From: Escherichia phage SUT_E1520
Strand: one strand, 5' to 3'
Sequence record: OQ885479
DNA length: 64,000 bases
Shown here: positions 1-64,000 of the stretch, one piece after another
Numbering within the stretch: position 1 is the first letter of the stretch
How the letters are laid out: each line of letters opens with the position of its first letter
Made by a program: the position numbers and the translations under genes
Notes under the pieces: model-generated
The model's input: the letters and a program-made list of their open reading frames with translations, nothing else
The model's database searches: none
What the model was told of the DNA's origin: nothing

Positions 1-876
1 ACGTAGGCGACATGCGTCTAACTCATCCTGGATACGCGCAGTAGTTACACCAGCGATCGCAGTCTGAAGTTCACAGCAACATTCAGCGATCTGACGTTCC
101 AGAGAGTTCTGGTTAGCACACATCTGAGCCTGAACAGCGGCAAACTGGTTATTAGTTTGTAAAGTCTGCTGGAAAGCGATCTGTGCAGAATCAAACTTAT
201 CTTGTGCACGAGCTATCTGGTTAGCTGCGAAAGATTGATCAATCTGGCGAGAAAGATCGAACTGACCCTGAATAACGTTGCGAGTTTCCTGGCAGATCTG
301 ATTAGACAGATTAGCACCTGTACCGTAGATCGTAGTTAGTACAGACTGAGTATCACGGCTCTGGTTTTGGGTTGTCTGGCTAAAACCATTGTTAACTGCG
401 CTTAAAACAGCTCCAGTACCCTGGTTAGCCTCTGTACGAGTAGTGTTGATAGCTGCTAGAATACTAGCGGTATCTTGGTTCTGAAGTACTGCATCAACTG
501 CGGTACCTTCACCAACTACACCACGTCCACCGAATCCACCGAAACCACCGAATCCGCCGGTTAATAGAGCACCGATTAGGATAGCTCCGAATAGTCCCAT
601 ACCTTCACCACCGAAAGCACCTGCGTTTGCTGGGTAACCACCCAGTAGGCCAGGGAAGCCACTAGTGAATACGTTTACTGGTTCTTGCATTTTATGTTTT
701 CCATATTTATGACAATGTTCATCATCGTCATCTTCTTCTTCATCATCGTGTTCACGATGTTTTTCTTCGTAGGCTCTGACCTTCTCCCACTTTTTCTTAT
801 CTGATTCCTCGTGACGGTGCAGTTCTGCTGCAACGCTAGCGACGGTCTCAGGACTCTTAGCTACTTCTTCTGTCAT
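1..876 (-). CDS. hypothetical protein, N-terminal part (gene runs past the window start); acidic stretch and Gly-rich GGFGGFGGFGG segment
   Basis: Open minus-strand frame from ATG at 874-876 (SD GGAGGTG upstream) to position 1 with no stop; not in the ORF track because it is truncated. Confidence 0.5.
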   Translation of the reverse strand, partial: MTEEVAKSPETVASVAAELHRHEESDKKKWEKVRAYEEKHREHDDEEEDDDDEHCHKYGKHKMQEPVNVFTSGFPGLLGGYPANAGAFGGEGMGLFGAILIGALLTGGFGGFGGFGGRGVVGEGTAVDAVLQNQDTASILAAINTTRTEANQGTGAVLSAVNNGFSQTTQNQSRDTQSVLTTIYGTGANLSNQICQETRNVIQGQFDLSRQIDQSFAANQIARAQDKFDSAQIAFQQTLQTNNQFAAVQAQMCANQNSLERQIAECCCELQTAIAGVTTARIQDELDACRLR

Positions 877-1142
877 ATTTTGACACCTCCTAGTATATAG
901 AAAATGTGTGTCTCTTTGATCACTCATCCATAACATATACTTTACACTACCCCAGCGAAAATGTCAAGGGGTCTTTAAAAATTGCCCCCGGATTTTTAGT
1001 GGGGTCACAAATTTTGGTCCTCCCCACTTATCTGCTACCCTTAAGTGCCCTATGATTTTCCTCTAAAAAGTTAAAAAATTTGATTGCTTGAATGCTAAAT
1101 TCTCTGTATAATATATCTATAAATTTGAGAGAGGAACCAAAT

Positions 1143-1661
1143 ATGAATGTTGATGAGCTAACACAGCACCTCTTATCCAGAGGATTTGATACAGATAAAT
1201 ATCATTGCTGGTTAAGTCCGGAAGGATGGCTAACAGTCCCGTTGTATGACTTCTCCGGGATGTTGCGAGGCTATCAGACGTATAATCCTTCTGCTCCAAA
1301 AGGTCATGGTAAGTGTCCCTTTGAAGCTAAATATTTTACTTATTCTACTACCCAGTGTGTATGGGGACTAGAAACTCTCAATGGAGATGAAAAAGTAGTA
1401 TTGATCGCTGAATCTGTATTTAAGGCAGTTGCGCTACATAACGCTGGTTATCCAGCCCTGGCAATGTTAGGTTCTTCTCCAGGAAAAGCGTTATTAAAGC
1501 AACTGAAATTATTACCTTTTAAATTGGTAGCTGTCGGAGACAACGATCCTGCGGGTGAAAAATTTGCTAGAAAATTAAACGGCTTTGTTTCTCCCGTAGA
1601 TGTGGATGAGATGTCTACCGAAAACTTGAAAAATTTTCTTGCTATGAAGCTAAATTTCTAA
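1143..1661 (+). CDS. Toprim-domain protein (primase-like or RNase M5-like fold)
   Basis: ORF track 1092..1661, start moved to the ATG after the conserved early leader GAGAGAGGAACCAAAT; Toprim signature VVLIAES...VAVGDNDPAGEKFARKL. Confidence 0.6.
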   Translation: MNVDELTQHLLSRGFDTDKYHCWLSPEGWLTVPLYDFSGMLRGYQTYNPSAPKGHGKCPFEAKYFTYSTTQCVWGLETLNGDEKVVLIAESVFKAVALHNAGYPALAMLGSSPGKALLKQLKLLPFKLVAVGDNDPAGEKFARKLNGFVSPVDVDEMSTENLKNFLAMKLNF

Positions 1662-1682
1662 TATAATATATCTTATAAATTC

Positions 1683-1771
1683 GGAAGAATAGCATAACGG
1701 TATTGCAGCAGATTGCTAATCTGTCGGTTTGAAATATAGCCTTGTGGGTTCGATTCCCACTTCTTCCGCCA
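1683..1771 (+). tRNA. tRNA-Ser (anticodon GCU), class II with long variable arm
   Basis: Manual fold: acceptor GGAAGAA/TTCTTCC, anticodon loop TTGCTAA, T-loop GGTTCGATTCC, 3-prime CCA encoded. Confidence 0.7.
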
Positions 1772-1777
1772 AATTCT

Positions 1778-1855
1778 GGTTCTCAAGCTCATATGGTATG
1801 AGCACCCGGCTCATAACCGGAAGGTACGTAGGTTCGAATCCTCGGGGAGCCACCA
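1778..1855 (+). tRNA. tRNA with CAU anticodon (Met or Ile2 type)
   Basis: Manual fold: acceptor with two G-U pairs, D-arm GCTCATATGGTATGAGC, anticodon loop CTCATAA, T-loop GGTTCGAATCC, CCA. Confidence 0.55.
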
Positions 1856-2073
1856 ACTTAATTAGGGGATTACAAGTGGAATTATACATAGTTTATGTTG
1901 TATTTATTCAAGATAGAGAATACCCGGATGAATATAAAAAAGGATATAGGTTAGCCAGAGCTACCTCTGAGGCCCAAGCTATGGATAAAGTGGCAGATTA
2001 TATGATTATGGTAGAAAACGTATACTATATCGACTCCCTTGAAGCCTCAAAAGTAATTGACTAAGGAGACTAT

Positions 2074-2259
2074 ATGTCCAAGTTTCAAGAACTCAAGCAA
2101 GAGCTAGAAGAATGTGCCTGCCCTGAGTGTAGGGGAATTGGTGAAAGTTCTGATGCAGAAGCAGGAGATACTTTTTGCAATATCTGGATTTGTTCAAATT
2201 GCAACGGTACAGGTATTAATCCTAACTGCGGTGTTTCCCTAGATATTGAACGAGGATAA
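2074..2259 (+). CDS. small Cys-rich protein (zinc-ribbon-like CPEC...CSNC)
   Basis: ORF track; SD AAGGAGA upstream; two CxxC pairs. Confidence 0.5.
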   Translation: MSKFQELKQELEECACPECRGIGESSDAEAGDTFCNIWICSNCNGTGINPNCGVSLDIERG

Positions 2260-2360
2260 TACCTGTGAAACTAAAAGATTATTATATTGGTTGGTTTGTG
2301 GGACTAGTAGTAGGATTTTCACTAGGCTATAATATGTATCAACTAATAAACTGATTACAT

Positions 2361-2437
2361 GGGGGTGTAATCGAATTGGTATAGGTACTGGACTTAAAAT
2401 TCAGGTTTTGTGGGTTCGAATCCCACCACCCCTACCA
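2361..2437 (+). tRNA. tRNA with UAA anticodon (Leu type) on a short-variable-loop scaffold; atypical
   Basis: Manual fold: acceptor GGGGGTG/CACCCCT, anticodon stem CTGGA/TTCAG, loop CTTAAAA, T-arm GTGGGTTCGAATCCCAC, CCA. Confidence 0.5.
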
Positions 2438-2452
2438 ACTTAAGGAAATAAG

Positions 2453-2620
2453 ATGTATAGACATCCACCTCCGCCAACACGTCGTTCTAGAGAAGTTATC
2501 CTCATGGAATTGACGAAAAACTTCAAGGCAACTCTTGAAGATAGAGATCTAGGCACAGATGAAGACATTGATTTTATTTGTAGACTATTAAACATGAAAC
2601 TGGAGAAACAACATGGCTAA
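2453..2620 (+). CDS. hypothetical small protein (55 aa)
   Basis: ATG after SD AAGGAAATAAG directly downstream of the tRNA; stop overlaps the next gene start; below the track length cutoff. Confidence 0.35.
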   Translation: MYRHPPPPTRRSREVILMELTKNFKATLEDRDLGTDEDIDFICRLLNMKLEKQHG

Positions 2621-2819
2621 TCCCGAAATTACCGCACAACGTTTCATGCTTAAAGGCATGATTGCTGAGGCAGGTATGACTCAAGAGGTTGCAGACTTTC
2701 ATAAGCAATTTCTTGATATTATAACCCTAGCTAAAGAGACAGGAGAAAGAGAACACGGAGCAGCAATTATGGCTATATCTCTTATTAGCCTAGACTTAGC
2801 TGAAGAATCTGGAGTTTAG
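2613..2819 (+). CDS. hypothetical protein
   Basis: ORF track; SD GGAGAAACAAC upstream. Confidence 0.5.
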   Translation: MANPEITAQRFMLKGMIAEAGMTQEVADFHKQFLDIITLAKETGEREHGAAIMAISLISLDLAEESGV

Positions 2820-2849
2820 CTCCTCCAAACAGAATTTTTAAAAATGTAC

Positions 2850-2879
2850 TTGCCTTTTGCTTTAAATTTCTGGTATAAT
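2850..2879 (+). promoter_or_regulatory. T5-type early promoter (-35 TTGCCT, -10 TATAAT, A-rich upstream)
   Basis: Member of a repeated promoter family with conserved leader ATAAATTGATGAAGGAG. Confidence 0.6.
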
Positions 2880-2909
2880 AGTTATATAAATTGATGAAGG
2901 AGTTAACGA

Positions 2910-3185
2910 ATGCAAAATCGTGTTATAGCAACTGGTATTGAAAGTGCAATCTGTAAATCCTGGGAAGGCTGGGAAGGTGAGATTGAATGGCTTTATTTCT
3001 ACGATGTAGAACTTCTGCCGGAAGTTAAAGCTAAATGTATTGAAGCTGGCATGGCTCCAGATGCAAAAGCTGATATTGATATTTCAATGTCTGAACTTAA
3101 AGGTCGTGTAATTACTGTTAGTGATGAGGGCGAAGAAGTTTTCGAACTTCCATTCTCCTTAACTGTCGCTCCTAAGTTCGACTAA
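2910..3185 (+). CDS. hypothetical protein
   Basis: ORF track; promoter and SD upstream. Confidence 0.55.
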   Translation: MQNRVIATGIESAICKSWEGWEGEIEWLYFYDVELLPEVKAKCIEAGMAPDAKADIDISMSELKGRVITVSDEGEEVFELPFSLTVAPKFD

Positions 3186-3221
3186 CTAATACAGCACTGA
3201 GCAAGTTCTTTAAAATTTGAC

Positions 3222-3250
3222 TTGCTCAGTGCCATAAAACTTGATATAAT
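3222..3250 (+). promoter_or_regulatory. T5-type early promoter upstream of the tRNA block; overlaps a 12-bp inverted repeat (3192-3232)
   Basis: TTGCTC-N17-TATAAT; GCACTGAGCAAG / CTTGCTCAGTGC hairpin overlaps the -35. Confidence 0.5.
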
Positions 3251-3313
3251 AGTTATCTAATTTGGAAACATATCTAAAAGTGTTTAAACTAGTATTTGAA
3301 TACTTTTAAATAT

Positions 3314-3404
3314 GTTGGATTAGTATCGTAGAGGTAGCGAAGCAGACTGTAAATCTGCCGACTCGGAAGGGTCTCGGGTGGTTCGACTCCATCATCCAAC
3401 ACCA
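3314..3404 (+). tRNA. tRNA-Tyr (GUA), class II
   Basis: Acceptor GTTGGAT/ATCCAAC, anticodon loop CTGTAAA, long variable arm, T-loop GGTTCGACTCC, CCA. Confidence 0.7.
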
Positions 3405-3411
3405 AATTTAA

Positions 3412-3488
3412 GTCCTGTTAGACAAACTGGTAAAGTCACTACCCTTTCAAGGTAGGATTTGCGGGTTCGATCCCCGCACAGGACGCCA
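3412..3488 (+). tRNA. tRNA-Glu (UUC)
   Basis: Acceptor GTCCTGT/ACAGGAC, anticodon arm CTACC-CTTTCAA-GGTAG, T-arm GCGGGTTCGATCCCCGC, CCA. Confidence 0.75.
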
Positions 3489-3496
3489 ATTCCTGC

Positions 3497-3573
3497 ATTC
3501 CTAGAGTGTTACTGGACAGCATGTCGGTCTCCAAAACCGTACGGTCTAGGTTCGAGTCCTAGTAGGTTTGCCA
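3497..3573 (+). tRNA. tRNA-Trp (CCA); 5-prime boundary uncertain
   Basis: Anticodon loop CTCCAAA, T-arm CTAGGTTCGAGTCCTAG, CCA; acceptor pairing has two mismatches. Confidence 0.5.
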
Positions 3574-3579
3574 AAATTT

Positions 3580-3654
3580 GCACCTTTAGCTGAGATGGAT
3601 TAGCGCTTGCCTGAAGAGCTTGAGAGGTTCGTTCGATACGAACAGGGTGCACCA
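3580..3654 (+). tRNA. tRNA, probable Phe (GAA); unusual T-arm GTTCG-TTCGATA-CGAAC
   Basis: Acceptor GCACCTT/AGGGTGC, loop CTGAAGA, CCA; anticodon stem imperfect. Confidence 0.5.
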
Positions 3655-3656
3655 AA

Positions 3657-3944
3657 TTGAGGGAGCTGCTGATGCATCCTGAAAACTTCTTTATTTACTG
3701 CGCGGATAAGTTGCTGAAACGTAGAATTAACAAAGTCTATCATTATCGTGCTAGTCAACAGCCTTATGTATACGCTTTTGACGGTGATCACATTCCATTA
3801 GAACAATTATCCTGTGATTACATGATATTGAAGAACTTTGACGAGACAAAGATCTCAAGCGTTCATAATCGACAGAATCCCTTAACGTGGAAATATAAGA
3901 AGAAAAAGAAAGGCATCAAATTTTTAAAAAATGTAGTTGCTTAG
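3657..3944 (+). CDS. hypothetical protein (TTG start per track; first ATG at 3672)
   Basis: ORF track; starts immediately after the tRNA. Confidence 0.4.
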   Translation: MRELLMHPENFFIYCADKLLKRRINKVYHYRASQQPYVYAFDGDHIPLEQLSCDYMILKNFDETKISSVHNRQNPLTWKYKKKKKGIKFLKNVVA

Positions 3945-3965
3945 TTTCCAAAAGTTCTGTATAAT
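3937..3965 (+). promoter_or_regulatory. T5-type early promoter
   Basis: TTGCTT-N17-TATAAT followed by the conserved ATAAATTGAACTGGAGAAG leader. Confidence 0.6.
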
Positions 3966-4012
3966 AATTACATAAATTGAACTGGAGAAGCAACATGACA
4001 GAACAAGATAAA

Positions 4013-4088
4013 TCGACCGTTGGCTGAATGGCTTAGGCGAAGGATTGCAAATCCTTTTTATGTGAGTTCAAATCTCATGCGGTCGTCC
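4013..4088 (+). tRNA. tRNA-Cys (GCA)
   Basis: Acceptor CGACCGT/GCGGTCG, anticodon arm AAGGA-TTGCAAA-TCCTT, T-loop GTTCAAATC, CCA. Confidence 0.7.
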
Positions 4089-4230
4089 AATTTGCTGAAA
4101 GAGTTGTTAAATCAATTCAGGCACGCGTAGGAACACTGTCTCCGTAATTGAAAGATGAGGCACGGTTTGGAGAGGTATGCCGCTACACGCTACGGTGCTA
4201 ACTCCGTCTAGGTGAAAATCCTAGTCAGCA
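4089..4230 (+). ncRNA. structured non-coding segment (about 140 nt); T-arm-like hairpin with a non-canonical TGAAAAT loop
   Basis: No ORF; closing helix TTGCTGA / TCAGCAA; CTAGG-TGAAAAT-CCTAG hairpin; does not fold as a standard tRNA. Confidence 0.3.
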
Positions 4231-4241
4231 ATATAAATTTA

Positions 4242-4324
4242 GGGTCGTTAGCCAAGCGGTTTGGCGGTGGACTGTTAATCCATGTCGAAAGACAACGTAG
4301 GTTCGAATCCTACACGGCCCGCCA
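4242..4324 (+). tRNA. tRNA, anticodon GUU (Asn type) with an unusually long 13-nt variable region
   Basis: Acceptor GGGTCGT/ACGGCCC, loop CTGTTAA, T-arm GTAGGTTCGAATCCTAC, CCA. Confidence 0.55.
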
Positions 4325-4426
4325 AATTCTGTGTAGAGTTAAGTAAACCGGTAGCCAACCAGCTATCATTGCTGACATCGAATTCAGTCACAGATACCAT
4401 TTTCATTAATAACTGAGGAAACAAGC

Positions 4427-4612
4427 ATGTCCAAGAATGTAATTGCACAGCTAGAAGTTCATCGTGATAGCACTATCAACAATATTGAAGTTGAGAAGAA
4501 ATACATCGAAGAACTTAAACATGATATACTAGTAAGTCTCAACCGTCTTAATGTACGAAAAAAGTTTCTTAAAGAACTTAATGCAGCTATTGAAAAACTC
4601 AAAGCTGAGTAA
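4427..4612 (+). CDS. hypothetical protein (coiled-coil-like)
   Basis: ORF track; SD GAGGAAACAAGC. Confidence 0.5.
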   Translation: MSKNVIAQLEVHRDSTINNIEVEKKYIEELKHDILVSLNRLNVRKKFLKELNAAIEKLKAE

Positions 4613-4621
4613 ATGAATTAT

Positions 4622-4699
4622 GCGACCGGGGCTGGCTTGGTAATGGTACTCCCCTGTCACGGGAGGGAATGTGGGTTCAAATCCCATCGGTCGCGCCAA
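4622..4699 (+). tRNA. tRNA-Asp (GUC)
   Basis: Acceptor GCGACCG/CGGTCGC, anticodon arm CTCCC-CTGTCAC-GGGAG, T-loop GGTTCAAATCC, CCA. Confidence 0.75.
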
Positions 4700-4724
4700 A
4701 TTAAACTAGTACGAGAAATATGCT

Positions 4725-5072
4725 ATGATTAATGCTAAAGAAGAATTGTTACTTGCCTTAAAGAATATTAATTCTGAAGTTAAGTGTATTAAGATAGAAT
4801 TCGGTTATTATGGGGACAAAGAAGTTTGGGTGTTACCCGTAGGTTATACAGAAAAAGATATTGAAGATTTTCTAAATAATCTAGACTTTAAATATGATTC
4901 TGGTTTCGGTGGGCAATTGCTTTATGGTAACGTGTGGTTTACTGATGGAACTTGGTTAGAACGTGGTGAATACGACGGTTCTGAATGGTGGGAATATAAG
5001 GCTACACCAGCAATCCCAGAAGAATGCCGAACAATTAAGGGTGAAGTAGATAATACTTTACGGTTAAACTAA
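4725..5072 (+). CDS. hypothetical protein
   Basis: ORF track. Confidence 0.55.
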   Translation: MINAKEELLLALKNINSEVKCIKIEFGYYGDKEVWVLPVGYTEKDIEDFLNNLDFKYDSGFGGQLLYGNVWFTDGTWLERGEYDGSEWWEYKATPAIPEECRTIKGEVDNTLRLN

Positions 5073-5079
5073 TAAAATT

Positions 5080-5182
5080 TCAGTGCAGAACACGGAGCTA
5101 GCAATTCGGAAGTGCTGACTCATGATAAGCTGCCTATGTACTTGCGAAGCGGTCGTGTCCAAGACTCGGACTCTTGCACTGA
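5080..5182 (+). ncRNA. structured non-coding element 1 of 3 in tandem (about 100 nt, long closing helix)
   Basis: No ORF; CAGTGCAGA pairs with TCTTGCACTG across about 90 nt. Confidence 0.3.
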
Positions 5183-5203
5183 AAACAATCAAACATTCTA
5201 GCG

Positions 5204-5316
5204 TGGTTGATGGGGAAACCAGCTTGGCGAGGGCAGAAGCTCGTTCGATTCGAGTGAAAGAATGGTTCTCGTAAGTCCGCACAAGTGATAACAGGTTCGA
5301 GTCCTGTCTAGAATGA
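5204..5316 (+). ncRNA. tRNA-like structured element 2 of 3 (about 112 nt): 8-bp acceptor-like helix, D-arm-like and canonical T-arm, no standard anticodon arm
   Basis: CATTCTAG / CTAGAATG closing helix; TGGTT-GATGGGGAA-ACCA; ACAGG-TTCGAGT-CCTGT. Confidence 0.35.
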
Positions 5317-5327
5317 CACTATAAAGT

Positions 5328-5438
5328 TTACTTATTATGTAGGTTCCGATAGATCGGCGGGTCTATTCTGGCACTTAAGAGAGGTCTCGCAAACTTCTTT
5401 GTCAGCCGTGGGGTTGGTAGCCTCCAGGTGGCCTACAC
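5328..5438 (+). ncRNA. structured non-coding element 3 of 3 (about 110 nt)
   Basis: TACTTATTATGTAGG pairs with CCTACACAATAAGTA; no ORF. Confidence 0.3.
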
Positions 5439-5464
5439 AATAAGTAAATTTATTAAAAATTCAT

Positions 5465-5493
5465 TTGCTATTATGCTTAATTCTCTGTATAAT
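5465..5493 (+). promoter_or_regulatory. T5-type early promoter
   Basis: TTGCTA-N17-TATAAT; leader ATAAAGTGTTGAGAAGG. Confidence 0.6.
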
Positions 5494-5525
5494 ATACCTT
5501 ATAAAGTGTTGAGAAGGAAAGCAAA

Positions 5526-5723
5526 ATGAAAAAAGTTTTACTGCTGTCTGTATTCCTACTTACTGGTTGTTTTAAACTTGACTCAACCATTAATAAAGAG
5601 TATGAATTTGCTAAAAATTTCTGTGGCGGAGAGAGTAATATAAAGAATTTCTACATATATAGTACAATTCCTAGTACCGTTTATTGTGTAGACGGACGAA
5701 TTATTAATATTCCTCCACAATAA
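5526..5723 (+). CDS. putative lipoprotein (signal peptide with lipobox LTGC)
   Basis: ORF track; N-terminus MKKVLLLSVFLLTGC. Confidence 0.5.
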   Translation: MKKVLLLSVFLLTGCFKLDSTINKEYEFAKNFCGGESNIKNFYIYSTIPSTVYCVDGRIINIPPQ

Positions 5724-5732
5724 AAGAATTAA

Positions 5733-5808
5733 CAGTGCGTAGCGCAGTTGGTAGCGTGGGAGCCTTGGATGCTTCGGGTCGCAGGTTCGAGTCCTGCCGC
5801 ACTGACCA
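5733..5808 (+). tRNA. tRNA-Pro (UGG)
   Basis: Acceptor CAGTGCG/CGCACTG, D-arm GCGCAGTTGGTAGCGT, loop CTTGGAT, T-arm GCAGGTTCGAGTCCTGC, CCA. Confidence 0.7.
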
Positions 5809-5815
5809 AACAATT

Positions 5816-5892
5816 GCGGGTTAGATCTCTGGTAGAGATCGCTAGTCTCATAAGCTAGAAAGAGGTAGGTTCGATTCCTGCACCCGCTTCCA
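5816..5892 (+). tRNA. tRNA with CAU anticodon (Met or Ile2 type)
   Basis: Anticodon arm CTAGT-CTCATAA-GCTAG, T-loop GGTTCGATTCC, CCA; first acceptor pair imperfect. Confidence 0.55.
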
Positions 5893-5912
5893 TTTTAATA
5901 GAGGATTTCGAA

Positions 5913-6080
5913 ATGAAAGTATTTCGATTAGTAGTAAGTGACAAACGGTTAGGTAAGAATACATCAAAATCCTTACTCGCTCATTATGGTAAAAATTGGG
6001 ATGAAGTAATGGTAGAGTTTAGTACTAATCACCCTTACTTAAAAGTCCACTCTATTAAGGAAGTGTATAATGGTTACTAA
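5913..6080 (+). CDS. hypothetical small protein (55 aa)
   Basis: ATG after SD AGAGGA; below the track cutoff. Confidence 0.35.
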   Translation: MKVFRLVVSDKRLGKNTSKSLLAHYGKNWDEVMVEFSTNHPYLKVHSIKEVYNGY

Positions 6081-6081
6081 T

Positions 6082-6160
6082 AGATCGCTAGCTCAATAGG
6101 TTTAGTAGCATCCGACTTTTAATCGGAAGGTTCTGGGTTCGAGTCCCAGGCGATCTACCA
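6082..6160 (+). tRNA. tRNA-Lys (UUU)
   Basis: Acceptor AGATCGC/GCGATCT, anticodon arm TCCGA-CTTTTAA-TCGGA, T-arm CTGGGTTCGAGTCCCAG, CCA. Confidence 0.7.
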
Positions 6161-6178
6161 ATTTCAAGAAAAACGCAG

Positions 6179-6207
6179 TTGCTTAATGCTTAATTTCTTG
6201 TTATAAT
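6179..6207 (+). promoter_or_regulatory. T5-type early promoter driving a non-coding leader and downstream tRNAs
   Basis: TTGCTT-N17-TATAAT; leader ATAAATTGATGAGGAG but no ORF follows. Confidence 0.6.
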
Positions 6208-6214
6208 ATTTATA

Positions 6215-6445
6215 TAAATTGATGAGGAGAAATCCTCATCATAGTTCACTAAGGTATTAGCTCGACCTAGGACTGGCTGCCAAAAAGCACGATCCCTACG
6301 ATTCGGGAGAAGTTCTAGATTAGTCCACTAGGTTCAGCGGCAACTGAATAGTGTATCGGGTTTGCGAGATGACGCGGTTCCTTCCGCTTGAAGCGAAGGT
6401 GCTGTAGTTACGCCGAGCTAATAGCCTTAGTAAACTAAAGAATTT
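6215..6445 (+). ncRNA. promoter-proximal structured non-coding RNA candidate (about 230 nt) upstream of tRNA-Ala
   Basis: No ORF or tRNA fold; 9-bp long-range helix ATTAGCTCG (6256-6264) with CGAGCTAAT (6414-6422). Confidence 0.35.
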
Positions 6446-6524
6446 GGGGAATGGGTCTGCATGGAGTGGACACCTCGCTTGCACCGAGGACATCAGAACG
6501 GTTCGATTCCGTTATTCTCCACCA
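6446..6524 (+). tRNA. tRNA-Ala (UGC)
   Basis: Acceptor GGGGAAT/ATTCTCC, anticodon arm CCTCG-CTTGCAC-CGAGG, T-arm AACGGTTCGATTCCGTT, CCA. Confidence 0.65.
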
Positions 6525-6529
6525 AACAT

Positions 6530-6606
6530 GCGTGATTGATGGAATTGGCATACATACCGTCCTTAGAAGTCGGGTTTTGAGGGTTCGAATCCCTTGTCAC
6601 GCACCA
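6530..6606 (+). tRNA. tRNA with UAG anticodon (Leu type) on a short-variable-loop scaffold; atypical
   Basis: Acceptor GCGTGAT/GTCACGC, loop CTTAGAA, variable GTTTT, T-arm GAGGGTTCGAATCCCTT, CCA. Confidence 0.5.
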
Positions 6607-6718
6607 AATTTGATGGTCAGAGTAAATTAAACCTACTATCTCGGTTGAGCTGTTTTAATGGGTTCGAATCCCAGCGAGGCGTAACTGCCTGGTGTGATAG
6701 AGGCATCATCTTATTATT
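6607..6718 (+). ncRNA. non-coding segment with an orphan T-arm (GGGTTCGAATCCCAG) and no recognisable acceptor stem
   Basis: Canonical T-loop near 6658-6672 but no complementary 5-prime/3-prime acceptor halves found by hand. Confidence 0.25.
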
Positions 6719-6809
6719 GGAAGAGCAAATCGAATTGGCGACGAAAACCGCTTGGAAAGTGGCTGACTGGTAAAACGGCTTGAGAGTTCAAATCTCTCCT
6801 CTTCCGCCA
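6719..6809 (+). tRNA. tRNA-Ser (GGA), class II
   Basis: Acceptor GGAAGAG/CTCTTCC, loop TTGGAAA, long variable arm, T-arm GAGAGTTCAAATCTCTC, CCA. Confidence 0.6.
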
Positions 6810-6821
6810 AACAATTTATAT

Positions 6822-6916
6822 GGTAGGTCAATCCAATGGCTGGCGCTGGACTCCGACTTGAAATCGGTTGATCGTAGTGATACGGTGTAAGGGTTCGATC
6901 CCCTTACCTACCTCCA
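6822..6916 (+). tRNA. tRNA-Ser (UGA), class II with a very long variable arm (95 nt total)
   Basis: Acceptor GGTAGGT/ACCTACC, anticodon arm CCGA-CTTGAAA-TCGG, T-arm AAGGGTTCGATCCCCTT, CCA. Confidence 0.6.
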
Positions 6917-7062
6917 AATCCTGAAGTATGCCGGAATCGGTAGACGGGGCTGCCTAAAAGGTTTATAGGGAACATCCACTCCCTGCAACATACCTCATAA
7001 AGCGGCTGAGATAAATGGTCTATCTCGTGAAGGTTCAAGTCCTTCTGCTTCTTGATACACCA
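6917..7062 (+). ncRNA. non-coding structured segment containing a T-arm-like hairpin (GAAGG-TTCAAGT-CCTTC); not resolved as a tRNA
   Basis: No ORF; several local hairpins, including GAGATA-AATGGTC-TATCTC. Confidence 0.25.
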
Positions 7063-7282
7063 ATGGCTCAAAGTGTAACGGTGCTATTTGATGCGCTTAG
7101 TAAGACTTCCCCGACATGCGTTCGGGAGTAAGCTGCTAAGACTAGAGTAGAAGAGTTTCTGAGAGCCGCCACAATTGAAAATTCGTACTCGTCTTGAGCT
7201 GCGTGCAATAGGAGATAACTTGATTAGTATTCTAGAACATGCTAATTGAGGAAGGTTTCGCTAACCCTGCGAGTTTTCAATT
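7063..7282 (+). ncRNA. non-coding structured segment with a 13-bp long-range helix
   Basis: CCACAATTGAAAA (7169-7181) pairs with TTTTCAATTGTGG (7273-7285); no ORF, no canonical T-loop. Confidence 0.3.
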
Positions 7283-7359
7283 GTGGCTATATCATAATTG
7301 GTTAATGATCCTGATTGTGAATCAGGCCTATGTGGATTCGAATTCCACTAGCCACCCCA
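7283..7359 (+). tRNA. tRNA-His (GUG)
   Basis: Acceptor GTGGCTA/TAGCCAC, anticodon arm CCTGA-TTGTGAA-TCAGG, T-arm GTGGATTCGAATTCCAC, CCA. Confidence 0.7.
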
Positions 7360-7384
7360 AATTAACTTAAATAGGAAATAAAAT

Positions 7385-7579
7385 ATGGCTGATTTCTGCA
7401 AACAATGCTCCATTGATATGTGGGGTAAAGATACTGGTGATCTTTCTGGTTTGATTACAGAAGCTGAGGTCAAAGAAGGTTATGGTGCAGTTGTGATTTG
7501 CGAAGGATGCGGCGTTATTCGTGTTGATCATGAAGGCAAACGTTTGGAAGAATCTGAGCCAACAACAATTTTTCCGTAG
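7385..7579 (+). CDS. small Cys-containing protein (CxxC...CxxC zinc-finger-like)
   Basis: ORF track; SD AGGAAATAAA. Confidence 0.5.
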   Translation: MADFCKQCSIDMWGKDTGDLSGLITEAEVKEGYGAVVICEGCGVIRVDHEGKRLEESEPTTIFP

Positions 7580-7591
7580 AATAAAAATTAT

Positions 7592-7667
7592 TGGGATGTA
7601 GATCAATTGGCAGATCGTCGGCCTCTGACTCCGAAGGTTCCACGTTCGATCCGTGGCATCCCAGCCA
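7592..7667 (+). tRNA. tRNA-Gln (CUG)
   Basis: Loop CTCTGAC, T-arm CCACGTTCGATCCGTGG, CCA. Confidence 0.55.
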
Positions 7668-7673
7668 AATAAT

Positions 7674-7749
7674 TGGAGAGTAGTGTAACGGTTAGCACAA
7701 CGGCCTTTGACTCCGTTAATGGTAGGTTCGATTCCTCCTTCTCCAGCCA
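7674..7749 (+). tRNA. tRNA-Gln (UUG)
   Basis: Loop CTTTGAC, T-loop GGTTCGATTCC, CCA. Confidence 0.55.
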
Positions 7750-7757
7750 AACAATAA

Positions 7758-7833
7758 GCGGTTAAGCACACGGGTTGTGCCGCAGGCCTTCCAAGCCTCG
7801 CTGAGTAGGGTTCGATTCCCTCTAGCCGCTCCA
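7758..7833 (+). tRNA. tRNA-Gly (UCC)
   Basis: Acceptor GCGGTTA/TAGCCGC, loop CTTCCAA, T-loop GGTTCGATTCC, CCA. Confidence 0.6.
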
Positions 7834-7849
7834 ACTTTAAGGAAACATT

Positions 7850-8101
7850 ATGCACGTTTTTGAGTTTCGTAATAAAAGTACCGAAAAACGAGTTATTGTT
7901 ATTGGAGAAACATACCGAGCATACGAACAAACTGACGGCTCTGTTATCCTGAATGATGAGAAAGGAGGTTTTAGCTTTTATCCAGAAGAACCTTATGAAG
8001 AGTTTCGAAAACAATTTAACCTAGACTGGAGAAAGCATTTAAACACTGTTGCTTCATCTGTAGTATTGCCAACTACCAGTACTGTACTCTCTAATGGCTG
8101 A
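7850..8101 (+). CDS. hypothetical protein
   Basis: ORF track; SD AAGGAAACA. Confidence 0.5.
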   Translation: MHVFEFRNKSTEKRVIVIGETYRAYEQTDGSVILNDEKGGFSFYPEEPYEEFRKQFNLDWRKHLNTVASSVVLPTTSTVLSNG

Positions 8102-8258
8102 TAACCTAAAAGTCAAGATCGATAAACAAAAGAAACGTGTAGAAGTAGAGATTGGTGAAGAACGTGTAGCCTTCACCTTTGAATTTCTACAACAAATGGC
8201 AATGGCGGTTATGACTGATAAGTCTCCTGTTATTGAAAAAGAAATCCCGTTGAAATAA
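8094..8258 (+). CDS. hypothetical small protein (54 aa), start overlaps the upstream stop
   Basis: ATGGCTGA overlap with the preceding gene; below the track cutoff. Confidence 0.35.
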   Translation: MADNLKVKIDKQKKRVEVEIGEERVAFTFEFLQQMAMAVMTDKSPVIEKEIPLK

Positions 8259-8266
8259 CGGGTTCT

Positions 8267-8353
8267 GCTGGGTTGGCAGAATGGTTGAATGCACCTGATT
8301 TGTAATCAGGAGGAGTAATCCCGTTACAGGTTCGAATCCTGTGCCCAGCACCA
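8267..8353 (+). tRNA. tRNA with long variable region; anticodon read as UGU (Thr type) but identity uncertain
   Basis: Acceptor GCTGGGT/GCCCAGC, anticodon arm CCTGA-TTTGTAA-TCAGG, T-arm ACAGGTTCGAATCCTGT, CCA. Confidence 0.5.
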
Positions 8354-8367
8354 ACTTAAGGACTATT

Positions 8368-8535
8368 ATGTTTAAATTATTAGTAGTTATCTGGTATAGT
8401 CAATCAAATAGAGCGAATACCTCCCACGTTATAGACTTTAATACTAAAAATGAAGCTGAAAAAGCATATTCTAATTTAATAGAACGTAATAAAGAATCTC
8501 GTAGTATAGTTTATGAAGTGACTAAACTTTATTAA
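8368..8535 (+). CDS. hypothetical small protein (start moved to the in-frame ATG after the tRNA)
   Basis: Track ORF 8341..8535 begins inside the tRNA; SD AAGGACT precedes the ATG at 8368. Confidence 0.4.
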   Translation: MFKLLVVIWYSQSNRANTSHVIDFNTKNEAEKAYSNLIERNKESRSIVYEVTKLY

Positions 8536-8543
8536 AAATTCAT

Positions 8544-8572
8544 TTGCTTTCTCTCTTATTTATTGTTATAAT
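8544..8572 (+). promoter_or_regulatory. T5-type early promoter
   Basis: TTGCTT-N17-TATAAT; leader ATAAATTAATGAGAGGG. Confidence 0.6.
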
Positions 8573-8602
8573 ATTTATATAAATTAATGAGAGGGAAGCC
8601 AA

Positions 8603-8896
8603 ATGAAACGTTATCTTTCTGTTGTGTTCCAAACTGGTGGTCAACGCTATACCTATGAATTTCCTGGCTCTTGGAAGATCAAAGAAGGTGATCAAGTAGT
8701 AGTGTTAACACCGCGTGAGGGTTTTAAGGTAGTAACGGTTAAGCAAGTATTTCCAAAAGAGCATGAACCAGCTAAAGGCATTCGCTATAAGATGATTCAT
8801 GGTGTAGTTCGTCAAGTACCACGAGCGGAAGTCGAAATCAAAGTAGATAAAGATGGTAAACTTAAATATACCTCTTGCTTAGACGAGTTGCTATAA
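8603..8896 (+). CDS. hypothetical protein
   Basis: ORF track; promoter and SD upstream. Confidence 0.55.
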   Translation: MKRYLSVVFQTGGQRYTYEFPGSWKIKEGDQVVVLTPREGFKVVTVKQVFPKEHEPAKGIRYKMIHGVVRQVPRAEVEIKVDKDGKLKYTSCLDELL

Positions 8897-9102
8897 TGAG
8901 GATTACTTTTACAGAAAAGATCATGAGTAATGGTGTTATGATCATTACCGCATGGGATGGTAATCAGTGGTGTAGTGTTTCAGGTATTAAGCCTGAAGAA
9001 CAAACACTAGAAAATATCTCAAAGATTAAGCGAAGAATGGCAGAACGTGCACGACTTCCAGGTGCACCTAGAAATGGCAAACGTTCTGCTGCAAAATGTT
9101 AA
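8896..9102 (+). CDS. hypothetical protein (start at TAATG overlap)
   Basis: Track ORF 8875..9102; in-frame ATG at 8896 overlaps the upstream stop. Confidence 0.45.
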   Translation: MRITFTEKIMSNGVMIITAWDGNQWCSVSGIKPEEQTLENISKIKRRMAERARLPGAPRNGKRSAAKC

Positions 9103-9103
9103 T

Positions 9104-9180
9104 GCTTCGGTAGCTTAGCGATCTAAAGCACTCGGCTGATAACCGAGAGATCGGGGGTTTAAATCCCTCCCGGAGTACCA
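9104..9180 (+). tRNA. tRNA-Ile (GAU) with a non-canonical T-loop (TTTAAAT)
   Basis: Acceptor GCTTCGG/CCGGAGT with G-U pairs, anticodon arm CTCGG-CTGATAA-CCGAG, CCA. Confidence 0.6.
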
Positions 9181-9194
9181 AATTAAGGTTATGT

Positions 9195-9353
9195 ATGGAA
9201 GATATTGATAAACTTGCAAAAATATTTGCTGAACTTTCTGATATAGAAGTCTCAGAGAACTCTAGAATAGATATGTTTATTGACCAATATAGAGAAGGAC
9301 TTATCAGTAAGAAAGATCTTCTAGATCTAACCTATAAAGAATTAACTAGTTAG
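9195..9353 (+). CDS. hypothetical small protein (52 aa)
   Basis: ATG after SD AAGG; below the track cutoff. Confidence 0.35.
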   Translation: MEDIDKLAKIFAELSDIEVSENSRIDMFIDQYREGLISKKDLLDLTYKELTS

Positions 9354-9423
9354 TTGGCAGAGTGGTTATGCACCTCCTTCATACGGAGCGACTACAGTGG
9401 TTCAAATCCACTACTAACTACCA
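9348..9423 (+). tRNA. tRNA with CAU anticodon (third CAU tRNA; Met or Ile2 type)
   Basis: Acceptor AGTTAGT/ACTAACT, loop TTCATAC, T-arm AGTGGTTCAAATCCACT, CCA. Confidence 0.6.
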
Positions 9424-9460
9424 TTAAAAGAGCTAGAGATAGCTAACTTTAGGAGCAGCT

Positions 9461-9655
9461 ATGTTAACAATTAAAATAATGTCAGCCAAGAATGGGGAAC
9501 AGATTCATACAGGCAAAAGTGTAAGCTTTAATCCTAGAAATAAAAGATTGGCTATAGTTGGAGTAGACCAAGCCATCTTTTTAAAAGAAGATGAAGTAGC
9601 ATATGTCATGAACCAAACTGGTAAGACAGTTTCCGTATACTATGGAAAAGTATAA
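9461..9655 (+). CDS. hypothetical protein
   Basis: ORF track; SD AGGAGCAGCT. Confidence 0.5.
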   Translation: MLTIKIMSAKNGEQIHTGKSVSFNPRNKRLAIVGVDQAIFLKEDEVAYVMNQTGKTVSVYYGKV

Positions 9656-9697
9656 AGAATAAATAGCTGAGCCAAATTCTAACATCGGGGAGATCTA

Positions 9698-10066
9698 ATG
9701 AAAGCATATCAAAATCTTAAATCTGGCGTAATTAACCTTGTTCATGAAAATCAGATTATTCAGCTATACTCCGACAACGGTGAACTTAAACAGAAAGTTC
9801 TAGTTGAAGATCTAGAAGGTATCACACCACAATTCGATCCCGAAGCCTTCCGTGAAGTCAAAGTGGAAGTCGCCCCTCAAATCGAAGGTGGTCAGCACCT
9901 AAATGTCAATGTGTTAAGCTGTGATCAGCTTTTGGATGCGCAGAAACATCCTGAAAAATATCCTCAGTTGACCATCCGTGTCTCTGGCTACGCTGTTCGA
10001 TTTAACGCACTGACTCGTGAACAACAGAACGACGTTATTAGTCGTACATTTACTCAGGCGATGTAA
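9698..10066 (+). CDS. autonomous glycyl-radical cofactor (GrcA/YfiD-like; pyruvate formate-lyase C-terminal domain homolog)
   Basis: C-terminus [31 protein letters not shown] matches the glycyl-radical motif RVSGY of PflB/GrcA. Confidence 0.8.
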
Positions 10067-10147
10067 TGGGGTTTGGGTACGATTTCTCCGAACTACGTGA
10101 GGTAGTCGAGCAAACTCCGTTTATCTCCCAAGTTTTAGGAGAAATGT

Positions 10148-10462
10148 GTGGATCGAGCATTAAGACGCCATCACCGGCAACGTGTGAAGAACAACCGCAA
10201 GAAGTATTGGACAGTCTTTCCACATGAAGAAAGCCCTAAGCGGTTAGGTATTATCACTACTACTCCTTGCATCTGTTCTTGTTGGATGTGCGGGAACCCT
10301 CGCAAATATTATAAGAATAGTAAAGCAGGCATGAAAATTTCGGAGATTAGGAAAATGGAAGCAATGATTATGGGCATCTCAAATGATGAATTTGATGGCT
10401 TTGTAGGATTCGGAGAAGGAATCAGCTCAGGCTATTCCGAAGATGAACGCCCCGATCTGTAA
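10148..10462 (+). CDS. hypothetical basic protein (GTG start per track; a competing 53-aa frame starts at 10066)
   Basis: ORF track; overlapping alternative frame leaves the true gene uncertain. Confidence 0.35.
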   Translation: MDRALRRHHRQRVKNNRKKYWTVFPHEESPKRLGIITTTPCICSCWMCGNPRKYYKNSKAGMKISEIRKMEAMIMGISNDEFDGFVGFGEGISSGYSEDERPDL

Positions 10463-10471
10463 TTAATAACA

Positions 10472-10508
10472 AACCCCAGCTATTGAATAAGTAGTCTGGG
10501 GTTTTTCT
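10472..10508 (+). terminator. rho-independent terminator
   Basis: CCCCAGCT...AGTCTGGGG hairpin followed by TTTTTCT. Confidence 0.6.
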
Positions 10509-10583
10509 GTATAAAGGTACATAATATATGTATAATAAAATTCATCCACATTAGGTTAATTTAAAAGACTTAATGGAGGTAAT

Positions 10584-10931
10584 ATGAGCCGTACTTATCG
10601 TAAACAATCTGGTGATCAGTGGTGGAAGTCTAAAGAACACTTCTCTCAAGAATATTCTTTCTTCAAAGAAAATGGCTACTGGATTCGTGTTATTTATGCC
10701 AAATCCTGGGACGACATCAAAAAAGAAATGAAGGAAGCAACCATTCGTAATGAGAAAAAGGATGGTTATAACTGGAATTCCATTAGTAAGAATGTTAAGT
10801 GGCACTCTAATAAAATGGTTCGTCAAGGGAATCGTCAAGAACTTCACCGCGTGATGAAAGATCCAGAAAATTACGACTATAATCGCGATCATGACATGCG
10901 TAAGCGTGGGTTATGGTGGTGCTATGACTAA
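10584..10931 (+). CDS. hypothetical protein
   Basis: ORF track; SD GGAGGTAAT. Confidence 0.55.
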   Translation: MSRTYRKQSGDQWWKSKEHFSQEYSFFKENGYWIRVIYAKSWDDIKKEMKEATIRNEKKDGYNWNSISKNVKWHSNKMVRQGNRQELHRVMKDPENYDYNRDHDMRKRGLWWCYD

Positions 10932-10948
10932 ATTCTGAAATAATTCAT

Positions 10949-10977
10949 TTGCTAAACCTCTCTTTTCTTGCTATAAT
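10949..10977 (+). promoter_or_regulatory. T5-type early promoter
   Basis: TTGCTA-N17-TATAAT; leader ATAAATTGATGAGAGAGG. Confidence 0.6.
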
Positions 10978-11007
10978 ATGTTTATAAATTGATGAGAGAG
11001 GTTTGAA

Positions 11008-11289
11008 ATGAAAACTCGTCTAGACTGTGCTGTTCATGTTCTTGAGCATGATGTTGCTGGAACCTGTATGTCTTACCACGAAGCAGGTCGTTTAATTAAA
11101 GAACGTGTGGCAGATGTGTGCGGATTGAAGATTACTGCTGAGGAAGCTGATGATCTTTTAGGTCAAGCACTGGAGAAAACCGAAATGTTCCTCTGCGATT
11201 CTTGTTCTTGGTGGTGTGAAGCTCACGAACGTTCTTTCAATGATTATGATGTATGTCGTGATTGTAGTGGGGAGGATGAAGATGAATAA
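11008..11289 (+). CDS. Cys-rich acidic protein (C-terminus CRDCSGEDEDE)
   Basis: ORF track; promoter upstream. Confidence 0.55.
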   Translation: MKTRLDCAVHVLEHDVAGTCMSYHEAGRLIKERVADVCGLKITAEEADDLLGQALEKTEMFLCDSCSWWCEAHERSFNDYDVCRDCSGEDEDE

Positions 11290-11581
11290 GTTTATTATTG
11301 CACTGATGATCTCCGCAGTTAGTTTCGGTTCTCTGGCGTCTACCAAAGTTTCTATGAAAAATGGTAATGTTAAAGTCCAACAGAACGGCATTATTACCGA
11401 GTATGGTAAAGTTCGTGATGTTAAGGAACGTAATGGTAAAGTAGAAATCTATACTAATAAAAACTTCTCTACTCCAGCCATTACTATTAGCAAACGCGGT
11501 GAAATAACCACCCAACGTACTAATAGCTCCAGTTCTTTTACTTGTCGTTATGATTGCGACTTTGAAGGTGAAGATGAATAA
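11276..11581 (+). CDS. secreted protein (signal peptide), C-terminus CRYDCDFEGEDE
   Basis: Track ORF 11216..11581; start moved to the in-frame ATG after SD GGGGAGG. Confidence 0.5.
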   Translation: MKMNKFIIALMISAVSFGSLASTKVSMKNGNVKVQQNGIITEYGKVRDVKERNGKVEIYTNKNFSTPAITISKRGEITTQRTNSSSSFTCRYDCDFEGEDE

Positions 11582-11969
11582 TTTAGACCCTAGAATTAAA
11601 TTTGCAATTACAGAAATCCAAGATCAAATTGATGAGGATTTCACTGTTTGGTCAAGGTCTGGTAATGGAGAATATTGCCAGCTTTATAGTATGAAAATGG
11701 GTATCTCAATTGAGCTTAATATCAACCCTGAAGGTAGAGTAGAAGCCCAACCCATGTTCAGTGTTCCAGGCTTCTCTGGATTTGTTGCAGGCATAAAATT
11801 GTGTCTACCAAATAACCATCTTCATCGAGTTATTTGTCAGCTAGAGACTATTAAGCATTTCTTGCCAGAAGATAACATTAATGACTACTACCACGAAGTT
11901 GTAGCAGCTCATATGATGAAAGAATCTAAACGTCGGAGAGAAGAACGTGAAAAGACTAAACATCAATAG
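11574..11969 (+). CDS. hypothetical protein
   Basis: Track ORF 11550..11969; ATG at 11574 in the same GAAGATGAATAA stop/start overlap as the upstream junction. Confidence 0.5.
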   Translation: MNNLDPRIKFAITEIQDQIDEDFTVWSRSGNGEYCQLYSMKMGISIELNINPEGRVEAQPMFSVPGFSGFVAGIKLCLPNNHLHRVICQLETIKHFLPEDNINDYYHEVVAAHMMKESKRRREEREKTKHQ

Positions 11970-12243
11970 CATAGTGCAGATTCCAGCAACTAAGGATGTT
12001 TTAACATTCCTACGGAGTGAAAACGCTCAGTTTTGGCATGATCATGTTGTAAAGAACGGTAGTACTCCAGATGTAGTTGCCTTTGCTAAAAAACGTATCG
12101 AAGAATATAAAGATCCAGAGATTAAAGATGGGATGATTACTATGCAATTGTGGGTAGCCATGAATACGTTTGGACCTACTATGAGTCTAGGAGTTACTCC
12201 ACTGTTTACTAATATTCTAATTAATGAAAAGGATCTGAAATGA
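11947..12243 (+). CDS. hypothetical protein
   Basis: ORF track. Confidence 0.5.
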   Translation: MKRLNINSIVQIPATKDVLTFLRSENAQFWHDHVVKNGSTPDVVAFAKKRIEEYKDPEIKDGMITMQLWVAMNTFGPTMSLGVTPLFTNILINEKDLK

Positions 12244-12524
12244 TTATCTCTCCATTTGCCCTTTGGTTCGTCATTGGATCTATAGTAGCTATTTACAGCT
12301 TGGTTGATGATCTGTATATTTCTAAGAATAAAGATGTAATATTATACGTTATACATAAAACTCGACCGTTAGATCTGCCTCCTCTTGATGATAAAACATT
12401 ACTCAGATGTGCTAGATCTATGATATTTATTGTGGATATTCTTCTAGGCCCAACATCTGTGTTTTTCTTTTATAGAAAGACTCGTAATATGAAAAAATTT
12501 AAAGCTGAAATGCAGAATACCTAA
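12240..12524 (+). CDS. membrane protein (hypothetical)
   Basis: ORF track; hydrophobic N-terminus. Confidence 0.5.
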   Translation: MIISPFALWFVIGSIVAIYSLVDDLYISKNKDVILYVIHKTRPLDLPPLDDKTLLRCARSMIFIVDILLGPTSVFFFYRKTRNMKKFKAEMQNT

Positions 12525-12634
12525 AGAACTCGCGTAGGACCGAGTTGCGTCACCTGCAACTGTTACGGATAAGGGAGTCGTGCCCCTTAGTGCGGTAAGT
12601 GGTGAGGTGGCTGCTAGCCATAACTGGAGATAAT

Positions 12635-12979
12635 ATGACTATATTACTAATTCTTGTTACAACTTGGTTTTTAATCGGTGCTGGATATGCGATAGCTATT
12701 ATTAGACATTTGGATGAACATTCTGCTGAATGGTTTGTTAAGTATCTACGTATTGATGATCAAGAACAGAAGTTTAAAGATGAAAAGCAGAAAAAAGCAG
12801 TAAATAATATGACAGCCAAAGAATGCTTGTTCTACATGCGTATTGTAGGGTTCTTTGGACTATTAGTTGCTGGCCCAATTGGTTCTACCATTGCTCCATA
12901 TAAAGAAACAGTTGCCGACATCAAATTGTGGAGAAACGCAGGGGTACTACGCAAAGCTAGAGAAACTAATATTACATAA
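12635..12979 (+). CDS. membrane protein (hypothetical)
   Basis: Track ORF 12599..12979; start moved to the ATG after SD GGAGAT; two hydrophobic segments. Confidence 0.5.
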   Translation: MTILLILVTTWFLIGAGYAIAIIRHLDEHSAEWFVKYLRIDDQEQKFKDEKQKKAVNNMTAKECLFYMRIVGFFGLLVAGPIGSTIAPYKETVADIKLWRNAGVLRKARETNIT

Positions 12980-13021
12980 GATTGATACTAAATCAACTTA
13001 CTAGCAAAAGCAAATAATGAC

Positions 13022-13059
13022 AAAGCCCAGCCTGCACTTTTGCGACTGGGCTATTTTTA
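13022..13059 (+). terminator. rho-independent terminator
   Basis: AGCCCAG...CTGGGCT hairpin followed by ATTTTTAT. Confidence 0.55.
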
Positions 13060-13073
13060 TAATAAAATTTTAG

Positions 13074-13102
13074 TTACTTAGATGCCCAAACTTTTGTATA
13101 AT
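13074..13102 (+). promoter_or_regulatory. T5-type early promoter
   Basis: TTACTT-N17-TATAAT. Confidence 0.5.
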
Positions 13103-13133
13103 ATGTTTATAGATTGAGGCAAGAGGATTAAAT

Positions 13134-13832
13134 ATGAGGATTATTTCTAAGTTCGCCGATGTGTATGACTTGCAGAACAGTTTGTTCGACCCAGATCGTG
13201 TTTGGGAACGTAAAACTGAAGAGTTGCTGGTCAAAGTAACCGATGATGCAGAAAAGAACATTGTGCATACTCGCCAGGTATTTCGTGATGGTTCGCTATC
13301 TTTCCGTGGTGATTTCGAATATTTTGTAAACCCACTATTTGTTGCAGGTGAAGTTTACTGGTTACACGAGCTGTACTGCTGGCATCCAGCATTTAGCTTC
13401 AAAACGTTCAACCTCGACACTATGTTCGATAAAATGGAAGAGATGGGATTGCATGCTCGCTCTTATTTAATGGATAAGAGTCGCGGAGATGTTCGTGAAA
13501 CAATGCGTGATTTGCTCGCGGAAGCAAAACCTAAAGCAGAACGTATCTTATCCGAACTGCGTGTACCGATTGCATATGTGAAAGGTATTAAAAAGAACGA
13601 TAACGATGATGTTCGTAACTTCGTGATTCAGACTAACATTCGTTTCCATCAATCAGGTATTCCGTGGCAGGAAATTGAAAGTAACTTATACCGTTTACAC
13701 CAAGTTCTCGAACAGTATATCTTTGGAGTACTAGGAACTGGTGAGCCTGATATGATTAAAGTATCAGATAAAGACAGGTTAGCAGCGCATGGATTTGATA
13801 CAAAAACTTCTTTCAGGAATATGGCACGGTAA
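13134..13832 (+). CDS. hypothetical protein (232 aa)
   Basis: ORF track. Confidence 0.6.
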   Translation: MRIISKFADVYDLQNSLFDPDRVWERKTEELLVKVTDDAEKNIVHTRQVFRDGSLSFRGDFEYFVNPLFVAGEVYWLHELYCWHPAFSFKTFNLDTMFDKMEEMGLHARSYLMDKSRGDVRETMRDLLAEAKPKAERILSELRVPIAYVKGIKKNDNDDVRNFVIQTNIRFHQSGIPWQEIESNLYRLHQVLEQYIFGVLGTGEPDMIKVSDKDRLAAHGFDTKTSFRNMAR

Positions 13833-14238
13833 GTGGTATATCCTGGGAGCAGGTCTAGCGATAGGCATCGGATTCGGTGCTTATCACTTAGTAGATAAAG
13901 TGGAGACTTTAGCGGGAGATCTTGCAGTAGCTACTAAAAAGATCTCTTCTCTAGAGACTTCCCTTAATAAGGTGAAAGCTGAAAGTGAACTTCGTGAGAC
14001 TAGAATGAATCAGTATTTCACGATGAATAATATTTCTCAAGCAGATCTAGACAAAAAGATTAAGCAGCTAGATAAAGCTCTTAGTCGTCAAGATGTTATC
14101 GCTGCAAAACCTGGATTGGTAACATTGATTGCTAAAAAGCAGAATAAAGAGTTCGAGGAAAGATTAGCGTGTTTAACTGGAAACTTGGAGTACTGCTCGC
14201 AGCCACAATCACAATCACAGGCTGTGCAGAAGAAATAA
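13789..14238 (+). CDS. membrane-anchored coiled-coil protein
   Basis: ORF track; TM helix followed by heptad-like sequence. Confidence 0.5.
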   Translation: MDLIQKLLSGIWHGKWYILGAGLAIGIGFGAYHLVDKVETLAGDLAVATKKISSLETSLNKVKAESELRETRMNQYFTMNNISQADLDKKIKQLDKALSRQDVIAAKPGLVTLIAKKQNKEFEERLACLTGNLEYCSQPQSQSQAVQKK

Positions 14239-14522
14239 AACCAGAGCCATCTCATGAGTTAAAGCAAGCTCATGTAGACTGGCCTAAAGGACTTCAACCT
14301 TGTAGCTTTGACTTTAAGTTTGAAAAGAAATTAGCTACAAATGGAGAAGATGGCGTAGTAGTTGTTATACCATACAAAGATTGGAATGCAAAAGCAAAAT
14401 GTGAGGAAGCAGTTTACTCTTACATTTCACGACTGACTGGTATGGTCTGCTTCTATCGTCAAGATTTACAAGAAAAACGTTGCTTAGTTTACTATCCACC
14501 AATTAACAATAGGAAAGATTAA
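14169..14522 (+). CDS. putative lipoprotein (lipobox ITGC)
   Basis: ORF track; signal-peptide-like N-terminus. Confidence 0.5.
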   Translation: MFNWKLGVLLAATITITGCAEEIKPEPSHELKQAHVDWPKGLQPCSFDFKFEKKLATNGEDGVVVVIPYKDWNAKAKCEEAVYSYISRLTGMVCFYRQDLQEKRCLVYYPPINNRKD

Positions 14523-15274
14523 TGTCAGTATTAGTCGGTTTACATGGTGAAGCTGGTTCGGGAAAAGATACCGTTGCAAAATTAATTATCGATTGGTGTA
14601 ATGACACGTATCCAACGTGTTTATCTCGTCGTTATAGTTTTGCTAAGCCCGTTTATGAACTTGCATCCGTAATCCTCGGTGTAACTCCAGAGTTTCTAGG
14701 AGAGCGCAGGGGAAAAGAGATTGACCAATGGTTTACGGTCACACAATCTCAGTTGGAACGAGCCAGGGATGTGTGGTTTAAGTACGGTATCGATAAGTTT
14801 GAAGACTTCTCGTACGTTTGGCCTATTTTTGAGGAAAAATATCTTAATCCTCAACAACTTATATCAGAGAATAAAGAAGACGGTCTTTATAGCTTATTTA
14901 TTTCTCCGAGAAAAATGTTACAGCTCGTAGGGACAGAGCTAGGAAGGCAGCTGGTGCATGAACGCATTTGGCTCATAATTCTGGAGCAATCCATCGCTAA
15001 AGACGACCCAGATGTCGCCGTAATAACAGATGTTAGATTCCCCAATGAAGGAGAGTTACTCAGAGAAACAAACCATTTAGATATGGATTCTTTGATAGTA
15101 AATGTAGTACCCGCTGAGCAGAAGTTCACTATTAAATCAGATCATCCATCTGAAAGTGGTATTCCTGCAAAATATATTACTCACGAATTAGTTAATAAAT
15201 TCGATGGTATCAATAACCTTAAACTAGAAGTTTATAACTTCTGTGACTTAGAGCTAGAACCACTAGTTGGATAA
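14522..15274 (+). CDS. dnk: P-loop nucleotide kinase, probable deoxynucleoside monophosphate kinase
   Basis: Walker A GEAGSGKDT at the N-terminus; 250 aa, matching my recollection of T5 dNMP kinase. Confidence 0.6.
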   Translation: MSVLVGLHGEAGSGKDTVAKLIIDWCNDTYPTCLSRRYSFAKPVYELASVILGVTPEFLGERRGKEIDQWFTVTQSQLERARDVWFKYGIDKFEDFSYVWPIFEEKYLNPQQLISENKEDGLYSLFISPRKMLQLVGTELGRQLVHERIWLIILEQSIAKDDPDVAVITDVRFPNEGELLRETNHLDMDSLIVNVVPAEQKFTIKSDHPSESGIPAKYITHELVNKFDGINNLKLEVYNFCDLELEPLVG

Positions 15275-15286
15275 TCAAGGATCACT

Positions 15287-15886
15287 ATGACTAATAAAAA
15301 AGAAGAAAAGACTAACCTGTTTCACTCCATTCGCCAATCTAATGAGTATACCTTTTTCTTTGATGAAGAATTAGGCCCGCCGGATGAATACCGTGATTTA
15401 TCAATGGTACTTATGCAAGCAAATGAGGACGACGAAATTAATCTGATGATTAATGGCCCTGGTGGTTATGTTGATACTGCTGCACAGTTATCTAACTTAA
15501 TTGCTAATTGCCGTGGAACAGTTATAGGACATCTGGTTGGTCCTAGTGCTTCTGCTTACTGCACAATTTTCCTATCCTGTCATGGGTGGGTAGTACATCC
15601 ACATGCTACGCTAATGGGACACACGTTCTCTGGAGGATTCTGTGAGAAGGGTCAAGAAATCAAGAAAGCCTATGAATCTTACAACAAGTTCGTAGAAGAT
15701 ATGATGCTAGATGTCTACTATCCGTTTTTCTCAATAGACGAAATCGATGAGATGGTAAAAGACAACAAAAATATCTATCTAGATAGCAAAGAAATCCATA
15801 AGCGTATTGAAATCTTGGCAAAATATCGATCTGAGCAGTATAATAAAGCCCAGTTACCTCAATCAGAGGAGCATAAAGAAGAGTAA
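15287..15886 (+). CDS. ClpP-like serine peptidase
   Basis: INGPGGYVDTA and GPSASAY motifs resemble the ClpP INSPGG / GQAASMG segments. Confidence 0.5.
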   Translation: MTNKKEEKTNLFHSIRQSNEYTFFFDEELGPPDEYRDLSMVLMQANEDDEINLMINGPGGYVDTAAQLSNLIANCRGTVIGHLVGPSASAYCTIFLSCHGWVVHPHATLMGHTFSGGFCEKGQEIKKAYESYNKFVEDMMLDVYYPFFSIDEIDEMVKDNKNIYLDSKEIHKRIEILAKYRSEQYNKAQLPQSEEHKEE

Positions 15887-15895
15887 GTAGTTTTA

Positions 15896-15930
15896 AGCCA
15901 GGGTTTAACAACCCTGGCTTTTCTTTTATC
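15896..15930 (+). terminator. rho-independent terminator
   Basis: AAGCCAGGGTT...AACCCTGGCTT hairpin followed by a T-run. Confidence 0.65.
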
Positions 15931-15989
15931 TAAAATTCTTCTTGACAACGACAAAATTTTGTGCTCCAAAGAAAATCTTTAAAAACACA

Positions 15990-16018
15990 TTGTAATTTTC
16001 CTCCAAAATTAGTATAAT
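15990..16018 (+). promoter_or_regulatory. sigma70-type promoter upstream of the lysis genes
   Basis: TTGTAA-N17-TATAAT, followed by SD GAGGAGG. Confidence 0.5.
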
Positions 16019-16042
16019 GGTACTGGTTAGAGGAGGTTACAA

Positions 16043-16699
16043 TTGGAAAAGTTCTTACAATTATTAACGGTACTGCTCCAAGAAGCGAAAGATCCAGCAT
16101 CACTTCTTAAACGTCTGCTAACTATCTTAGTTGCTATCATTATTTTCTTATTTGTTAGTAATACTAGCGAGGTGATGTCATTCTTAAAGACTTTCTCCAC
16201 GTCTGCGGTTCTACAGGATGTTCAAACTCAAAGGATAGATAACTTTCCTAATGTAGCTAGAGAAAAGAGCATGGTACTCTTTTCTCAAACGGGTGCGGAT
16301 GCTGTTTTTGTAGTCAAGTATAAACCCGATGCCATTAATGATTATTCTAACATTATTGCATGGGAAAGCAATGCGCAATTAGATAGGGCTGACTTGGCCG
16401 ATAAAGCAGTAAATAAAACGTCTGAGCTATACAGACGTCACTTAGAGGGCTTTAACTACGCATCGGATTTAAGTGTAAGAGTAAATAAATATACGGGGTT
16501 AAATATACCTGCGTTTAAGAACGTTACTTTTAATTACATATACACTTGTCCATATTTCAATCTAAACAATATCTATGCTGGATATATTGGTATTGCTTGG
16601 AAAGATAATCCTGTAGATGCAGCCGATTCTGAGAAATTTAAGGAATATTTAACAAAGCTCTGTTCCCCACAACAGAGATCTTTAGGTAGATCAATATGA
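16043..16699 (+). CDS. putative holin (membrane N-terminus), immediately upstream of the endolysin
   Basis: ORF track (TTG start); TM segment; position; 218 aa as I recall for T5 holin. Confidence 0.55.
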   Translation: MEKFLQLLTVLLQEAKDPASLLKRLLTILVAIIIFLFVSNTSEVMSFLKTFSTSAVLQDVQTQRIDNFPNVAREKSMVLFSQTGADAVFVVKYKPDAINDYSNIIAWESNAQLDRADLADKAVNKTSELYRRHLEGFNYASDLSVRVNKYTGLNIPAFKNVTFNYIYTCPYFNLNNIYAGYIGIAWKDNPVDAADSEKFKEYLTKLCSPQQRSLGRSI

Positions 16700-17109
16700 G
16701 TTTTAAATTTGGTAAAAATAGCGAAAAACAATTAGCTACCGTTAAGCCAGAGCTACAAAAAGTAGCTCGTAGAGCTTTAGAATTATCTCCATATGATTTC
16801 ACGATCGTACAGGGTATTCGTACAGTAGCACAAAGTGCCCAGAATATTGCTAATGGTACTTCATTTTTAAAAGATCCTAGTAAAAGCAAGCATATTACTG
16901 GGGATGCCCTTGATTTTGCTCCATACATTAATGGCAAAATTGATTGGAATGATTTAGAAGCATTTTGGGCAGTTAAAAAGGCTTTTGAACAAGCGGGTAA
17001 AGAACTAGGCATTAAACTTCGTTTTGGTGCTGATTGGAATGCTTCGGGAGATTATCACGACGAAATAAAACGTGGTACCTATGATGGCGGTCATGTCGAA
17101 CTAGTTTAA
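16696..17109 (+). CDS. endolysin, L-alanyl-D-glutamate peptidase (M15-type zinc peptidase)
   Basis: 137 aa; HITGDALDF and GGHVEL zinc-ligand motifs. Confidence 0.8.
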   Translation: MSFKFGKNSEKQLATVKPELQKVARRALELSPYDFTIVQGIRTVAQSAQNIANGTSFLKDPSKSKHITGDALDFAPYINGKIDWNDLEAFWAVKKAFEQAGKELGIKLRFGADWNASGDYHDEIKRGTYDGGHVELV

Positions 17110-17120
17110 TTAATAACTGA

Positions 17121-17144
17121 GGCGGGAATATTCCCGCCTTTTTA
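17121..17144 (+). terminator. rho-independent terminator
   Basis: GGCGGGAATATTCCCGCC hairpin followed by TTTTT. Confidence 0.65.
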
Positions 17145-17186
17145 GGCAAAGGGGGCTTTAATAATTTTTGAAGATAGGAGAAAGCC

Positions 17187-17603
17187 ATGTTTGCAGAACT
17201 ATTCACTATGATGCTGCTAGGTATCTGGAAAATAAGTCTAGTAGTATTCGTTTTAATGATAGTCTTTACTATCATTGCATTAACTACCCGAAATAGCTTA
17301 TTAATAAAGGTTATTCACGGACTAGAGTATATAATTATGGGTTCATTCGGCGTTTGTAAATGCAATTGCCATAGAGATACGAAATATTGTTGGTTATGGA
17401 TGGAACTAGAGAATCCTATATCCATAGCTTTGGCTGTTTCATTCGGTATGATTCTTATGGCCCTTACTCTAGCATTAATACCTTTGATGTTAGCTGGGGG
17501 AGTTACAGCGTATTTCACCCTTTTCTCCCCGATACTTATGTACTCAATTTACCCAATAACTATGTATCTAGTTAGGAAAAAATTTATACATGCAGTAGAT
17601 TAA
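17187..17603 (+). CDS. multi-pass membrane protein (hypothetical)
   Basis: ORF track; several hydrophobic segments. Confidence 0.55.
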   Translation: MFAELFTMMLLGIWKISLVVFVLMIVFTIIALTTRNSLLIKVIHGLEYIIMGSFGVCKCNCHRDTKYCWLWMELENPISIALAVSFGMILMALTLALIPLMLAGGVTAYFTLFSPILMYSIYPITMYLVRKKFIHAVD

Positions 17604-17616
17604 GATAAAAAAGTAG

Positions 17617-17645
17617 TTGACTTTTAGCCCTAGTTATTATATAAT
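17617..17645 (+). promoter_or_regulatory. T5-type early promoter
   Basis: TTGACT-N17-TATAAT; leader ACATAAATTAGTTAAGAGAGG. Confidence 0.6.
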
Positions 17646-17678
17646 ATATACATAAATTAGTTAAGAGAGGTATATATT

Positions 17679-18110
17679 ATGTCTGATCGTTTCTATACTC
17701 AAATGGCGGAACATTTTCGTATACCACATTACGAGCTAAACATTGCACTCCGTGATCATGACTCTCCTGAGTACAAAAAGCTCGAAAAGAAAGCGGAAAA
17801 ATCTATTGATACAAAGGTAGGTGCATCTATGTCTAAGGGCAAAAAGTTAACTCGTCTTGATCTTAATAAAATTTTAACTGAACTTTTGGGTACTGATATT
17901 GAAGGTGCTAAATTACCGCTTCTTGTACTAGAGACTATGATTAAAAAGGTCAAAAATAAAGAATATAAGAAGGTAGAAGTCCCGGAAGGCAGATTAAAAG
18001 CTCCTTATCAGGAAGCATTAACCGAGTGTTTGGGTGTAAATCTTGATCTGAGCACCGCAACCGTAAAAACTATGAAAAACTTCTTAGAGGCCATTAATAA
18101 CTATGAGTAA
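17679..18110 (+). CDS. hypothetical protein
   Basis: ORF track. Confidence 0.55.
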   Translation: MSDRFYTQMAEHFRIPHYELNIALRDHDSPEYKKLEKKAEKSIDTKVGASMSKGKKLTRLDLNKILTELLGTDIEGAKLPLLVLETMIKKVKNKEYKKVEVPEGRLKAPYQEALTECLGVNLDLSTATVKTMKNFLEAINNYE

Positions 18111-18393
18111 ATTAGTATACCTATTAAAAGGTTCCACTTGCAATCCTTGCAAAATGTTTGAGCCAGTATTTGATAAAGTAGTCAATGACTATAATTTGGA
18201 AATCCATAAAGAGACTGATAATACAGAATTAATGCAGAAATTTGGTGTGCGCCAAGTTCCTGTAGTAGTTCTGGCAGATCGCTTACCTAATGGTCGAGTA
18301 GAAGCTAACCATATTTTGATTGGACGTCAGCTTCGTAAAGAAACTATGCACGAAGCTATTAAAAATTTCCTGGATGATAATCCAGAGGACTAA
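18103..18393 (+). CDS. thioredoxin/glutaredoxin-like protein (CNPC motif)
   Basis: CxxC near the N-terminus in a fold-sized protein. Confidence 0.5.
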   Translation: MSKLVYLLKGSTCNPCKMFEPVFDKVVNDYNLEIHKETDNTELMQKFGVRQVPVVVLADRLPNGRVEANHILIGRQLRKETMHEAIKNFLDDNPED

Positions 18394-18398
18394 TAAAC

Positions 18399-18432
18399 AA
18401 AGCCTGATCTTAGCAGATCAGGCTTTTATTTT
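18399..18432 (+). terminator. rho-independent terminator
   Basis: AGCCTGATCT...AGATCAGGCT hairpin followed by TTTTATTTT. Confidence 0.65.
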
Positions 18433-18434
18433 AC

Positions 18435-18463
18435 TTGCTTTTTGCTAAAAATTTTGGTATAAT
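18435..18463 (+). promoter_or_regulatory. T5-type early promoter
   Basis: TTGCTT-N17-TATAAT; leader ATATAAATTGATAAGAGAG. Confidence 0.55.
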
Positions 18464-18574
18464 ACTTATATAAATTGATAAGAGAGCCATTAATATGCTT
18501 ACGCCACCTATCTTTGCAGGGATTTTAGCCATATTAATGGACATCTTTGCCACTCAAGAAATAGGAGTATTACG

Positions 18575-18823
18575 ATGAACTATGCATATCTAATTATTAA
18601 TAACAATGTAGTTTGTGGTACTCGCGCCGTTGAGATGGGTATTACAGAAGAAAAGTATAAGTCACTTCCAGAAAAGGAACAACAATATTATGTTGAAGAA
18701 GCTGCTTGGGAATATGCTGATGTTTATCCCGAACAGCGTGAAGATCGCGTTACTATTGTTGTCTCTTTGGGGCTGGTTGGCTGTGATACCGAAGTTGATA
18801 CAGACCTAGAGACTTTAGAATAG
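18575..18823 (+). CDS. hypothetical acidic protein
   Basis: ORF track; SD AGGAGT. Confidence 0.5.
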   Translation: MNYAYLIINNNVVCGTRAVEMGITEEKYKSLPEKEQQYYVEEAAWEYADVYPEQREDRVTIVVSLGLVGCDTEVDTDLETLE

Positions 18824-18956
18824 TGGGGAGAATTAGACATTTCAGCTAAAAACTCTTTAATCCGTGAGGCTTTTTGGGAAGCAGTTGACTGCCATGTTGT
18901 CTTTGAGCCTAACGATGAGGAAGCTGAGAAGCATACTAACCACTGGAGATAATTAA

Positions 18957-19202
18957 ATGTTAGCGGAACAAGCAAAACGTTTAGCTAGGATAAATAGAGC
19001 TGCAATTCTTAAGAGCAGAAAGAAACCATATAAGTATGTTAAAAAGAGAATAGTTTCTTCTGTGGAGATTGGAGGTTCTTTTGTACAGTTTAATCGTGAT
19101 GAAATTAGTTATGAAGCTATAAAAGCCCTCTATAAAGAGGGTTATACTCTCCAACTATCTAATGAGTATGGCACAACTATTTTAACTGTTATTTGGGAAT
19201 AA
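18957..19202 (+). CDS. hypothetical protein
   Basis: ORF track. Confidence 0.5.
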   Translation: MLAEQAKRLARINRAAILKSRKKPYKYVKKRIVSSVEIGGSFVQFNRDEISYEAIKALYKEGYTLQLSNEYGTTILTVIWE

Positions 19203-19204
19203 TT

Positions 19205-20068
19205 ATGAAAAAAGAATTTAATGTACATAAAACTCTAGTAGTGCCAGATGATGCCAACTTGTTTTTCGTTGGTGATATTCATGGATGCAATGATTTGCTG
19301 GAAGATGCGTTGAAATTAGCTGGGTATAATAGCAAGAAAGATTGCTTAGTATGTGTTGGTGACTTAATTGACCGAGGCACACAAAACCTACAAGTTTTAG
19401 CCAAATTCCTGTATAATCCACATTTTATCAGTGTCCGTGGTAATCACGACCAATTTATGATTGCAGGAGATTGGGCTAATTGGATGTATAACGGTGGTAT
19501 ATGGGCTATGGAAGAGCTGGATGCAGACACCATTAAAAATATCGCCGAAGATATGGCTGAAAAAATGCCAGTATTCCTAACTGTTAGGCATCGTGGTAAG
19601 AAGTATGGTGTTGTTCATGGTGGTGTACCTTTTACGTACAAAGAATGTGGTAATGAAGTAGAAACCCCAGTATGGGATAATCTTATTGCACAAGTAGAAG
19701 CAGCTAAGGAAGACCCACATGACCATCCTGGATACCATATTGAACCATATTTATGGGATCGAGATGTAATCCAAGAAATAGGCTTCTACTTGTCCAAAAA
19801 TGGTGAGGAACACCCGTATTTCCAGCGTTATTCAGGATTTAAAGAAAAATATATGGTAGAAGTGCCAGAAGTTAAAGGGGTAGATTTCGTGTTTCATGGG
19901 CATACTGGAGTACCTTACCCACTTCTTTATAAAAACCGTGTTTACCTTGATACTGGCGGTGTTTTCAACGGGCAGTTGACGGTTGCGCAAGTTAATGATG
20001 AAACGGGCAAAATCACCACATTTACTACACTCCGGGAAGATAGCTGTGGTGTACAGAGGATTCTTTAA
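19205..20068 (+). CDS. Ser/Thr protein phosphatase (PPP-family metallophosphoesterase)
   Basis: GDIHGC, GDLIDRG and GNHD motifs; track ORF 19193..20068 with start moved to the second in-frame ATG. Confidence 0.75.
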   Translation: MKKEFNVHKTLVVPDDANLFFVGDIHGCNDLLEDALKLAGYNSKKDCLVCVGDLIDRGTQNLQVLAKFLYNPHFISVRGNHDQFMIAGDWANWMYNGGIWAMEELDADTIKNIAEDMAEKMPVFLTVRHRGKKYGVVHGGVPFTYKECGNEVETPVWDNLIAQVEAAKEDPHDHPGYHIEPYLWDRDVIQEIGFYLSKNGEEHPYFQRYSGFKEKYMVEVPEVKGVDFVFHGHTGVPYPLLYKNRVYLDTGGVFNGQLTVAQVNDETGKITTFTTLREDSCGVQRIL

Positions 20069-20367
20069 TGAATGATAGAATGAAAGAAGTACGAGAAGAA
20101 TTACGAGCAATGCGTATTGATGCCCTTCGTTGGAGGGCATTAGTTAATACTTTCGTCAAAGGAGATACGGGGGTAATATATTCTGGGATAGCAGTCAATT
20201 TTTGTTTTAATTCTCCTACTGAAATAGAGGTAGAAACAAGGCTTACTACCTATCTTAATGAGGTAGACCTTAAGGAAGGAGAGACTTCCGAGGAGTTTAA
20301 AACCAAAGTGTTAACCTCTTGGGTTGATAGTTTAATACAGAATAAGGAAAAGAGTAATGAAAGTTAA
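20068..20367 (+). CDS. hypothetical protein
   Basis: ORF track. Confidence 0.5.
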   Translation: MNDRMKEVREELRAMRIDALRWRALVNTFVKGDTGVIYSGIAVNFCFNSPTEIEVETRLTTYLNEVDLKEGETSEEFKTKVLTSWVDSLIQNKEKSNES

Positions 20368-20947
20368 ATTCTGGTCAGACTTGCACCTAGACCACCCTGG
20401 AGCGTTACGTTTCCGTCCGTGGTTTAAGAACATGAAAGAGCACGATGAGTATATTCTAGATACTTTGTCCAAGCATATTGGTAAACGAACAAAACTTATT
20501 TTGCTAGGAGATATTGCAGTAGGTCGTGAAGGTCTAGCTAAATTAAAGTCGGTTATCCACAATGTTCCTAATCAACTGATTATGGGTAATCATGATGCAG
20601 AACGTCAGGGACTGAGCATTAGGGACTTGGCGGAAGTTTATGACGATATTCAGGCTCTAGGTAAACAGACTGGAGGTGGCAAAAAGTTTTGGCTATCTCA
20701 CTGCCCTTTGCACCCTAATGAACTTCGTGGCAAACTAAATATTCACGGACACGTACATACTACTTCTCTACGTGATCCACGTTATATCAATGTCTCATTT
20801 GAAATGAGTAAAACTCCAATTCCACTAGAAGATATTGTGTCTGGTAAGTTTACTAGTTACGATAGAGTAGTTAATTGTACTACCGGCGAGGTATTACAAA
20901 TAGGGGAAGACGTAGCTGCTGTATTGCGTGGTGATATAAATGTCTGA
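20357..20947 (+). CDS. calcineurin-like metallophosphoesterase
   Basis: DLHLDH, GNHD and HGHVH motifs. Confidence 0.7.
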   Translation: MKVKFWSDLHLDHPGALRFRPWFKNMKEHDEYILDTLSKHIGKRTKLILLGDIAVGREGLAKLKSVIHNVPNQLIMGNHDAERQGLSIRDLAEVYDDIQALGKQTGGGKKFWLSHCPLHPNELRGKLNIHGHVHTTSLRDPRYINVSFEMSKTPIPLEDIVSGKFTSYDRVVNCTTGEVLQIGEDVAAVLRGDINV

Positions 20948-21062
20948 GTATATAGCTGAGGCTATTATTAAACGAATTATACAAGCGATAGCAATACTTA
21001 TAATCATTTGTATTGCTATTGGTACAGGATTAGGCATTTTAATTAAAAGTTTTATTTGCTAA
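20940..21062 (+). CDS. small hydrophobic peptide (40 aa)
   Basis: ATGTCTGA overlap with the upstream stop; single TM segment; below the track cutoff. Confidence 0.3.
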   Translation: MSEYIAEAIIKRIIQAIAILIIICIAIGTGLGILIKSFIC

Positions 21063-21084
21063 AATGCCTAAGTTTCTGTATAAT
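21056..21084 (+). promoter_or_regulatory. T5-type early promoter
   Basis: TTGCTA-N17-TATAAT; leader ATAAATTGATGAGAAGG. Confidence 0.55.
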
Positions 21085-21114
21085 TACTTTATAAATTGAT
21101 GAGAAGGAATCAAA

Positions 21115-21546
21115 ATGAACAAAGTTGATAAAGCTCTAGTTTTCGCAGCAGCAGATAAGTTTGAACAAGTTAAGGCAACTTTCCGAACCTTGTTCCAGTC
21201 TTACGTTCAAGATAAGTCTAATCCTATCTCTGAACGTTTGATGGTCTGGGAATGCCATGCTTGCAATGCCCTATTAATTGCGGATTATCGTAGCGATATA
21301 GATAAAGATCTGTGCGAAATTCTTATCGCTGAGGAAGCAGAACGTTATCAGTTAATCTCTTTCCAAGATTTGGCGGAGCATATCATCCCTGATGATCTTT
21401 GGGACAAATACTACGGTGATCCTGAAGATGAAGGAATGACTCCAGAAGCATGTATTGAGCTGATCTGCAAAGATCATCCTGAAATTGCAGAGAAATTTGA
21501 AAAGGTTTTTGCTTCTGAGTTCTCCGGCGTTGTTAACGATTGGTAA
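21115..21546 (+). CDS. hypothetical acidic protein
   Basis: ORF track. Confidence 0.55.
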   Translation: MNKVDKALVFAAADKFEQVKATFRTLFQSYVQDKSNPISERLMVWECHACNALLIADYRSDIDKDLCEILIAEEAERYQLISFQDLAEHIIPDDLWDKYYGDPEDEGMTPEACIELICKDHPEIAEKFEKVFASEFSGVVNDW

Positions 21547-21563
21547 GTAATTAAAAAATTCAG

Positions 21564-21592
21564 TTGCTTTAAGCCTTAAAATTCTGTATAAT
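21564..21592 (+). promoter_or_regulatory. T5-type early promoter
   Basis: TTGCTT-N17-TATAAT; leader ATAAATTAATGAGAGAGG. Confidence 0.6.
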
Positions 21593-21624
21593 AAGTTCAT
21601 AAATTAATGAGAGAGGAAATTCTA

Positions 21625-21876
21625 ATGGAAAACATGACTAAAAATGAAATGGCTAACGTTCTGGCAATTCTCCTCGACATGCAGGGTTTTGAGGGTCAGC
21701 TCATGAAGATGTCTATTCCGGCAATGAAAAAGATGTATGATTCTCTGAATAAGAATGCTATGGCGTTCAACCTCGCAAAACAGGAAGCACGTTTTGCGAA
21801 AGAGCATCAGGCAACTGCCGAACGTCGTGCAGCATCTTTTGAGCGTGAAGTTAAGCAACTGAAAGGTAAGAAATAA
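21625..21876 (+). CDS. hypothetical protein
   Basis: Track ORF 21607..21876; start moved to the ATG after the conserved leader. Confidence 0.5.
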   Translation: MENMTKNEMANVLAILLDMQGFEGQLMKMSIPAMKKMYDSLNKNAMAFNLAKQEARFAKEHQATAERRAASFEREVKQLKGKK

Positions 21877-22301
21877 TGACTAATGGCCAATTTTTCTATA
21901 CTATAGCAGTTAACTCGCTGCTTTCTTTAGCAATATCGATTGGTGTTACCGACTATATACTTAATCAACGTGACGAAGTGAAGGAAGTTGTAATAGAGGA
22001 ACATATCAGTCCAGAAATTAAAGCTAGGGCAGAAAGCAATAAGTTACTATCAAAACATAAAATAATGCTTGCAGAAGTAGACCTTGTGCTCAGGCAAATA
22101 AAACTAGATGAAGCCTTATCTAAAGATTCTGGGGTTGAAGTAGTAGATGCCTACAAAATGGAAGATTCAATTGAGGCCAAACTTCAAATTGAAGAGGGTA
22201 AGAGATTTTGTAGAGCAGTTAACGGATCTTTAGTCAAGATTAAATTCTACGAAACTGTAAGCCCCTACATTAAATGTAGTAATGGAGTAACGGACAAATG
22301 A
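21876..22301 (+). CDS. membrane-anchored protein (hypothetical)
   Basis: ORF track. Confidence 0.5.
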   Translation: MTNGQFFYTIAVNSLLSLAISIGVTDYILNQRDEVKEVVIEEHISPEIKARAESNKLLSKHKIMLAEVDLVLRQIKLDEALSKDSGVEVVDAYKMEDSIEAKLQIEEGKRFCRAVNGSLVKIKFYETVSPYIKCSNGVTDK

Positions 22302-22579
22302 TTATAGAAATTCTTATTGGACTGCTAGTGCTTATGACACTAGCAGCGATTGGTGGGGTTATTGGTATTGTAAGCATACGAAAAAATATGGAGAGTATGC
22401 GTATTACTAATAGTGGACTCCACTGTCGCTTAATAGAACAAGAACAAGATATTGAGCTAACGCAAAGACGCTCAGATATTCTAAAAGAAAAACTAAACAA
22501 TATTGAAGCAATAGCTGGGAATACAAAACTACCTAATAAAGTAATGCGTGCACAGATAATTACGGAGATTAAAAAATGA
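22298..22579 (+). CDS. membrane protein (hypothetical)
   Basis: ORF track. Confidence 0.5.
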   Translation: MIIEILIGLLVLMTLAAIGGVIGIVSIRKNMESMRITNSGLHCRLIEQEQDIELTQRRSDILKEKLNNIEAIAGNTKLPNKVMRAQIITEIKK

Positions 22580-22821
22580 TGATGTTTATTCTCGCATTTT
22601 ATTTAGTTGTGGTTGGTGTACTAGTTACTAAGTACCATACATGGACACCAAAGAATGTAGCTAAGGTAGCATTATTTGTTATTCCAGTACCTTTTATTAT
22701 CTTTTCTATGTTACTGGTAATGCTAATCGGTAAAGTAACAAAAACCGATGTTAAACGTATTGCTGATGAATTGCAACAGTCTTGTGATATGGTAGAGGAT
22801 ATTATTAAAGATGAAGCTTAA
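22576..22821 (+). CDS. membrane protein (hypothetical)
   Basis: ORF track. Confidence 0.5.
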   Translation: MMMFILAFYLVVVGVLVTKYHTWTPKNVAKVALFVIPVPFIIFSMLLVMLIGKVTKTDVKRIADELQQSCDMVEDIIKDEA

Positions 22822-23137
22822 TTTTAATGAATTAAATACCTTACATGAGATATTACAGTTTGTGAATAATAATATTAGTATTCCAGATGATACATTGGAA
22901 GTTCTCATGATAATTGAGAAAAAGGTAGGAATTGAGATTGAGGACTCTTGGAAACCACTTTCTGTATTAACACCACTTAATATGAAAGTGATAGTTAAAA
23001 ATATTGATACTGGTGAAGAGTGTGAAATGATTCGTAAAGAACTAGCTGATAGTTATTCACCAAAGTCTGTAGTAATGTATCATGATGACACACCTAAGAT
23101 CCTACAGACAGCTAATTACGTATGGCGTCTCCCATGA
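22811..23137 (+). CDS. hypothetical protein
   Basis: ORF track. Confidence 0.5.
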   Translation: MKLNFNELNTLHEILQFVNNNISIPDDTLEVLMIIEKKVGIEIEDSWKPLSVLTPLNMKVIVKNIDTGEECEMIRKELADSYSPKSVVMYHDDTPKILQTANYVWRLP

Positions 23138-23280
23138 TTGATTTAGTACCAATTACTGCGGGGCTACTAGCACTATTAGTGCTCGCAGTTTTTATTATTG
23201 TGGAGCAGGCCAAAGTAATAAGGAGACTTAAAAACAATGATAAAACGTCTTGTTTATCAGGCACCAAAGATTGTAACTGA
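23134..23280 (+). CDS. small membrane protein (48 aa)
   Basis: ATGA overlap with the upstream stop; TM segment; below the track cutoff. Confidence 0.3.
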   Translation: MIDLVPITAGLLALLVLAVFIIVEQAKVIRRLKNNDKTSCLSGTKDCN

Positions 23281-23437
23281 GTATTTTGTATTACTGCCTC
23301 AGATTGTATTTCTAACAGCATTATTTAATATACTTTTTCGACATCTAGGAATAACGGAAAATATCTTCTACACTTCTAAACTACTTCCTTTTATGTACGA
23401 AGGCATCATCGTGGCAATTAACGGAGTTCGTAAATGA
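23237..23437 (+). CDS. membrane protein (hypothetical)
   Basis: ORF track. Confidence 0.45.
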   Translation: MIKRLVYQAPKIVTEYFVLLPQIVFLTALFNILFRHLGITENIFYTSKLLPFMYEGIIVAINGVRK

Positions 23438-23895
23438 CAGCACTACAACAACTACAGAATTACTGGTTTGATAACCAATTTAACGATCTCTTTATCCAGT
23501 TATTTGTCGAAACGAACGGACGTTTCAACTACCGATTCTTTAATAAGTTTCACGAAACAAAATTCTCCCATACAGAAATTAATGCAGCTATCCAAGATTT
23601 AACTGGTTCTAAAGTAATTCAATATCGTGAAGTAGATTTTACACCAGATTGTTTTGGGTTTGAATTGTTCAAGAAAGCGTATAAATTTGGTAAGTTTGAG
23701 GATGCTCGTCAATGGGTTCATGATTTCTGGTATAATACCGATATTGTTCCTAGTCGTGTACTGATTCTTAACTGGATTGCTAAACAACATCCACCTAAAG
23801 CTCAATCGGCTTTCTTACCAACTGACACAGGAAACCTCTACCATGACAGAAAAGAAAAATCCATTGCTGGAGCAGATGAAGGAATGGGAGAGTAA
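23434..23895 (+). CDS. hypothetical protein
   Basis: ORF track. Confidence 0.55.
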   Translation: MTALQQLQNYWFDNQFNDLFIQLFVETNGRFNYRFFNKFHETKFSHTEINAAIQDLTGSKVIQYREVDFTPDCFGFELFKKAYKFGKFEDARQWVHDFWYNTDIVPSRVLILNWIAKQHPPKAQSAFLPTDTGNLYHDRKEKSIAGADEGMGE

Positions 23896-24214
23896 TATTG
23901 AATCTGGTCTAGTAGACGGAGAAGATATTGTTAACTCTATGTTGGAAGTAACAATAGATAATATTAACCCTATTTTGGCCAGTGAAACCTCAGATCTTAT
24001 AGGACTTTCTAGTACTTTCGATTCTTTAGCTAAATTAGCTTTAGATAATGAAGAGATAACCAAAGAAGATCTCGCCTCAGCTATGAATATGGCTATTAAC
24101 GCTTACATTGGCAAACGTACCGATGAACTGGACAAACAAATCAAAAAGCGTGATATAACGTTAAATCTTATGGAAACGGCCACTATTTTAAGAAGTGGTA
24201 AACAACTCCACTAA
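23777..24214 (+). CDS. hypothetical protein (true start may be the in-frame ATG at 23843)
   Basis: ORF track; long overlap with the upstream gene suggests a later start. Confidence 0.45.
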   Translation: MLNNIHLKLNRLSYQLTQETSTMTEKKNPLLEQMKEWESNIESGLVDGEDIVNSMLEVTIDNINPILASETSDLIGLSSTFDSLAKLALDNEEITKEDLASAMNMAINAYIGKRTDELDKQIKKRDITLNLMETATILRSGKQLH

Positions 24215-24247
24215 TTCTAGAGGCCAGGACTTAATTGTTCTGACCTT

Positions 24248-24466
24248 TTGTGTTTCAAGGAACTTAGTATGAAAACATTAGATAACTACCTAAAGGCTAG
24301 ATATAGCCCTACGGAAGATCAATCTGCTGTAACCTGTGAAATAAGCAAAAATAAAACAGTACGATTAGCTCAAAAAGGTGGAGGAACATCCCCCAATATT
24401 ATTTGGCTATCCGAAGAACAAGCAAAAGACTTATACTGCAAACTAAATAAGTTATTTAATAAGTAA
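24248..24466 (+). CDS. hypothetical protein
   Basis: ORF track. Confidence 0.5.
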   Translation: MCFKELSMKTLDNYLKARYSPTEDQSAVTCEISKNKTVRLAQKGGGTSPNIIWLSEEQAKDLYCKLNKLFNK

Positions 24467-24467
24467 C

Positions 24468-24914
24468 ATGCGTGATAAAATAAATGAATTATTAATCGAG
24501 GAAGCTAACAACTTCCCAATAAATAGGTTTATCAAATCGGATGGGTCTATTAATAGAACCAAGATTAAGCAGCTACATCCCGACTTTCAACAAGAAGCAC
24601 TAAATATTATATTTATCAAGAAAGCTGTTGCAGTTCATGGAGCTTTCTTTGGATATGAGCATGTAAATTATAAAACAATGCAACAGCAAGTCGAGATCTA
24701 TTGTCCAGATCATGATGGTTATTACTGGCAAACTGCTAGATCTCATTTAGAAGGGCATGGTTGTCGACTGTGCGCACACAAGGTTGTGCAGCGTGTCACG
24801 GATTATGGAACTTATACCGTACCAGCATGTTATCATAAATTTGTAATTGACGATAATCATATAGTTTGGTATAATAAGTTTTCAAAGTTAAGAATGGAGA
24901 TAAATAGTGAGTAG
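24468..24914 (+). CDS. hypothetical protein (Cys/His-rich C-terminal half)
   Basis: ORF track. Confidence 0.55.
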   Translation: MRDKINELLIEEANNFPINRFIKSDGSINRTKIKQLHPDFQQEALNIIFIKKAVAVHGAFFGYEHVNYKTMQQQVEIYCPDHDGYYWQTARSHLEGHGCRLCAHKVVQRVTDYGTYTVPACYHKFVIDDNHIVWYNKFSKLRMEINSE

Positions 24915-25197
24915 CTATATTATATGGTCAAATCCATTAGCAGCACTTAGTAACAAACTATTTAAAACAACATGGGGCTATAATGAAATAGAATTAAGCA
25001 GCCGCCCCATACCAAATACATGCTCTCTAGTCCCAGATCTGTATAAAGTAGTAATAAATAACGTAGAATATTTGGTTGACGAATTTGACAGAAGGTATAT
25101 ACTAGAGTGCATTTATGATAACAATACATCAATGAATGAATTGATAGATCATGCCCAAATGTGTGATAAAAGCTGGATGTTAGTATGGAAATCATAG
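24907..25197 (+). CDS. hypothetical protein
   Basis: ORF track. Confidence 0.5.
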   Translation: MSSYIIWSNPLAALSNKLFKTTWGYNEIELSSRPIPNTCSLVPDLYKVVINNVEYLVDEFDRRYILECIYDNNTSMNELIDHAQMCDKSWMLVWKS

Positions 25198-25418
25198 CAA
25201 TTATTTTAGTAGTTATGTTATTCATCGTAGTACTTGTATCTTTTGCTATTATGCGTAGAGCCAGAGAATTAGCAGAAGATGTAGTAAAATTACGTGGTGA
25301 GGTAGCGGGGCTCAAACTACAACGTGAAGCTCTCAAGCTATTCGTAGCTCAAGGTAGTGTAGAGCATACAGCAGAAGACTTCATCGTATATCTTAAACGT
25401 TACATGGGAATCAAATAA
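25185..25418 (+). CDS. membrane-anchored coiled-coil protein
   Basis: ORF track. Confidence 0.5.
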   Translation: MEIIAIILVVMLFIVVLVSFAIMRRARELAEDVVKLRGEVAGLKLQREALKLFVAQGSVEHTAEDFIVYLKRYMGIK

Positions 25419-25603
25419 TGGAAACTCTTTTTCTTTTAATGCTCGTAGGTTCTCTGTTACTAATACTAGCACTTCTACTAATCTGCAACATTCTTAACAA
25501 CAAGAATCTAGAGTTAAAGTGTGAGAACCAAATCCTTAACCGTGAACTTAAACAATATAATCTAGCAGCCCATAAACTGTTAGACAAACTGGAGAATAAA
25601 TAA
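25418..25603 (+). CDS. small membrane protein
   Basis: ORF track. Confidence 0.45.
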   Translation: METLFLLMLVGSLLLILALLLICNILNNKNLELKCENQILNRELKQYNLAAHKLLDKLENK

Positions 25604-26217
25604 TGTTTACACAACAGCCTATTCAAGTAGTACCAGACCATGAACTGAACACATGGGATTACAGCTTTAAAGATTTAACTGCTACTGTACAATTCAAATC
25701 TATGAAGCTAACATTTGCACACACCGACCTTAAAGCCTGTAAAGATCTTGAGAGTAAGCTCGAAGATGCTCGTAAGATTTTTGGCACGGCTCGCATCCCG
25801 GCTGATAACCTGATTAATGCACTAATAGACGCTGGTTATAAACTCGTGAAGACTGAGGTGAACCGTCCTAGTGCTCCAGTAACTATTCGAGATTCATGGC
25901 CGTCCGGACCAATCGCAATGCTGAATAACTCCGATAAAAGATTAATGTCGGATATGCACAATATTCCTTGTGGGGGTGTGGTAAGTAGTACGCAGTCATA
26001 TAAGTTTGTGGAAGATTACGGCCCATCTGTACAGCTAAAACATACTCAAGAAGCTTTTGAATCTGATATGCGAAGCGTAGCACCTGCGGATGCTGGAGTT
26101 TCTAGGAGTTCTGTTTGTACTATTCATTTTAATAATCCTGGTAAACATGGAAGTTTAGAGGATGCTATTATGGAGGCGTTGGGAGCTGCTATTAATGAAG
26201 ATAAGAGAGGTAGCTAA
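25603..26217 (+). CDS. hypothetical protein
   Basis: ORF track. Confidence 0.55.
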   Translation: MFTQQPIQVVPDHELNTWDYSFKDLTATVQFKSMKLTFAHTDLKACKDLESKLEDARKIFGTARIPADNLINALIDAGYKLVKTEVNRPSAPVTIRDSWPSGPIAMLNNSDKRLMSDMHNIPCGGVVSSTQSYKFVEDYGPSVQLKHTQEAFESDMRSVAPADAGVSRSSVCTIHFNNPGKHGSLEDAIMEALGAAINEDKRGS

Positions 26218-26294
26218 TCCTCTAATACATGAGCCTCTACGGAGGCTCTAAAATAAAAAGAAGGTCATCCAGACCTTAAAAATGGGAGATAATA

Positions 26295-27179
26295 ATGTAT
26301 AACTTTAAAGATAAACTAAGACAAAACGCTGGTAAAACAAAACCTAAGAAAAATAATAGTGTTCCTGATGCTAAAGTACTTCCATTTCCTGAACTAACCC
26401 AGGAAGAAAAAGATAAACTAGCATTTATGTTCGATGCACTTATAGGATTAAGTGGACGACTGTACTCCACCCTTAGTATTAATGAGAAACGTCTAGTAGA
26501 GATGTTTTGTAAACGTTACCAAGTTACTTCAAAAGGCAACGCCCATAAAGAAGGTGAAAAAGCATTCACAGTCTTAAAAATCAGTGCATATGCACATCGT
26601 TTCTTAGTTTATGGGTTACAGATGGAATACTTCACCATTCCACCATTTAAGTCATTTCACATCTTTGAAGATGAACGAATGAATATTGATGATCTCTATG
26701 GAGATACATACAAGTACTCAGGAAGTCCATTCCATGATGCATTAAGAAGCTATCCTACTAGTTATTTACCAGTTAGGGCATCACAGGGTAAAGCTAGCAT
26801 CTTTGCGGTATACTCAGGATCTAAAGCATCGGATCTAGAAACTTATATATTTAAAGAGCGTAAATCTGTGCTTCCAGATGAAGCATTATATAATAATCCA
26901 TTGCTTCCAGAAAAAGAACCCGAGAAAATTGATGTAACCCCACCAACCCCATCTGATTCTCAATATTTAATCTACGAAAAACAAGTTAAGCTATCTCTAG
27001 AGATTGGTTTAGTCACACCGCTTGCTGCAGCATTCATCAATAGATACCTAGAAATTCCTAACGAGTTCCACACACGTTATAATACGAACATTCAGATAAC
27101 AGATGAACTAATTGCACTAGCAAAAGATACACCTACTGACACTGAGGCGTACCAAAAAGCATACCAAGAGTTACTGTAA
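26295..27179 (+). CDS. hypothetical protein (294 aa)
   Basis: ORF track; SD GGGAGATAATA. Confidence 0.6.
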   Translation: MYNFKDKLRQNAGKTKPKKNNSVPDAKVLPFPELTQEEKDKLAFMFDALIGLSGRLYSTLSINEKRLVEMFCKRYQVTSKGNAHKEGEKAFTVLKISAYAHRFLVYGLQMEYFTIPPFKSFHIFEDERMNIDDLYGDTYKYSGSPFHDALRSYPTSYLPVRASQGKASIFAVYSGSKASDLETYIFKERKSVLPDEALYNNPLLPEKEPEKIDVTPPTPSDSQYLIYEKQVKLSLEIGLVTPLAAAFINRYLEIPNEFHTRYNTNIQITDELIALAKDTPTDTEAYQKAYQELL

Positions 27180-27235
27180 GATCCTGCATGTCTCGGTGCA
27201 CAATACCTGTACCGAGACTCAAATACAAACTCTCG

Positions 27236-27264
27236 TTGACAGATAGCTAAATGTATGTTATCAT
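27236..27264 (+). promoter_or_regulatory. near-consensus sigma70 promoter firing into the repeat-rich non-coding region
   Basis: TTGACA-N17-TATCAT; no ORF for more than 1.5 kb downstream. Confidence 0.45.
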
Positions 27265-27600
27265 AACTCTATGAGTTAATAGAATTAACCATTTAGAGTT
27301 GCCACACAGAAGGTGTGGTGGTTCAGTAATTTAAAATTACTAACTTGTAGCGGAGGATACGGAGCGACAGGACAAGTTAATAAGTAATTTAATATAAATT
27401 GCTAGAAACATCACGAGACCTTCTGGCGGGGGCAAAGCTCTATATGAGAACCCTGGGGGATCTTATATTTAAAATAAAAGTAAAACTTTTGACCACATAA
27501 TTTACATTCAAGATGATACACCTGTTGCCGCTCATCTGCTAGGATGGCACAACACTTTCCTAGAAACTCCAGAGTTCTCACGAAATACTCACTCTTTCTA

Positions 27601-27672
27601 GGGCGGTTCTCCTAAGTTTCTAGGAACATATACTAGGCGGTTTAATACAGGGCGGTTATGGGGAGGGCGGTT
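27601..27672 (+). repeat. four copies of GGGCGGTT interleaved with repeated TTTCTAGGAACATATA units
   Basis: Direct repeats seen in the sequence. Confidence 0.6.
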
Positions 27673-27715
27673 ATTTCTAGGAGACATTTTTTGAAAACAC
27701 ATTTCCAGAAATTAC

Positions 27716-28316
27716 TGTCGGATTTGCACATTGTGTTTCTAGAAATTTATGGTCGGATTTGCACAATTGCCTAAGTTTTTAGGAACATATAATCTCTTGA
27801 AAATGGCAGCATTATTTCGGGCCGAAGGCCCATGATTGCCTGAGTTTTTAGAGCCACAGAAACTTTCACTTGTCAAGCTATTTTGCCCCATTTAGCTAAT
27901 AAGATTTTACTTTATCTGCACTAATCTCAAATTAACCCAAATCTTCTCAACTCTTCCCCAAAATCCCCGCAAATCAGGTGCTACGCACCAAACATGCGCC
28001 CCTCTCGCAGTTCCCTCAAATTTTTCTCGATCTCTCAACTTCTCCCCAAACTCTTACAATCACACACTCTCCAATCGAAGTCACAAAAATCTTGTCGGAT
28101 TCGCACAAATAAACCCATGTCGGATTTGCACATATTCTAGTTAATTCCACAGGATTGATGCGCAGCATCGGATTGCTGGAGTTTTTAGGAAAATTCATTG
28201 TCGGATCCGCACATTATAAAAATTTTTCGGGTCGGATTTGCACACTACCAAAAATTGTCGGATTCGCACATACACGCCCACGCGTAATCCATGGGGGCAA
28301 ATGTCGGATTTGCACA
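27716..28316 (+). repeat. iteron-like array: eight copies of the 15-mer TGTCGGATYYGCACA
   Basis: Copies near 27716, 27751, 28093, 28118, 28199, 28230, 28256 and 28302, irregularly spaced. Confidence 0.7.
27880..28080 (+). other. G-depleted, C/A-rich tract of about 200 bp on the plus strand
   Basis: Strong strand compositional asymmetry, almost no G. Confidence 0.6.
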
Positions 28317-28349
28317 AAAGCGCAGGGCAATTGCCCTGCTTGCCTGAAT

Positions 28350-28545
28350 ACGAATGATAATGAGAATCATTCTCATTTAAAAAGCGGAATGTGAATGATA
28401 ATAATTCGCATTTAAGAATGGAAGTGAGAATTATTCAGGAAGTGAAACGATTCTCATTTAAAAAGTGGAATGATTATTAGTTAGATAGTGAAATGCGAAT
28501 GATACTGATTCGTATTTAAGAATGGAAGTGAGAAACACTATTATT
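28350..28545 (+). repeat. tandem degenerate repeats carrying a Fur-box-like 19-bp perfect palindrome AATGAGAATCATTCTCATT
   Basis: Palindrome at 28359-28377; repeated GAATGATAAT... and ATTCGCATTTAAGAATGGAAGTGAGAA units. Confidence 0.6.
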
Positions 28546-28660
28546 TAAGTTATCCACAGACTTATCAACAGCACGATTTGACTTGACAAAATCCTAGCCA
28601 TTTTGAGGCGTTATCAACAGACTTATCAACAGCTTATCCTACTGTATAAATATACAGTAT
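28541..28660 (+). repeat. left arm of an imperfect inverted repeat of about 110 bp, with DnaA box TTATCCACA and LexA-like box CTGTATAAATATACAG
   Basis: Reverse complement of 32386-32500 aligns along most of its length; DnaA box at 28550-28558, LexA-like box at 28642-28657. Confidence 0.6.
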
Positions 28661-28854
28661 TCCTATGCAGTGAATAATTCTAATATACAGCTAAAACGCT
28701 CTCAAACGCATTCTAACGCGTTTAATTTTGTTGGGGATACTAAAACACGGGTAAAATTGGAGGAGGCTTAGAAATTAGTTAGCGAGCTAACGATCACACA
28801 AGGCGACACGTAACACCCTAATCATTAGCAGGCTAACCATCGCGGGCGCGGTTA

Positions 28855-28873
28855 AATGAGAATCATTCTCATT
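28855..28873 (+). promoter_or_regulatory. second copy of the 19-bp palindrome AATGAGAATCATTCTCATT (Fur-box-like)
   Basis: Exact repeat of the palindrome at 28359-28377. Confidence 0.5.
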
Positions 28874-28915
28874 TGAAAATTGGGGGCACTCCCTGATAGT
28901 TGCGCCCCGTGATTA

Positions 28916-29110
28916 TTAGTCTGGTAGTCGATGCGTGATTTTTTCCTCCTCCCCGTAGGAATCCACCAAATACTGATAATAACCATCGTGATCATAAATC
29001 ACTTTATCATATTCGCCACGCTCGACCGCTTGCCGATTCTCCGGCGTATCTGGCACGTAAAAAACATCAACCATTGTACTGATCTTGGTTACAACTATTT
29101 TATTACTCAT
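28916..29110 (-). CDS. hypothetical protein (64 aa), last gene of the minus-strand operon
   Basis: ORF track; SD-like sequence upstream on the minus strand. Confidence 0.45.
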   Translation of the reverse strand: MSNKIVVTKISTMVDVFYVPDTPENRQAVERGEYDKVIYDHDGYYQYLVDSYGEEEKITHRLPD

Positions 29111-29211
29111 AATAACTCCCTAGTAAATATATTTTTGCCAATAGTGGCGAATGTTATCGCCACCAGCGGAATCATTAGCGGCCTTACTATTACCAACGAA
29201 AATATATAATC

Positions 29212-29571
29212 TCATTGCGCCACCTTTCGAAACGCTGTTTCAATACTATCCGCAGTGGATTGAATATATGCGCCTTTCATTATCAGGCGCTCGGTACATA
29301 CCTTGCGGAAAATATTAATAAAATCATCTTCATTTTCTGCAATTAATGCTTCACCCATAACCTGAACGTCACAAGATGCAAAGGTCAAAAATTGAAACGC
29401 TAGTTCACGGGCAACGACCGCATTAATTTTATAATGTGCCTTGCCCTCATAAATATTAATAACGCCCTTATAAGCTGGGGAAAGCTGATTTAAATAGTTT
29501 GCTAATAATGCTGGGCGGCAATTAGCAACAAAACGATTGCCTTCATAAATTATCATTTGCATAGCTCCCAA
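29212..29571 (-). CDS. hypothetical protein (TTG start per track; first ATG at 29562)
   Basis: ORF track. Confidence 0.5.
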   Translation of the reverse strand: MGAMQMIIYEGNRFVANCRPALLANYLNQLSPAYKGVINIYEGKAHYKINAVVARELAFQFLTFASCDVQVMGEALIAENEDDFINIFRKVCTERLIMKGAYIQSTADSIETAFRKVAQ

Positions 29572-29675
29572 ATAGTTCCGCCGATGATCATTAGCTGACT
29601 AATAATTATCAGAATAAAACCAATTGAAGGCAGGACGCCCCAAAAACGAAAAGCCGTTTTAATTTGCTGAATCAT
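29553..29675 (-). CDS. small membrane peptide (40 aa)
   Basis: Overlapping-coupled with its neighbours; single TM segment; below the track cutoff. Confidence 0.3.
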   Translation of the reverse strand: MIQQIKTAFRFWGVLPSIGFILIIISQLMIIGGTIWELCK

Positions 29676-29802
29676 TTGTTAGCCTCCCGATTAGATAGCC
29701 AGATAAAAGCATAAAGATCCCCAATGAAATGGGGTCATTTTTAAATAAGGTGGCGATAAAACCGCCAGCCATTGCAAGGATAATAACAATAACGCTTTTC
29801 AT
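29659..29802 (-). CDS. small membrane peptide (47 aa)
   Basis: ATGA overlap with the upstream stop; TM segment; below the track cutoff. Confidence 0.3.
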   Translation of the reverse strand: MKSVIVIILAMAGGFIATLFKNDPISLGIFMLLSGYLIGRLTNDSAN

Positions 29803-30011
29803 AGTACCCCACGAAACGCAGCGTAAAAGGTGGCAAAGTGTTTAACTGTTTCAGCTATCACGTTGCCGCGCTTATCAAATTTTTTCTCGGTAACACGAAA
29901 GGCATTTTTGTTACGTGCTACATATTCGATTTTACAATCTTCCCGCTCGAACGTGTTAACATCCACCAGCTTAAAGCCTTTCGAACGTGCAAGGGAAACG
30001 TTGCGGATCAT
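29799..30011 (-). CDS. hypothetical protein (70 aa)
   Basis: ORF track; SD AAGGAGA upstream. Confidence 0.45.
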   Translation of the reverse strand: MIRNVSLARSKGFKLVDVNTFEREDCKIEYVARNKNAFRVTEKKFDKRGNVIAETVKHFATFYAAFRGVL

Positions 30012-30013
30012 TT

Positions 30014-30163
30014 TTATTCTCCTTTACTAGTCATGCAGCCCAGCAGATAAGAAAACGCAGCAATGCCAGCGCCAATAATAACGGCGTGAACGCCAAAAGC
30101 TATTGCAAACAACGATAAAATAGCGCCCAAGATACCCGCCAGAATAGCTCGAAAAATAACCAT
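30014..30163 (-). CDS. small membrane peptide (49 aa)
   Basis: SD GGAGAAT upstream; TM segment; below the track cutoff. Confidence 0.3.
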   Translation of the reverse strand: MVIFRAILAGILGAILSLFAIAFGVHAVIIGAGIAAFSYLLGCMTSKGE

Positions 30164-30213
30164 TTTTTTTTATTCTCCTAGTCAGTGAGGGATATAATAT
30201 CCCCCGTTACTAA

Positions 30214-30444
30214 TTACATTAAAACAATTTTTGCAGCTTGTTTTTTAGTACAGTGTTCCGCTTTCAGCGTGTCCAGCAAAAAGCCCGCCGTTTGCTGATC
30301 GATTTTATCGGCGTTGTATAGTTCTTGGATGGTGTTATAAGTTTTAGCAATGCCGAACTCCTGCACCATTTCATGAATAATGGCGCGGTTAGATACCCAG
30401 CCTTGAGCGGTGAACAGATGAGTAGCAGAAGAGTAAGCAACCAT
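30214..30444 (-). CDS. hypothetical protein (76 aa)
   Basis: ORF track. Confidence 0.45.
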   Translation of the reverse strand: MVAYSSATHLFTAQGWVSNRAIIHEMVQEFGIAKTYNTIQELYNADKIDQQTAGFLLDTLKAEHCTKKQAAKIVLM

Positions 30445-30548
30445 TTTAAGCCTCCAAATTTTTGGGAAATTTTTAATCCACCGTTTTGGTGTAAAAGCAT
30501 TATAACAAAAAAGGCCACCATAAAAGGCGACCTTTACAAAACTTTACA

Positions 30549-31043
30549 TTAAACTACCTGTAAGGATTCAACATTGAAACATCGTTTTAATTCATCATGT
30601 AAAACAGCGTATTCCTCCCATCGGGTATTATCAGGAATATAAACAAGCTGTTTTAATCGATTTGCGTATATTACCGCTTTATTATCAATTATTTCGACGC
30701 CACCATATTTAATAATTAATTTCATGACGGAATTAATAGGATCGCCGCCGTTTACATATGTGCCGGATTTACTTAATTGATAATGATAAAGGCCAGCATA
30801 TACGTTTTCATTTTCATACCATTCGCCAGTTTCTTCGTCTTCATAGCCATCGCTACCAAAACGAGAAGCATTATCAATAGCCATTTCATGAGCGAAAGCG
30901 TCCAGATCCGTACCAGCAGGAACAAAGTATTCCTCGGTATTCCCTTCCCCGCAATAGCCAGTATGACAATCGACTAAAATGATCATATCATGTTTAGCCG
31001 TGCTCACTTCCCCTAGCGAGAAGCCGTATTTTTCCTCAGCCAT
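30549..31043 (-). CDS. hypothetical protein (164 aa)
   Basis: ORF track; SD AGGAGG upstream. Confidence 0.55.
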   Translation of the reverse strand: MAEEKYGFSLGEVSTAKHDMIILVDCHTGYCGEGNTEEYFVPAGTDLDAFAHEMAIDNASRFGSDGYEDEETGEWYENENVYAGLYHYQLSKSGTYVNGGDPINSVMKLIIKYGGVEIIDNKAVIYANRLKQLVYIPDNTRWEEYAVLHDELKRCFNVESLQVV

Positions 31044-31108
31044 TTATTAGCCTCCTATTAATTAACAAGGGAGTAGTAAAGCGGGGAAATAATCCCCGCT
31101 AAATATTA

Positions 31109-32119
31109 TTACTCGCTTTCGGTGTTAGTGGTAAAAGTAGAAATATCAATACCTTTCACCATTTCATCAATCATTTCAGCGATGTTAAAACTTTGCACCA
31201 TTTCCAGCATTGCCGCTTCCATAGCCGCCCCCGCTACCGCTTTCGCCTTTTGGTTAGTCGGTGCGTACTGGTCAACCGCTACACTCAGCAGGTTAGCGAT
31301 CACTACACGACCAATAGGTGTATCGATATAACCTTTGATCATGAATGGTGCTTTTTTAGCCGCTACTTTCGTAATTTGAGTTAATGCAATTTTACCCGCC
31401 TCCAGTTTTGCAGCATTTACAACAGCGGATTTATTGGCGGCAACGATGTTAGCAATCTTGGTCATGGTGTTTTTTCCTTTGTTTTCAGTAGTTTGAGTGT
31501 TAACGCTTTGAGTGTTAGAATTTACAGCATGGTTTTCTACGCTGTCAATAATCTGATCTTCATCTTTCCAGAAAGAAAAACCAGCGCTTTCTATATCCCC
31601 ATCATAAATATATGGGTATAGCTCCCGTGGTAACAAAAAATTACCGTCGCCATCAAAAGCCATTATACCGGTATATTGAGATCCGTCGTTATCCGGCTTA
31701 TGCCATCCAGCGGGTAAATACTTCCAGATAACATCTAAAAATCCCTCAATGCTAGAAAGTCCATTTATCAGATCAAGTCCAATAAGCTCAAAACTATTTA
31801 TATTAAATGATTGACGGCCTGAATTGCTATGATACGCAACAATATTATTACCCTGCGCAACAATAAAATCGGTATCCGGCCCCGCTCCCCTGCCTGTAAA
31901 GATATGGCAATCCCGATTATATAAAACTAGCGTTGCCCCTTGTCTATATAAGGGTAGAAAACTATCCATATCATAAGCGTCATAATCATCAAAAAAGTTT
32001 TGATGAATAGTTTCAATCTTGTTAATAAAATGTTTAATGCTGGTTGACTTGCTACCGTCTAGCAGGTTGCGCAATGCACCCTTTAATACGGTGGCATTAT
32101 CAGGTTTATACAGCCTCAT
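31109..32119 (-). CDS. hypothetical protein (336 aa), first gene of the minus-strand operon
   Basis: ORF track; SD GAGGAGG upstream. Confidence 0.6.
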   Translation of the reverse strand: MRLYKPDNATVLKGALRNLLDGSKSTSIKHFINKIETIHQNFFDDYDAYDMDSFLPLYRQGATLVLYNRDCHIFTGRGAGPDTDFIVAQGNNIVAYHSNSGRQSFNINSFELIGLDLINGLSSIEGFLDVIWKYLPAGWHKPDNDGSQYTGIMAFDGDGNFLLPRELYPYIYDGDIESAGFSFWKDEDQIIDSVENHAVNSNTQSVNTQTTENKGKNTMTKIANIVAANKSAVVNAAKLEAGKIALTQITKVAAKKAPFMIKGYIDTPIGRVVIANLLSVAVDQYAPTNQKAKAVAGAAMEAAMLEMVQSFNIAEMIDEMVKGIDISTFTTNTESE

Positions 32120-32385
32120 TTGTTAGGCCTCCTCGTTAATCGGTGAGTGAATGATAAAGGTAAATTTCTAGCATAGGCAAATATTATTTTACCTTTTTAT
32201 TTTCCTTGCCTAGCGCCTATTTTTATGATAACCGCGCAGCGGTGCAATAAAGAGCAAACCACGGCGAAGCCACCAGGCCGACGCATTGAGGCTTTACTTT
32301 AATATTACCTTACAGCGTTTAGCTCGTTAGAATGCGATTTAAGCCGCTTAAAATTGATTGCAGTTGTTAACACTACCTTTTTACC

Positions 32386-32500
32386 CTGTATAAATATACA
32401 GTAGGATAACCTGTGGATAAGTCTGTGTAAAAGTCCTTATATCGCCGCCTATCGTGTCAAGTCAAAAAGTGCTGTGGATAACTTTGTGTATAACTTAAAT
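32386..32500 (+). repeat. right arm of the inverted repeat, with LexA-like box and two TGTGGATAA DnaA boxes
   Basis: LexA-like box at 32386-32401; DnaA boxes at 32412-32420 and 32473-32481. Confidence 0.6.
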
Positions 32501-32830
32501 GATAGTGGTTCTCACTTAGCTAGATGATTTCTTATAGTTATTATTTCTCATTAATTTATATGTATATTATATATCATGAAATAGTTAGTTGGCTAATGAG
32601 ATTTTTCCGTGATTAATAGTCTGCTAATAATTCAGGTCGTTACAATCCACCAGCATGATTATCATTCTAGCAATTATTAGTCTGCTATCTTTCCGATGCA
32701 TACTAACAAATAAAAGTCAATTAATTTATTTCATAAAATAAGTAGTTATCCACTGGAAAATAAAAGTCAAGTGGATAACTAGGAAAATTTCATTTTTGCT
32801 TTTGGGGATAAGTTATCAACAAGGCTAGAA
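32500..32830 (+). other. AT-rich region with further DnaA-box-like 9-mers; origin-like or host-factor binding region
   Basis: TTATCCACT near 32746, GTGGATAAC near 32771, TTATCAACA near 32813; very AT-rich 32520-32720. Confidence 0.4.
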
Positions 32831-33225
32831 TGCGCCTAAAACGCTCCAGAACGCAATAAAGTTTTTAGCCATCCCATCATAAGGGGATAAGCCGTTTATC
32901 GTTACCACGAGCTTTTTAGATTTTGTCAAGTAGGGCAAAGCAAATATAAATGAAAAAATTACTTGCCTATTTGCTTTATTTTGTGGTATTCGCGCGCCCG
33001 TTTCTTTTAATTTTAGGCCGTCGCCGCACGGTGTCCGGTGAGTTTTACCTTTACATTTCTTTACAAAAATAAGGTTGCGCCATTTTCGGGAATCCCCTAT
33101 TATTTATCTCGTAGGGCGGCAATGACGAACTACACGGCGGGAAGTTTACCGCCACGCTCTTTAAAAATTGGGTACATCTTAAAGCCTATCGGCGGTAAAC
33201 TTATTCATTATAAGGAATCGACGAT

Positions 33226-33429
33226 ATGAAACAAACGCTTTTGATCACTGGCAAGCCTATTAAGGCACTAGATAGCAAAACAAAAAATTTGTTGACAGTA
33301 GCTCAAAGATCAGTAAGATATAGATTCACGCAGTACAAGAAAGGTCGCCAGCAAGGTCTGGAAATGATCTGGCGAAATATTATGATTGACCTAAAAGAAA
33401 ATCATAAAAAATTGCAAAAAATTGTTTGA
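33226..33429 (+). CDS. hypothetical basic protein (67 aa), flanked by a 25-bp inverted repeat
   Basis: ORF track; inverted repeat arms at 33169-33193 and 33437-33461. Confidence 0.3.
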   Translation: MKQTLLITGKPIKALDSKTKNLLTVAQRSVRYRFTQYKKGRQQGLEMIWRNIMIDLKENHKKLQKIV

Positions 33430-33659
33430 CAACCTAGCCGATAGGTTTTAAGATGTACCCAGTTCGATAAGAGCGATAACTTGATAAAATTTGACGGTCG
33501 GTGCTTACCATAATGCATCCCGCCCCCTAACGGGATATAGCGGCCTACGTGGAGTTCTTTAAAATTGATTATATTGGCGAGCGGATTGTTACTTATTACC
33601 TGCTGTTACTTTCTAGCAGGTAATGCGGAACAATCCCCAAATAACTAGGAGTTTATATT

Positions 33660-33911
33660 ATGCAAAACGTTATTACCGCGCCGAAAGTTGGTCAATCCGT
33701 CTTCATTCCTTTCGTTACTAAAACGGATGAATTAACCGGAAAGGCCGAACGTATTAAAGGTGCGGCGCTTATGCCGTTCGATACAATCGACGCGGTATAC
33801 GCTGAAAATGAACGTAGTAACAACGGCAAGCCCGTTTTTAGCGTTCGCGTTAAATCCGGCGATGTTGTAAAGGTTGTTCAACGCAACGAAAAATGGGAAG
33901 CTGTATTGTAA
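33660..33911 (+). CDS. pre-early protein (hypothetical)
   Basis: ORF track; SD TAGGAG; 10-bp-stem hairpin upstream at 33595-33624. Confidence 0.5.
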   Translation: MQNVITAPKVGQSVFIPFVTKTDELTGKAERIKGAALMPFDTIDAVYAENERSNNGKPVFSVRVKSGDVVKVVQRNEKWEAVL

Positions 33912-34007
33912 ATTAGTGTTAACTTTATATCCCCTTATTTCAGGGGGATATAACGATTAACATTAAGTTAATCTAATCCCTTAAATTAAACTAATAGGAG
34001 TTACATC

Positions 34008-34415
34008 ATGACTAACGCTAAAACCGCAAAATTCGCATGGAATGAAGAAAACACTCAGAAAGCTGTTTCCATGTATCAACAGTTAATTAATGAAAACGGT
34101 TTAGATTTCGCAAATAGCGACGGTTTAAAAGAGATTGCAAAAGCAGTGGGCGCGGCTTCTCCCGTATCCGTTCGGTCAAAATTGACCAGCGCAAAAGCAT
34201 ATCAAAAAAGCGATAAGCCTCGCAAAGTTGGCGGCGGTAGTTCAATCCGCAAAGCTCATTATGTACGCGTTATTGCAAAACACGCTATCGATTCCGGCAT
34301 TATCAAAGATGCCGATGATCTGGCAAGCCTTGAAAGTGCAAAACTTGAAACGCTGGACGCAGTAGCGCAATTGTTAGGCGTTGCCGATGAAGTAAAACAA
34401 GCCGCAGGCGAATAA
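34008..34415 (+). CDS. A2-like pre-early protein (putative DNA-binding)
   Basis: 135 aa, immediately upstream of A1; assignment by position and size only. Confidence 0.4.
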   Translation: MTNAKTAKFAWNEENTQKAVSMYQQLINENGLDFANSDGLKEIAKAVGAASPVSVRSKLTSAKAYQKSDKPRKVGGGSSIRKAHYVRVIAKHAIDSGIIKDADDLASLESAKLETLDAVAQLLGVADEVKQAAGE

Positions 34416-34507
34416 TAGTTATACCTTGCCCCCTTTTTTAGTGAGGGGGCAATAATATAACTGTTTAGCGATAGTTATTTTCTTCCCTTAAATCAGGAGT
34501 TTTTAAA

Positions 34508-34705
34508 ATGATCTTTTATCCTACTGAATCATTAATTCTAGGCTTGTTTATTATGGCGGCCTCGTTATTGTTCGCTTATTTTCAAAATGATTTAGATTCG
34601 TATTATTTTAAACGTAAATCTAAGTTAGCAAAGCGTTTAGGTCTTATTTGTTTTATTGCCGCCGTTGCTTGTGGTGTTAGTTCTAGCCTTATGCCTTTAA
34701 ATTAA
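34508..34705 (+). CDS. small membrane protein
   Basis: ORF track; two hydrophobic segments. Confidence 0.45.
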   Translation: MIFYPTESLILGLFIMAASLLFAYFQNDLDSYYFKRKSKLAKRLGLICFIAAVACGVSSSLMPLN

Positions 34706-34795
34706 TGTTGCAAATTATAACGCCTATTATTCGAGGCGTTATATTTGGCAATATTGCCGTTATTAATCTAATCCCTTTAATGGAGTTTTATTATC

Positions 34796-36460
34796 ATGAT
34801 TATTTCCGCAGAAAAACAAACCGTTATCCTGAAAATGGCCGCTGACTTTAATTTCTATGGTAAACGTCTGCGCGCTACTAAACTGGAAGTCTGCGACGAT
34901 ATATCAAAAGCGGTCTACGATACAACGAAACACTCCACCGCCATTTGTGATTGGTTGGAAGCAAATAAACCAGCGAAACCGAAAGCGGCGAAAGTAGCAA
35001 AAGCCATTAAAAACGACGAGCGCCCAGAAGCGGCGGGGGTTGTTTCTAGCACGGTTGAACAGTGGGAAGTAAAACAAGGCAAACGCTTTATTATTACATC
35101 GATTCAGAATAATACTTTCCCGCATAAAAACTTTTTGGCCTCACTTGAACAATATGCCAAATTTATCGGCGCTGATTTGCTCGTTTCTAAGTATATTTAT
35201 AATAAAAACGGTTTTCAAAATGGGGAAGGTGCGGATGGAATCAAATATGATTCCGCGTTTGATAAATATATTTGCAGCAAAAACGTGTTTTTAAATAACC
35301 GCCGTTTCGCTTTCATGGCTGAAATTAATGTTTTGCCAACCGCAGATTATCCGCTTTCTGGATTCGCAGAAACTGCAACGGCTTTAAATATTGAAGGTCT
35401 GGCAATTGGTCACGCTAAAATCACCGCTGAAAGTGTGCCAGCTTTAAAAGGTGAAGTAGTGCGCCGTATGTATTCAACCGGAACGGCAACGCTCAAAAAC
35501 TACATTCAGCAGAAAGCAGGACAAAAGGCCGAGGCGCTGCATAACTTCGGTGCGCTTATTGTTGAGTTCGACGACGACGGGGAATTTTTTGTACGCCAGC
35601 TTGAAACGATGGACGAAAGCGGGGTGTTTTATGATCTGAACGTTTGCGCTACTCCTGCCGGATGCTATGAAACATCGGGGCATGTTTTAGGCTTGCAGTA
35701 TGGCGATATTCACGCCGAAAAATTAGATGATGATTGTGCCGTTGCGTCATGGGCTGGCGAGAATAGTTTGCTTGATATTCTTAAACCAAAATATCAGCTT
35801 ATTCATGACGTGCATGATTTTACATCGCGCAATCATCATAACCGTGCATCCGGTGTATTCCTAGCGAAACAGTATGCCGCCGGACGTGATAAAGTTCTGG
35901 ATGATCTTATCGATACGGGGCGCGTGCTGGAATCAATGGAACGTGATTTTAGTCAAACAATCATCGTAGAATCGAATCACGATTTGGCGCTATCCCGCTG
36001 GCTTGATGATCGTAATGCTAACATTAAAGACGATCCCGCCAACGCCGAACTATATCACCGCCTAAATGCTGCAATTTACGCGGCAATCGGTGAGCATGAC
36101 GATACTTTCAACGTGCTAGATTATGCGTTGCGCAAGGTTGCAGGTTGTGAGTTTAACGCCATTTTCCTAACCACTGACCAATCTTTCAAGATTGCAGGTA
36201 TTGAATGCGGCGTACACGGTCACAACGGCATTAACGGCAGCCGTGGCAACCCGAAACAATTTAAGAAATTGGGCAAGTTAAACACGGGGCATACGCATAC
36301 CGCCAGCATTTACGGCGGCGTATACACCGCTGGCGTAGCTGGTAGTCTGGATATGGGTTACAACGTTGGCGCGTCAAGCTGGACGCAGACGCATTTAATT
36401 ACCTATGCAAACGGTCAGCGCACTTTGATTGACTTTAAAAACGGTAAATTCTTTGCGTAA
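34796..36460 (+). CDS. A1: A1-like pre-early protein, calcineurin/Mre11-like metallophosphoesterase (probable DNase)
   Basis: 554 aa; motifs GDIHAE, HDFTSRNHHN and GHTHTAS. Confidence 0.7.
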   Translation: MIISAEKQTVILKMAADFNFYGKRLRATKLEVCDDISKAVYDTTKHSTAICDWLEANKPAKPKAAKVAKAIKNDERPEAAGVVSSTVEQWEVKQGKRFIITSIQNNTFPHKNFLASLEQYAKFIGADLLVSKYIYNKNGFQNGEGADGIKYDSAFDKYICSKNVFLNNRRFAFMAEINVLPTADYPLSGFAETATALNIEGLAIGHAKITAESVPALKGEVVRRMYSTGTATLKNYIQQKAGQKAEALHNFGALIVEFDDDGEFFVRQLETMDESGVFYDLNVCATPAGCYETSGHVLGLQYGDIHAEKLDDDCAVASWAGENSLLDILKPKYQLIHDVHDFTSRNHHNRASGVFLAKQYAAGRDKVLDDLIDTGRVLESMERDFSQTIIVESNHDLALSRWLDDRNANIKDDPANAELYHRLNAAIYAAIGEHDDTFNVLDYALRKVAGCEFNAIFLTTDQSFKIAGIECGVHGHNGINGSRGNPKQFKKLGKLNTGHTHTASIYGGVYTAGVAGSLDMGYNVGASSWTQTHLITYANGQRTLIDFKNGKFFA

Positions 36461-36515
36461 TTAAATTATTTCCCTAGCGGCTTGAAATATAGCCGCTATT
36501 TCAGGAGTCACAAAA

Positions 36516-36773
36516 ATGAAAGTTACATTACCCAAAACACTGGACGAAAAAGTATTCATTTCACCGGATGAAATGGAATCTGATAAAGTTTACAGCTTCG
36601 GGCCTATCCTAGCCGCTAAAACTAATACTGATGGCGTTATTTCCGTAGATTACCGTGATAATGATGTTGTTCCTTTTGATGACGATAGCGCTTTTTATGA
36701 GTGGCTAAGTGATAATAATCTACCCGTAAACGGTGAATTAACGCCGTACCAGATGCAGATTATTATCAAATAA
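36516..36773 (+). CDS. pre-early protein (hypothetical)
   Basis: ORF track. Confidence 0.5.
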   Translation: MKVTLPKTLDEKVFISPDEMESDKVYSFGPILAAKTNTDGVISVDYRDNDVVPFDDDSAFYEWLSDNNLPVNGELTPYQMQIIIK

Positions 36774-36811
36774 TTTAAATCCATTATTAAACTAATTGGG
36801 GTTTTATAAAT

Positions 36812-37204
36812 ATGAAAAAGCAAAATATTCCATTCGATCGCGCTCAGTCTTCCATTGTTCTGGTTTATTCTAATGGTGAACGTTATCACGTCGAGGCGTG
36901 GCACGTTATTGATGAATTGTTAGATTTCAATGATGCGATGCAGGTTACAACATTTGCATATATGCAAGGCAAACTAACAAGCCATATTAAAGCAAAAGGC
37001 GTTTATATTGACACGGTGAAACAAGAAACGATTATCATCGACGCAGTAAAATCCGGCCTAGCCTTTGCAGTTGTCGCGCCTTGCCTCGCTTGCCTTGATG
37101 ATCAGCTAGCGAGCGCAAAGGTATATACCTGCGCGGGTATTCGTTCCCATGTATCAGGTGAGGATATTAGTTTTATTGCTGATGCGTTGGCTTATGGTCT
37201 TTAA
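36812..37204 (+). CDS. pre-early protein (hypothetical)
   Basis: ORF track. Confidence 0.5.
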   Translation: MKKQNIPFDRAQSSIVLVYSNGERYHVEAWHVIDELLDFNDAMQVTTFAYMQGKLTSHIKAKGVYIDTVKQETIIIDAVKSGLAFAVVAPCLACLDDQLASAKVYTCAGIRSHVSGEDISFIADALAYGL

Positions 37205-37283
37205 TAGTTGATTTATTATTACCCGCTTATAAATAGCGGGTAATGCTGGATAAACTAAATCCCTTTAATGGAGAACGTAACAA

Positions 37284-38018
37284 ATGAATAAAGCTATTAT
37301 GAATATTTCCCGTAATTTCCCGCATATTTCCCGCGTCATGATTTGGGATTTAGACGGCACTATCATTAATTCTTTCCATCGTGTAGCGCCTTGCTTTGAT
37401 AGTGAGGGCAATTTAGATTTAAATAAGTATAAAAATGAAGCCTGCAAACATCATTTAATAATGCAAGATACTTTATTGCCATTGGTTGAATATATGCGCC
37501 AATGTATGAATGATGCAAATACTTTAAACATTATTTGCACCGCTCGACTAATGAGCAAGTCGGACTATTATTATTTGCGTAAACAAGGGTTGCGCGGTCG
37601 TGGTGATAGTAATATCCGTGTATTTTCCCGCGATACACTACACAAATATTTTGAAGCTGATAAAGTTAGCGAGATATACCACAGCAAAGACGCCATTTAT
37701 AAATCGTATTATTTTGAATTATTTAAACAATTATATCCAAACGCTGACTTTACAATGATTGACGATCATAAAGGCGTGCTATCAGCGGCGGCATCATACG
37801 GATTTAAAACGCTGGACGCGCAAGCCATTAACGATATTCTATCAATCGGCGTTGCATTGATAGGTGAAACCTTTATCGATGAATCTCTCGATGATGATAA
37901 TGATTATCAGTTCCTAGCTGATCGTTTGAAATTATGTTGGGAAAGTATGACCGAGGAAGAACGCGCAGAATATAGTTGCAGCCCGCAACAATATATTGAG
38001 AAATTAAAAGTTGCGTAA
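37284..38018 (+). CDS. dmp: 5-prime-deoxyribonucleotidase, HAD-superfamily phosphatase
   Basis: 244 aa; HAD motif I DLDGT near the N-terminus and a later DD motif. Confidence 0.7.
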   Translation: MNKAIMNISRNFPHISRVMIWDLDGTIINSFHRVAPCFDSEGNLDLNKYKNEACKHHLIMQDTLLPLVEYMRQCMNDANTLNIICTARLMSKSDYYYLRKQGLRGRGDSNIRVFSRDTLHKYFEADKVSEIYHSKDAIYKSYYFELFKQLYPNADFTMIDDHKGVLSAAASYGFKTLDAQAINDILSIGVALIGETFIDESLDDDNDYQFLADRLKLCWESMTEEERAEYSCSPQQYIEKLKVA

Positions 38019-38032
38019 TAATTAAAGTTGAA

Positions 38033-38069
38033 ATAGTCACGGTGTGTAATGATAACATGCCGTGACTAT
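38033..38069 (+). terminator. stem-loop after dmp (terminator-like)
   Basis: ATAGTCACGG...CCGTGACTAT hairpin. Confidence 0.45.
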
Positions 38070-38082
38070 TAGCTTGCTAAGT

Positions 38083-38100
38083 ACCGGGCGGTAATGAGAC
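38083..38100 (+). promoter_or_regulatory. third copy (one mismatch) of the Fur-box-like palindrome
   Basis: AATGAGACTCATTCTCAT between dmp and the small-membrane-protein operon. Confidence 0.45.
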
Positions 38101-38169
38101 TCATTCTCATCTGGGGAGCCACTGGACACACCTCCATGTGTAATCTTATGAAATTTGACAAAAGTCGAA

Positions 38170-38415
38170 TTAGCGCATAGAAGGGTCATCAAACCTGTGT
38201 TCTGGTCTGAACTCCCGGAATCTCTTCCGCGACGCCCGAGATCCATCCGACCACTCTCGCTCAAACTCCGCACGTTTCTCGTCAAACTTCCGCTCCCTTT
38301 CCGCAATCTCCCGCGTCACTCCCGCAATATATTCCCGATGCTTATTGATTGCCGCAGTCGTCCCGAAAACTCCCGCGAGTATCCCGATAATAAAAGCAAT
38401 TATAATACTAAACAT
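38170..38415 (-). CDS. small membrane protein with a charged C-terminal tail (81 aa)
   Basis: ORF track; last gene of a translationally coupled minus-strand operon. Confidence 0.45.
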   Translation of the reverse strand: MFSIIIAFIIGILAGVFGTTAAINKHREYIAGVTREIAERERKFDEKRAEFEREWSDGSRASRKRFREFRPEHRFDDPSMR

Positions 38416-38602
38416 CTAATTCCCTCTCAATTTGCAGAATACGGGTGCTATCACAACGTTGCAGTAGTACTAGCTTTTCTAGAATAACTTGTTGTTGTTT
38501 TACCTGGGCTTCTAGAGTTTTTAGGCGGAGATACACGATACGAGAGACAATGAGGATTACCCAGACTAATATTACCATTAGTGTAATTGCCACTTCCATC
38601 AT
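38408..38602 (-). CDS. small single-pass membrane protein, paralog family member (64 aa)
   Basis: ORF track; TM helix and C-terminal RILQIERELD-like motif. Confidence 0.45.
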   Translation of the reverse strand: MMEVAITLMVILVWVILIVSRIVYLRLKTLEAQVKQQQVILEKLVLLQRCDSTRILQIERELDV

Positions 38603-38706
38603 TTATGTTTCTCCGATAGTAAGGTTTCGATTCTAGCTAAGTGATTATCTAAGATACATTGCCCAATAATCACAATCCCCAGTAGTGCAATAATTACCCA
38701 TTCCAT
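38599..38706 (-). CDS. small single-pass membrane protein, paralog family member (35 aa)
   Basis: MEWVIIALLG...RIETLLSEKHK; TAATG and ATGATG overlaps with neighbours; below the track cutoff. Confidence 0.35.
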   Translation of the reverse strand: MEWVIIALLGIVIIGQCILDNHLARIETLLSEKHK

Positions 38707-38861
38707 TATTTACGCTCCTCTAATAAAGTTTCAATTCTAGATAATCTATTGCTCAACTGCATTAATTTAATCTCTGTTTGGGTTACAGAGGTATCTATTA
38801 CACGTAAGCCTGCAAAGAGAAGTATCAATAAGACGAATATGCCAATAATTACCCATTCCAT
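38706..38861 (-). CDS. small single-pass membrane protein, paralog family member (51 aa)
   Basis: Track ORF 38706..38891; start moved to the ATG at 38861 (MEWVIIGIF...RIETLLEERK). Confidence 0.45.
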   Translation of the reverse strand: MEWVIIGIFVLLILLFAGLRVIDTSVTQTEIKLMQLSNRLSRIETLLEERK

Positions 38862-38998
38862 TATAGCCACCCCGCCATAGCTGCTAACCAAAAACCTACG
38901 AAGATTAAGAATAATACAAAACCAAATCCGTAAATATTAACCCACGCTTCGTACACTTCTCCACGTCTGTTCTTTCTTTTATTTGACATATCTTTCAT
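38861..38998 (-). CDS. small membrane protein (45 aa), first gene of the operon downstream of llp
   Basis: SD AGGAGC upstream; basic N-terminus then TM helix; below the track cutoff. Confidence 0.4.
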   Translation of the reverse strand: MKDMSNKRKNRRGEVYEAWVNIYGFGFVLFLIFVGFWLAAMAGWL

Positions 38999-39152
38999 GC
39001 TCCTATGAGTATGGTATTTGGAATACCCTAGCAATTGCAGTGATTAGTATAAATATTCTTATTATACCTTCCCTAGTGTCTTGTGTGGCATCCTGGACTA
39101 ATTCTGCGCTAGGATTATCTTAAGTGGTGATAGTTACTAAGGTCGTTTTTAC

Positions 39153-39386
39153 TTAGAAAACTCCCTCACATGTATTCCCCTCAGTAAAGTAGCTTACGGG
39201 AGCCCAAAAAGACCCATAGGCCATAATTGGTGACACCAAAAACATATCCCCTTTCCTATCAAAAACATTAGCCTTATATTTCACATGATCTTGTACATAG
39301 TAGGCCTCACATTTAATATCTTTAGGACCAAAAGTAGAGCAAGCCGAAAGAAGTACCACTGCCATAGCTAAAAATAATTTTTTCAT
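39153..39386 (-). CDS. llp: Llp lipoprotein (FhuA-blocking superinfection-exclusion lipoprotein)
   Basis: 77 aa; signal peptide with lipobox LLSAC; divergent from and adjacent to the pb5 gene as in T5. Confidence 0.75.
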   Translation of the reverse strand: MKKLFLAMAVVLLSACSTFGPKDIKCEAYYVQDHVKYKANVFDRKGDMFLVSPIMAYGSFWAPVSYFTEGNTCEGVF

Positions 39387-39465
39387 TTACATTCTCCTAT
39401 GTTTAATTTATAATACTATTATACAGAATTATAGCAATATAGGCAATTAAATTTTTGGAGAACTT

Positions 39466-41388
39466 ATGAGTTTTTTCGCTGGCAAGCTAAATAATAAATC
39501 TATACTCTCTCTGCGCAGGGGTAGTGGCGGAGATACTAATCAACATATTAATCCTGACTCTCAGACCATATTCCATTCAGATATGCCCCATGTTATCATA
39601 ACAGAAACTCACTCCACAGGGTTAAGGCTAGATCAAGGTGCTGGAGATTACTACTGGTCTGATATGCCTAGCAGAATTACCCAGTTACATAATAATGATC
39701 CTAATAGAGTTGTGCTGACGGAGATTGAGTTCTCAGATGGCTCTAGACATATGTTATCCGGTATGTCTATGGGGGTAGGTGCTAAGGCGTACGGAATTAT
39801 AAATCCACAGGTCATGTCCCAGGGTGGCTTAAAAACACAAATAACAGCTAGTGCTGATCTATCCCTTGATGTAGGTTATTTTAACAGTGGAACTAGTGGA
39901 ACTATTCCCCAGAAGCTTAGAGATGGTACTGGATGTCAGCATATGTTTGGCGCCTTTAGTGGGCGTAGAGGATTTGCATCTAGTGCAATGTACTTAGGTG
40001 GTGCCGCTCTTTATAAGTCTGCCTGGGATGGTTCAGGATATATTGTGCCCAGCTCAGGATCCATAACTATCCCTAGCGACTACGTTAGGCATCCCGGAGC
40101 TAGAAACTTTGGATTTAACGCCATATATGTTCGTGGTAGATCTTGCAATAGAGTTCTTTACGGTATGGAAGGGCCTAACTATACCACTGCTGGAGCTGTG
40201 CACGGTGCTTCTAGTTCTGGGGCTCTTAACTTTATAGATAACCCTAGCAATCCCTCGGCTCCTAAGTACTCTGTAGGTTTCGCACGTGCTGATCCCACTA
40301 ACTATGCTTATTGGGAAAGTATGGGTGATCCGAATGATGCTGCTAATGGGCCTATAGGTATATATAGTGAGCACCTCGGTATTTATCCATCTAAAATTAC
40401 TTGGTATGTTACCAATCTAGTATACAATGGCTCAGGATACAGTATTGATAGTGGGCTATTTACTGGCAATGATATTAAACTTAGCCCAAGAGAGTTTATT
40501 ATTAAAGGGGTTAATGTTAATAATACGTCATGGAAGTTTATTAACTTTGTTGAGAAAAACTTTAATGTAGGTAGCAGAGCTGATTTTCGTGATGTTGGGT
40601 GTAACTTGAGTATGGGTGCCCCCTCTACTGGAGTTTCTGGCATAGCAACATTTGGGCTGCCCACTACGGAAAGCAATAACGCACCAAGTATTAAAGGTGG
40701 TAACGTTGGTGGTTTAAATACTAATGTAGTTAGTATTTATAACTTTTTACCTTCAGCATCTTGGTATGTTTCTAGTAATCCTCCAAAAATAGGCAGCAAT
40801 TATGGAGATGTTTGGAGTGAGAATCTTTTACCTTTAAGACTTCTAGGTGGTAGCGGAAGTACTGTACTATCTGGTAACATAGTATTTCAGGGTAATGGTT
40901 CCGTGCATGTTGGCACCGTGGGACTAGATCTTAATAGTAGTAGAAATGGCGCAATTGTATGTACTATGGAGTTCCTGGATGACACATGGTTGTCTGCAGG
41001 AGGTATTGGCTGCTTTAATCCTACGGAAATGCTATCTAAAGGCGCCGAATATGGAGATAGTAGGTTCAGAATGGGTGGCAATACTATCGATAAAAAACTT
41101 CACCAAATATTGTCCCTACCTGCAGGAGAATATGTACCATTTTTTACTATTAAAGGTACTGTAGTAAATGCTTGTAAATTACAGGCTGCTGGGTATACTC
41201 CAACTCCGTACTGGGTATCTGGGTTGCCGGGATCAGTAGGTCAAACGGGTTACTATACTCTAACATATTATATGAGAAATGATGGAAATAATAATATCTC
41301 TATTTGGTTAGAATCCTCTATGAGCAATATAATTGGCATGAAAGCATGCTTACCAAATATTAAACTTATAATTCAACGCCTTACCTAA
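39466..41388 (+). CDS. oad: receptor-binding protein pb5 (Oad)
   Basis: 640 aa, matching T5 pb5 length; position next to llp. Confidence 0.75.
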
Positions 41389-41398
41389 AGGAGGAAAT

Positions 41399-41881
41399 AT
41401 GGCAAATGATGTATTAGTACCAGATCTTATGTCCCCTGAAGGGATGGATGTAATTGAAGCGTATTTACAGTGCGGCAGCGATGTGCCTTCTGCCGCACGT
41501 AGTCTTGGGATGTCCGAAATTGCTTTCCGAGATATTATGAATCGTAGTGAAGTTAAGAATTACTTAAACGATATTTTTATGGAGAGTGGATTCCGTAACA
41601 GAGATCGTTTATTTGGTGTTCTAGATGAGGTTATCAAGCGTAAACTAGAGGAACTGGAAGAAACTGGCATGGGTTCTGACCAAGATATTATGGATATTCT
41701 CTGGAAAGCACATAAAATGAAAATGGAAGAAATGAAAATGATGGTAGAATTGGAGAAAGTGAAGGCAGCAGCCCGTACTCCAGCTAACCAGACCAACATC
41801 CAGAATAATATTATTGCTGGAGCTGGGGATCAAAACTACATGGACTTAATTACTTCCCTAGCTACTGGAGGTAAGAAGTAA
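41399..41881 (+). CDS. putative terminase small subunit
   Basis: 160 aa directly upstream of the large terminase with stop/start overlap; helix-turn-helix-like N-terminus. Confidence 0.5.
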
Positions 41882-43197
41882 TGGAAGTATCAAGACCCTA
41901 CGTTAACACAGTAGATGTTATTGATTTCGGAATAGACAAACGTTTCTTTCGTTTACCTGTTTCGGGAATACTAGCACAAGAAGGTATTACACCTAATGGT
42001 CCTCAAATAGCAATCATCAATGCTTTAGAGGACCCTAGACATCGTTTTGTAACGGCGTGTGTATCACGCCGTGTAGGTAAATCCTTCATCGCATACACAC
42101 TTGGGTTCCTAAAATTGTTGGAACCTAATGTGAAAGTGTTAGTAGTTGCCCCTAACTACTCACTAGCCAACATCGGATGGTCTCAGATTCGGGGTCTTAT
42201 TAAAAAATATGGCCTACAAACCGAACGTGAGAATGCTAAAGATAAAGAGATTGAGCTGGCAAACGGCTCACTGTTTAAACTAGCTTCTGCAGCTCAGGCT
42301 GACTCCGCAGTTGGACGTTCATATGACTTTATCATCTTTGATGAGGCGGCAATTTCCGATGTGGGTGGTGATGCCTTTAGAGTTCAGTTGCGTCCTACCC
42401 TAGATAAACCAAACTCTAAGGCTCTATTTATCTCTACTCCTCGTGGTGGTAACTGGTTTAAAGAGTTTTATGCCTACGGATTTGATGATACATTACCTAA
42501 CTGGGTATCTATTCATGGTACATATCGTGATAACCCACGTGCTGATCTGAATGATATCGAAGAAGCACGTCGTACAGTTAGTAAAAACTACTTTCGCCAA
42601 GAATACGAGGCTGACTTCTCTGTATTCGAAGGTCAGATCTTCGATACCTTTAATGCTATAGACCATGTTAAAGACCTTAAAGGTATGCGTCACTTCTTTA
42701 AAGATGATGAAGCATTCGAAACATTGCTTGGTATTGACGTTGGTTATCGTGATCCTACAGCAGTTCTTACTATTAAATATCATTACGATACGGATACTTA
42801 CTATGTATTAGAAGAGTACCAGCAGGCGGAGAAAACCACAGCTCAGCATGCTACGTATATTCAGCACTGTATAGATCGTTATAAAGTTGATCGTGTTTTT
42901 GTTGACTCTGCCGCAGCTCAGTTCCGTCAGGACTTAGCTTATGAACATGAAATTGCATCGGCTCCAGCTAAAAAATCTGTCCTAGATGGATTAGCATGTT
43001 TACAAGCACTATTCCAACAAGGCAAGATTATTGTGGATGCTTCATGTTCCTCATTAATTCACGCATTGCAGAATTACAAGTGGGATTTCCAAGAAGGTGA
43101 AGAAAAATTATCACGTGAAAAACCACGTCATGATGCTAACTCTCACCTCTGTGATGCTCTGCGCTATGGAATTTACTCTATTTCCCGTGGTAAATAA
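41881..43197 (+). CDS. terminase large subunit
   Basis: 438 aa; Walker A-like RRVGKS; DxD-rich C-terminal nuclease-like region. Confidence 0.8.
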   Translation: MEVSRPYVNTVDVIDFGIDKRFFRLPVSGILAQEGITPNGPQIAIINALEDPRHRFVTACVSRRVGKSFIAYTLGFLKLLEPNVKVLVVAPNYSLANIGWSQIRGLIKKYGLQTERENAKDKEIELANGSLFKLASAAQADSAVGRSYDFIIFDEAAISDVGGDAFRVQLRPTLDKPNSKALFISTPRGGNWFKEFYAYGFDDTLPNWVSIHGTYRDNPRADLNDIEEARRTVSKNYFRQEYEADFSVFEGQIFDTFNAIDHVKDLKGMRHFFKDDEAFETLLGIDVGYRDPTAVLTIKYHYDTDTYYVLEEYQQAEKTTAQHATYIQHCIDRYKVDRVFVDSAAAQFRQDLAYEHEIASAPAKKSVLDGLACLQALFQQGKIIVDASCSSLIHALQNYKWDFQEGEEKLSREKPRHDANSHLCDALRYGIYSISRGK

Positions 43198-43311
43198 ATA
43201 AGTATAGGAAGGGATACTACTCAGTTGGTATCCCATTCCTGCATTTTAAAATCCCCTTTACAAATTCGATACGATTATGTATACTATATTCATACAGTTG
43301 AGGAGAACACT

Positions 43312-43749
43312 ATGGCAAGCAATATAAAATATAAACGCGATGCTATATCCCTTATGAGAGACGGAATAAAAAGTCAATATAAAAAAGACTCTCAATGTGC
43401 TATCTGCGGTTGTGCTGAAGAATTAGAGCTTCATCATTACCATACGGTGTCTCTACTAGTTAAAAAATTTGCTAAAGAACTCCAATTGGATTTCACTGAC
43501 GAAGAAATAGTCCTTTCAAATAGGACGGCATTCTATGATCGATATAGGCATGAGCTAGTAGAAGACACTGTTACCCTTTGTGTACACCATCACCAATTAT
43601 TACATAAGGTTTACACAAAAGAACCTCCTTTATTTTCTGCTAATAAGCAAAAAGTGTGGGTTCAAAAGCAGAAAGACAAATTACAGAATCCTCAAGAAAA
43701 GACACAAGTCAAGACTGAAACAAAATCAGGATTCGCAAGGTTCTTATAA
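43312..43749 (+). CDS. putative HNH endonuclease
   Basis: Track ORF 43225..43749, start moved to the ATG after SD GAGGAGA; CAICGC...HHYH...CVHHHQLLH motif. Confidence 0.5.
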   Translation: MASNIKYKRDAISLMRDGIKSQYKKDSQCAICGCAEELELHHYHTVSLLVKKFAKELQLDFTDEEIVLSNRTAFYDRYRHELVEDTVTLCVHHHQLLHKVYTKEPPLFSANKQKVWVQKQKDKLQNPQEKTQVKTETKSGFARFL

Positions 43750-44966
43750 TGGGTTTTAAAAGCTGGATTACTGAAAAGCTAAATCCGGGTCAACGTATTA
43801 TAAGAGACATGGAACCAGTTAGTCATCGCACTAACCGTAAGCCTTTTACCACTGGACAAGCCTACAGTAAAATTGAGATTCTCAATAGAACTGCTAATAT
43901 GGTTATAGATAGTGCGGCGGAGTGTTCTTATACTGTCGGAGATAAATATAATATTGTCACGTATGCCAATGGCATCAAGGCAAAGACTCTAGACACTCTC
44001 TTAAATGTACGACCTAATCCATTCATGGATATAAGCACATTCCGTAGACTTGTAGTCACTGACCTACTTTTTGAAGGTTGTGCATACATCTATTGGGATG
44101 GCACAGCACTTTACCATGTCCCTGCTGCATTAATGCAAGTAGAGGCAGATGCCAATAAGTTTATCAAAAAATTTATATTTAATAACCAGATAGACTATCG
44201 CGTAGATGAGATTATCTTTATAAAGGATAACAGTTACGTGTGTGGCACAAATTCTCAAATTTCTGGACAATCTCGTGTTGCTACTGTTATTGACTCTCTT
44301 GAGAAGCGTTCTAAGATGCTTAACTTTAAAGAGAAATTCCTCGATAATGGAACTGTGATTGGTCTTATTCTTGAGACGGATGAAATCCTGAACAAGAAAT
44401 TGCGTGAGCGTAAACAAGAAGAATTACAACTAGATTATAATCCTAGTACTGGTCAGTCCTCTGTCCTGATTCTAGATGGTGGTATGAAAGCTAAACCGTA
44501 CTCCCAAATATCCTCTTTTAAAGACCTAGACTTCAAGGAAGACATTGAAGGATTTAATAAATCTATCTGTCTAGCCTTTGGTGTTCCGCAAGTACTGCTT
44601 GATGGTGGTAATAATGCGAACATTCGACCAAATATCGAACTGTTCTATTATATGACTATCATTCCTATGCTGAACAAACTGACTAGTTCTCTTACTTTCT
44701 TTTTTGGTTATAAGATTACTCCTAATACTAAGGAAGTAGCTGCATTAACACCAGATAAAGAAGCTGAGGCTAAACATTTAACCTCATTGGTTAATAATGG
44801 TATTATGACTGGTAACGAAGCTCGTTTAGAGCTGAACCTTGAACCTTTAGATGATGAGCAGATGGATAAGATTCGTATTCCTGCTAACGTTGCTGGTTCT
44901 GTAACAGGTGTATCTGGTCAAGAAGGTGGCAGACCTCAAGGTTCCACCGAGGGAGATAAAGAATGA
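43749..44966 (+). CDS. portal protein
   Basis: 405 aa between terminase and protease; typical position and size. Confidence 0.75.
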   Translation: MGFKSWITEKLNPGQRIIRDMEPVSHRTNRKPFTTGQAYSKIEILNRTANMVIDSAAECSYTVGDKYNIVTYANGIKAKTLDTLLNVRPNPFMDISTFRRLVVTDLLFEGCAYIYWDGTALYHVPAALMQVEADANKFIKKFIFNNQIDYRVDEIIFIKDNSYVCGTNSQISGQSRVATVIDSLEKRSKMLNFKEKFLDNGTVIGLILETDEILNKKLRERKQEELQLDYNPSTGQSSVLILDGGMKAKPYSQISSFKDLDFKEDIEGFNKSICLAFGVPQVLLDGGNNANIRPNIELFYYMTIIPMLNKLTSSLTFFFGYKITPNTKEVAALTPDKEAEAKHLTSLVNNGIMTGNEARLELNLEPLDDEQMDKIRIPANVAGSVTGVSGQEGGRPQGSTEGDKE

Positions 44967-45445
44967 TTGATTATAATGGTCTAAAGACCATTTTTGGTGA
45001 AAAACTACCAGAATCTCATATCTTCTTTGCTACGGTTGCTGCGCATAAATATGTTCCTAGCTATGCTTTTCTGCGTAGAGAACTAGGACTTTCATCTGCG
45101 CATACTAACCGTAAAGTATGGAAGAAATTTGTAGAGGCTTATGGTAAAGCAGTTCCTCCTGCTCCACCATTAACTCTTTCTAAAGATTTAACTGCTAGTA
45201 TGTCTATTACAGAAGGTACAGCATTAACACTTTCTGTTACTGCAACCGGCGGAACTGGTCCTTATACTTATGCATGGACTAAAGATGGTTCTCCTATTCC
45301 AGATGCTTCAGGAGCTACCTATACTAAGCCTGCAGCAGCTACTGATGATTCGGGAGTCTATAAAGTAACGGTTACAGATAGCAAGAAAGTTAGTAAACCT
45401 TCTACTGCATGCACAGTAACGGTTAATCCCGGTGTTGGAGGCTAA
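44963..45445 (+). CDS. capsid decoration protein (pb10-like) with Ig-like domain
   Basis: 160 aa; Ig-like segment TGGTGPYTYAWTKDGSPIPDASGATYTKP...GVYKVTVTD. Confidence 0.6.
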   Translation: MIDYNGLKTIFGEKLPESHIFFATVAAHKYVPSYAFLRRELGLSSAHTNRKVWKKFVEAYGKAVPPAPPLTLSKDLTASMSITEGTALTLSVTATGGTGPYTYAWTKDGSPIPDASGATYTKPAAATDDSGVYKVTVTDSKKVSKPSTACTVTVNPGVGG

Positions 45446-45448
45446 TAA

Positions 45449-46081
45449 ATGACACAAGCTGCTATTGACTATAACAAGTTAAAATCAGCACCGGTTCATT
45501 TAGATGCTTATATTAAATCTATTGATAGCGAATCCAAAGAGGGTGTTGTAAAAATCCGTGGATTCGCTAATACAATTAGTAAAGATCGCGCTGGTGATGT
45601 AATTCCTGCCTCTGCATGGAAAACATCTAATGCACTTGCTAACTACATGAAAAACCCGATTATTCTTTTCGGACACGACCATCGTCGTCCAATCGGCAAG
45701 TGTATTGATCTTAATCCTACTGAAATGGGTCTCGAAATCGAATGTGAGATCTATGAAAGTTCTGACCCGGCTATCTTTTCGCTAATTAAAAACGGTGTAC
45801 TGAAAACTTTTAGTATCGGATTCCGCTGCCTAGATGCAGAGTGGGATGAAGCTACTGATATATTTATTATTAAAGATTTAGAACTATACGAAGTTTCGGT
45901 AGTTTCTGTACCTTGTAATCAGGACTCAACATTCAATCTCGCTAAGAGTATGAATGGTCATGATTATACTGAATGGCGTAAATCTTTTACTGCAATAAGT
46001 TCTAAAGCTGTCCCAGCTCAAGAACGTAATCTTTCTGAACTAGAAAAACTTGCGATAGCTTTAGGCTACGTTAAAGAATAA
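45449..46081 (+). CDS. prohead protease
   Basis: 210 aa immediately upstream of the major capsid protein gene. Confidence 0.65.
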   Translation: MTQAAIDYNKLKSAPVHLDAYIKSIDSESKEGVVKIRGFANTISKDRAGDVIPASAWKTSNALANYMKNPIILFGHDHRRPIGKCIDLNPTEMGLEIECEIYESSDPAIFSLIKNGVLKTFSIGFRCLDAEWDEATDIFIIKDLELYEVSVVSVPCNQDSTFNLAKSMNGHDYTEWRKSFTAISSKAVPAQERNLSELEKLAIALGYVKE

Positions 46082-46098
46082 CGGAGAATTATTTAAAA

Positions 46099-47475
46099 AT
46101 GACTATTGATATTAATAAGCTGAAAGAAGAACTTGGTCTGGGTGATCTGGCTAAATCTCTGGAAGGTCTGACCGCTGCTCAGAAAGCTGCTGAAGCTGAA
46201 CGTATGCGTAAAGAGCAGGAAGAAAAAGAACTGGCTCGTATGAATGACCTGGTTTCTAAAGCAGTTGGCGAAGATCGTCAGAAGCTAGAAGAAGCTCTGG
46301 AACTGGTTAAATCCCTGGATGAGAAATCTAAGAAGAGCGCAGAACTGTTTGCACAGACTGTAGAAAAACAGCAGGAAACTATTGTTGGTCTTCAGGACGA
46401 AATCAAATCTCTGCTAGCAGCTCGTGAAGGTCGTTCCTTCGTTGGTGATAGCGTAGCTAAAGCACTGTACGGTACTCAGGAAAACTTTGAAGATGAAGTT
46501 GAAAAACTGGTTCTTCTGTCTTACGTGATGGAAAAAGGTGTATTTGATACCGAACATGGCCAGAGACACCTGAAAACTGTAAACCAGTCCTCTTCAGTAG
46601 AAGTTTCTAGTGAAAGCTACGAAACTATTTTCTCCCAGCGTATTATTCGTGACCTGCAGAAAGAACTAGTAGTTGGTGCTCTGTTTGAAGAACTGCCAAT
46701 GTCCAGCAAAATTCTTACTATGCTGGTTGAACCAGATGCTGGTAAAGCTACTTGGGTAGATGCTAGCGCATATGGTACTGATGCTACTACTGGTGACGAA
46801 GTTAAAGGTGCTCTGACTGAAATTCAGTTCAAAACCTATAAACTGGCTGCTAAGTCCTTCATTACTGATGAAACTGAAGAAGATGCAATCTTCTCCCTGC
46901 TACCGCTGCTGCGTAAGCGTCTGATTGAAGCACACGCTGTTTCTATCGAAGAAGCTTTCATGACTGGTGACGGTACTGGTAAGCCTAAGGGTCTGCTGAA
47001 ACTGGCTGAAGGCGATAGTGCTAAAGTTATTACTGAAGCTAAAGCTGATGGTTCTGTTCTGGTAACTGCTAAAACTATCTCTAAACTGCGCCGTAAACTG
47101 GGCCGTCATGGTCTGAAACTGAGCAAACTGGTACTGATTGTATCTATGGATGCTTATTACGATCTGCTGGAAGATGAAGAATGGCAGGATGTTGCCCAAG
47201 TTGGTAATGATGCTGTTAAACTGCAAGGTCAGGTTGGTCGTATTTACGGTCTGCCGGTTGTAGTTTCTGAGTTCTTCCCGGCTAAAGCTAACTCTGCAGA
47301 GTTCGCAGTTATTGTTTATAAAGATAACTTCGTAATGCCGCGTCAGCGTGCTGTTACTGTTGAACGTGAGCGCCAAGCTGGTAAACAGCGTGATGCGTAC
47401 TACGTTACTCAGCGTGTTAACCTGCAACGTTACTTTAATAACGGCGTTGTATCTGGTGCTTACGCTGCATCTTAA
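46099..47475 (+). CDS. major capsid protein precursor (coiled-coil N-terminal scaffold domain)
   Basis: 458 aa; N-terminal coiled-coil delta-like domain; position. Confidence 0.8.
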   Translation: MTIDINKLKEELGLGDLAKSLEGLTAAQKAAEAERMRKEQEEKELARMNDLVSKAVGEDRQKLEEALELVKSLDEKSKKSAELFAQTVEKQQETIVGLQDEIKSLLAAREGRSFVGDSVAKALYGTQENFEDEVEKLVLLSYVMEKGVFDTEHGQRHLKTVNQSSSVEVSSESYETIFSQRIIRDLQKELVVGALFEELPMSSKILTMLVEPDAGKATWVDASAYGTDATTGDEVKGALTEIQFKTYKLAAKSFITDETEEDAIFSLLPLLRKRLIEAHAVSIEEAFMTGDGTGKPKGLLKLAEGDSAKVITEAKADGSVLVTAKTISKLRRKLGRHGLKLSKLVLIVSMDAYYDLLEDEEWQDVAQVGNDAVKLQGQVGRIYGLPVVVSEFFPAKANSAEFAVIVYKDNFVMPRQRAVTVERERQAGKQRDAYYVTQRVNLQRYFNNGVVSGAYAAS

Positions 47476-47492
47476 TACAGGCTTTTCAGCCG

Positions 47493-47522
47493 ATAAGGAG
47501 AGCTTCGGCTCTCCTTTTTTAT
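47493..47522 (+). terminator. rho-independent terminator after the capsid gene
   Basis: AGGAGAGCTTCGGCTCTCCT hairpin followed by TTTTTT. Confidence 0.7.
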
Positions 47523-47535
47523 TGGGGAAAAATAA

Positions 47536-48048
47536 ATGCAAATCATTACAGCCGAAGATTATAGATTATATGGTAGCTTAAAGCGACCTGAACTAGAATC
47601 CGGTGTAGAAATGATGATTACTGCTGCCAATGCGCTGATTACGAGCCTTCTAGGCATGGATGATGCTGATGCGGTAGACCAGTTAATCAATACAAAACCT
47701 ACACGTAGGAAATATTTTCTGAGTTCACCATCTGCTACCTCCGTAACTAAAGTGACGATTAATGATAATGAGATTGACCCAGAGCAGTATAAACTATACT
47801 CTGACGGTATTATCCTTCTCAAATTTAATCCTCCAGAAGGTTATATGGACGTAGCGTATACACAAGGTGGATTTAACCCAGTGCCTGAAGATCTTAAGTT
47901 AGCAGCGTGTATGCTAGTAGATCATTGGCATAAACAAGATTATCGCCAAGCTAAAACAATTGGTGGTGAAACAGTAACCTTCAATAGCACTAAGTCTGGT
48001 ATTCCAGAGCATATTCGTACTATTATTGAAGTATACAGGAGAGTATAA
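47536..48048 (+). CDS. head-tail interface protein (putative, by position)
   Basis: ORF track; preceded by the TTTATTGGGGAAAAATAAA motif. Confidence 0.5.
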   Translation: MQIITAEDYRLYGSLKRPELESGVEMMITAANALITSLLGMDDADAVDQLINTKPTRRKYFLSSPSATSVTKVTINDNEIDPEQYKLYSDGIILLKFNPPEGYMDVAYTQGGFNPVPEDLKLAACMLVDHWHKQDYRQAKTIGGETVTFNSTKSGIPEHIRTIIEVYRRV

Positions 48049-48815
48049 TGTCTCTTTCCGATCTAGCTAAACAAATTATTAAAGAGCAGCTAGATACTGC
48101 AGGACGATCTGAAAATAATAAGAATACTGTTGTGTACTCTGTTGAGACAGGGTTAAAAGATCCTACCAGAGATGGTACTGTTGCTCAAGTATCTTTTAAG
48201 TTTTCAAAACCCGTATCACAAGATCTTCTTGATGTTAGAACAGCCTCTATACTAAAAGCGGTATCCTCTAGTTTAGATCTTTCGGGAGATTTAGGTGCTC
48301 TAGAGAACTTAATACAAGCAACCGCTGGTAAAAAATCTGCTGTAGGTAAAAAACGTTCTACAGGTAGAGTACAGGTAAACTTCGGTGATCCTAGAGATGT
48401 GGAAGATGGTTATTCTGGTGCAGTAACAGGTGCTTCCGGTCGTTTTGTATCAAATAGTAATATGCGTACTATTCTTGAAATAGTTGCTAAGGAATATTTG
48501 ATAAAAGATATGAAAAAGGCAGGAGCGCCATTAAAGTTTAGAACTGGTAGATTTGCAAATTCTCTAAAAATTAAAGATGTTATGCTTAGGGATGCAGAGA
48601 CTAGTAAAGGTGCCCCCGAACTAAACGTGACGTATAATTATATGGTACGTCCATATTCTGTATTTAATCCAGCAGTATCTACATATAGAAGATTATCTTT
48701 ACGACCCTACCCAGGTGCTAGAAACCCACAAAAACTTATTGGTGAGGCTATAGCAAAAGCTGCAAGAGACCTGATTCACTCTAGATATAAAATCAAGGTT
48801 AATCAAGGAACCTAA
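48048..48815 (+). CDS. structural / morphogenesis protein (putative)
   Basis: ORF track; translationally coupled. Confidence 0.5.
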   Translation: MSLSDLAKQIIKEQLDTAGRSENNKNTVVYSVETGLKDPTRDGTVAQVSFKFSKPVSQDLLDVRTASILKAVSSSLDLSGDLGALENLIQATAGKKSAVGKKRSTGRVQVNFGDPRDVEDGYSGAVTGASGRFVSNSNMRTILEIVAKEYLIKDMKKAGAPLKFRTGRFANSLKIKDVMLRDAETSKGAPELNVTYNYMVRPYSVFNPAVSTYRRLSLRPYPGARNPQKLIGEAIAKAARDLIHSRYKIKVNQGT

Positions 48816-48818
48816 TAA

Positions 48819-49304
48819 ATGGATCATAGAACAAGTATTGCACAAGCTCTGGTTGACCGTATATCTAAACAGTTGGACGGTTCTCAACCTGACGAATATT
48901 TTAATAACCTATATGGAAACGTTTCTCGTCAAACTTATAAATTTGAGGAAATACGAGAGTTTCCTTATGTGGCAGTTCATATCGGAACTGAAACTGGGCA
49001 GTATCTTCCTTCAGGCCAACAGTGGATGTTTTTAGAACTTCCAATCCTGGTGTACGATAAAGAGAAAACAGACATTCAAGAGCAACTTGAAAAACTCGTA
49101 GCGGATATAAAAACCGTTATTGACACAGGTGGAAATTTAGAATATACTGTTAGTAAACCTAATGGATCGACCTTCCCATGTGAGGCAACTGATATGATCA
49201 TTACATCAGTTAGTACAGATGAGGGTCTACTGGCCCCATATGGTTTAGCAGAAATAAATGTAACAGTGAGGTATCAGCCTCCACGTAGGTCACTTCGCAG
49301 ATAA
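48819..49304 (+). CDS. structural / morphogenesis protein (putative tail completion)
   Basis: ORF track. Confidence 0.5.
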   Translation: MDHRTSIAQALVDRISKQLDGSQPDEYFNNLYGNVSRQTYKFEEIREFPYVAVHIGTETGQYLPSGQQWMFLELPILVYDKEKTDIQEQLEKLVADIKTVIDTGGNLEYTVSKPNGSTFPCEATDMIITSVSTDEGLLAPYGLAEINVTVRYQPPRRSLRR

Positions 49305-49330
49305 GTTACAGATTAGGAGAAAATAATTAA

Positions 49331-50737
49331 ATGTCTTTACAACTATTACGTAATACTCGAATCTTCGTGTCTACGGTTAAGACTGGTCATAATAAGACCA
49401 ACACGCAAGAGATTCTAGTTCAGGATGATATTTCTTGGGGTCAGGACAGTAACTCAACAGATATTACTGTTAATGAAGCTGGTCCGCGTCCAACTCGTGG
49501 TTCTAAACGTTTTAATGACTCTTTAAACGCGGCTGAGTGGAGTTTCTCTACTTATATCCTTCCGTATAAAGATAAAACTACTAACAAACAGATTGTTCCT
49601 GACTATATGTTATGGCACGCTCTTTCTAGTGGTAAAGCTCTTAACCTAGAAGGTGACACAGGAGCACATAATAACGAAACCAATTTTATGGTTAACTTTA
49701 AAGATAACGCGTACCACGAACTGGCAATGCTGCATATCTACATCCTGACTGACAAAGCATGGAGTTACATCGACTCTTGCCAGATCAACCAGGCAGAAGT
49801 TAACGTTGATATTGAGGATATTGGTCGTGTAACTTGGTCAGGTAATGGTAACCAGCTTATTCCTTTGGATGAGCAACCATTTGATCCTGATACTGTAGGT
49901 ATTGATGATGAAACTTATATGACTATTCAGAGTTCTTATATTAAGAACAAACTGACTATCCTGAAAATTAAGGATATGGATTCTGATAAGGCATATGATA
50001 TCCCTATTACTGGTGGTACTTTCACCATTAATAACAACATCACGTACCTAACCCCGAATATTATGTCCCGTGTAAATATTCCGATCGGTTCATTTACTGG
50101 TGCATTTGAATTAACTGGTTCACTAACTGCCTATCTAAATGATAAATCTCTTGGTTCTATGGAACTGTACAAAGATCTTATCAAAACCTTGAAGGTAGTT
50201 AACAAGTTTGAAATCGCACTTATCCTTGGTGGTGAATACGATGATGAACGTCCGGCAGCTGTGCTGGTTGCTAAACAGGCTCACGTTAACATTCCTACTA
50301 TTGAGACTGATGATGTACTTGGTACTTCAGTAGAGTTTAAAGCTATCCCTACAGATTTGGATACTGGTGATGAAGGTTATCTTGGTTTCTCTAACAAGTA
50401 TACTAAAACCACTGTGGCTAATCTGATTGCTACAGGAGATGGAGCTAAAACTCCACCAAAACTAGTTGAATCAATCACAGTTAAATCTGTTGGTAATGCT
50501 ACTTCAGTACAGAACAGTAATACTCTACAGATGTCTGTTGAAGTAACTCCGCCAGATGCTACTAATAGTGCTGTAACTTGGTCTATTTCTAGTGGTGATG
50601 CAGCTACAATTGATCCAGAATCTGGTTTATTAACTGCGGACACTACTAAGACAGGTTCTGTTACTGTCAAAGCTGTAGCTAAAGACGGTTCTGGTGTAGA
50701 AGGTACTAAGAGCATTACAGTTACTGCTGGTGGCTAA
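49331..50737 (+). CDS. tail tube protein (pb6-like) with C-terminal Ig-like (Big_2) domain
   Basis: 468 aa; C-terminal segment ITVKSVGNATSV...TWSISSGDAATID...VTVKAVAKDGSG. Confidence 0.75.
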   Translation: MSLQLLRNTRIFVSTVKTGHNKTNTQEILVQDDISWGQDSNSTDITVNEAGPRPTRGSKRFNDSLNAAEWSFSTYILPYKDKTTNKQIVPDYMLWHALSSGKALNLEGDTGAHNNETNFMVNFKDNAYHELAMLHIYILTDKAWSYIDSCQINQAEVNVDIEDIGRVTWSGNGNQLIPLDEQPFDPDTVGIDDETYMTIQSSYIKNKLTILKIKDMDSDKAYDIPITGGTFTINNNITYLTPNIMSRVNIPIGSFTGAFELTGSLTAYLNDKSLGSMELYKDLIKTLKVVNKFEIALILGGEYDDERPAAVLVAKQAHVNIPTIETDDVLGTSVEFKAIPTDLDTGDEGYLGFSNKYTKTTVANLIATGDGAKTPPKLVESITVKSVGNATSVQNSNTLQMSVEVTPPDATNSAVTWSISSGDAATIDPESGLLTADTTKTGSVTVKAVAKDGSGVEGTKSITVTAGG

Positions 50738-50741
50738 TTAA

Positions 50742-51641
50742 ATGTACTACTCTCTAATGAGAGAGTCAAAAGTTATAGTTGAGTATGATGGTAGGGCATT
50801 TCATTTTGATGCCCTATCAAACTATGATATACAGACTTCCTACGAGGAATTCAAGACTCTTCGTAGGACTGTTCATCGTAGAACTAACTATGCAGACTCT
50901 ATTATAAATGCTCAAACCCCCTCTTCTATCTCTCTAGCAGTAAATTTCAGTAATACTCTTACTGAGGCTAACTTCTTTGAATGGTTAGGTTTTGATAGAA
51001 AAGGTAATACTTTCTTACTCCCACTATATAGTAATAATATTGAACCTATTATGTTCAATATCTATATAGTAAATAAAGATAATAACTGTGTATATTTTGA
51101 AAACTGTTATGTATCTACGGTAGATTTTTCTTTAGATAAGAACATACCAATTCTTAATGTTGGTATTGAATCGGGGAAATTTTCCGAAGTATCTACATAT
51201 AGAGAAGCAGGTTCTATTATACAGGGTGAAGTAATGTCTTATAGCCCAGTAATAGCTTCTACTAATGGTAGCGTCTTACCAGGTCTTATCTCTGCCTCTT
51301 TATCTTTCCAGCAGCAGTGCTCTTGGAGAGAAGATAAGAGTGTTTTTGATATAAATAAAATCTATAATAATAAAAGAGCTTATGTAAATGAAATGAATGC
51401 TTCGGCAACTATTTCTCTATATTACTTAAAACGTTTTGCAGGAGATATGGTTTACAATGTCGAACCAGAGGTAGATGTACCTTTAAATATAAGAAATAAT
51501 AATATTTCTATAGATTTTCCTTCAGCACGTATTACAAAACGCCTAGATTTCTCAGATGTGTATAGAGTTGAGTGGGATATTATACCTACTGCTTCTTCAG
51601 ACCCAGTGAGAATAGATTTCTTTGGAGAAATTAAAAAATGA
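50742..51641 (+). CDS. tail-associated protein (hypothetical)
   Basis: ORF track; position between tail tube and tape measure. Confidence 0.5.
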   Translation: MYYSLMRESKVIVEYDGRAFHFDALSNYDIQTSYEEFKTLRRTVHRRTNYADSIINAQTPSSISLAVNFSNTLTEANFFEWLGFDRKGNTFLLPLYSNNIEPIMFNIYIVNKDNNCVYFENCYVSTVDFSLDKNIPILNVGIESGKFSEVSTYREAGSIIQGEVMSYSPVIASTNGSVLPGLISASLSFQQQCSWREDKSVFDINKIYNNKRAYVNEMNASATISLYYLKRFAGDMVYNVEPEVDVPLNIRNNNISIDFPSARITKRLDFSDVYRVEWDIIPTASSDPVRIDFFGEIKK

Positions 51642-52042
51642 TTAATTTAAAAGATATTACTCTTGATACTCGTACTATTACTCTTTCCTACCCAGGTATG
51701 CCAAACTTTAAACTAGAACTTAACTATATGTCTCGCGCTACCTCTAAACGTGTTATTTCTTCTGCTAAACGTGACGAATGGGTTAATGGTACACTGATAC
51801 AAGTGCAGGATGATGATAAGTTCATTGAAGCATTTGTTGACGCAGCTATTAAAGGTTGGACTGGTTTGACTGTAGGTGACGTTGAAAAACTGATGCTGAT
51901 TGAAACAGATGCTGATCCCGCTACTGAAGTTCCTTTTAGCCGCGATAATGCTGTAATGCTTATGCAGAACTCTGCTGCGTTTGATTCTTGGATCAACCAA
52001 ACAGTGTTCCACTTAGACACTTTTCGTAGCCCAAAAGCGTAA
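51638..52042 (+). CDS. putative tail assembly chaperone
   Basis: Acidic small protein upstream of the tape measure gene; positional. Confidence 0.45.
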   Translation: MINLKDITLDTRTITLSYPGMPNFKLELNYMSRATSKRVISSAKRDEWVNGTLIQVQDDDKFIEAFVDAAIKGWTGLTVGDVEKLMLIETDADPATEVPFSRDNAVMLMQNSAAFDSWINQTVFHLDTFRSPKA

Positions 52043-52103
52043 AGAACTCCTAGATGCTGTTGCTGATTTTGCAGACAAATGTATTAAAAGCTCAGCATCT
52101 AAA

Positions 52104-52472
52104 ATGACTAAACAACAATATTTAATACTTTGCGAGTCAATGGGTATAGAGCCTGATCCTAAGGCTATGCCCGTTGAACTCGAAGATTTTCCACCTATTG
52201 TATCTATTAGTATGAATATTTATAACAGTCTAATTGACTGTTTCATACCGGGTGACTTCCCTATTTTTATAGGTAAGGATAAGGCTGCATTAGGTGTTTT
52301 ATTTGATATTTATGGGATTACTGATCCTATAGAAAAAGAATTCGTTCTACACATTATCAATATATTTGATGCTAAAGCTGTAGATGCTGCACGTAAGCGT
52401 GCTGAGCAGCATAAACCGCAAAACGGAAGGATTCCTAACGTTAAGCCACATGCTAGATCTCGTGCACGGTAA
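52104..52472 (+). CDS. putative tail assembly protein
   Basis: ORF track; positional. Confidence 0.45.
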   Translation: MTKQQYLILCESMGIEPDPKAMPVELEDFPPIVSISMNIYNSLIDCFIPGDFPIFIGKDKAALGVLFDIYGITDPIEKEFVLHIINIFDAKAVDAARKRAEQHKPQNGRIPNVKPHARSRAR

Positions 52473-52506
52473 AAGTTTCCTCCAATGGGCGTTCCACGAT
52501 GAGGCT

Positions 52507-52537
52507 TGGCTCTGGGTGATTTGCCCAGAGCCTTTTT
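52507..52537 (+). terminator. rho-independent terminator, followed by the TTTATTGGGAAAAATAAA motif
   Basis: GGCTCTGGGTGATTTGCCCAGAGCC hairpin followed by TTTTTT. Confidence 0.7.
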
Positions 52538-52555
52538 TATTGGGAAAAATAAAAC

Positions 52556-55500
52556 ATGACTGATAAGCTAATACGAGAATTACTAATAGACGTTAAACAG
52601 AAGGGGGCAACTCGTACTGCAAAGTCTATTGAAAACGTATCTGATGCGTTGGAAAATGCTGCTGCTGCTTCCGAACTGACAAATGAGCAGTTAGGTAAAA
52701 TGCCCAGAACTCTTTATTCCATTGAGAGGGCAGCAGACAGAGCAGCGAAAAGTCTTACTAAAATGCAAGCTAGTAGGGGTATGGCTGGTATTACTAAATC
52801 CATTGATGGTATTGGTGATAAGCTAGATTACCTGGCTATCCAACTTATTGAAGTAACAGATAAACTAGAAATTGGATTTGATGGAGTTTCTAGATCTGTT
52901 AAAACAATGGGTAATGATGTTGCAGCTGCAACAGAAAAAGTCCAGGATAGATTATACGATACTAATAGAGCATTAGGTGGTACAGCTAGAGGTTTTAACG
53001 ACACTGCTGGTGCCGCTGGTAGAGCTTCTAGAGCTATTGGTAATACCTCTGGTTCAGCACGTGGTGCAACTCGTGATTTTGCGGCAATGGCTAAGATCGG
53101 TGGTAGTCTACCTATTATGTACGCAGCTCTTGCTTCCAACATCTTCGTTTTGCAATCAGCATTTGAACAACTTAAACTAGGTGATCAGCTAAATCGTCTA
53201 GAAAAATTTGGTGTTATAGTAGGTACTCAGACAGGTACTCCTGTTCAGACCCTTGCTAGATCACTACAAGAAGCTGCTGGATATGCTATTTCTTTTGAGG
53301 AAGCAATGAGACAGGCATCTTCAGCATCTGCTTATGGATTTGATGCTGAACAACTTAATAAATTTGGTTTAGTAGCTCGTCGTGCGGCTGCTGTTCTTGG
53401 CGTTGATATGACTGATGCACTTAACCGTGTAATTAAGGGCGTATCTAAACAAGAAATCGAACTTCTGGATGAACTTGGTGTCACTATCCGTCTTAATGAC
53501 GCATACGCTGATTATGTTAAACAGTTAAATGCTGCAAACACAGGTATAACATATAATGTTAATAGTCTTACCACTTTCCAGAAGCAACAAGCATATGCTA
53601 ATGCAGTAATTGCTGAATCTACTAAACGGTTTGGCTATCTAGATGAAGTACTACGTGCAACTCCATGGGAGCAATTTGCTGCTAATGCAGATGCTGCACT
53701 AAGAAAAATACAACAAGCTGCTGCTAAGTATTTAGGGCCAGTAATTGATGCTATCAACACAGTATTTTATACATCTCAGGCTTCTATATCTGCTGAGGCA
53801 GCTAGAGCTCAAGAAAAAACTAATAGACAGATAGACCCTACCAACGTTGGTGCTGTTGCTTTAAGTTTAGCTGCTTCTGAAGAAGGCTATAATAAAGCTC
53901 TAGATATGTATAAGGAATCTCTTGATAAGCGTAATAAGCTAAAATCTGAGTTCGATAAACGAATGGAACAAGCAGATTTCTATACAAAACTAGCTATACG
54001 TCAAGTTGGTGAAGGTATTCCTGTTGGTATTGCAGCCGCGGGTGCTTCCGAAGCTAATAAAAAGTTTGTAGAAGAAACCGCAGCTATGGGTCTACAAGTA
54101 ACTAGACTCGGTAAGGAAGTAGAGGATTCTACAGAGAACCTCAATGCTTGGAAATCAGCTTATCAGGCTGCTGGAGCTGCTGCTGCAAAAGCTAATCCAG
54201 AGTTTCAGAAACAGATTAATCTACAGAGAGATACTACTGATCCTGATGCTGTATACGATTTTAACTCTACTGTATTAAAAGGACTAACTGAACAACAAAA
54301 GGCATATAATCAGACTAAGAAAACTGCTAGTGACTTAGCTAATGATATACAGAACGTTGCTCAGAATACAGATACTGCTGCTAAGACTAGTGCTACTTTA
54401 GCAGATGCTATAAAAAATATAGAATCACTATCTCAAGGTACTGGTAAAAGTGCAGACGAGTATGTTAAAAACCTTAACCTAGGCTATAATACTCTGTCTG
54501 AAATGAAAACTGCGTCTCAGGCCTTATCTGAGTACGTTAAACTAACCGGTAATGAGACTAAGAACCAGTTAGCAGTTCAACAGAAGATAGCTGACGTATA
54601 CAACCAAACTAAAGATAAAGAAAAAGCACAGGAAGCCGGTAGGCGTTTAGAACTCCAACAGTTAGAAGAGCAAGAGGCTGCTTTACGCCGTGTACTTCAA
54701 ACTAATCAGGGAAATAAAGCTGTTGAGAAAGAGATTGAAAAAATTCAGCTGGAGAAACTTAAGCTTACCAATCAGGGTATGGAAGCTCAGAAGAAAGTTA
54801 AGGATTATACAGATAAAATTCTGGGTGTAGACCGTGAGATAGCTCTCTTAAATAACCGTACTATGACAGATACTCAGTATCGTTTAGCACAGTTAAATCT
54901 TGAATTGACCATTGAAAAAGAGAAGTACGAATGGTATACAAAACAAGCTGATAAACAGAAAGAGGCGGAACAGTCTAGACGTGCTCAAGCCCAAATTGAA
55001 CGTGAAATCTGGAAATTCCGCCAAGATCAGATTGCTTCAATGGCTGCTGGTAGAGAGGAAGAACAGCAAAGACAATTTACTGCTAAACCATTAATGGGAA
55101 ATGCGGAGCGCTTACAGGAACAGCTAAAATTATATGAAGACTTAAAGCAGAAAACATTAGGTAATGCTGCGGCACAAGCGGAATATAATAAAAAGATAGC
55201 TGAAACTAGGGCACAACTAGCAGGTTTAAGGGCACAGAGAAATGCGGAGATGCAAGCTTCTGTTGGATCTTCTTTAGGTGCTGTGTACACTCCTACAACT
55301 GGACTATCTGGAGAAGATAAAGATTTTGCTGATATGGGAAATAGAATGGCTTCTTATGATCAGGCAATTTCTAAACTATCTGAGTTAAATTCCGAAGCAA
55401 CTGCTGTAGCTCAAAGCATGGGTAATTTAACCAATGCTATGATTCAGTTCTCTATGGGGTCTTTAGACACTACTTCCACGATCGCAGCAGGTATGCAGAC

Positions 55501-56236
55501 TGTGGCCTCTATGATTCAATATAGTACTAGTCAACAGGTTAGTGCAATTGATCAGGCTATTGCAGCAGAGCAGAAACGTGATGGTAAATCAGAAGCATCT
55601 AAAGCTAAGTTGAAGAAACTAGAAGCTGAAAAGTTGAAGATTCAACAAGACGCAGCTAAGAAGCAGATCATCATCCAAACTGCAGTAGCTGTAATGCAAG
55701 CGGCGACAGCTGTACCGTACCCGTTCTCTATTCCTTTGATGGTGGCGGCAGGTTTGGCAGGTGCCTTAGCTCTTGCTCAAGCATCTTCTGCATCTGGTAT
55801 GTCAAGTATTGCAGATTCTGGAGCGGATACAACTAGTTACCTAACCTTAGGAGAACGTCAGAAGAATATAGATGTGTCCATGTCTGCTAATGCAGGTGAA
55901 CTGTCTTATATTCGTGGCGATCAAGGTATAGGTAGCGCTAACTCTTTCGTTCCTCGTGCTGAGGGTGGTAATATGTACCCTGGGGTTAGCTATCAAATGG
56001 GTGAGCATGGTACAGAAGTAGTTACCCCTATGATTCCTATGAAAGCTACACCTAATGATGAGCTAAAAACTTCATCTAACTCAACTTCAGGAAGACCTAT
56101 CATCTTGAATATTAGTGCTATGGATGCTGCAAGTTTTAGAGAGTTTGCTTCTAGTAATAGTAGTGCTCTAAGAGACGCAGTAGAATTAGCTCTGAATGAG
56201 AACGGTGCTAGTCTGAAAACATTAGGAAATTCTTAA
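52556..56236 (+). CDS. tape measure protein (pb2-like)
   Basis: 1226 aa; Ala/Gln-rich helical repeats, hydrophobic segments and a C-terminal region. Confidence 0.85.
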   Translation: MTDKLIRELLIDVKQKGATRTAKSIENVSDALENAAAASELTNEQLGKMPRTLYSIERAADRAAKSLTKMQASRGMAGITKSIDGIGDKLDYLAIQLIEVTDKLEIGFDGVSRSVKTMGNDVAAATEKVQDRLYDTNRALGGTARGFNDTAGAAGRASRAIGNTSGSARGATRDFAAMAKIGGSLPIMYAALASNIFVLQSAFEQLKLGDQLNRLEKFGVIVGTQTGTPVQTLARSLQEAAGYAISFEEAMRQASSASAYGFDAEQLNKFGLVARRAAAVLGVDMTDALNRVIKGVSKQEIELLDELGVTIRLNDAYADYVKQLNAANTGITYNVNSLTTFQKQQAYANAVIAESTKRFGYLDEVLRATPWEQFAANADAALRKIQQAAAKYLGPVIDAINTVFYTSQASISAEAARAQEKTNRQIDPTNVGAVALSLAASEEGYNKALDMYKESLDKRNKLKSEFDKRMEQADFYTKLAIRQVGEGIPVGIAAAGASEANKKFVEETAAMGLQVTRLGKEVEDSTENLNAWKSAYQAAGAAAAKANPEFQKQINLQRDTTDPDAVYDFNSTVLKGLTEQQKAYNQTKKTASDLANDIQNVAQNTDTAAKTSATLADAIKNIESLSQGTGKSADEYVKNLNLGYNTLSEMKTASQALSEYVKLTGNETKNQLAVQQKIADVYNQTKDKEKAQEAGRRLELQQLEEQEAALRRVLQTNQGNKAVEKEIEKIQLEKLKLTNQGMEAQKKVKDYTDKILGVDREIALLNNRTMTDTQYRLAQLNLELTIEKEKYEWYTKQADKQKEAEQSRRAQAQIEREIWKFRQDQIASMAAGREEEQQRQFTAKPLMGNAERLQEQLKLYEDLKQKTLGNAAAQAEYNKKIAETRAQLAGLRAQRNAEMQASVGSSLGAVYTPTTGLSGEDKDFADMGNRMASYDQAISKLSELNSEATAVAQSMGNLTNAMIQFSMGSLDTTSTIAAGMQTVASMIQYSTSQQVSAIDQAIAAEQKRDGKSEASKAKLKKLEAEKLKIQQDAAKKQIIIQTAVAVMQAATAVPYPFSIPLMVAAGLAGALALAQASSASGMSSIADSGADTTSYLTLGERQKNIDVSMSANAGELSYIRGDQGIGSANSFVPRAEGGNMYPGVSYQMGEHGTEVVTPMIPMKATPNDELKTSSNSTSGRPIILNISAMDAASFREFASSNSSALRDAVELALNENGASLKTLGNS

Positions 56237-56240
56237 AACT

Positions 56241-56268
56241 GGAGGAGGACTTTGAGTCCTCCTTTTCT
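56241..56268 (+). terminator. rho-independent terminator after the tape measure gene
   Basis: GGAGGAGGACTTTGAGTCCTCC hairpin followed by TTTTCTTT. Confidence 0.65.
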
Positions 56269-56289
56269 TTATGGAAAAATAAAAATTTC

Positions 56290-56319
56290 TTGATAAAATT
56301 TTCTAATACTATTATAATA
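56290..56319 (+). promoter_or_regulatory. sigma70-like promoter ahead of the baseplate genes
   Basis: TTGATA-N18-TATAAT, then SD AGAGGAG. Confidence 0.4.
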
Positions 56320-56345
56320 TTGTTATTAAAGAGGAGAAATTAACT

Positions 56346-56960
56346 ATGAGATTACCAGACCCATACACGAATCCAGAACTTTCAGGCTTAGGATTCGAAA
56401 GTGTTAACCTGATTGATAATGACCCAGTAATTCGTGATGAGTTACCAAATGGTAAAGTTAACGAAGTTAAGGTATCTGCTCAATACTGGGGTATAAATAT
56501 TTCTTATCCAGAATTATTTCCAGATGAATATAGTGTTCTAGATGCTTTTATTCTAGAATACAAAAGGACTGGTGGTTATATAGATGTTATATTACCCCAA
56601 TACGAAGCTTTTAGAGTTAGAGGTAATACTAGTCTAGTAAATATACCTGCTGGACAGAAGGGTTCTAATATAACTATGGATACAAAAGGGTTTCTTACAG
56701 GTACCCCAAAACCGGGGGATCTATTTAAGCTGTCTAACCACCCAAAAGTATATAAAATAACATCATTTAACAAATCAGGTAATACATGGTCTATAAACTT
56801 ATACCCTGATTTATTTATAACTACTACTGGAGCGGAGAAGCCAGTATTTAATGGAATCCTATTTAGAACAAAACTCATGAATGGTGATGCTTTTGGATCT
56901 ACACTAAATAATAACGGAACATACTCCAACATCTCACTAAATTTACGGGAAAGTCTATGA
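56346..56960 (+). CDS. distal tail protein (pb9-like, Dit)
   Basis: 204 aa directly after the tape measure gene. Confidence 0.65.
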   Translation: MRLPDPYTNPELSGLGFESVNLIDNDPVIRDELPNGKVNEVKVSAQYWGINISYPELFPDEYSVLDAFILEYKRTGGYIDVILPQYEAFRVRGNTSLVNIPAGQKGSNITMDTKGFLTGTPKPGDLFKLSNHPKVYKITSFNKSGNTWSINLYPDLFITTTGAEKPVFNGILFRTKLMNGDAFGSTLNNNGTYSNISLNLRESL

Positions 56961-59806
56961 AAAAAATATTAGATAGTGCTAGAAACTACTTAAAAAATAA
57001 TAGCAGAATAAAAACTGCTAGTCTAATTTCTCTAGAATTACCCGGCTCTACAGGTACTAGTACTGCTTTTATTTACTTAACTGACTATTTTAGAGATGTA
57101 CTATATAATGGTATTTTGTACCAGGCCGGTAAAGTTAAGTCTATTAGCACACATAAACAAAATAGAGATTTATCTATTGGCAGCCTATCTTTTACTATTA
57201 CAGGTACAGCACAGGATGAAGTACTGAAATTAGTGCAGAATGGTGTATCCTTTTTAGATAGACTAGTATCAATCCACCAAGCAATTATTACAGAGGATGG
57301 TTCTATTTTACCTGTAGACCCAGACACAAATGGCCCTTTATTATACTTTAGAGGGAGAATTACTGGTGGAGGTATTAAGGACAACATTAGTACTTCTGGG
57401 GTTGGAACCTCTACAATTACTTGGAATTGTTCTAACCAATTCTATGATTTTGATAGGGTTAACGGTAGGTTTACTGATGATGCTTCTCATAGAGGGCTTG
57501 AGGTTGTAGCAGGACAATTAGTTCCATCTAACGGGGCTAAAAGACTTGAATACCAGGAAGATTATGGGTTCTTTCATGCCAATAAAAGTATCTCTATTCT
57601 AGCAAAGTATCAGGTACAGGAAGAAAGATACAAGCTAAAGTCTAAGAAAAAGCTATTTGGACTATCTAGAAGTTATAGTCTTAAAAAGTATTATGAGACT
57701 GTTACTAAAGAAGTAGATATAGATTTTAACCTTGCTGCTAAGTATATACCAGTAGTTTATGGTGTACAGAAAATACCGGGAATACCTATTTTTGCGGATA
57801 CGGAATTACACAATCCTAATATAGTTTACGTAGTATACGCTTTTGCTGAAGGAGAGATAGACGGTTTTCTTGACTTTTCCTTTGGGGATAACCCTATGAT
57901 TTGTATGGACTCTAATGATAGCTCTGCTAGAACCTGTTTCGGTGTTAAAAAAGTAGCAGGAGACACCATGCAAAGAATAGCATCAGGAATATCTTCTAGT
58001 AGTCCTTCTGTGCACGGTCAGGAATATAAATATAATGATGGTAATGGTGATATAAGGATTTGGACTTATCATGGAAAAGCTGATCAAACGGCTTCTGAAG
58101 TATTAGTAAATATAGCGAAGGAACGTGGGTTCTATCTCCAAAATATGAACGGTAATGGGCCTGAGTACTGGGATACTAGATATAAATTATTAGATACTGC
58201 ATACGCGGTAGTACGCTTTACTATTAATGAAAATAGAACTGAGATTCCAGAAGTTAGTGCTGAGATTCAGGGTAAGAAGATAAAAATCTATCATCCTGAT
58301 GGTAGAGTAACTGCTAATAGTACTAGTTTAAATGGTATTTGGCAAACACTTGACTACTTAACTTCAGATAGGTATGGTGCAAACATTGCTATTGATCAGT
58401 TCCCCCTACAACAATTGGTACAAGAAGCTGCTATCTTAGATATTATAGATGAATCTTACCAAGTATCCTGGCAGCCATACTGGAGATATGTTGGGTGGAC
58501 TGATCCATTAGCAGAAAATAGACAAATAGTACAAATGAATACTATTCTAGATACATCTGAATCAGTATTTAAAAATGTGCAAGGTTTACTAGAATCCTAC
58601 GGTGGGGCTATTAACAACTTATCTGGTCAATATAGGATTACTGTAGAAAAATATTCTAATACTCCATTAGAGATTAATTTTCTGGATACTTATGGTGATT
58701 TAGAGCTATCAGATACTACTGGTAGAAATAAATTCAACTCAGTTCAAGCATCCATAGTAGACCCAGCTCTTAGCTGGAAAACTAACTCTATTACCTTTTA
58801 TAACTCTAAATATAAAGAGCAGGATAAAAATTTAGATAAAAAATTACAATTATCTTTTGCAAATATAACTAACTACTATACTGCTAGAAGTTTTGCAGAC
58901 AGAGAACTTAAGAAATCTAGGTATTCTAGAACCCTCTCATTTTCTTTACCATATCAATTCATTGGTATTGAGCCTAACGATGCTATTGCATTTACATACG
59001 ACCGTTACGGATGGGATAAGAAGTACTTTTTAGTAGATGAAGTCGAAAACTCTAGAGAAGGAAAGATAAATGTTACTCTACAGGAGTATGGGGAAGATGT
59101 ATTTATCAACTCTGATCAAGTAGATAATAGTGGTAATGATATACCAGATATTAGTAACAACGTTCTTCCTCCTAGAGATTTTAAATATACTCCTACACCC
59201 GGTGGTTTAGTTGGTTCTATAGGAAAAAATGGTGAGTTATCTTGGCTTCCAAGCTTAACTAATAACGTAGTTTATTACTCTATCGTGCATTCCGGGCATG
59301 CTGAGCCTTATATTGTGCAGCAACTAGAAACAAATCCCAATGAACGCATGATCCAAGAGATAATTGGAGAGCCTGCAGGCTTAGCGATATTTGAAATAAG
59401 GGCTGTGGATATAAATGGTAGAAGAAGTTCTCCAGTAACCTTATCTATAGAACTTAACTCTGCTAAAAACCTAAGTGTAGTATCTAATTTTAGGGTAACT
59501 AATACGGCTTCTGGGGATGTAACTGAATTTGTAGGCCCAGATGTAAAACTAGCTTGGGATAGGATACCAGAAGAAGATATAATAGAAAGTATATTCTATA
59601 CTCTGGAAATCTATGACTCCCAGAATAGAATGCTAAGAAGTGTACGTATTGAAAATCAGTATACTTATGACTATTTATTAATGTATAATAAGGCAGATTT
59701 TGCTCTTCATAACAGTGATGCTCTAGGAATAAATAGAAAACTATATTTTCGTATTAGAGCAGAAGGAGATGATGGAGAACAGTCTGTGGAGTGGGCATCC
59801 ATTTAA
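56957..59806 (+). CDS. baseplate hub protein (pb3-like)
   Basis: 949 aa, matching T5 pb3 length; position. Confidence 0.75.
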   Translation: MKKILDSARNYLKNNSRIKTASLISLELPGSTGTSTAFIYLTDYFRDVLYNGILYQAGKVKSISTHKQNRDLSIGSLSFTITGTAQDEVLKLVQNGVSFLDRLVSIHQAIITEDGSILPVDPDTNGPLLYFRGRITGGGIKDNISTSGVGTSTITWNCSNQFYDFDRVNGRFTDDASHRGLEVVAGQLVPSNGAKRLEYQEDYGFFHANKSISILAKYQVQEERYKLKSKKKLFGLSRSYSLKKYYETVTKEVDIDFNLAAKYIPVVYGVQKIPGIPIFADTELHNPNIVYVVYAFAEGEIDGFLDFSFGDNPMICMDSNDSSARTCFGVKKVAGDTMQRIASGISSSSPSVHGQEYKYNDGNGDIRIWTYHGKADQTASEVLVNIAKERGFYLQNMNGNGPEYWDTRYKLLDTAYAVVRFTINENRTEIPEVSAEIQGKKIKIYHPDGRVTANSTSLNGIWQTLDYLTSDRYGANIAIDQFPLQQLVQEAAILDIIDESYQVSWQPYWRYVGWTDPLAENRQIVQMNTILDTSESVFKNVQGLLESYGGAINNLSGQYRITVEKYSNTPLEINFLDTYGDLELSDTTGRNKFNSVQASIVDPALSWKTNSITFYNSKYKEQDKNLDKKLQLSFANITNYYTARSFADRELKKSRYSRTLSFSLPYQFIGIEPNDAIAFTYDRYGWDKKYFLVDEVENSREGKINVTLQEYGEDVFINSDQVDNSGNDIPDISNNVLPPRDFKYTPTPGGLVGSIGKNGELSWLPSLTNNVVYYSIVHSGHAEPYIVQQLETNPNERMIQEIIGEPAGLAIFEIRAVDINGRRSSPVTLSIELNSAKNLSVVSNFRVTNTASGDVTEFVGPDVKLAWDRIPEEDIIESIFYTLEIYDSQNRMLRSVRIENQYTYDYLLMYNKADFALHNSDALGINRKLYFRIRAEGDDGEQSVEWASI

Positions 59807-61863
59807 TGATTTCGAATAATGCACCAGCCAAAATGGTCTTAAATAGTATAATGACTGGATATACAATGGCATATGTCCAGCACTCTATATATACTGACTA
59901 TGACGTTATTGGTAGATCTTTTTGGTTAAAGACAGGAGAAAGTATAGATAGACGTGATTATACTGGTATAGATACTTTCTTCATAATGATTAATAACCTG
60001 ACCCCTTCAACCTCTTACGAGATTCAAGGGGCTTTCTACGACTCTATTATTGATTCTGAACTGCTAGAGGCTAAGATTGGTATCAATCTCTCTAATGAGA
60101 CTAACTTTAGGACAAAAGAGAAGCCAATAATTGTTGCAGCAAGATCTGAATCAGAACCTGTGGATGTTGGGGTAGGTGCACCGATAGTTGTCGTAGAAAC
60201 AACTGGTGAAGCAAGCTACTGTACTATTGAGTTAAAAAGTACAGCTACTGAAGACAGTCCTTGGACTAAGTATTACATTGGGGCTTTAGGTTCTACTATT
60301 AAATTTGGTGGAGTTCCTATCGGAGATTATAAGATCAGAATATCTGGTCAAGTAACTATGCCTGATGGTGTTACAGTTGATTCTTCTGGGTACTATGAAT
60401 TCCCTAATATTTTAACAGTAGCTTATAATTTTGTTCCTCCTACTGCACCTATCAATATTGTTTTTAAAGCTGCACGAATTGCTGATGGTAAAGAACGATA
60501 TGATGTTAGAATTGAGTGGGATTGGGAACGCGGTGGTGGTGCTAATGTTCGTGAGTTCTTGGTTACATATATAAATTCTGAAGAATACGCTAAGACTGGC
60601 TGGGCTAAAGCTCAAAAGATAAACGTTGGTGCTGCCAGAGCTGCAACAATTATATCATTCCCATGGAAAGTTGAACATACCTTTAAGGTATCATCAATTG
60701 CCTGGGGACCAAATAAACAAGATATAACAGAATCAGCTCCTGTAACATTTATATTGAATGAAGATACTCCTCTAGATAACAGCTTTGTCAATGAGACTGG
60801 TATTGATGTTAACTATGCCTTTATTAAGGGCAGCATGAAAGATGGAGAAATCTGGAGACAGACATTCTTAATCGATGCAGCTACTGGTGCTATTAACATT
60901 GGTCTGCTAGATGAAGAGGGAAAAGCACCTATTTCTTTTGATCCTATAAACCGTGTTGTTAACGTTGATGGTAAAGTAATTACTAGAGATATTAATGCTG
61001 CGAATTTTATCATGACTAACTTATCCGGTAAGGATAATCCAGCAATTTACACTCAAGGTAAATCTTGGGGGGATAATAACTCCGGTATTTGGATGGGCAT
61101 GGATAATACCTCTGCCAAAGCTAAGTTAGACATTGGTAATGCCACACAGTGGATTCGTTATGATGGTGATGTACTACGTATTTCTAGTGGAGTAGTAATT
61201 GGAACACCAAATGGCGATGTAGATATCCAAACAGGTATACAGGGCAAGCAAACAGTATTTGTTTATAAGATATCAACTGCACTTCCAGCAAAGCCACTAG
61301 AACAAGATTATCCGCCTCCTGGTTGGTCAAAAACTCCACCTAATCGTACAGATATGACACAAAATATCTATGCGACTACGGGTACACTTGACCCAGTTAC
61401 TAATAAGCTACTTGCAGGTACTAGCTGGTCTGATGTAGTTCAGTGGAGTGGTACTGAAGGTACTATAGGACATGATGGACAACGTGGTCCTGGAATGTAT
61501 TCCTTAGGTATTCCTGGTCTTGGTGGTTGGGATGATGGGCAGGCTAATGCCTTCTTCCAGAATAACTTTGGTAGTCCTCCAGTTAGATATGATGTATTGA
61601 CAGAGTTTAATAGTAATGCTCCGCAATCTGCATTTACTCGTCAATGGAATGGTTCCGGTTGGGTTAACCCAGCAATGGTACTGCATGGCGATATGATAGT
61701 TAATGGTACGGTAACCGCCAGTAAGATTGTAGCAAATAATGCCTTCTTATCTCAGATCGGTGTTAACGTTATTTATGATAGAAACGCTGCATTATCTGAT
61801 AATCCGGAAGCCTATTACAGAATGAAGATAGACCTGCAAAACGGGTACATCCATATAAGGTAA
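59791..61863 (+). CDS. central straight fibre protein (pb4-like)
   Basis: 690 aa; position after pb3. Confidence 0.7.
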   Translation: MGIHLMISNNAPAKMVLNSIMTGYTMAYVQHSIYTDYDVIGRSFWLKTGESIDRRDYTGIDTFFIMINNLTPSTSYEIQGAFYDSIIDSELLEAKIGINLSNETNFRTKEKPIIVAARSESEPVDVGVGAPIVVVETTGEASYCTIELKSTATEDSPWTKYYIGALGSTIKFGGVPIGDYKIRISGQVTMPDGVTVDSSGYYEFPNILTVAYNFVPPTAPINIVFKAARIADGKERYDVRIEWDWERGGGANVREFLVTYINSEEYAKTGWAKAQKINVGAARAATIISFPWKVEHTFKVSSIAWGPNKQDITESAPVTFILNEDTPLDNSFVNETGIDVNYAFIKGSMKDGEIWRQTFLIDAATGAINIGLLDEEGKAPISFDPINRVVNVDGKVITRDINAANFIMTNLSGKDNPAIYTQGKSWGDNNSGIWMGMDNTSAKAKLDIGNATQWIRYDGDVLRISSGVVIGTPNGDVDIQTGIQGKQTVFVYKISTALPAKPLEQDYPPPGWSKTPPNRTDMTQNIYATTGTLDPVTNKLLAGTSWSDVVQWSGTEGTIGHDGQRGPGMYSLGIPGLGGWDDGQANAFFQNNFGSPPVRYDVLTEFNSNAPQSAFTRQWNGSGWVNPAMVLHGDMIVNGTVTASKIVANNAFLSQIGVNVIYDRNAALSDNPEAYYRMKIDLQNGYIHIR

Positions 61864-61866
61864 ATA

Positions 61867-62289
61867 ATGAGTACTGAAAATAGAGTTATAGATTTAGTAA
61901 TAGATGAGAAAGTACCATATGGTTTAATGATGCAGTTCTTAGATGTTGATGATAGTACTTATCCACCTACAAATACCCCCGTTAACTTAACCGGGTATTC
62001 TCTAAGGGGTACTATAAAAAATAGCCTAGATGAGAATGCGGAGATATTAGCATCCTTTACTACTAATATTATTGATGCTGCTCAAGGGGCTGTAGCTATA
62101 AGTTTGCCAGTAGAATCTGTGGAAAATATAGGGGCTAGAGCATCTAAAGATAGAGATAAATATAACCCTCGTCAGCGATTCGCAGGATACTATGATATAA
62201 TTATGACTAGAGATGTTATAGGATCTGCAATTAGCTCCTTTCGTATAATGGAGGGTAAAGTATTTATCAGTGATGGGGTAACTAAATAA
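61867..62289 (+). CDS. collar / tail protein (p132-like)
   Basis: 140 aa between pb4 and the tail fibre gene. Confidence 0.55.
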
Positions 62290-64000
62290 TGGCAGTAACT
62301 ACTAAAATTATTGTACAACAAATATTAAATATTGATGATACTAAAGCTACTGCTAGTAAGTTTCCTAGATATACAGTAACTCTAGGTAATTCTATTAGCT
62401 CTATTACTGCAAGTGAGTTAGTATCTTCTATTGAGGCTGCAGCTAAGTCTGCTGCAGCTGCAAAAGATTCTGAGATAGCGGCTAAAACTTCGGAGCTTAA
62501 TGCTAAGAACTCTGAACAGGAAGCTGCTATTTCTGCTGGAGCTTCTGAAGCCTCTGCCACTCAGTCCGCTACATCTGCTACTCAATCTGCTGCATCAGCT
62601 ACTAAATCGGAGGAATCAGCAGCTGCAGCTAAAATATCTGAGACTAATGCTAAAACTAGCGAAGATAAGGCAAAGGCTAGTGAAACTAATGCAAAAACTA
62701 GTGAGACTAACGCAAAAACTAGTGAGACTAATGCAAAGGCTAGCGAAGATAAGGCAAAGGCTAGTGAAACTAATGCTGCTGCTTCTGCTATTGCAGCAAA
62801 GACTAGTGAAGATAAGGCAAAGGCTAGTGAAACTAATGCTGCTGCTTCTGCTTCGGATTCTAAAGGCTATAGAGATGGGGCAGAAATATTCTCTGCACAA
62901 GCCGCCGCATCAGCATCCGCTGCAAAAACCTCGGAAACTAATGCAAAAGCTAGTGAAACCAATGCAAAAACTAGTGAAACCAATGCAAAAACTAGTGAAA
63001 CCAATGCAGCCCATTCCGCAGCCTCAGCTAGCCAATCAGTAACTACTATTCAAGGCTTAAAATCAGATGTTGAACAGCTAAAAATAGATACACAAGGTAT
63101 TAAGGATACTGCAGTAGCAGAGACAGTAGCTTTAAAATCAGACGTTGAGCAGCTAAAAATAGACACACAGGGAATTAAGGACGCTGCTGTGTCCGAAACT
63201 ACCACGCTAAAAGATGCTGCTGCTGCTTCCGCTGCACAAGCAAGCAATAGCGCTATCGAAGCAGGACAACAAGCTAGCAATGCTGCTGGTAGCGCACAAA
63301 GCGCATCTACAGACGCTGGGCGCGCGGAAGTGGCTGCTGGAAAAGCTGAAGGTATCATTAGTAAATCGTTATTAAAAGAAAATAATCTTTCAGATCTGTT
63401 GGATATCAATGCTTCTCGTCAGACACTCCTTATAGACTCACTTGTGCAAGATGGGGTTCATACTTTTTTATATTCACATAATAGATTATATAGATTTGTT
63501 ATTAGAGATGATGGTCTTATTGTACTTCAGAGAAATGCAACAGGTGACGGAATTTCATGGGAAACTCTTCCATTATCAACTGCGGCTGGGGGTACAGGAG
63601 CAGATACTCCTGAAGGTGCTAGATATAATTTAGGAGTTGATAGGCTGTTTCAGAATTCTGTAGAAACAGTTTTATATTCTCCAAATAAAAACAAGTATCT
63701 AACCATTCCAGCTGACGGGGATCATTGGGGCGTTTATGATGCTACCACCGATCAATGGCTACCACTAGGTATTCAATTTGGTGGTACAGGTGCTAAGGAT
63801 GCGAATGGTATCAGAAATAATATAGGGCTTGGTGAGAAACATGCGCCAAAGTTCCTTAGTCTTAATGTTGAAAATGAAACGGAAAATGCAGTTACTGCAA
63901 ACGCAGGTATATACCATTCAAAACTAAAGAATACCCAAGGCGAAGATATTGGTTCTTCTCAGTCGTATTTTGAGACTCAAGTAGGCGTAGGAAAGCATAC
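62289..64000 (+). CDS. L-shaped tail fibre protein (pb1-like), N-terminal part; gene runs past the window end
   Basis: Open frame from ATG 62289 to the window end, missed by the track because truncated; Ala/Ser-rich with SETNAKT and SEDKAKASETNA peptide repeats. Confidence 0.75.
   Translation, partial: MAVTTKIIVQQILNIDDTKATASKFPRYTVTLGNSISSITASELVSSIEAAAKSAAAAKDSEIAAKTSELNAKNSEQEAAISAGASEASATQSATSATQSAASATKSEESAAAAKISETNAKTSEDKAKASETNAKTSETNAKTSETNAKASEDKAKASETNAAASAIAAKTSEDKAKASETNAAASASDSKGYRDGAEIFSAQAAASASAAKTSETNAKASETNAKTSETNAKTSETNAAHSAASASQSVTTIQGLKSDVEQLKIDTQGIKDTAVAETVALKSDVEQLKIDTQGIKDAAVSETTTLKDAAAASAAQASNSAIEAGQQASNAAGSAQSASTDAGRAEVAAGKAEGIISKSLLKENNLSDLLDINASRQTLLIDSLVQDGVHTFLYSHNRLYRFVIRDDGLIVLQRNATGDGISWETLPLSTAAGGTGADTPEGARYNLGVDRLFQNSVETVLYSPNKNKYLTIPADGDHWGVYDATTDQWLPLGIQFGGTGAKDANGIRNNIGLGEKHAPKFLSLNVENETENAVTANAGIYHSKLKNTQGEDIGSSQSYFETQVGVGKH
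62640..63190 (+). repeat. tandem in-frame repeats inside the tail fibre gene
   Basis: Repeated 21-nt AAAACTAGTGARACYAATGCA units; about 57-bp direct repeat at 63055-63110 and 63112-63167. Confidence 0.65.

What the first reader, a model, noticed from the sequence alone, without database searches (positions are those of the whole stretch)
32386..32830. Origin-like region: clustered DnaA boxes beside a very AT-rich stretch
At least five DnaA-box 9-mers (TGTGGATAA, TTATCCACT, GTGGATAAC and variants) flank a 200-bp segment of very high AT content (32520-32720), resembling a DnaA-dependent unwinding element. This could be a replication origin, a site that sequesters host DnaA, or part of the injection-pause mechanism.
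Basis: partly seen in the sequence, partly recalled or inferred. Interest (0 to 1): 0.5.

Follow-up and report, generated by a model that had tools for sequence, protein, structure and literature searches.

The report
Known T5 terminal-repeat DnaA-box module
The DnaA-box cluster is real and strongly conserved, but it is the already described non-coding repeat region in the terminal repeat of T5-like phages, and the evidence argues against it being the replication origin.

Summary
The window is a T5-like phage (Tequintavirus, 99.9% identical to Escherichia phage EC148), in reverse orientation to the T5 map. The finding lies in the 1.1-kb non-coding gap between the two divergent pre-early operons of the terminal repeat.

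There are eight DnaA-type 9-mers in 445 bp, seven of them within one mismatch of TTATCCACA; simulations typically give 2. They flank a stretch of 28% GC.

The left four boxes are two tandem pairs with 3-bp gaps. They belong to a 132-bp module (32386-32517) that recurs inverted at 28526-28657. This is the IRC-spacer-IRD / IRD'-spacer-IRC' pair described by Wang (2005) and Davison (2015, 2020), who proposed a role in the injection stop. I found both copies in every one of 31 related contigs, and in Sugarlandvirus and Myunavirus phages.

The origin reading is disfavoured:
- The whole-genome GC-skew minimum is at about 53 kb.
- The local inflection matches a coding-strand switch.
- There are no GATC sites in the region.
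- The AT-rich stretch varies in length and carries a homing-endonuclease gene in 9 of 22 relatives.
- The right-hand four boxes are absent from T5 itself.

One possibly new point: each module ends in a near-consensus LexA SOS box.

Verdict: already known, and its function is still untested.

The parts
32386..32517 (-). 132-bp inverted-repeat module, equivalent to T5 IRC-spacer-IRD of Repeat Region 2. It carries four DnaA boxes in two tandem pairs.
   Evidence: Inverted repeat I1 with 28526-28657: 132 nt, 79% complementary. It is 88-96% conserved across 22 distinct relatives and present in all 31 contigs examined. It matches the description in 10.1101/866236.
32384..32403 (.). Near-consensus LexA (SOS) box at the inner end of the module: CCCTGTATAAATATACAGTA, with core CTGT-N8-ACAG at 32386-32401.
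   Evidence: Three mismatches to TACTGTATATATATACAGTA. Apart from this site and its partner, the window has no site with 4 or fewer mismatches. The core is intact in 26 of 31 orthologues. LexA and SOS are not mentioned in 10.1101/866236.
32412..32432 (-). DnaA box pair a/b: TGTGGATAA gtc TGTGTAAAA, head to tail with a 3-bp gap.
   Evidence: Box a is the perfect consensus in 26 of 31 relatives. Box b alternates between TTTTACACA, TTATCCACA and TTTTGCACA, all of which fit TTWTNCACA.
32456..32465 (.). GTCAAGTCAA, a direct repeat within the spacer that is conserved in both arms.
   Evidence: The block 32455-32465 has lower entropy (0.38 bit) than the rest of the spacer (about 1 bit). Alignment.
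32473..32493 (-). DnaA box pair c/d: TGTGGATAA ctt TGTGTATAA. It starts 61 bp after pair a/b.
   Evidence: Box d fits the consensus in most relatives. Box c is degenerate and is deleted in T5.
32494..32517 (.). Conserved outer end of the module: CTTAAATGATAGTGGTTCTCACTT.
   Evidence: Low column entropy of 0.36 bit, conserved in both arms and in phage My1.
32518..32720 (.). AT-rich variable segment (28% GC). It holds one copy of the variable-number repeat TAGTTATTATTT, a promoter-like site on the minus strand (32595 to 32566), and three copies of an ATTAGTCTGCTA-type motif.
   Evidence: Composition. Length variation and HNH-gene insertion in 9 of 22 relatives. Promoter-like site TAGCCA-18-TATAAT. 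Repeat family D7.
32745..32779 (.). Palindrome GTTATCCACT-N15-AGTGGATAAC. Its arms are DnaA-like 9-mers that differ from the consensus at position 9 (A to T).
   Evidence: It is present only in one of two alternative versions of this segment. T5 and 10 other relatives carry an unrelated palindrome at the same place (GGTCTTGA...TCAAGACC in most of them).
32803..32821 (.). Back-to-back pair of DnaA-like 9-mers: TGGGGATAA g TTATCAACA.
   Evidence: It occurs in the same version-specific segment as the palindrome above and is absent from T5.
28526..28659 (+). Partner module, equivalent to T5 IRD'-spacer-IRC' of Repeat Region 3, the proposed injection-stop region. Boxes at 28550, 28562, 28611 and 28623. 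LexA-like box TACTGTATAAATATACAGTA at 28640-28659.
   Evidence: The LexA-like box matches the consensus at 19 of 20 positions.
31109..32119 (-). First gene of the minus-strand pre-early operon (336 aa, DUF7566). The operon lies between the two modules.
   Evidence: The annotation in relatives is 'hypothetical protein'.
33226..33429 (+). First annotated gene of the plus-strand pre-early operon (67 aa, DUF7416). A2 (34008-34415) and A1 (34796-36460) follow it.
   Evidence: PHROG names: A2 is 'DNA binding protein', A1 is 'DNA transfer protein'.

Best explanation

Its conserved core is a 132-bp protein-binding module. It consists of a LexA-type palindrome, a GGATAA half-box, two tandem DnaA boxes, a roughly 40-bp variable spacer, two more tandem DnaA boxes and a conserved tail. 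A second, inverted copy lies 3.7 kb away, next to the point where DNA transfer pauses. Together the two copies bracket the variable pre-early operon.

Shown here: the boxes are real, improbable by chance, and conserved far better than the spacer between them across genera. The outer boxes are mostly the perfect consensus, and in the partner arm the inner ones are mostly one-mismatch variants.

[quoted passage not shown] The two bound copies would then act in cis on that DNA, anchoring, looping or pausing it as Davison proposed, or insulating and regulating the bracketed operon. They would not open an origin. The AT-rich stretch is variable promoter- and repeat-bearing DNA and a homing-endonuclease insertion site, not a conserved unwinding element.
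For: - Identity and context: 99.9% identical to phage EC148 and conserved in 529 phage records. The flanking genes are A1, A2 and dmp on one side and the DUF7566 operon on the other.
- The 132-nt inverted repeat pair fits the published description: a 131-bp IRC-spacer-IRD, and DnaA boxes in pairs 3 bp apart.
- Box clustering: 7 boxes in 445 bp, against a typical simulated maximum of 2.
- Conservation: both modules are present in all 31 contigs, including relatives whose A2 protein is only 66% identical. They are also present in Sugarlandvirus and Myunavirus phages, where the spacer has diverged but the boxes remain. The module matches 533 phage records, usually at 2 or 4 places each.
- Column entropy is 0.2-0.5 bit in the boxes and about 1 bit in the spacer. 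In box b the most variable columns are the two degenerate positions of TTWTNCACA.
- The start-to-start distance between the two box pairs is a constant 61 bp.
- Against an origin: the global skew minimum is at about 53 kb, there are no GATC sites, the AT-rich stretch is variable, and there is no similarity to E. coli chromosomes or plasmids.
Against: - No binding data exist. A 2023 paper on the T5 relative BF23 states that experimental studies of these sites are lacking.
- Many boxes carry C6-to-A or A7-to-C changes (TTATCAACA, TTATTAACA, TTATCCCCA). These fall outside the strict DnaA consensus yet are themselves conserved, which could point to a different, phage-encoded binding protein.
- This copy enters the cell about 3.7 kb before transfer stops, so a direct role in the stop is less obvious than for the partner copy.
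- Proteins bound to DNA already inside the cell do not obviously halt further entry.
- Electron microscopy reported multiple T5 origins, so a minor origin here is not excluded.
Confidence: 0.6

Rival explanations
1. DnaA-dependent replication origin. DnaA assembles on the boxes on both sides, melts the AT-rich stretch, and phage or host helicase is loaded there.
For: Eight DnaA-type boxes flank a 28% GC stretch. There is a local cumulative-skew minimum at the locus. From my own knowledge, the layout loosely resembles P1 oriR and other plasmid origins where DnaA boxes flank AT-rich DNA. T5 is reported to use multiple origins (cited in PMC3632103).
Against: - The global skew minimum is at about 53 kb, and the local dip coincides with a coding-strand switch, as do all other inflections.
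- There are no GATC sites, no AT-rich 13-mer repeats, no iterons and no adjacent initiator gene.
- The AT-rich stretch varies in length and is split by an HNH gene in 9 of 22 relatives. The right-hand boxes are absent in 11 of 22, including T5.
- The conserved unit is duplicated in inverted orientation 3.7 kb away, with no comparable 200-bp AT-rich stretch beside it.
- Literature places the origins mid-genome, and replication genes are not expressed while only this DNA is in the cell. T5 also encodes its own UL9-like candidate initiator, D2.
Confidence: 0.08
2. Transcriptional control element. DnaA, and LexA at the adjoining SOS-like box, act as repressors, roadblocks or insulators for the divergent pre-early promoters and for read-through out of the bracketed operon.
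For: The module lies between divergent operons, 200-330 bp upstream of a promoter-like site that sits about 30 bp upstream of the DUF7566 gene's start codon (TTGCCT-18-TATCAT, 32180 to 32151). It also lies downstream of another promoter-like site (32595 to 32566). A weak promoter-like site (TTTACA-17-TATCCT, 32431 to 32403) overlaps boxes a/b and abuts the LexA-like box. The partner copy lies just past the 3' end of the same operon. Pre-early transcription is known to be shut off actively.
Against: The overlapping promoter-like site is lost in relatives where box b is TTATCCACA. The two copies face transcription from the operon side in opposite orientations. The three mapped pre-early promoters are described as lying at hdi and upstream of gene 011, not at the boxes. 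I could not obtain their coordinates.
Confidence: 0.17
3. Host-DnaA sink. The boxes, 12 per terminal repeat in this phage, titrate DnaA away from oriC to stop host initiation, in the manner of the chromosomal datA locus.
For: There is a high local density of consensus boxes on the first DNA to enter the cell.
Against: T5 degrades host DNA within minutes, which makes initiation control redundant. A single incoming copy offers few sites compared with the cell's DnaA pool. A sink does not explain the fixed 61-bp pair spacing, the inverted duplication or the conserved non-box parts.
Confidence: 0.05
4. The 9-mers are sites for a phage-encoded protein, for example the A2 DNA-binding protein, and only resemble DnaA boxes.
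For: The variants TGTTRATAA and TGGGGATAA are recurrent and conserved although they lie outside TTWTNCACA. A conserved GGATAA half-box and a conserved tail accompany the boxes. A2 is annotated as DNA-binding and is needed to resume transfer.
Against: The commonest sequence at six of the eight box positions is the exact high-affinity DnaA consensus. In box b the variation sits mainly at the two positions DnaA tolerates. The same consensus persists across phages of Escherichia, Salmonella, Klebsiella and Pectobacterium.
Confidence: 0.1

Closest known systems
T5 terminal-repeat Repeat Region 2 (IRC-spacer-IRD) and its partner IRD'-spacer-IRC' in the injection-stop region (Heusterspreute 1987; Wang 2005; Davison 2015 and bioRxiv 10.1101/866236)
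   Same: The genomic position is the same: between the A2/hdi operon and the opposite pre-early operon. So are the 131-132-bp inverted duplication, the four boxes per copy in pairs 3 bp apart, and the conserved GTCAAGTCAA in the spacer.
   Different: This phage has all four boxes intact, whereas T5 lost one to a small deletion. It lacks the HNH gene that separates Repeat Regions 1 and 2 in T5. It also carries four extra DnaA-like 9-mers in the Repeat Region 1 part that T5 lacks.
E. coli oriC
   Same: A cluster of strong and weak DnaA boxes lies next to AT-rich DNA.
   Different: There are no GATC sites, no 13-mer repeats, and a 12-bp box period in simple tandem pairs. The AT-rich part is not conserved. 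There is no sequence similarity and no global skew minimum. The oriC features used for this comparison come from my own knowledge.
Plasmid and phage theta-type origins with flanking DnaA boxes (for example P1 oriR, pSC101, F); from my own knowledge
   Same: Tandem DnaA boxes lie on either side of an AT-rich segment.
   Different: There are no iterons and no Rep gene alongside. There is no similarity to 72,556 plasmid records. The right-hand boxes are dispensable in many relatives.
datA and DARS DnaA-binding loci of E. coli; from my own knowledge
   Same: These are non-origin clusters of DnaA boxes that act through DnaA binding rather than through unwinding.
   Different: The element is phage-borne, duplicated in inverted orientation and tied to a LexA-like palindrome. 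Any dependence on IHF or effect on the DnaA nucleotide state could not be tested here.
LexA SOS boxes (CTG-N10-CAG; PMC2994835)
   Same: The palindromes at 28640-28659 and 32384-32403 match the 20-mer consensus at 19 and 17 of 20 positions, with the CTGT/ACAG cores intact.
   Different: They are not positioned over a conserved promoter. They sit in a virulent phage's non-coding repeat, and binding is untested.

Membership tests
T5-type IRC-spacer-IRD module (Repeat Region 2 of the terminal repeat) | Lies in the non-coding gap between the A2-side and opposite pre-early operons, inside the terminal repeat | tested here: met
   Gene order and annotated 'Left Repeat' in relatives. Flanking proteins identified.
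T5-type IRC-spacer-IRD module (Repeat Region 2 of the terminal repeat) | An inverted copy of about 131 bp lies near the right end of the repeat | tested here: met
   Arms 28526-28657 and 32386-32517, 132 nt, 79% complementary.
T5-type IRC-spacer-IRD module (Repeat Region 2 of the terminal repeat) | Four DnaA or DnaA-like boxes per copy, in two pairs separated by 3 bp | tested here: met
   32412/32424 and 32473/32485; partner copy 28550/28562 and 28611/28623.
T5-type IRC-spacer-IRD module (Repeat Region 2 of the terminal repeat) | Conserved across T5-like phages | tested here: met
   Found in 31 of 31 contigs, in 533 phage records, and in Sugarlandvirus and Myunavirus phages.
DnaA-dependent replication origin | Cluster of DnaA boxes | tested here: met
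DnaA-dependent replication origin | Conserved AT-rich unwinding element at fixed spacing from the boxes, usually with short AT-rich repeats | tested here: not met
   The AT-rich stretch is present, but it varies in length, is split by an HNH gene in 9 of 22 relatives, and has no AT-rich 13-mer repeat family.
DnaA-dependent replication origin | Genome-wide strand-skew switch at the locus that gene orientation does not explain | tested here: not met
   The global minimum is at about 53 kb. The local dip coincides with a switch of coding strand.
DnaA-dependent replication origin | GATC clustering, as in enterobacterial oriC-type origins | tested here: not met
   There are 0 GATC sites in 32386-32830 and 206 in the window.
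DnaA-dependent replication origin | Replication initiates there in vivo | not testable with these tools
   Literature cited in 10.1101/866236 places the origins near the genome centre.
DnaA-binding site (any function) | Sequence fits TTWTNCACA, and the variation follows DnaA's tolerance | tested here: inconclusive
   Boxes a, b and d of this copy fit in most relatives. Many partner-copy boxes carry changes at positions 6 or 7, outside the consensus.
DnaA-binding site (any function) | DnaA protein binds | not testable with these tools
   No experimental study was found.
LexA SOS box | CTGT-N8-ACAG palindrome with an AT-rich centre, close to TACTGTATATATATACAGTA | tested here: met
   1 and 3 mismatches out of 20. 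The core is intact in 26/31 and 28/30 orthologous arms.
LexA SOS box | Overlaps a promoter that it represses, and LexA binds | tested here: inconclusive
   Only a weak, non-conserved promoter-like site abuts the box. Binding is not testable here.

The most novel reading that the evidence does not exclude
The two inverted modules are composite landing pads for two abundant host regulators. A near-consensus LexA SOS box directly abuts the tandem DnaA boxes, and I found no mention of the LexA box in the T5 literature I could search. Host proteins bound at both copies would bridge them into a loop of about 3.7 kb around the variable pre-early operon. This loop would set up the paused state of the first-transferred DNA, or insulate that operon, so that host DNA-damage and replication regulators are wired into T5's two-step entry.
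Probability: 0.2. Interest if true: 0.6.

Novelty: already known. Interest (0 to 1): 0.25.

Why it matters
How T5 stops DNA transfer after 8% of its genome and then restarts has been an open question for about 60 years. These conserved box modules are the leading candidate cis elements, and nobody has tested them.

It also adds a few usable details for anyone designing the decisive experiments:
- which boxes are conserved across all T5-like phages and which are version-specific;
- the constant 61-bp spacing between the two box pairs;
- the adjoining LexA-type box.

Tried and rejected
- Rfam scan of 31900-33500: only sub-threshold chance hits.
- ORF scan of the gap: nothing credible between 32120 and 32950.
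- BLAST of the finding against all complete E. coli genomes and 72,556 plasmids: no match, so this is not a captured oriC or plasmid origin.
- Concerted evolution between the two arms: rejected. Orthologous arms are 80-96% identical and paralogous arms 72-81%.
- Promoter scan: 10 sites against 5.3 ± 2.5 expected, which is not decisive. The site overlapping boxes a/b is not conserved.
- Coordinates of the mapped pre-early promoter P11: not given in the paper or in its held supplement.
- Bourguignon et al. 1976, the electron-microscopy mapping of T5 origins: not held, so it is cited only second-hand.
- Coverage data for the T5 relative Bas33: the paper mentions bidirectional replication but gives no origin position.
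- Inspection by eye for DnaA-trio-like trinucleotide repeats next to box d: none seen.
- Literature search for LexA or SOS boxes in T5: nothing found.

Full report
**What the window is.** Megablast of 31000-34500 gives 99.9% identity to Escherichia phage EC148 (Tequintavirus, Demerecviridae) and matches in 529 phage records. The annotation of relatives shows that the window runs in the reverse orientation to the T5 map. It also shows that the finding lies inside the long terminal repeat. On the plus-strand side are a 67-aa gene, A2, A1 and the 5'-deoxynucleotidase gene. On the minus-strand side is an operon that starts with a 336-aa gene. The gap 32120-33225 has no credible ORF before 32950.

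**Checking the observation.** Seven 9-mers within one mismatch of TTATCCACA lie in 32386-32830, and an eighth (TTTTACACA) fits the relaxed consensus TTWTNCACA.
- In 300 first-order Markov simulations of the window, the densest 445-bp stretch held 2 boxes in 216 cases and never more than 5.
- With the local composition of the gap, the mean is 0.26 per 1106 bp and the maximum 3 in 5000 simulations, against 7 observed.
- The stretch 32520-32720 is 27.9% GC against 38.7% overall. That is in the lowest 0.7% of 200-bp windows but not unique.

**Anatomy.** The left four boxes all lie on the minus strand, as two head-to-tail pairs with 3-bp gaps (32412/32424 and 32473/32485), with 61 bp between pair starts. 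They sit in a 132-nt element (32386-32517) that recurs inverted at 28526-28657 with 79% complementarity. The partner has boxes at 28550, 28562, 28611 and 28623. The two copies bracket the whole minus-strand pre-early operon (28916-32119).

The right four boxes are arranged differently. One pair forms a palindrome, GTTATCCACT-N15-AGTGGATAAC (32745-32779). The other is a back-to-back pair, TGGGGATAA-g-TTATCAACA (32803-32821). None of these four fits TTWTNCACA strictly.

**It is a described element.** Davison's preprint (10.1101/866236) describes three non-coding repeat regions in the T5 terminal repeat.
- It describes a 131-bp IRC-spacer-IRD in Repeat Region 2 that is the inverted copy of IRD'-spacer-IRC' in Repeat Region 3, the candidate injection-stop signal.
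- It describes eight DnaA boxes 'always in pairs separated by 3 bp'. The first of these were noted in 1987.
- It proposes that membrane-bound DnaA holds these boxes and so pauses DNA transfer.
- It argues against a replication role, because electron microscopy places the origins mid-genome and the replication genes have not yet entered the cell.

Later papers repeat this description and state that experimental tests are lacking.

**Comparative analysis.** I fetched 40 loci from viral contigs by their A2 protein and aligned 22 distinct versions of the gap.
- The whole gap is 70-100% conserved, and the module 88-96%.
- Both modules are present in all 31 contigs, including relatives whose A2 is only 66% identical. 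They are also present in a Klebsiella Sugarlandvirus and in Pectobacterium phage My1. In the A2-66% relatives, the Klebsiella phage and My1 the spacer has diverged while the boxes, the terminal palindrome and the outer tail persist.
- Column entropy is 0.2-0.5 bit in the boxes and about 1 bit in the spacer.
- Box a is the perfect consensus in 26 of 31 relatives. Box b switches among TTTTACACA, TTATCCACA and TTTTGCACA, all inside TTWTNCACA. In the partner arm the outer boxes are mostly perfect, and the inner ones are mostly TTAT(C/T)AACA, outside the strict consensus.
- Orthologous arms (80-96% identical) are more alike than paralogous arms (72-81%), so the arms do not homogenise each other.

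By contrast, the segment carrying the right-hand four boxes exists in two unrelated versions. T5 and ten others have a different palindrome there and no DnaA-like 9-mers.

The AT-rich stretch also varies. It carries a variable-number repeat (TAGTTATTATTT, one to several copies). In 9 of 22 relatives an HNH endonuclease gene is inserted there, always together with the T5-type version of the neighbouring segment.

**Origin tests.**
- I assembled the EC148 genome and computed its cumulative GC skew. The global minimum is at about 53 kb, at a divergent junction of early operons. The finding (EC148 5167-5611) sits at a small dip.
- Every inflection (about 5, 11, 53, 81 and 106 kb) coincides with a change of coding strand.
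- There are no GATC sites in the finding and no AT-rich short repeats.
- There is no similarity to E. coli chromosomes or plasmids.
- T5 encodes a UL9-like helicase, D2, which has been proposed as its initiator.

Together with the variable AT-rich stretch and the dispensable right-hand boxes, these results make a conserved DnaA-opened origin unlikely. A minor origin cannot be excluded without replication mapping.

**Something extra.** The 16-bp palindrome at the inner end of each module is a near-consensus LexA SOS box.
- TACTGTATAAATATACAGTA at 28640-28659 matches TACTGTATATATATACAGTA at 19 of 20 positions.
- CCCTGTATAAATATACAGTA at 32384-32403 matches at 17 of 20 positions.
- No other site in the window has 4 or fewer mismatches.
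- The CTGT-N8-ACAG core is intact in 26/31 and 28/30 orthologous arms. The consensus CTG-N10-CAG is given in PMC2994835.

Davison's preprint does not mention LexA or SOS, and a literature search found nothing linking T5 to LexA boxes. This is sequence resemblance only. Binding is untested, and I could not read the older subscription literature.

**Mechanism.** The best-supported reading is that the module is a protein-bound cis element of the first-transferred DNA. It is most likely occupied by host DnaA, with strong outer boxes nucleating weaker inner ones, and possibly by LexA. It would act with its inverted partner to anchor, loop or pause that DNA, or to insulate the operon between the copies.

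The steps that are shown are the anatomy, the non-randomness, the conservation pattern and the absence of origin hallmarks. Protein occupancy and its functional consequence are inferred.

The rivals are a transcriptional operator or roadblock, recognition by a phage protein, a DnaA sink, and an origin. They are listed with the tests that would refute each.

**Verdict.** The element itself is already known, so interest is low. What remains of interest is the unresolved function and the LexA-type box.

Noticed in passing
window 28640-28659 and 32384-32403: Near-consensus LexA SOS boxes (19/20 and 17/20 matches to TACTGTATATATATACAGTA) sit at the inner end of both inverted modules and are conserved in most relatives. 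I found no mention of them in the T5 literature I could search.
   Followed up: partly
window 32386-32401 and 28642-28657; loci L002-L042: The centre of this 16-bp palindrome is AA or TT in different phages and arms. These are reverse complements of one another, and AT or TA never occurs. This looks like repeated flipping of the palindrome centre rather than stepwise mutation.
   Followed up: no
window 28356-28374, 37890-37914, 38090-38108: Fur-box-like sequences, with 2-4 mismatches to GATAATGATAATCATTATC, lie in the repeat region next to the injection-stop module and near the left end of the terminal repeat. Hits within 5 mismatches number 21, against 5.4 expected. This is intriguing because T5's receptor FhuA is Fur-regulated (from my own knowledge).
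   Followed up: partly
window 32720-32835; loci L005-L031: This segment exists in two unrelated versions among relatives. The T5-type version is linked to the HNH endonuclease gene inserted next to it: 9 of its 11 carriers have the gene, against 0 of 12 for the other version. This suggests co-conversion by the homing endonuclease.
   Followed up: partly
window 32535-32548; loci L002-L004, L030: A variable-number tandem repeat of a TAGTTATTATTT-type unit: one copy here, three or more in some relatives.
   Followed up: no
window 28779, 28825, 29591, 32585, 38069 (plus one-mismatch copies at 32613, 32674 and 28913): The palindromic motif TTAG-N4-CTAA recurs in the terminal repeat, mostly in its non-coding DNA. 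It occurs 7 times in the window against 2.65 expected, and 5 of those are in the repeat. It may be a site for a dimeric protein.
   Followed up: partly
window 32950-33072 (+): A small conserved ORF of 40 aa, hydrophobic (MKKLLAYLLYFVVFARPFLLILGRRR...). It matches phrog_17446 (E 3e-14) and is not annotated in EC148.
   Followed up: partly
window 33155-33193 and 33437-33475: A 39-nt inverted repeat (85% complementary) brackets the 67-aa DUF7416 gene. It is probably the IRA/IRA' pair of T5 Repeat Region 1. The region 33060-33225 is 94-100% conserved across relatives.
   Followed up: no
window 27709-28323: Seven or more copies of GTCGGATTTGCACA-type direct repeats lie just beyond the partner module. 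They are probably Davison's DRD repeats.
   Followed up: no
EC148 genome about 53.4-53.75 kb (outside the window's finding): The global cumulative GC-skew minimum of the genome lies at a divergent junction between early operons (PhoH-like gene / anaerobic ribonucleotide reductase). This agrees with the mid-genome origin reported from electron microscopy. There is no DnaA-box cluster there.
   Followed up: partly

What the first reader, a model, noticed from the sequence alone, without database searches (positions are those of the whole stretch)
38170..38998. Five translationally coupled small membrane-protein genes downstream of llp, three of them paralogs
Minus-strand genes of 45, 51, 35, 64 and 81 aa overlap by TAATG or ATGA junctions. 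Three share an N-terminal TM helix (MEWVII...) and a C-terminal RIETLLEE / RILQIERELD motif, indicating tandem duplication. Their position directly after the Llp superinfection-exclusion lipoprotein suggests further envelope-acting functions such as exclusion, receptor masking or lysis timing.
Basis: seen in the sequence. Interest (0 to 1): 0.6.

Follow-up and report, generated by a model that had tools for sequence, protein, structure and literature searches.

The report
T5 small membrane-protein gene cassette
Five tiny, overlapping genes for single-helix inner-membrane proteins sit behind the receptor-blocking gene llp of a T5-like phage; they are real, conserved in over 400 related phages and listed since 1994, but nobody knows what they do.

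Summary
The five minus-strand genes are real. In 26 related loci each shows purifying selection in its own frame (pN/pS 0.14-0.45) and has its own ribosome-binding site. Neighbouring genes overlap by 1, 1, 4 and 8 nt. The opposite-strand ORF 38155-38487 is a shadow of orf4 (pN/pS about 1).

- The first gene is 42 aa (start 38989), not 45.
- Only the 51-aa and 35-aa proteins are demonstrable paralogs.
- The last junction is an 8-nt overlap.

The cluster is T5 orf1-orf4 (Decker 1994; T5.159-162) plus an extra 51-aa copy of orf2, which occurs in about 8% of T5-like phages. The window matches annotated phage SUT_E420 exactly.

The cluster occurs behind both FhuA-type and BtuB-type llp, and in phages with no llp. 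Erwinia, Pantoea, Klebsiella and Providencia relatives carry comparable cassettes at the same position. All four families are found only in T5-like phages, and no paper I could search assigns a function.

Predicted architecture is one membrane helix plus a cytoplasm-facing helix or basic tail. My best guess (about 0.3) is an inner-membrane complex giving receptor-independent superinfection exclusion or envelope protection. A role as an Llp helper or receptor mask is disfavoured. The feature is ordinary and already annotated, with an open functional question.

The parts
39153..39386 (-). llp, the FhuA-type receptor-blocking lipoprotein (77 aa). It is the upstream gene of the probable common transcript.
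   Evidence: ORF. phrog_1119 'Cor superinfection exclusion protein', E 5.5e-19. Annotated as lytic conversion lipoprotein in OQ990039 and T5. A sigma-70-like promoter lies at 39446-39418 on the minus strand, matching the T5-annotated llp promoter.
38990..39152 (-). 163-nt llp-orf1 spacer. It contains the AGGAG ribosome-binding site at 39000-39004 and the non-conserved upstream ATG at 38998. No terminator-like site or strong promoter-like site was found in it.
   Evidence: Alignment of 25 loci: the last ~60 nt are shared by both llp types, and the upstream part is specific to the llp type. Scan. In other phages this spacer carries HNH endonuclease or acidic-ORF insertions.
38861..38989 (-). orf1 (42 aa; T5.159 homolog). 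It has a basic N-terminal tail (5 K/R, predicted cytoplasmic) followed by a C-terminal membrane helix.
   Evidence: phrog_8596, E 3e-30. pN/pS 0.16. Found in 433 phage records. Homologs occur in Erwinia KEY and Pantoea AAS21. Topology estimate.
38706..38861 (-). orf2' (51 aa), a tandem paralog of orf2. It has an acidic N-terminus, a membrane helix and a heptad-patterned C-terminal helix. T5 lacks it.
   Evidence: phrog_6369, E 1e-16. Paralogy p < 5e-4. It is a 155-nt indel relative to T5. Found in only 35 phage records. pN/pS 0.28, n = 3.
38599..38706 (-). orf2 (35 aa; T5.160 homolog): a membrane helix plus a 16-residue amphipathic tail (LARIETLLSEKHK).
   Evidence: phrog_6369, E 2e-25. pN/pS 0.14. 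The 35-aa type is found in 190 records. It always co-occurs with orf3 in the sampled loci.
38408..38602 (-). orf3 (64 aa, or 63 aa from ATG 38599; T5.161 homolog): a membrane helix plus a ~40-residue heptad-patterned helix with an invariant C-terminus QIERELDV.
   Evidence: phrog_5851, E 2e-30. pN/pS is 0.34 overall and 0.19 in the soluble part. Found in 193 records. The AlphaFold model is one helix, residues 2-63, pLDDT 88.5.
38170..38415 (-). orf4 (81 aa; T5.162 homolog): a membrane helix, a juxtamembrane KHR, a highly charged E/R/K helix, and a variable tail from residue 67.
   Evidence: phrog_6447 'membrane protein', E 2e-47. pN/pS 0.27 for codons 1-66. Found in 443 records. The AlphaFold model is a helix, residues 2-69, pLDDT 74. 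There are at least 5 alternative C-tails.
38032..38070 (-). Hairpin with a 14-bp outer stem and a short inner stem, followed by a T-rich tail. It lies between the convergent orf4 and dmp genes and is the probable transcription terminator of the cassette.
   Evidence: RNA fold of 38019-38175, z-score -3.3. Coordinates. An inverted repeat is annotated at the equivalent T5 position in X75922.
38155..38487 (+). Opposite-strand 110-aa ORF. It is not a gene but the codon-aligned antisense shadow of orf4.
   Evidence: pN/pS 0.96-1.03 in this frame, against 0.27-0.39 for orf4. No PHROG hit. It stays open because stops in this frame arise only from TTA, CTA or TCA codons in orf4 (and inference).

Best explanation
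What is shown. This is a conserved accessory operon of a T5-like phage. It has no terminator-like site upstream, no strong promoter-like site of its own, and ends at a hairpin, so it is probably read from the llp promoter. It encodes five translationally coupled micro-proteins (42, 51, 35, 63/64 and 81 aa) from four families, one of them duplicated.

What is predicted. Each protein is a single-pass inner-membrane protein with almost nothing in the periplasm. orf1 has a basic cytoplasmic N-tail and a C-terminal membrane helix. The other four start with an acidic or uncharged N-terminus directly at the membrane helix, followed by K/R and a cytoplasmic amphipathic, heptad-patterned or charged helix (N-out, C-in).

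What is inferred. The tight coupling, the heptad patterns and the co-variation of the orf2 tail type with orf3 presence suggest that the proteins assemble into a hetero-oligomeric inner-membrane complex.

What I commit to, untested. The complex acts on the inner membrane of the infected cell as a receptor-independent second layer of superinfection exclusion or envelope protection. For example, it could prevent the tape-measure/DNA channel of a second T5-like phage from opening the inner membrane. That would complement, without requiring, the outer-membrane receptor block by Llp. I put the anatomy at about 0.9 and this specific function at about 0.3; the confidence value given for this explanation (0.3) refers to the function.
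For: Coding and expression:
- Purifying selection in the annotated frames only.
- A Shine-Dalgarno motif before every start, and conserved 1-8-nt overlaps.
- Every gene is annotated in T5 and SUT_E420.
- The region is transcribed 20 min after infection in the five-gene phage Bas33, and is silent when second-step DNA transfer is blocked, so it is not pre-early (PMC13250531 Dataset S1).

Architecture:
- Hydrophobic segments and charge distribution.
- AlphaFold models of orf3 and orf4 as single long helices.

Complex formation:
- 20 of 20 loci with the 35-aa orf2 type carry orf3, against 1 of 8 with the 34-aa type.
- The soluble parts are more constrained than the membrane helices (pN/pS 0.19-0.20 against 0.45-0.61).

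Independence from receptor and from Llp:
- The same cassette follows FhuA-type and BtuB-type llp.
- It is present without an llp lipoprotein.
- llp alone suffices for receptor block (PMC4728585).

Accessory, fast-turnover locus next to the host-recognition module:
- orf3 is absent from more than half of the phages and the 51-aa gene occurs in about 8%.
- Some orf3 and orf4 copies are truncated.
- Different tiny membrane proteins occupy the same position in Erwinia, Pantoea, Klebsiella and Providencia phages.

Precedent, from established knowledge rather than tests here: small inner-membrane exclusion proteins such as T4 Imm and HK97 gp15 block DNA entry.
Against: - No functional data exist. 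No paper in the searchable library assigns a role.
- There is no sequence similarity to any known exclusion protein.
- The topology is only predicted. For the 35-aa and 51-aa proteins the charge bias is weak.
- Co-transcription with llp is inferred only from the absence of a terminator-like site or a strong promoter-like site.
- RNA-seq counts across the cluster are uneven: orf1 and orf2 about 1 TPM, orf4 13-22 TPM. This is probably a counting artefact for genes shorter than a read, but it does not prove one transcript.
- The orf2/orf3 co-variation is not corrected for phylogeny.
- Near-universal conservation of orf1 and orf4 in a strictly lytic phage would also fit a role in the phage's own cycle.
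Confidence: 0.3

Rival explanations
1. Host-takeover modulators. The micro-proteins bind host inner-membrane machines through helix-helix contacts and tune them for the phage's own cycle. In particular, orf4 may mimic LapA/YhcB-type proteins (a membrane helix, a basic stretch, then a coiled coil) and perturb the LapB-FtsH-LpxC control of LPS synthesis. Other possible targets are transport, TonB-ExbBD, division or protease complexes.
For: - 26 of 32 orf4 family members give sub-threshold hits to Pfam LapA_dom PF06305 (best E 1.2e-4), and one hits ZapG-like.
- orf1 and orf4 are nearly universal in Markadamsvirinae (433 and 443 records), which suits a role in the phage's own cycle.
- The predicted cytoplasmic helices are under stronger constraint than the membrane helices.
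- All receptors known for these phages are TonB-dependent transporters (PMC8594841), so a target common to them is conceivable.
Against: - The LapA_dom scores (about 20 bits) are below the 28-bit gathering threshold, and membrane-helix plus coiled-coil composition inflates such scores.
- A profile search of 1.84 billion representative proteins found no bacterial relative.
- No PDB relative was found.
- The variable gene content of the cassette looks more like an arms-race locus than a housekeeping takeover function.
Confidence: 0.2
2. Lysis-timing or membrane-permeabilising proteins (holin, antiholin or pinholin-like, or viroporin-like) that adjust the time of lysis or the membrane potential.
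For: - They are small single-helix proteins with charged C-terminal tails.
- The 51-aa protein has a weak hit to a holin PHROG (phrog_689, E 0.54).
- The orf3 profile's best PDB hit is HIV Vpu (E 0.29, not significant).
Against: - T5-like phages have a separate cassette with holin, endolysin and spanins (PMC4342426).
- This cluster is linked to the early gene llp, not to an endolysin.
- The similarity scores are at noise level.
Confidence: 0.12
3. Counter-defence. The proteins neutralise membrane-associated abortive-infection or exclusion systems of the host or of resident prophages and plasmids.
For: - Gene content turns over quickly, with presence/absence polymorphism, duplication and recombination breakpoints (the orf4 tail variants and HNH insertions), as is typical of arms-race loci.
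- T5-like phages are frequent targets of abortive-infection systems (PMC8594841).
Against: - No similarity to any catalogued defence-related family (PADLOC).
- No published link.
- orf1 and orf4 are nearly invariant across hosts as different as Escherichia, Salmonella, Yersinia and Klebsiella.
Confidence: 0.1
4. Llp helpers. The proteins assist export, lipidation or delivery of Llp, or mask the receptor themselves.
For: - The cluster lies directly downstream of llp and is probably on the same transcript.
- One study saw a much weaker effect of cloned llp than another, for unexplained reasons (PMC4728585).
Against: - The same cassette follows two unrelated llp types.
- It is present where no llp lipoprotein exists.
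- Cloned llp alone blocks infection.
- The predicted periplasmic exposure is 0-4 residues.
Confidence: 0.04
5. Not genes. The ORFs are chance or annotation artefacts, and the real gene is the opposite-strand ORF 38155-38487.
For: - The 110-aa antisense ORF stays largely open (64-147 codons without a stop) in almost all relatives.
- No proteomic detection of the small proteins could be found.
Against: - pN/pS in the antisense frame is 0.96-1.03, against 0.27-0.39 in the sense frame.
- The antisense openness is explained by orf4 codon usage (few TTA, CTA or TCA codons).
- There is no PHROG for the antisense product.
- All five sense ORFs have Shine-Dalgarno sites and conserved overlaps, and four match phage protein families.
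Confidence: 0.02

Closest known systems
Phage T5 orf1-orf4 downstream of llp (X75922, Decker et al. 1994; T5.159-T5.162 in NC_005859)
   Same: The genes are homologous and in the same order, strand and position, between llp and the dmp/terminal-repeat boundary. The overlaps are the same. NC_005859 already notes 'contains single transmembrane domain' for each.
   Different: This window has five genes, not four: an extra 51-aa paralog of orf2 lies between orf1 and orf2. DNA identity to T5 is about 89%. The function is unknown in T5 as well.
Small inner-membrane superinfection-exclusion proteins (T4 Imm; HK97 gp15)
   Same: Both are phage-encoded, very small, inner-membrane proteins. This is the functional class I consider most likely, as a partner to an outer-membrane-level exclusion factor (Llp here, Sp in T4). 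The comparison rests on established knowledge, not on a test made here.
   Different: No sequence similarity was detected. Here there are four families in one coupled operon rather than a single protein. No exclusion phenotype has been shown.
LapA/YciS domain (Pfam PF06305) and YhcB/ZapG-like bacterial proteins
   Same: orf4 shares the pattern of a membrane helix, a basic juxtamembrane stretch and a charged helix. 26 of 32 family members give consistent weak hits.
   Different: All scores are below the curated cut-off (about 20 against 28 bits). No bacterial homolog appeared in an exhaustive profile search. orf4 has one membrane helix. LapA has two (from my own recall, not checked here).
Holins/antiholins and Rz/Rz1-type spanins
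   Same: They are small phage membrane proteins, there is a lipoprotein gene (llp) next door, and coiled-coil segments are present.
   Different: The cluster is not linked to an endolysin. T5-like phages have a separate lysis cassette (PMC4342426). The proteins are too short and, as predicted, wrongly oriented to span the periplasm. Llp has a demonstrated different function (PMC9586334).
Positional analogues in other Demerecviridae (Erwinia KEY, Pantoea AAS21, Klebsiella Sugarland-like K7_rec26, Providencia PSTCR5)
   Same: A run of two to five tiny single-helix protein genes lies divergent from the receptor-binding protein gene and convergent with dmp. orf1 is recognisably conserved in KEY and AAS21.
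   Different: The other members are unrelated in sequence or only marginally similar (Klebsiella 74-aa protein against the orf3 profile: probability 34%). Most of these phages lack an llp lipoprotein.

Membership tests
T5 orf1-orf4 cassette (PHROGs 8596, 6369, 5851, 6447) | Each protein matches the corresponding family profile over its full length | tested here: met
   E-values are 3e-30 (orf1), 1e-16 and 2e-25 (51-aa and 35-aa, both phrog_6369), 2e-30 (orf3) and 2e-47 (orf4).
T5 orf1-orf4 cassette (PHROGs 8596, 6369, 5851, 6447) | Same order, strand and position: after llp, before the dmp/terminal-repeat boundary, with overlapping stop/start codons | tested here: met
   Annotated regions of SUT_E420, T5 and X75922, and 26 IMG/VR loci. 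The only difference is the inserted 51-aa paralog.
Holin | Profile similarity to a known holin family | tested here: not met
   The best hit is phrog_689 at E 0.54 for the 51-aa protein. Pfam and NCBIfam give nothing.
Holin | Genetic linkage to an endolysin or spanin (a lysis cassette) | tested here: not met
   The neighbours are llp, the pb5 receptor-binding protein gene and dmp. T5-like phages carry a separate lysis cassette (PMC4342426).
Holin | Lethal membrane permeabilisation at a programmed late time | not testable with these tools
   This needs induction and membrane-potential assays.
Two-component spanin (Rz/Rz1-like) | i-spanin: N-in membrane helix plus a periplasmic coiled-coil long enough to reach the outer membrane (typically over 100 aa) | tested here: not met
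   The proteins are 35-81 aa. The N-termini lack positive charge and K/R follow the membrane helix, which predicts cytoplasmic C-termini.
Two-component spanin (Rz/Rz1-like) | A partner outer-membrane lipoprotein that is always co-inherited | tested here: not met
   Llp is a receptor blocker (PMC9586334). It is absent from several phages that keep the cassette.
Inner-membrane superinfection-exclusion proteins (T4 Imm, HK97 gp15) | Sequence or profile similarity | tested here: not met
   No Pfam, PHROG or NCBIfam hit to any exclusion family for the five small proteins.
Inner-membrane superinfection-exclusion proteins (T4 Imm, HK97 gp15) | Blocks DNA entry of a superinfecting phage after adsorption | not testable with these tools
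   This needs plating-efficiency and DNA-injection assays with the cassette expressed without llp.
LapA domain (Pfam PF06305) | Score at or above the curated gathering threshold (28 bits) | tested here: inconclusive
   orf4 scores 20.2 bits, E 5.6e-4. 26 of 32 family members give sub-threshold hits (best 1.2e-4). The exhaustive profile search found no bacterial relatives.
Cor/Llp receptor-blocking lipoproteins | Signal peptide with a lipobox cysteine | tested here: not met
   None of the five has a basic n-region followed by [LVI][ASTVI][GAS]C. The only candidate, IIGQC in orf2, has Q at position -1. This is read directly from the sequences.
   Met for 51-aa against 35-aa (p < 5e-4). Not met for 64-aa against 51-aa (p 0.13) or 64-aa against 35-aa (p 0.27). 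Profile-profile probability is 26%.

The most novel reading that the evidence does not exclude
The RBP/terminal-repeat junction of Demerecviridae is a family-wide, fast-evolving 'micro-protein cassette', anchored by orf1. Its products assemble into an inner-membrane complex that provides a previously unrecognised, receptor-independent layer of superinfection exclusion. Alternatively, through an orf4 LapA/YhcB-like helix, the complex rewires the LapB-FtsH-LpxC envelope checkpoint. Either way it would be a new class of phage-encoded membrane micro-protein effectors in the model phage T5.
Probability: 0.2. Interest if true: 0.6.

Novelty: already known. Interest (0 to 1): 0.3.

Why it matters
These genes have sat in the model phage T5 for 30 years without a function. 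They are present in essentially every T5-like phage now being developed for biocontrol and therapy.

If they form a second, receptor-independent exclusion or envelope-modifying system, that would affect how phage cocktails of T5-like viruses interfere with each other. It would also add a tractable example of viral membrane micro-proteins.

The comparative picture assembled here gives concrete, cheap experiments. It consists of a core of orf1 plus orf4, an accessory orf2/orf3 pair, an occasional duplicate, independence from Llp, and analogous cassettes in other genera. As a genome feature, however, it is ordinary and already annotated.

Tried and rejected
1. Opposite-strand ORF 38155-38487 as the real gene: rejected on pN/pS of about 1 and no family hit.
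2. The 45-aa start at 38998: rejected because the ATG is not conserved and AGGAG lies only 1 nt from it.
3. The 64-aa protein as a third paralog: not supported by shuffle tests or hhalign.
4. Remote homology:
   - Two word-indexed searches with profiles (orf1, orf3) and one with a single sequence (orf4) found only T5-like phage proteins.
   - One exhaustive HMM search of 1.84 billion representative proteins (orf4) gave the same result.
   - Pfam, NCBIfam, PADLOC and PDB gave nothing above threshold.
5. Structured RNA in the region: no Rfam match.
6. The 'tail assembly protein' or 'tail fiber protein' labels attached to orf2 and orf3 in some records and in UniRef: treated as unsupported label propagation. 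The PHROGs are 'unknown function' and the proteins are 35-64-aa membrane helices.
7. Fold search of the AlphaFold models: not run, because single long helices give meaningless matches.
8. Literature: six searches and nine papers read found no functional statement. Decker et al. 1994 itself is not held.
9. Proteomic evidence from the Bas33 data set could not be assessed, because the supplementary workbook was cut when stored.
10. Vibrio and Aeromonas relatives have a different arrangement next to dmp and were not pursued.
Full report
**Identity of the region.** Window 38000-39500 is 100% identical to Escherichia phages SUT_E420 and SUT_E520 (Tequintavirus) and about 89% identical to phage T5. 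The local map is:
- pb5/oad receptor-binding protein gene, 39466-41388 (+)
- llp, 39153-39386 (-)
- five small minus-strand genes
- a hairpin
- the convergent pre-early gene dmp, 37284-38018 (+)

In T5 the equivalent genes were deposited in 1994 as orf1-orf4 (X75922). SUT_E420 annotates all five genes as hypothetical proteins. The feature is therefore already catalogued. What is missing is a function.

**Checking the observation.** The five ORFs are present.
- *Junctions.* They are TAATG, TAATG, ATGA and an 8-nt overlap (ATGTTTAG). Each start is preceded by a Shine-Dalgarno-like motif inside the previous gene (AGGAG, GGGGTGG, GAGGAG, GGAG, GAGAGGGA).
- *Selection.* I collected 26 related loci from IMG/VR and added T5. 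The annotated frame has the lowest pN/pS of all six frames for every gene: orf1 0.16, orf2 0.14, orf3 0.34-0.45, orf4 0.27 over the conserved first 66 codons, and 0.28 for the 51-aa gene.
Its pN/pS is 0.96-1.03 and it has no family match. It stays largely open in relatives because stops in that frame can only come from TTA, CTA or TCA codons in orf4 (inference from the genetic code).
- *Corrections.* The ATG at 38998 is replaced by ACG, ATT or ATA in 8 of the 25 aligned loci, so orf1 starts at 38989 and is 42 aa. orf3 may start at 38599, giving 63 aa.

**Paralogy.** The 51-aa and 35-aa proteins both match phrog_6369. They align with a score of 61, against 25.7 +/- 4.9 for shuffles that keep the membrane-helix and tail compositions separate (p < 5e-4). 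At the DNA level the 51-aa gene is a clean 155-nt indel relative to T5, flanked by the repeated start sequence TAATGGAATGGGTAATTATTG. That is the signature of a tandem duplication, or of its loss.

The 64-aa protein belongs to a different PHROG. It is not significantly similar to either paralog (p 0.13-0.27; hhalign probability 26%). It shares the architecture, not demonstrable ancestry.

**Distribution.** tblastn against 50,697 phage records found:

| Gene | Records |
|---|---|
| orf4 | 443 |
| orf1 | 433 |
| orf3 | 193 |
| 35-aa type of orf2 | 190 |
| 51-aa gene | 35 |

All hits are T5-like phages. In the sampled loci a 34-aa orf2 variant (...RIERKLREYK) replaces the 35-aa type wherever orf3 is absent, with one exception. 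The counts are 20 of 20 loci with orf3 for the 35-aa type against 1 of 8 for the 34-aa type, not corrected for phylogeny. A few phages carry truncated orf3 or orf4, or a shortened orf4 membrane helix. orf4 has at least five alternative C-terminal tails starting at residue 67, often next to HNH endonuclease insertions. So orf1, orf2 and orf4 residues 1-66 form the core, and orf3 and the 51-aa gene are accessory.

**Relation to Llp.** The cassette follows both the 77-aa FhuA-type Llp and the unrelated 88-aa BtuB-type lipoprotein. The module boundary lies inside the llp-orf1 spacer. The 51-aa gene occurs with both types.
- Phage Shivani keeps orf1-orf4 but has no lipoprotein gene between the receptor-binding protein gene and the cassette.
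- Erwinia phage KEY and Pantoea phage AAS21 have an orf1 homolog plus other tiny membrane proteins directly beside the receptor-binding protein gene, with no llp.
- A Sugarland-like Klebsiella phage has two genes there. One is a 74-aa protein with an acidic N-terminus, a membrane helix and a coiled coil, marginally similar to orf3 (probability 34%). The other is a 151-aa protein with a membrane helix, a charged helix and a Ser-rich tail.
- Providencia phage PSTCR5 has five overlapping genes of 29-46 aa, each a single membrane helix.
- Cloned llp alone confers receptor block (PMC4728585).

The cassette is therefore linked to this genome position, not to Llp function or to receptor identity.

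**Protein architecture.** Every product has one hydrophobic segment with a favourable insertion energy.
- orf1 has five K/R before a membrane helix that ends the protein.
- The other four begin ME, ME, MME or MF directly at the helix, with K/R after it. This predicts N-out/C-in with the soluble parts in the cytoplasm. The prediction is weaker for the 35-aa and 51-aa proteins.
- The tails of the 35-, 51- and 64-aa proteins carry heptad patterns (3/4, 6/8 and 8/11 a/d positions hydrophobic).
- AlphaFold models orf3 as one helix, residues 2-63 (pLDDT 88.5), and orf4 as one helix, residues 2-69, with a disordered tail (pLDDT 74).
- The soluble parts of orf3 and orf4 are more constrained than their membrane helices.

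**Expression.**
- Consensus scans find the divergent llp and oad promoters, and no terminator-like site between llp and orf1.
- A hairpin with a 14-bp outer stem and a T-rich tail lies at 38032-38070, after orf4.
- In published RNA-seq of the five-gene phage Bas33 at 20 min, the llp homolog (219 and 127 TPM), the 51-aa gene (162 and 137) and orf3 (462 and 408) are transcribed. All are silent when second-step DNA transfer is blocked. The 108-129-nt genes have about 1 TPM, most likely a counting artefact (PMC13250531).
- Translation has not been shown directly.

**Homology and literature.** All four families are confined to T5-like phages:
- orf4: 83 clusters, and only five representatives among 1.84 billion proteins.
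- orf1: 33 clusters, including Pantoea and Erwinia phages.
- orf3: 289 clusters.

Pfam, NCBIfam, PADLOC, PDB and Rfam give nothing above threshold. The one consistent weak signal is orf4 against LapA_dom PF06305: 26 of 32 members, about 20 bits against a 28-bit cut-off. No paper I could search assigns a function. T5-like phages have a separate lysis cassette with holin, endolysin and spanins (PMC4342426).

**Interpretation.**
- *Shown:* real, conserved, coupled genes for single-helix micro-proteins, independent of llp type.
- *Predicted:* inner-membrane location with cytoplasmic tails.
- *Inferred:* a hetero-oligomeric complex.
- *Committed but untested (about 0.3):* receptor-independent superinfection exclusion or inner-membrane protection, acting alongside Llp but without needing it.
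- *Rivals:* modulation of host inner-membrane machinery, including a LapA/YhcB-like role for orf4 (0.2); lysis timing (0.12); counter-defence (0.1); Llp helper or receptor mask (0.04); not genes (0.02).

**Verdict.** The finding is correct in outline and wrong in some details. It describes an already annotated, uncharacterised cassette. Interest is modest (0.3). Its value lies in a long-open but easily testable question in a model phage.

Noticed in passing
L034:4822-5370 (Providencia phage PSTCR5); L038:2064-2502 (Pantoea phage AAS21); L033:4827-5070 (Erwinia phage KEY); L032:4353-5036 (Klebsiella phage K7_rec26): Distant Demerecviridae carry their own runs of two to five tiny single-helix protein genes at the same position, between the receptor-binding protein gene and dmp. 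Only orf1 is recognisably shared. This looks like a family-wide, fast-evolving micro-protein cassette.
   Followed up: partly
window 38170-38217 (orf4 codons 67-81), compared with L013, L016, L024, L027: orf4 has at least five unrelated C-terminal tails, all starting after ...RKRFR (residue 66): EFRPEHRFDDPSMR, MSESGDKPVDRRSS, KI[ND]GKS, AKVSDEE, ADSVSSPK. The KI[ND]GKS tail is followed by an HNH endonuclease gene in Shivani. This suggests recombination breakpoints inside the gene's 3' end.
   Followed up: partly
L021:3434-3781; L031:1783-2385 and 2997-3494; L030:2235-2774: HNH/AP2 homing endonuclease genes are inserted in the llp-orf1 spacer or just after orf4 in several T5-like phages. These two borders of the cassette appear to be insertion hot spots.
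   Followed up: no
L027:2699-3013; L031:1602-1928; fragments in L021 and L023: A very acidic 104-108-aa ORF (MQ[DE][ED][ED]K.FQEP...) lies between the receptor-binding protein or llp gene and orf1 in some phages, overlapping the orf1 start in L027. In Shivani it occupies the place where llp would be. It is not a lipoprotein, and its function is unknown.
   Followed up: no
window 38155-38487 (+): A 110-aa antisense ORF stays open (64-147 codons) across almost all relatives, purely because orf4 rarely uses TTA, CTA or TCA codons. It is a good example of a conserved-looking shadow ORF.
   Followed up: yes
window 38860-38887 (-): A sigma-70-like match (TTAGCA-16-TATAAT, 10 of 12) lies at the orf1/51-aa junction. 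Its -10 element is created by the junction sequence of the five-gene variant (T5 has ATTTAA there). It could give an internal transcript that skips the 51-aa start codon. This was not tested.
   Followed up: no
database records hit (e.g. phages OSYSP, SP15, GEC_vB_N3; UniRef clusters): orf2 and orf3 homologs are labelled 'tail assembly protein' or 'tail fiber protein' in many records, and the dmp homolog 'polynucleotide kinase' in some. These names have no support from family profiles and look like propagated mis-annotation.
   Followed up: partly
L029:4046-4213; L022:4001-4108; L015:3817-3984: Natural variants with a shortened orf4 membrane helix (L029), a truncated orf4 (35 aa, L022) or a truncated orf3 (55 aa, L015) exist in otherwise complete phage genomes. 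This hints that these genes are dispensable for plaque formation.
   Followed up: no

What the first reader, a model, noticed from the sequence alone, without database searches (positions are those of the whole stretch)
47493..56290. Recurrent late-region signal: terminator hairpin followed by TTTATTGGGAAAAATAAA directly before the next start
The same arrangement appears three times: after the capsid gene (47493-47535), before the tape measure gene (52507-52555) and after it (56241-56285). The conserved A/T-rich block placed where a promoter or translation enhancer would sit suggests a late-gene regulatory element recognised by a modified RNA polymerase or a phage factor.
Basis: seen in the sequence. 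Interest (0 to 1): 0.45.

Follow-up and report, generated by a model that had tools for sequence, protein, structure and literature searches.

The report
Leaky terminators abutting ribosome-binding sites
The repeated signal in this T5-like phage is two ordinary transcription terminators sitting directly against the next gene's ribosome-binding site, plus a third terminator followed by the A/T-rich upstream part of a known late promoter; it is real and well conserved, but it is not a new regulatory element.

Summary
The window is a T5-like phage (Tequintavirus), and the finding lies in its late structural genes. The three hairpins are real and are the three strongest terminator-like sites of that module. 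The 11-mer GGAAAAATAAA occurs only at these three places in 64 kb.

The three sites are of two kinds.
- **S1 and S2.** S1 (after the capsid gene) and S2 (before the tape-measure gene) read: G+C-rich hairpin, TTTTTTATT, GGG(G), an A-rich spacer of 8-11 nt, ATG. This fits an intrinsic terminator U-tract followed by a weak Shine-Dalgarno site and spacer for low-copy proteins, which would be made only from read-through transcripts.
- **S3.** The block lies 62 nt before the next start, at about -52 to -36 of the known late sigma-70 promoter PG25. That is the position of an UP element.

The S1/S2 arrangement is kept in more than 500 related phage records, with compensatory hairpin changes, and several records annotate it as terminator plus ribosome-binding site. 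The spacer varies by insertions and deletions. In phage T5 itself an inserted gene replaces the S2 motif. No other copy exists in the 108-kb genome, including at other late promoters.

A dedicated late-gene signal read by a modified RNA polymerase is not supported. A structure hiding the Shine-Dalgarno site is possible but unsupported by covariation.

The parts
47480..47491 (+). S1: small upstream hairpin GGCT-TTTC-AGCC, 5 nt after the capsid stop codon (TAA 47473-47475)
   Evidence: Sequence. The GGC...GCC stem is kept with variable loops in Sealy, Slocum, DU_PP_V and PR1. There is no covariation, so the structure is neither supported nor refuted.
47495..47523 (+). S1: intrinsic terminator. 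Stem GGAGAGC / GCTCTCC (47497-47503 and 47508-47514), UUCG tetraloop, then T-tract TTTTTTATT (47515-47523).
   Evidence: -13.8 kcal/mol. The hairpin is nearly identical (at most one base pair added or exchanged) in enterobacterial relatives whose head-completion protein is only 46-60% identical. Vibrio phages have a different but equally strong hairpin at the same place.
47524..47538 (+). S1: translation start region of the head-completion gene. Weak Shine-Dalgarno GGGG (47524-47527), A-rich spacer AAAAATAA (8 nt), ATG at 47536.
   Evidence: Duplex with the 16S rRNA 3' end is -5.5 kcal/mol, in the lower half of the late genes. The start codon is confirmed because the Pfam HCP profile aligns from residue 2. 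The homologous bases are annotated as a ribosome-binding site in phages Stitch, Sealy and Slocum.
52476..52507 (+). S2: conserved non-coding block TTTCCTCCAATGGGCGTTCCACGATGAGGCTT between the chaperone stop codon (52470-52472) and the terminator. It holds an anti-Shine-Dalgarno-like CCTCC and a GAGG. Its function is unknown.
   Evidence: Kept in Sealy, Slocum, PR1 and L176, and partly in Vibrio phage Ceto. One-base insertions and deletions exclude a coding role. No Rfam match. Two candidate structures pair in 84% of cells, but neither shows convincing covariation.
52508..52541 (+). S2: intrinsic terminator. A 10-bp stem GGCTCTGGGT / GCCCAGAGCC, loop GATTT, then T-tract TTTTTTATT (52533-52541).
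   Evidence: -20.3 kcal/mol. Three adjacent pairs are exchanged compensatorily in Klebsiella phage Sealy (GGCCTAGGG/CCCTAGGCC), and other variants occur in L176 and PR1. All variants fold at -17 to -21 kcal/mol. Annotated as a terminator in PR1, Sealy, Slocum, Lindwurm and BB1.
52542..52558 (+). S2: translation start region of the tape-measure gene. Weak Shine-Dalgarno GGG(A), A-rich spacer AAAAATAAAAC, ATG at 52556.
   Evidence: Duplex energy is -4.2 kcal/mol. The spacer between GG and ATG varies from 8 to 12 nt among relatives. The pb2 protein of T5 has the same N-terminus, and the T5 record says it was identified by N-terminal sequencing.
56241..56272 (+). S3: intrinsic terminator after the tape-measure gene (stop codon 56234-56236). 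Stem GGAGGAC / GTCCTCC, then T-tract TTTTCTTTAT.
   Evidence: -15.2 kcal/mol. A terminator is annotated at the homologous place in Stitch, Slocum and PR1.
56273..56289 (+). S3: A/T-rich block GGAAAAATAAAAATTTC directly upstream of the -35 of promoter PG25, at about -52 to -36. This is the position of an UP element.
   Evidence: A/T-rich blocks also precede the -35 in Sealy, DU_PP_V, Slocum and PR1, but the GG is not kept. A similar block, AAAAATAATTTTTTC (39370-39384), precedes the -35 of the promoter-like site upstream of the receptor-binding gene, where there is no terminator.
56290..56348 (+). Late promoter PG25 (-35 TTGATA 56290-56295, -10 TATAAT 56313-56318), followed by the strong ribosome-binding site AGAGGAG and the ATG at 56346 of the distal tail protein pb9.
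   Evidence: 11 of 12 hexamer matches. Annotated as 'promoter P-G 25' in the T5 record AY692264. Late transcripts from PG25 were shown by primer extension in T5 (PMC7472727). The Shine-Dalgarno duplex is -9.1 kcal/mol.

Best explanation
**S1 and S2.** Each is a Rho-independent terminator whose U-tract (UUUUUUAUU) runs straight into the translation start region of the next gene: a weak Shine-Dalgarno GGG(G), an A-rich spacer and AUG.
- Most RNA polymerases stop there. This gives abundant, hairpin-protected mRNA for the capsid protein and for the tail-tube-to-chaperone genes.
- The fraction that reads through carries the head-completion and tape-measure genes. These have no promoter of their own, and their proteins are needed in only a few copies per virion.
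- So the 'motif' is a composite of U-tract, Shine-Dalgarno site and spacer, working as an expression step-down.

**S3.** This is a terminator that closes the tape-measure transcript. It is followed by the A/T-rich, UP-element-like region of the sigma-70 late promoter PG25, which restarts transcription for the tail-tip genes.

**Shown versus inferred.** Shown: the sequence anatomy, its conservation, and the promoter identity. Inferred: partial termination, weak translation, and UP-element function.
For: - **Identity of the window.** The window is 100% identical to Tequintavirus phages over 47000-53000, and the gene order (capsid, head completion ... chaperones, tape measure, distal tail protein) is established.
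- **Terminator anatomy.** The three sites are the strongest terminator-like sites of the late module.
- **Selection on structure.** The hairpins keep pairing through compensatory changes across genera.
- **Conserved grammar.** Terminator, U-tract, G-rich Shine-Dalgarno site, A-rich spacer and ATG are kept at both sites from Tequintavirus to the Klebsiella, Serratia, Providencia and Pectobacterium phages. Vibrio phages keep the grammar with different sequence. S1 is found in 505 phage records and S2 in 532.
- **Independent annotation.** Other annotators mark these very bases as terminator and ribosome-binding site.
- **Spacer behaviour.** The stretch between GG and ATG varies by insertions, deletions and substitutions (8-12 nt). 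That fits a spacer and does not fit a fixed operator.
- **House style.** Other late genes of this phage use a purine core plus an A-rich spacer, for example AGGAGAAAATAATTAAATG for the tail tube. S1 and S2 have weak cores, at -5.5 and -4.2 kcal/mol.
- **No own promoter.** No promoter-like site lies between the terminators and the two genes.
- **Dispensable sequence.** In T5 the S2 block is replaced by a 770-nt insertion, and the tape-measure gene is then preceded by AGGAAAACATTAGATG.
- **A general arrangement.** In unrelated viral contigs the same GAGAGC-UUCG-GCUCUC hairpin is often followed by a T-tract, a Shine-Dalgarno site and ATG.
- **S3.** The hexamers and the annotation identify PG25, late transcripts from it are published, and a similar A/T block sits at another promoter-like site of the late region.
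Against: - No RNA 3'-end, read-through or translation data exist for these sites. A search of the held literature found no T5 transcriptome.
- The near-identity of 21 nt between S1 and S2, and the invariance of T6ATTGG across genera, is more than a weak Shine-Dalgarno site would seem to need.
- The S2 spacer in this phage (10-11 nt) is at the long end for Shine-Dalgarno spacing.
- Both hairpins with 8-of-9-U tracts look like efficient terminators, so how enough read-through is obtained is unexplained.
- The conserved 32-nt block upstream of the S2 hairpin has no role in this model.
Confidence: 0.78

Rival explanations
1. One reading: the block is a dedicated late-gene control element, either a promoter or an activator site. 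It would be recognised by T5-modified RNA polymerase or by a phage factor and would switch on the gene that follows.
For: The 11-mer is significantly over-represented and confined to the late module. T5 is known to modify host RNA polymerase, and how the late switch works is unknown (PMC7472727). At S3 the block really is part of a late promoter region.
Against: - At S1 and S2 the block abuts the ATG, so a promoter there would start inside the gene. No -35/-10 pair is found.
- The other late promoters (PJ5 at 49120; the promoter-like site at 39386 upstream of the receptor-binding gene) and most late gene starts lack it.
- There are only two or three copies in 108 kb.
- The part nearest the start codon varies in length.
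- T5 lacks it at S2.
- Published T5 late promoters are ordinary sigma-70 promoters.
Confidence: 0.04
2. A cis-acting RNA clamp. In read-through transcripts AUUGGG(G)AAAA would pair with a pyrimidine-rich segment upstream of the terminator hairpin (S1: UUUUC..CCGAUA, 47483-47495; S2: UUU-CC-UCCAAU, 47476-style position 52476-52486). This would hide the Shine-Dalgarno site and so limit or regulate translation of the head-completion and tape-measure proteins.
For: - The minimum-free-energy fold of S1 contains exactly this 11-bp enclosing stem (-22.4 kcal/mol, z = -3.6).
- The RNAalifold consensus of S2 encloses the terminator in a stem that uses UUUUUAUUGGGA.
- Both upstream partners are conserved. 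For S2, 84% of cells pair in register against 48-62% when the partner is slid.
- It would explain why ATTGG is invariant and why the S2 upstream block is conserved.
Against: - There is no real covariation. For S2, 34 of 500 shuffles reach the observed pairing and the covariation score equals the shuffle mean.
- For S1, 76% of cells pair against 73% in shuffles.
- The alifold covariation term is unfavourable (+0.44).
- Any Shine-Dalgarno site is trivially complementary to CCUCC.
- A rival local hairpin (CCUC/GAGG) pairs equally often.
- The Pectobacterium phage and JLBYU43 variants break the S1 stem.
Confidence: 0.1
3. The shared 21-mer is kept, or was copied, because it is the DNA target of a family of free-standing homing-endonuclease-like genes that occupy exactly these two spacers in some relatives.
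For: - Genes inserted at S1 (JLBYU43 and others) and at S2 (T5p137) both carry the CapR homology domain plus a treble-clef zinc finger.
- All four S1-occupied loci in the sample, and all 6 occupied GenBank records, have an altered motif: ATTATTAGG in place of ATTGGG (all six GenBank records and two of the sampled loci) or ATTGG (the other two loci). Such changes are expected of cleavage-immune alleles.
Against: - The insertion points differ: before the hairpin at S1, after the T-tract at S2.
- The altered motif also occurs in unoccupied phages (DT57C, DT571/2, Gostya9), so linkage or co-conversion explains the association equally well.
- The motif is conserved in genera where no such insert was seen.
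- No nuclease activity or target has been determined.
Confidence: 0.05

Closest known systems
Rho-independent (intrinsic) terminators used as attenuators after highly expressed phage structural genes; the classic case is T7 T-phi after capsid gene 10 (from general knowledge)
   Same: A G+C-rich hairpin plus U-tract lies immediately after the major capsid gene. The downstream low-copy structural genes have no promoter of their own and must come from read-through. The hairpins are maintained by compensatory changes.
   Different: Here the polymerase is the host sigma-70 enzyme and not a phage RNA polymerase. The U-tract is fused directly to the next gene's ribosome-binding site. The same 21 nt recur at two sites. 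Termination efficiency has not been measured.
Shine-Dalgarno translation start regions with A/U-rich spacers
   Same: A purine core complementary to the 16S rRNA 3' end lies 8-11 nt before a verified ATG. The A-rich spacer resembles those of the other late genes of this phage. The bases are annotated as a ribosome-binding site in related records.
   Different: The core is weak (GGG/GGGG, -4 to -5.5 kcal/mol). The flanking ATT and the first A's are conserved more than such a site would seem to require.
UP elements of strong sigma-70 promoters (rrnB P1; T5 promoters such as PG25)
   Same: At S3 the A/T-rich block lies at about -52 to -36 of a promoter matching 11 of 12 consensus positions. That promoter is annotated as PG25 in T5 and has been shown to be late in T5.
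   Different: This applies only to S3. Dependence on the RNA polymerase alpha subunit C-terminal domain has not been tested. The GG that makes the block resemble S1 and S2 is not conserved in other genera.
Terminator-promoter couples in the T5 early region
   Same: Many strong hairpins in this genome are followed within 10-30 nt by a consensus promoter, as at S3.
   Different: S1 and S2 are followed by a start codon instead of a promoter.

Membership tests
Intrinsic (Rho-independent) terminator | G+C-rich stem-loop (stem of at least 5 bp, loop of 3-8 nt) on the coding strand downstream of a stop codon | tested here: met
   S1 has 7-9 bp with a UUCG loop, S2 has 10 bp and S3 has 7-11 bp. They lie 20, 36 and 5 nt after the stop codons.
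Intrinsic (Rho-independent) terminator | U-rich tract directly after the stem | tested here: met
   TTTTTTATT at S1 and S2; TTTTCTTTAT at S3.
Intrinsic (Rho-independent) terminator | Stem maintained by compensatory substitutions in relatives | tested here: met
   At S2, three adjacent pairs are exchanged in Sealy, with further variants in L176 and PR1. At S1, the G-C pair becomes A-T in L011, and Vibrio phages have a different hairpin. All fold at -11.6 to -25 kcal/mol.
Intrinsic (Rho-independent) terminator | RNA 3' ends or termination at the U-tract, in vivo or in vitro | not testable with these tools
   No T5 3'-end data were found in the held literature.
Shine-Dalgarno translation start region | Purine-rich match to the 16S rRNA 3' end about 5-12 nt upstream of the start codon | tested here: met
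   S1: GGGG, 8-nt spacer, -5.5 kcal/mol. S2: GGG(A), 10-11 nt spacer, -4.2 kcal/mol. Both are weak compared with -9 kcal/mol for pb9.
Shine-Dalgarno translation start region | The ATG that follows is the true start codon | tested here: met
   The head-completion Pfam profile aligns from residue 2. The tape-measure N-terminus is identical to T5 pb2, which its record says was identified by N-terminal sequencing.
Sigma-70 promoter with UP element (S3 only) | -35 and -10 hexamers with a 16-18 bp spacer, and an A/T-rich region at about -40 to -60 | tested here: met
   TTGATA, 17-nt spacer, TATAAT: 11 of 12 matches. The block lies at about -52 to -36. Annotated as P-G 25 in T5. Late primer-extension product reported in T5.
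Sigma-70 promoter with UP element (S3 only) | Stimulation that depends on the RNA polymerase alpha subunit C-terminal domain | not testable with these tools
   Needs in vitro transcription with RNA polymerase lacking the alpha C-terminal domain.
Sigma-70 promoter at S1 or S2 | -35 and -10 hexamers placed so as to serve the downstream gene | tested here: not met
   The scan lists no site with at least 9 of 12 matches on the + strand at 47476-47600 or 52473-52600. The nearest, at 52629, lies inside the tape-measure gene.
Phage-specific late promoter of the T4 type (TATAAATA) | The TATAAATA box | tested here: not met
   Direct reading: S1 is ...GGGGAAAAATAAATGC, S2 is ...GGGAAAAATAAAACATG and S3 is ...GGAAAAATAAAAATTTC. 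None contains TATAAATA.
Structured cis-regulatory RNA (structure that sequesters the Shine-Dalgarno site) | Base pairs supported by covariation across relatives | tested here: inconclusive
   Candidate stems pair in 76-84% of cells but are not separated from shuffles, and the covariation term is not favourable.
Any curated RNA family (Rfam 15) | Match at or above the family's gathering score | tested here: not met
   Only tRNAs were found in the window. Nothing credible was found at 47400-56400 even at E-values up to 5.

The most novel reading that the evidence does not exclude
The invariant T6-ATTGGG-A5 block, together with the conserved pyrimidine-rich segments upstream of the two hairpins, forms a family-wide RNA device. 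The clearest upstream segment is the anti-Shine-Dalgarno-like UUUCCUCCA block at 52476-52486, which is kept as far as Vibrio phages.

Two versions are possible:
- a clamp round the terminator that hides the Shine-Dalgarno site and meters translation of the head-completion and tape-measure proteins from read-through RNA;
- for S2, a small RNA derived from the 3' untranslated region, carrying a CCUCC seed.

Either would be a dedicated post-transcriptional regulator of virion stoichiometry, and more than a plain terminator plus ribosome-binding site.
Probability: 0.1. Interest if true: 0.45.

Novelty: already known. Interest (0 to 1): 0.18.

Why it matters
The finding matters little beyond good annotation. 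It shows how T5-like phages step expression down from the capsid and tail-tube genes (hundreds of copies per virion) to the head-completion and tape-measure genes (a few copies). They do this with a terminator fused to a weak ribosome-binding site, and then restart transcription at PG25.

The result is useful for phage engineering. These 40-50 nt cassettes are compact, conserved expression 'resistors', and relatives tolerate gene insertions in exactly these spacers.

If the minority reading were true (a clamp that hides the Shine-Dalgarno site, or a small RNA from the 3' untranslated region), it would add a post-transcriptional layer to T5 late gene control. How that control works is still largely unknown.

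Tried and rejected
- **Promoter reading of S1 and S2.** Rejected: no hexamers were found, and the geometry is impossible for the abutting gene.
- **Genome-wide late motif.** Rejected: there are no other copies in the 107.9-kb genome rebuilt from the window plus LR597659.
- **Hidden coding of the S2 spacer.** An ORF at 52384-52563 is annotated as a 33-aa protein in JLBYU43. Rejected: 1-nt insertions and deletions among close relatives break the frame.
- **Known RNA family.** None was found.
- **Enclosing stems and local hairpins.** Tested by pair counts and found inconclusive.
- **Using the S1 hairpin as a probe for relatives.** GAGAGCTTCGGCTCTC mostly returned unrelated contigs. This shows that the hairpin is a generic, widespread terminator stem and not a family signature.
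- **Literature.** I searched for T5 transcript maps, Term-seq or late-promoter definitions. Only Klimuk et al. 2020 was useful. Zivanovic 2014 and Nakayama 1994 are not held.
- **Variant motifs in IMG/VR.** Scans for the variant S1 motifs added no new loci.
- **Bidirectional terminator.** Rejected by direct reading: on the minus strand the hairpins are followed by TTATCGG or AAGCCTC, which are not T-tracts.

Full report
**What the window is.** Bases 47000-53000 are 100% identical to Escherichia phages SUT_E420 and SUT_E520 and to T5_ev212, and 95-96% identical to many Tequintavirus and Epseptimavirus phages. The finding lies in the late structural module on the + strand. The gene order there is:
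- major capsid protein pb8 (46099-47475);
- head-completion protein (47536-48048);
- tail completion, tail terminator and tail tube pb6 genes;
- a minor tail protein;
- two tail-assembly chaperone ORFs (51638-52042 and 52104-52472);
- tape-measure protein pb2 (52556-56236);
- distal tail protein pb9 (56346-56960);
- the baseplate hub.

**Check of the observation.** All three hairpin-plus-T-tract sites are present.
- They are the top three terminator-like sites of 44-64 kb.
- In my own scan of the 107.9-kb genome (the window plus the missing part from LR597659) their hairpin energies are -13.8, -20.3 and -15.2 kcal/mol.
- The quoted 18-mer is exact only at S2. S1 has an extra G, and S3 differs upstream of GG.
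- The shared 11-mer GGAAAAATAAA occurs three times against 0.19 expected.
- TTTTTTATTGGG occurs twice against 0.02 expected.
- The block abuts the next ATG at S1 and S2. At S3 it is 62 nt from the next ATG.

**Anatomy.**
- S1: stop codon, small hairpin GGCT-TTTC-AGCC, then GGAGAGC-TTCG-GCTCTCC, TTTTTTATT, GGGG, AAAAATAA, ATG.
- S2: stop codon, a 32-nt conserved block (TTTCCTCCAATGGGCGTTCCACGATGAGGCTT), a 10-bp hairpin, TTTTTTATT, GGG, AAAAATAAAAC, ATG.
- S3: stop codon, hairpin, TTTTCTTTAT, GGAAAAATAAAAATTTC, TTGATA, a 17-nt spacer, TATAAT, then AGAGGAG and ATG.

**S3 is a terminator followed by a known promoter.**
- The hexamers match 11 of 12 consensus positions.
- The T5 record annotates 'promoter P-G 25' at the homologous place, and 'P-J 5' at the site equivalent to 49120.
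- Klimuk et al. 2020 detected PG25 and PJ5 transcripts by primer extension from 30 min after infection. They describe T5 late promoters as sigma-70 promoters with -35, -10 and UP elements (PMC7472727).
- The A-rich block therefore lies at about -52 to -36, which is the UP-element position.
- A similar block, AAAAATAATTTTTTC, precedes the -35 of the promoter-like site at 39386 (11 of 12 hexamer matches), upstream of the receptor-binding gene, where there is no terminator.
- In other genera the region before the -35 stays A/T-rich, but the GG is not kept.
- So the resemblance of S3 to S1 and S2 is the meeting of a T-tract with an A-tract. It is not a shared element.

**S1 and S2 are terminators fused to translation start regions.**
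- *Conservation.* Across 40 related loci and seven genera the grammar of hairpin, T5-6ATT, GG(G), an A-rich stretch of 8-12 nt and ATG is conserved at both sites. Vibrio phages keep the grammar with different sequence, for example CCCCTTTTTCTTTATGGGGGCAAGATG.
- *Hairpins.* The stems are under structural selection. At S2, GGCTCTGGG/CCCAGAGCC becomes GGCCTAGGG/CCCTAGGCC in Klebsiella phage Sealy, and other variants occur in L176 and PR1; all of these fold at -17 to -21 kcal/mol.
- *Spread.* S1 is found in 505 phage records and S2 in 532.
- *Annotation.* Several records annotate exactly these bases as terminator and ribosome_binding_site: Stitch, Sealy, Slocum, PR1, Lindwurm and BB1.
- *Spacer.* The stretch between GG and ATG varies by insertions and deletions. 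Examples are AAAAATAAATG, AAAATAAAACATG, AAAAAATAAAATATG, AAAAAATCATG and TAAAATAAATG. That is how a spacer behaves, and not how a fixed operator behaves.
- *House style.* Other late genes use the same style, for example tail tube AGGAGAAAATAATTAAATG and chaperone GGAGAAATTAAAAAATG.
- *Strength.* The S1 and S2 cores are weak, at -5.5 and -4.2 kcal/mol, compared with -9 kcal/mol for pb9.
- *Start codons.* The head-completion start is confirmed by the Pfam profile. The tape-measure start matches T5 pb2, which was identified by N-terminal sequencing.
- *No promoter.* No promoter-like site lies between either terminator and its gene, so both genes depend on read-through.
- *Stoichiometry.* From general knowledge of T5 virions, the capsid and tail-tube proteins are needed in hundreds of copies, and the head-completion and tape-measure proteins in about 12 and 3. 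The arrangement therefore makes sense as a step-down. T7 T-phi after gene 10 is the classic analogue.

**Two further points argue against a special signal.**
- In T5 itself the S2 block (GGGAAAAATAAAAC) is replaced by a 770-nt insertion carrying T5p137. The tape-measure gene is then preceded by ACAGGAAAACATTAGATG.
- The S1 hairpin sequence is generic. A scan of viral contigs returned at least 120 mostly unrelated hits. Many of them show the same layout of hairpin, T-tract, Shine-Dalgarno site and ATG.

**What remains unexplained.**
- T6ATTGG is invariant at both sites over genera whose flanking proteins are 42-60% identical.
- The 32-nt block before the S2 hairpin is conserved as far as Vibrio phage Ceto.
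- I tested whether AUUGGG(G)AAAA pairs with upstream segments so as to hide the Shine-Dalgarno site. Such stems do appear in the minimum-free-energy fold of S1 and in the RNAalifold consensus of S2.
- However, pair counts show conservation without covariation. The idea is therefore neither supported nor excluded.

**Verdict.** The hypothesis of a common late-gene element read by modified RNA polymerase is not supported.

Noticed in passing
window 51638-52472 (overlap 52017-52042); also L005, L037, L038, L036, L004: The second tail-assembly chaperone ORF (52104-52472) has no Shine-Dalgarno site (-0.1 kcal/mol). Its frame is open back to 52017, overlapping the end of the first ORF by 26 nt in the +1 frame. 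The same +1 relation holds in five other genera, with overlaps of 26-56 nt and a conserved peptide encoded in the supposed spacer (T[LP]FV.Q..LL..V..FA..C[IV]K). An invariant TTT CGT lies in the overlap. This suggests a conserved programmed +1 (or -2) frameshift producing a G/GT-like fusion protein.
   Followed up: partly
L002 15155-15907 (T5p137, at S2); L003 10664-11233 (JLBYU43, at S1): Relatives carry inserted genes in exactly the two motif-bearing spacers. Both inserts have the Pfam CapR homology domain plus the DUF4379 treble-clef zinc finger, and the S1 insert is annotated as a GIY-YIG nuclease. All S1-occupied genomes have an altered motif (ATTATTAGG or ATTGG in place of ATTGGG). The same variant also occurs in the unoccupied phages DT57C, DT571/2 and Gostya9.
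   Followed up: partly
window 52476-52507: A 32-nt non-coding block, TTTCCTCCAATGGGCGTTCCACGATGAGGCTT, lies between the chaperone stop codon and the S2 terminator. It is more conserved than the flanking genes: nearly invariant in the Klebsiella, Serratia and Providencia phages and in L176, and partly kept in Vibrio phage Ceto. It contains an anti-Shine-Dalgarno-like CCUCC. There is no Rfam match, and its function is unknown.
   Followed up: partly
window 56322-56351: The ribosome-binding region of pb9 downstream of PG25 (ATTAAAGAGGAGAAATTAACTATGAGA) looks identical to the 'RBSII' used in pDS and pQE expression vectors. This is from memory and was not checked against a vector sequence.
   Followed up: no
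viral contigs L043-L162: The hairpin GAGAGC-TTCG-GCTCTC (UUCG tetraloop) recurs in at least 120 mostly unrelated viral contigs. It is usually followed by a T-tract, so it is a convergent 'standard' terminator stem.
   Followed up: yes
window 1683-9420: A cluster of 20 tRNA genes lies on the + strand, as expected for a T5-like phage.
   Followed up: no
window 1 to about 37850, compared with record LR597659: The window is not collinear with the deposited linear records. It runs across the record's ends (record position about 38485 down to 1, then 108546 down to about 82400). The source assembly is therefore circularly permuted, or joined through the terminal repeat.
   Followed up: partly
L017 (IMGVR_UViG_2974619798), S1: The S1 T-tract is expanded to 13 T in one relative. 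This shows length instability of the tract.
   Followed up: no
phage records PQ773600.1 and MK318083.1: A 41-kb record labelled as a Corynebacterium phage carries the T5-type S2 region at 97% identity, so its host label or assembly looks wrong. Separately, the Aeromonas phage Akh-2 record is annotated as many tiny ORFs across the structural genes, which suggests an assembly rich in frameshift errors.
   Followed up: no
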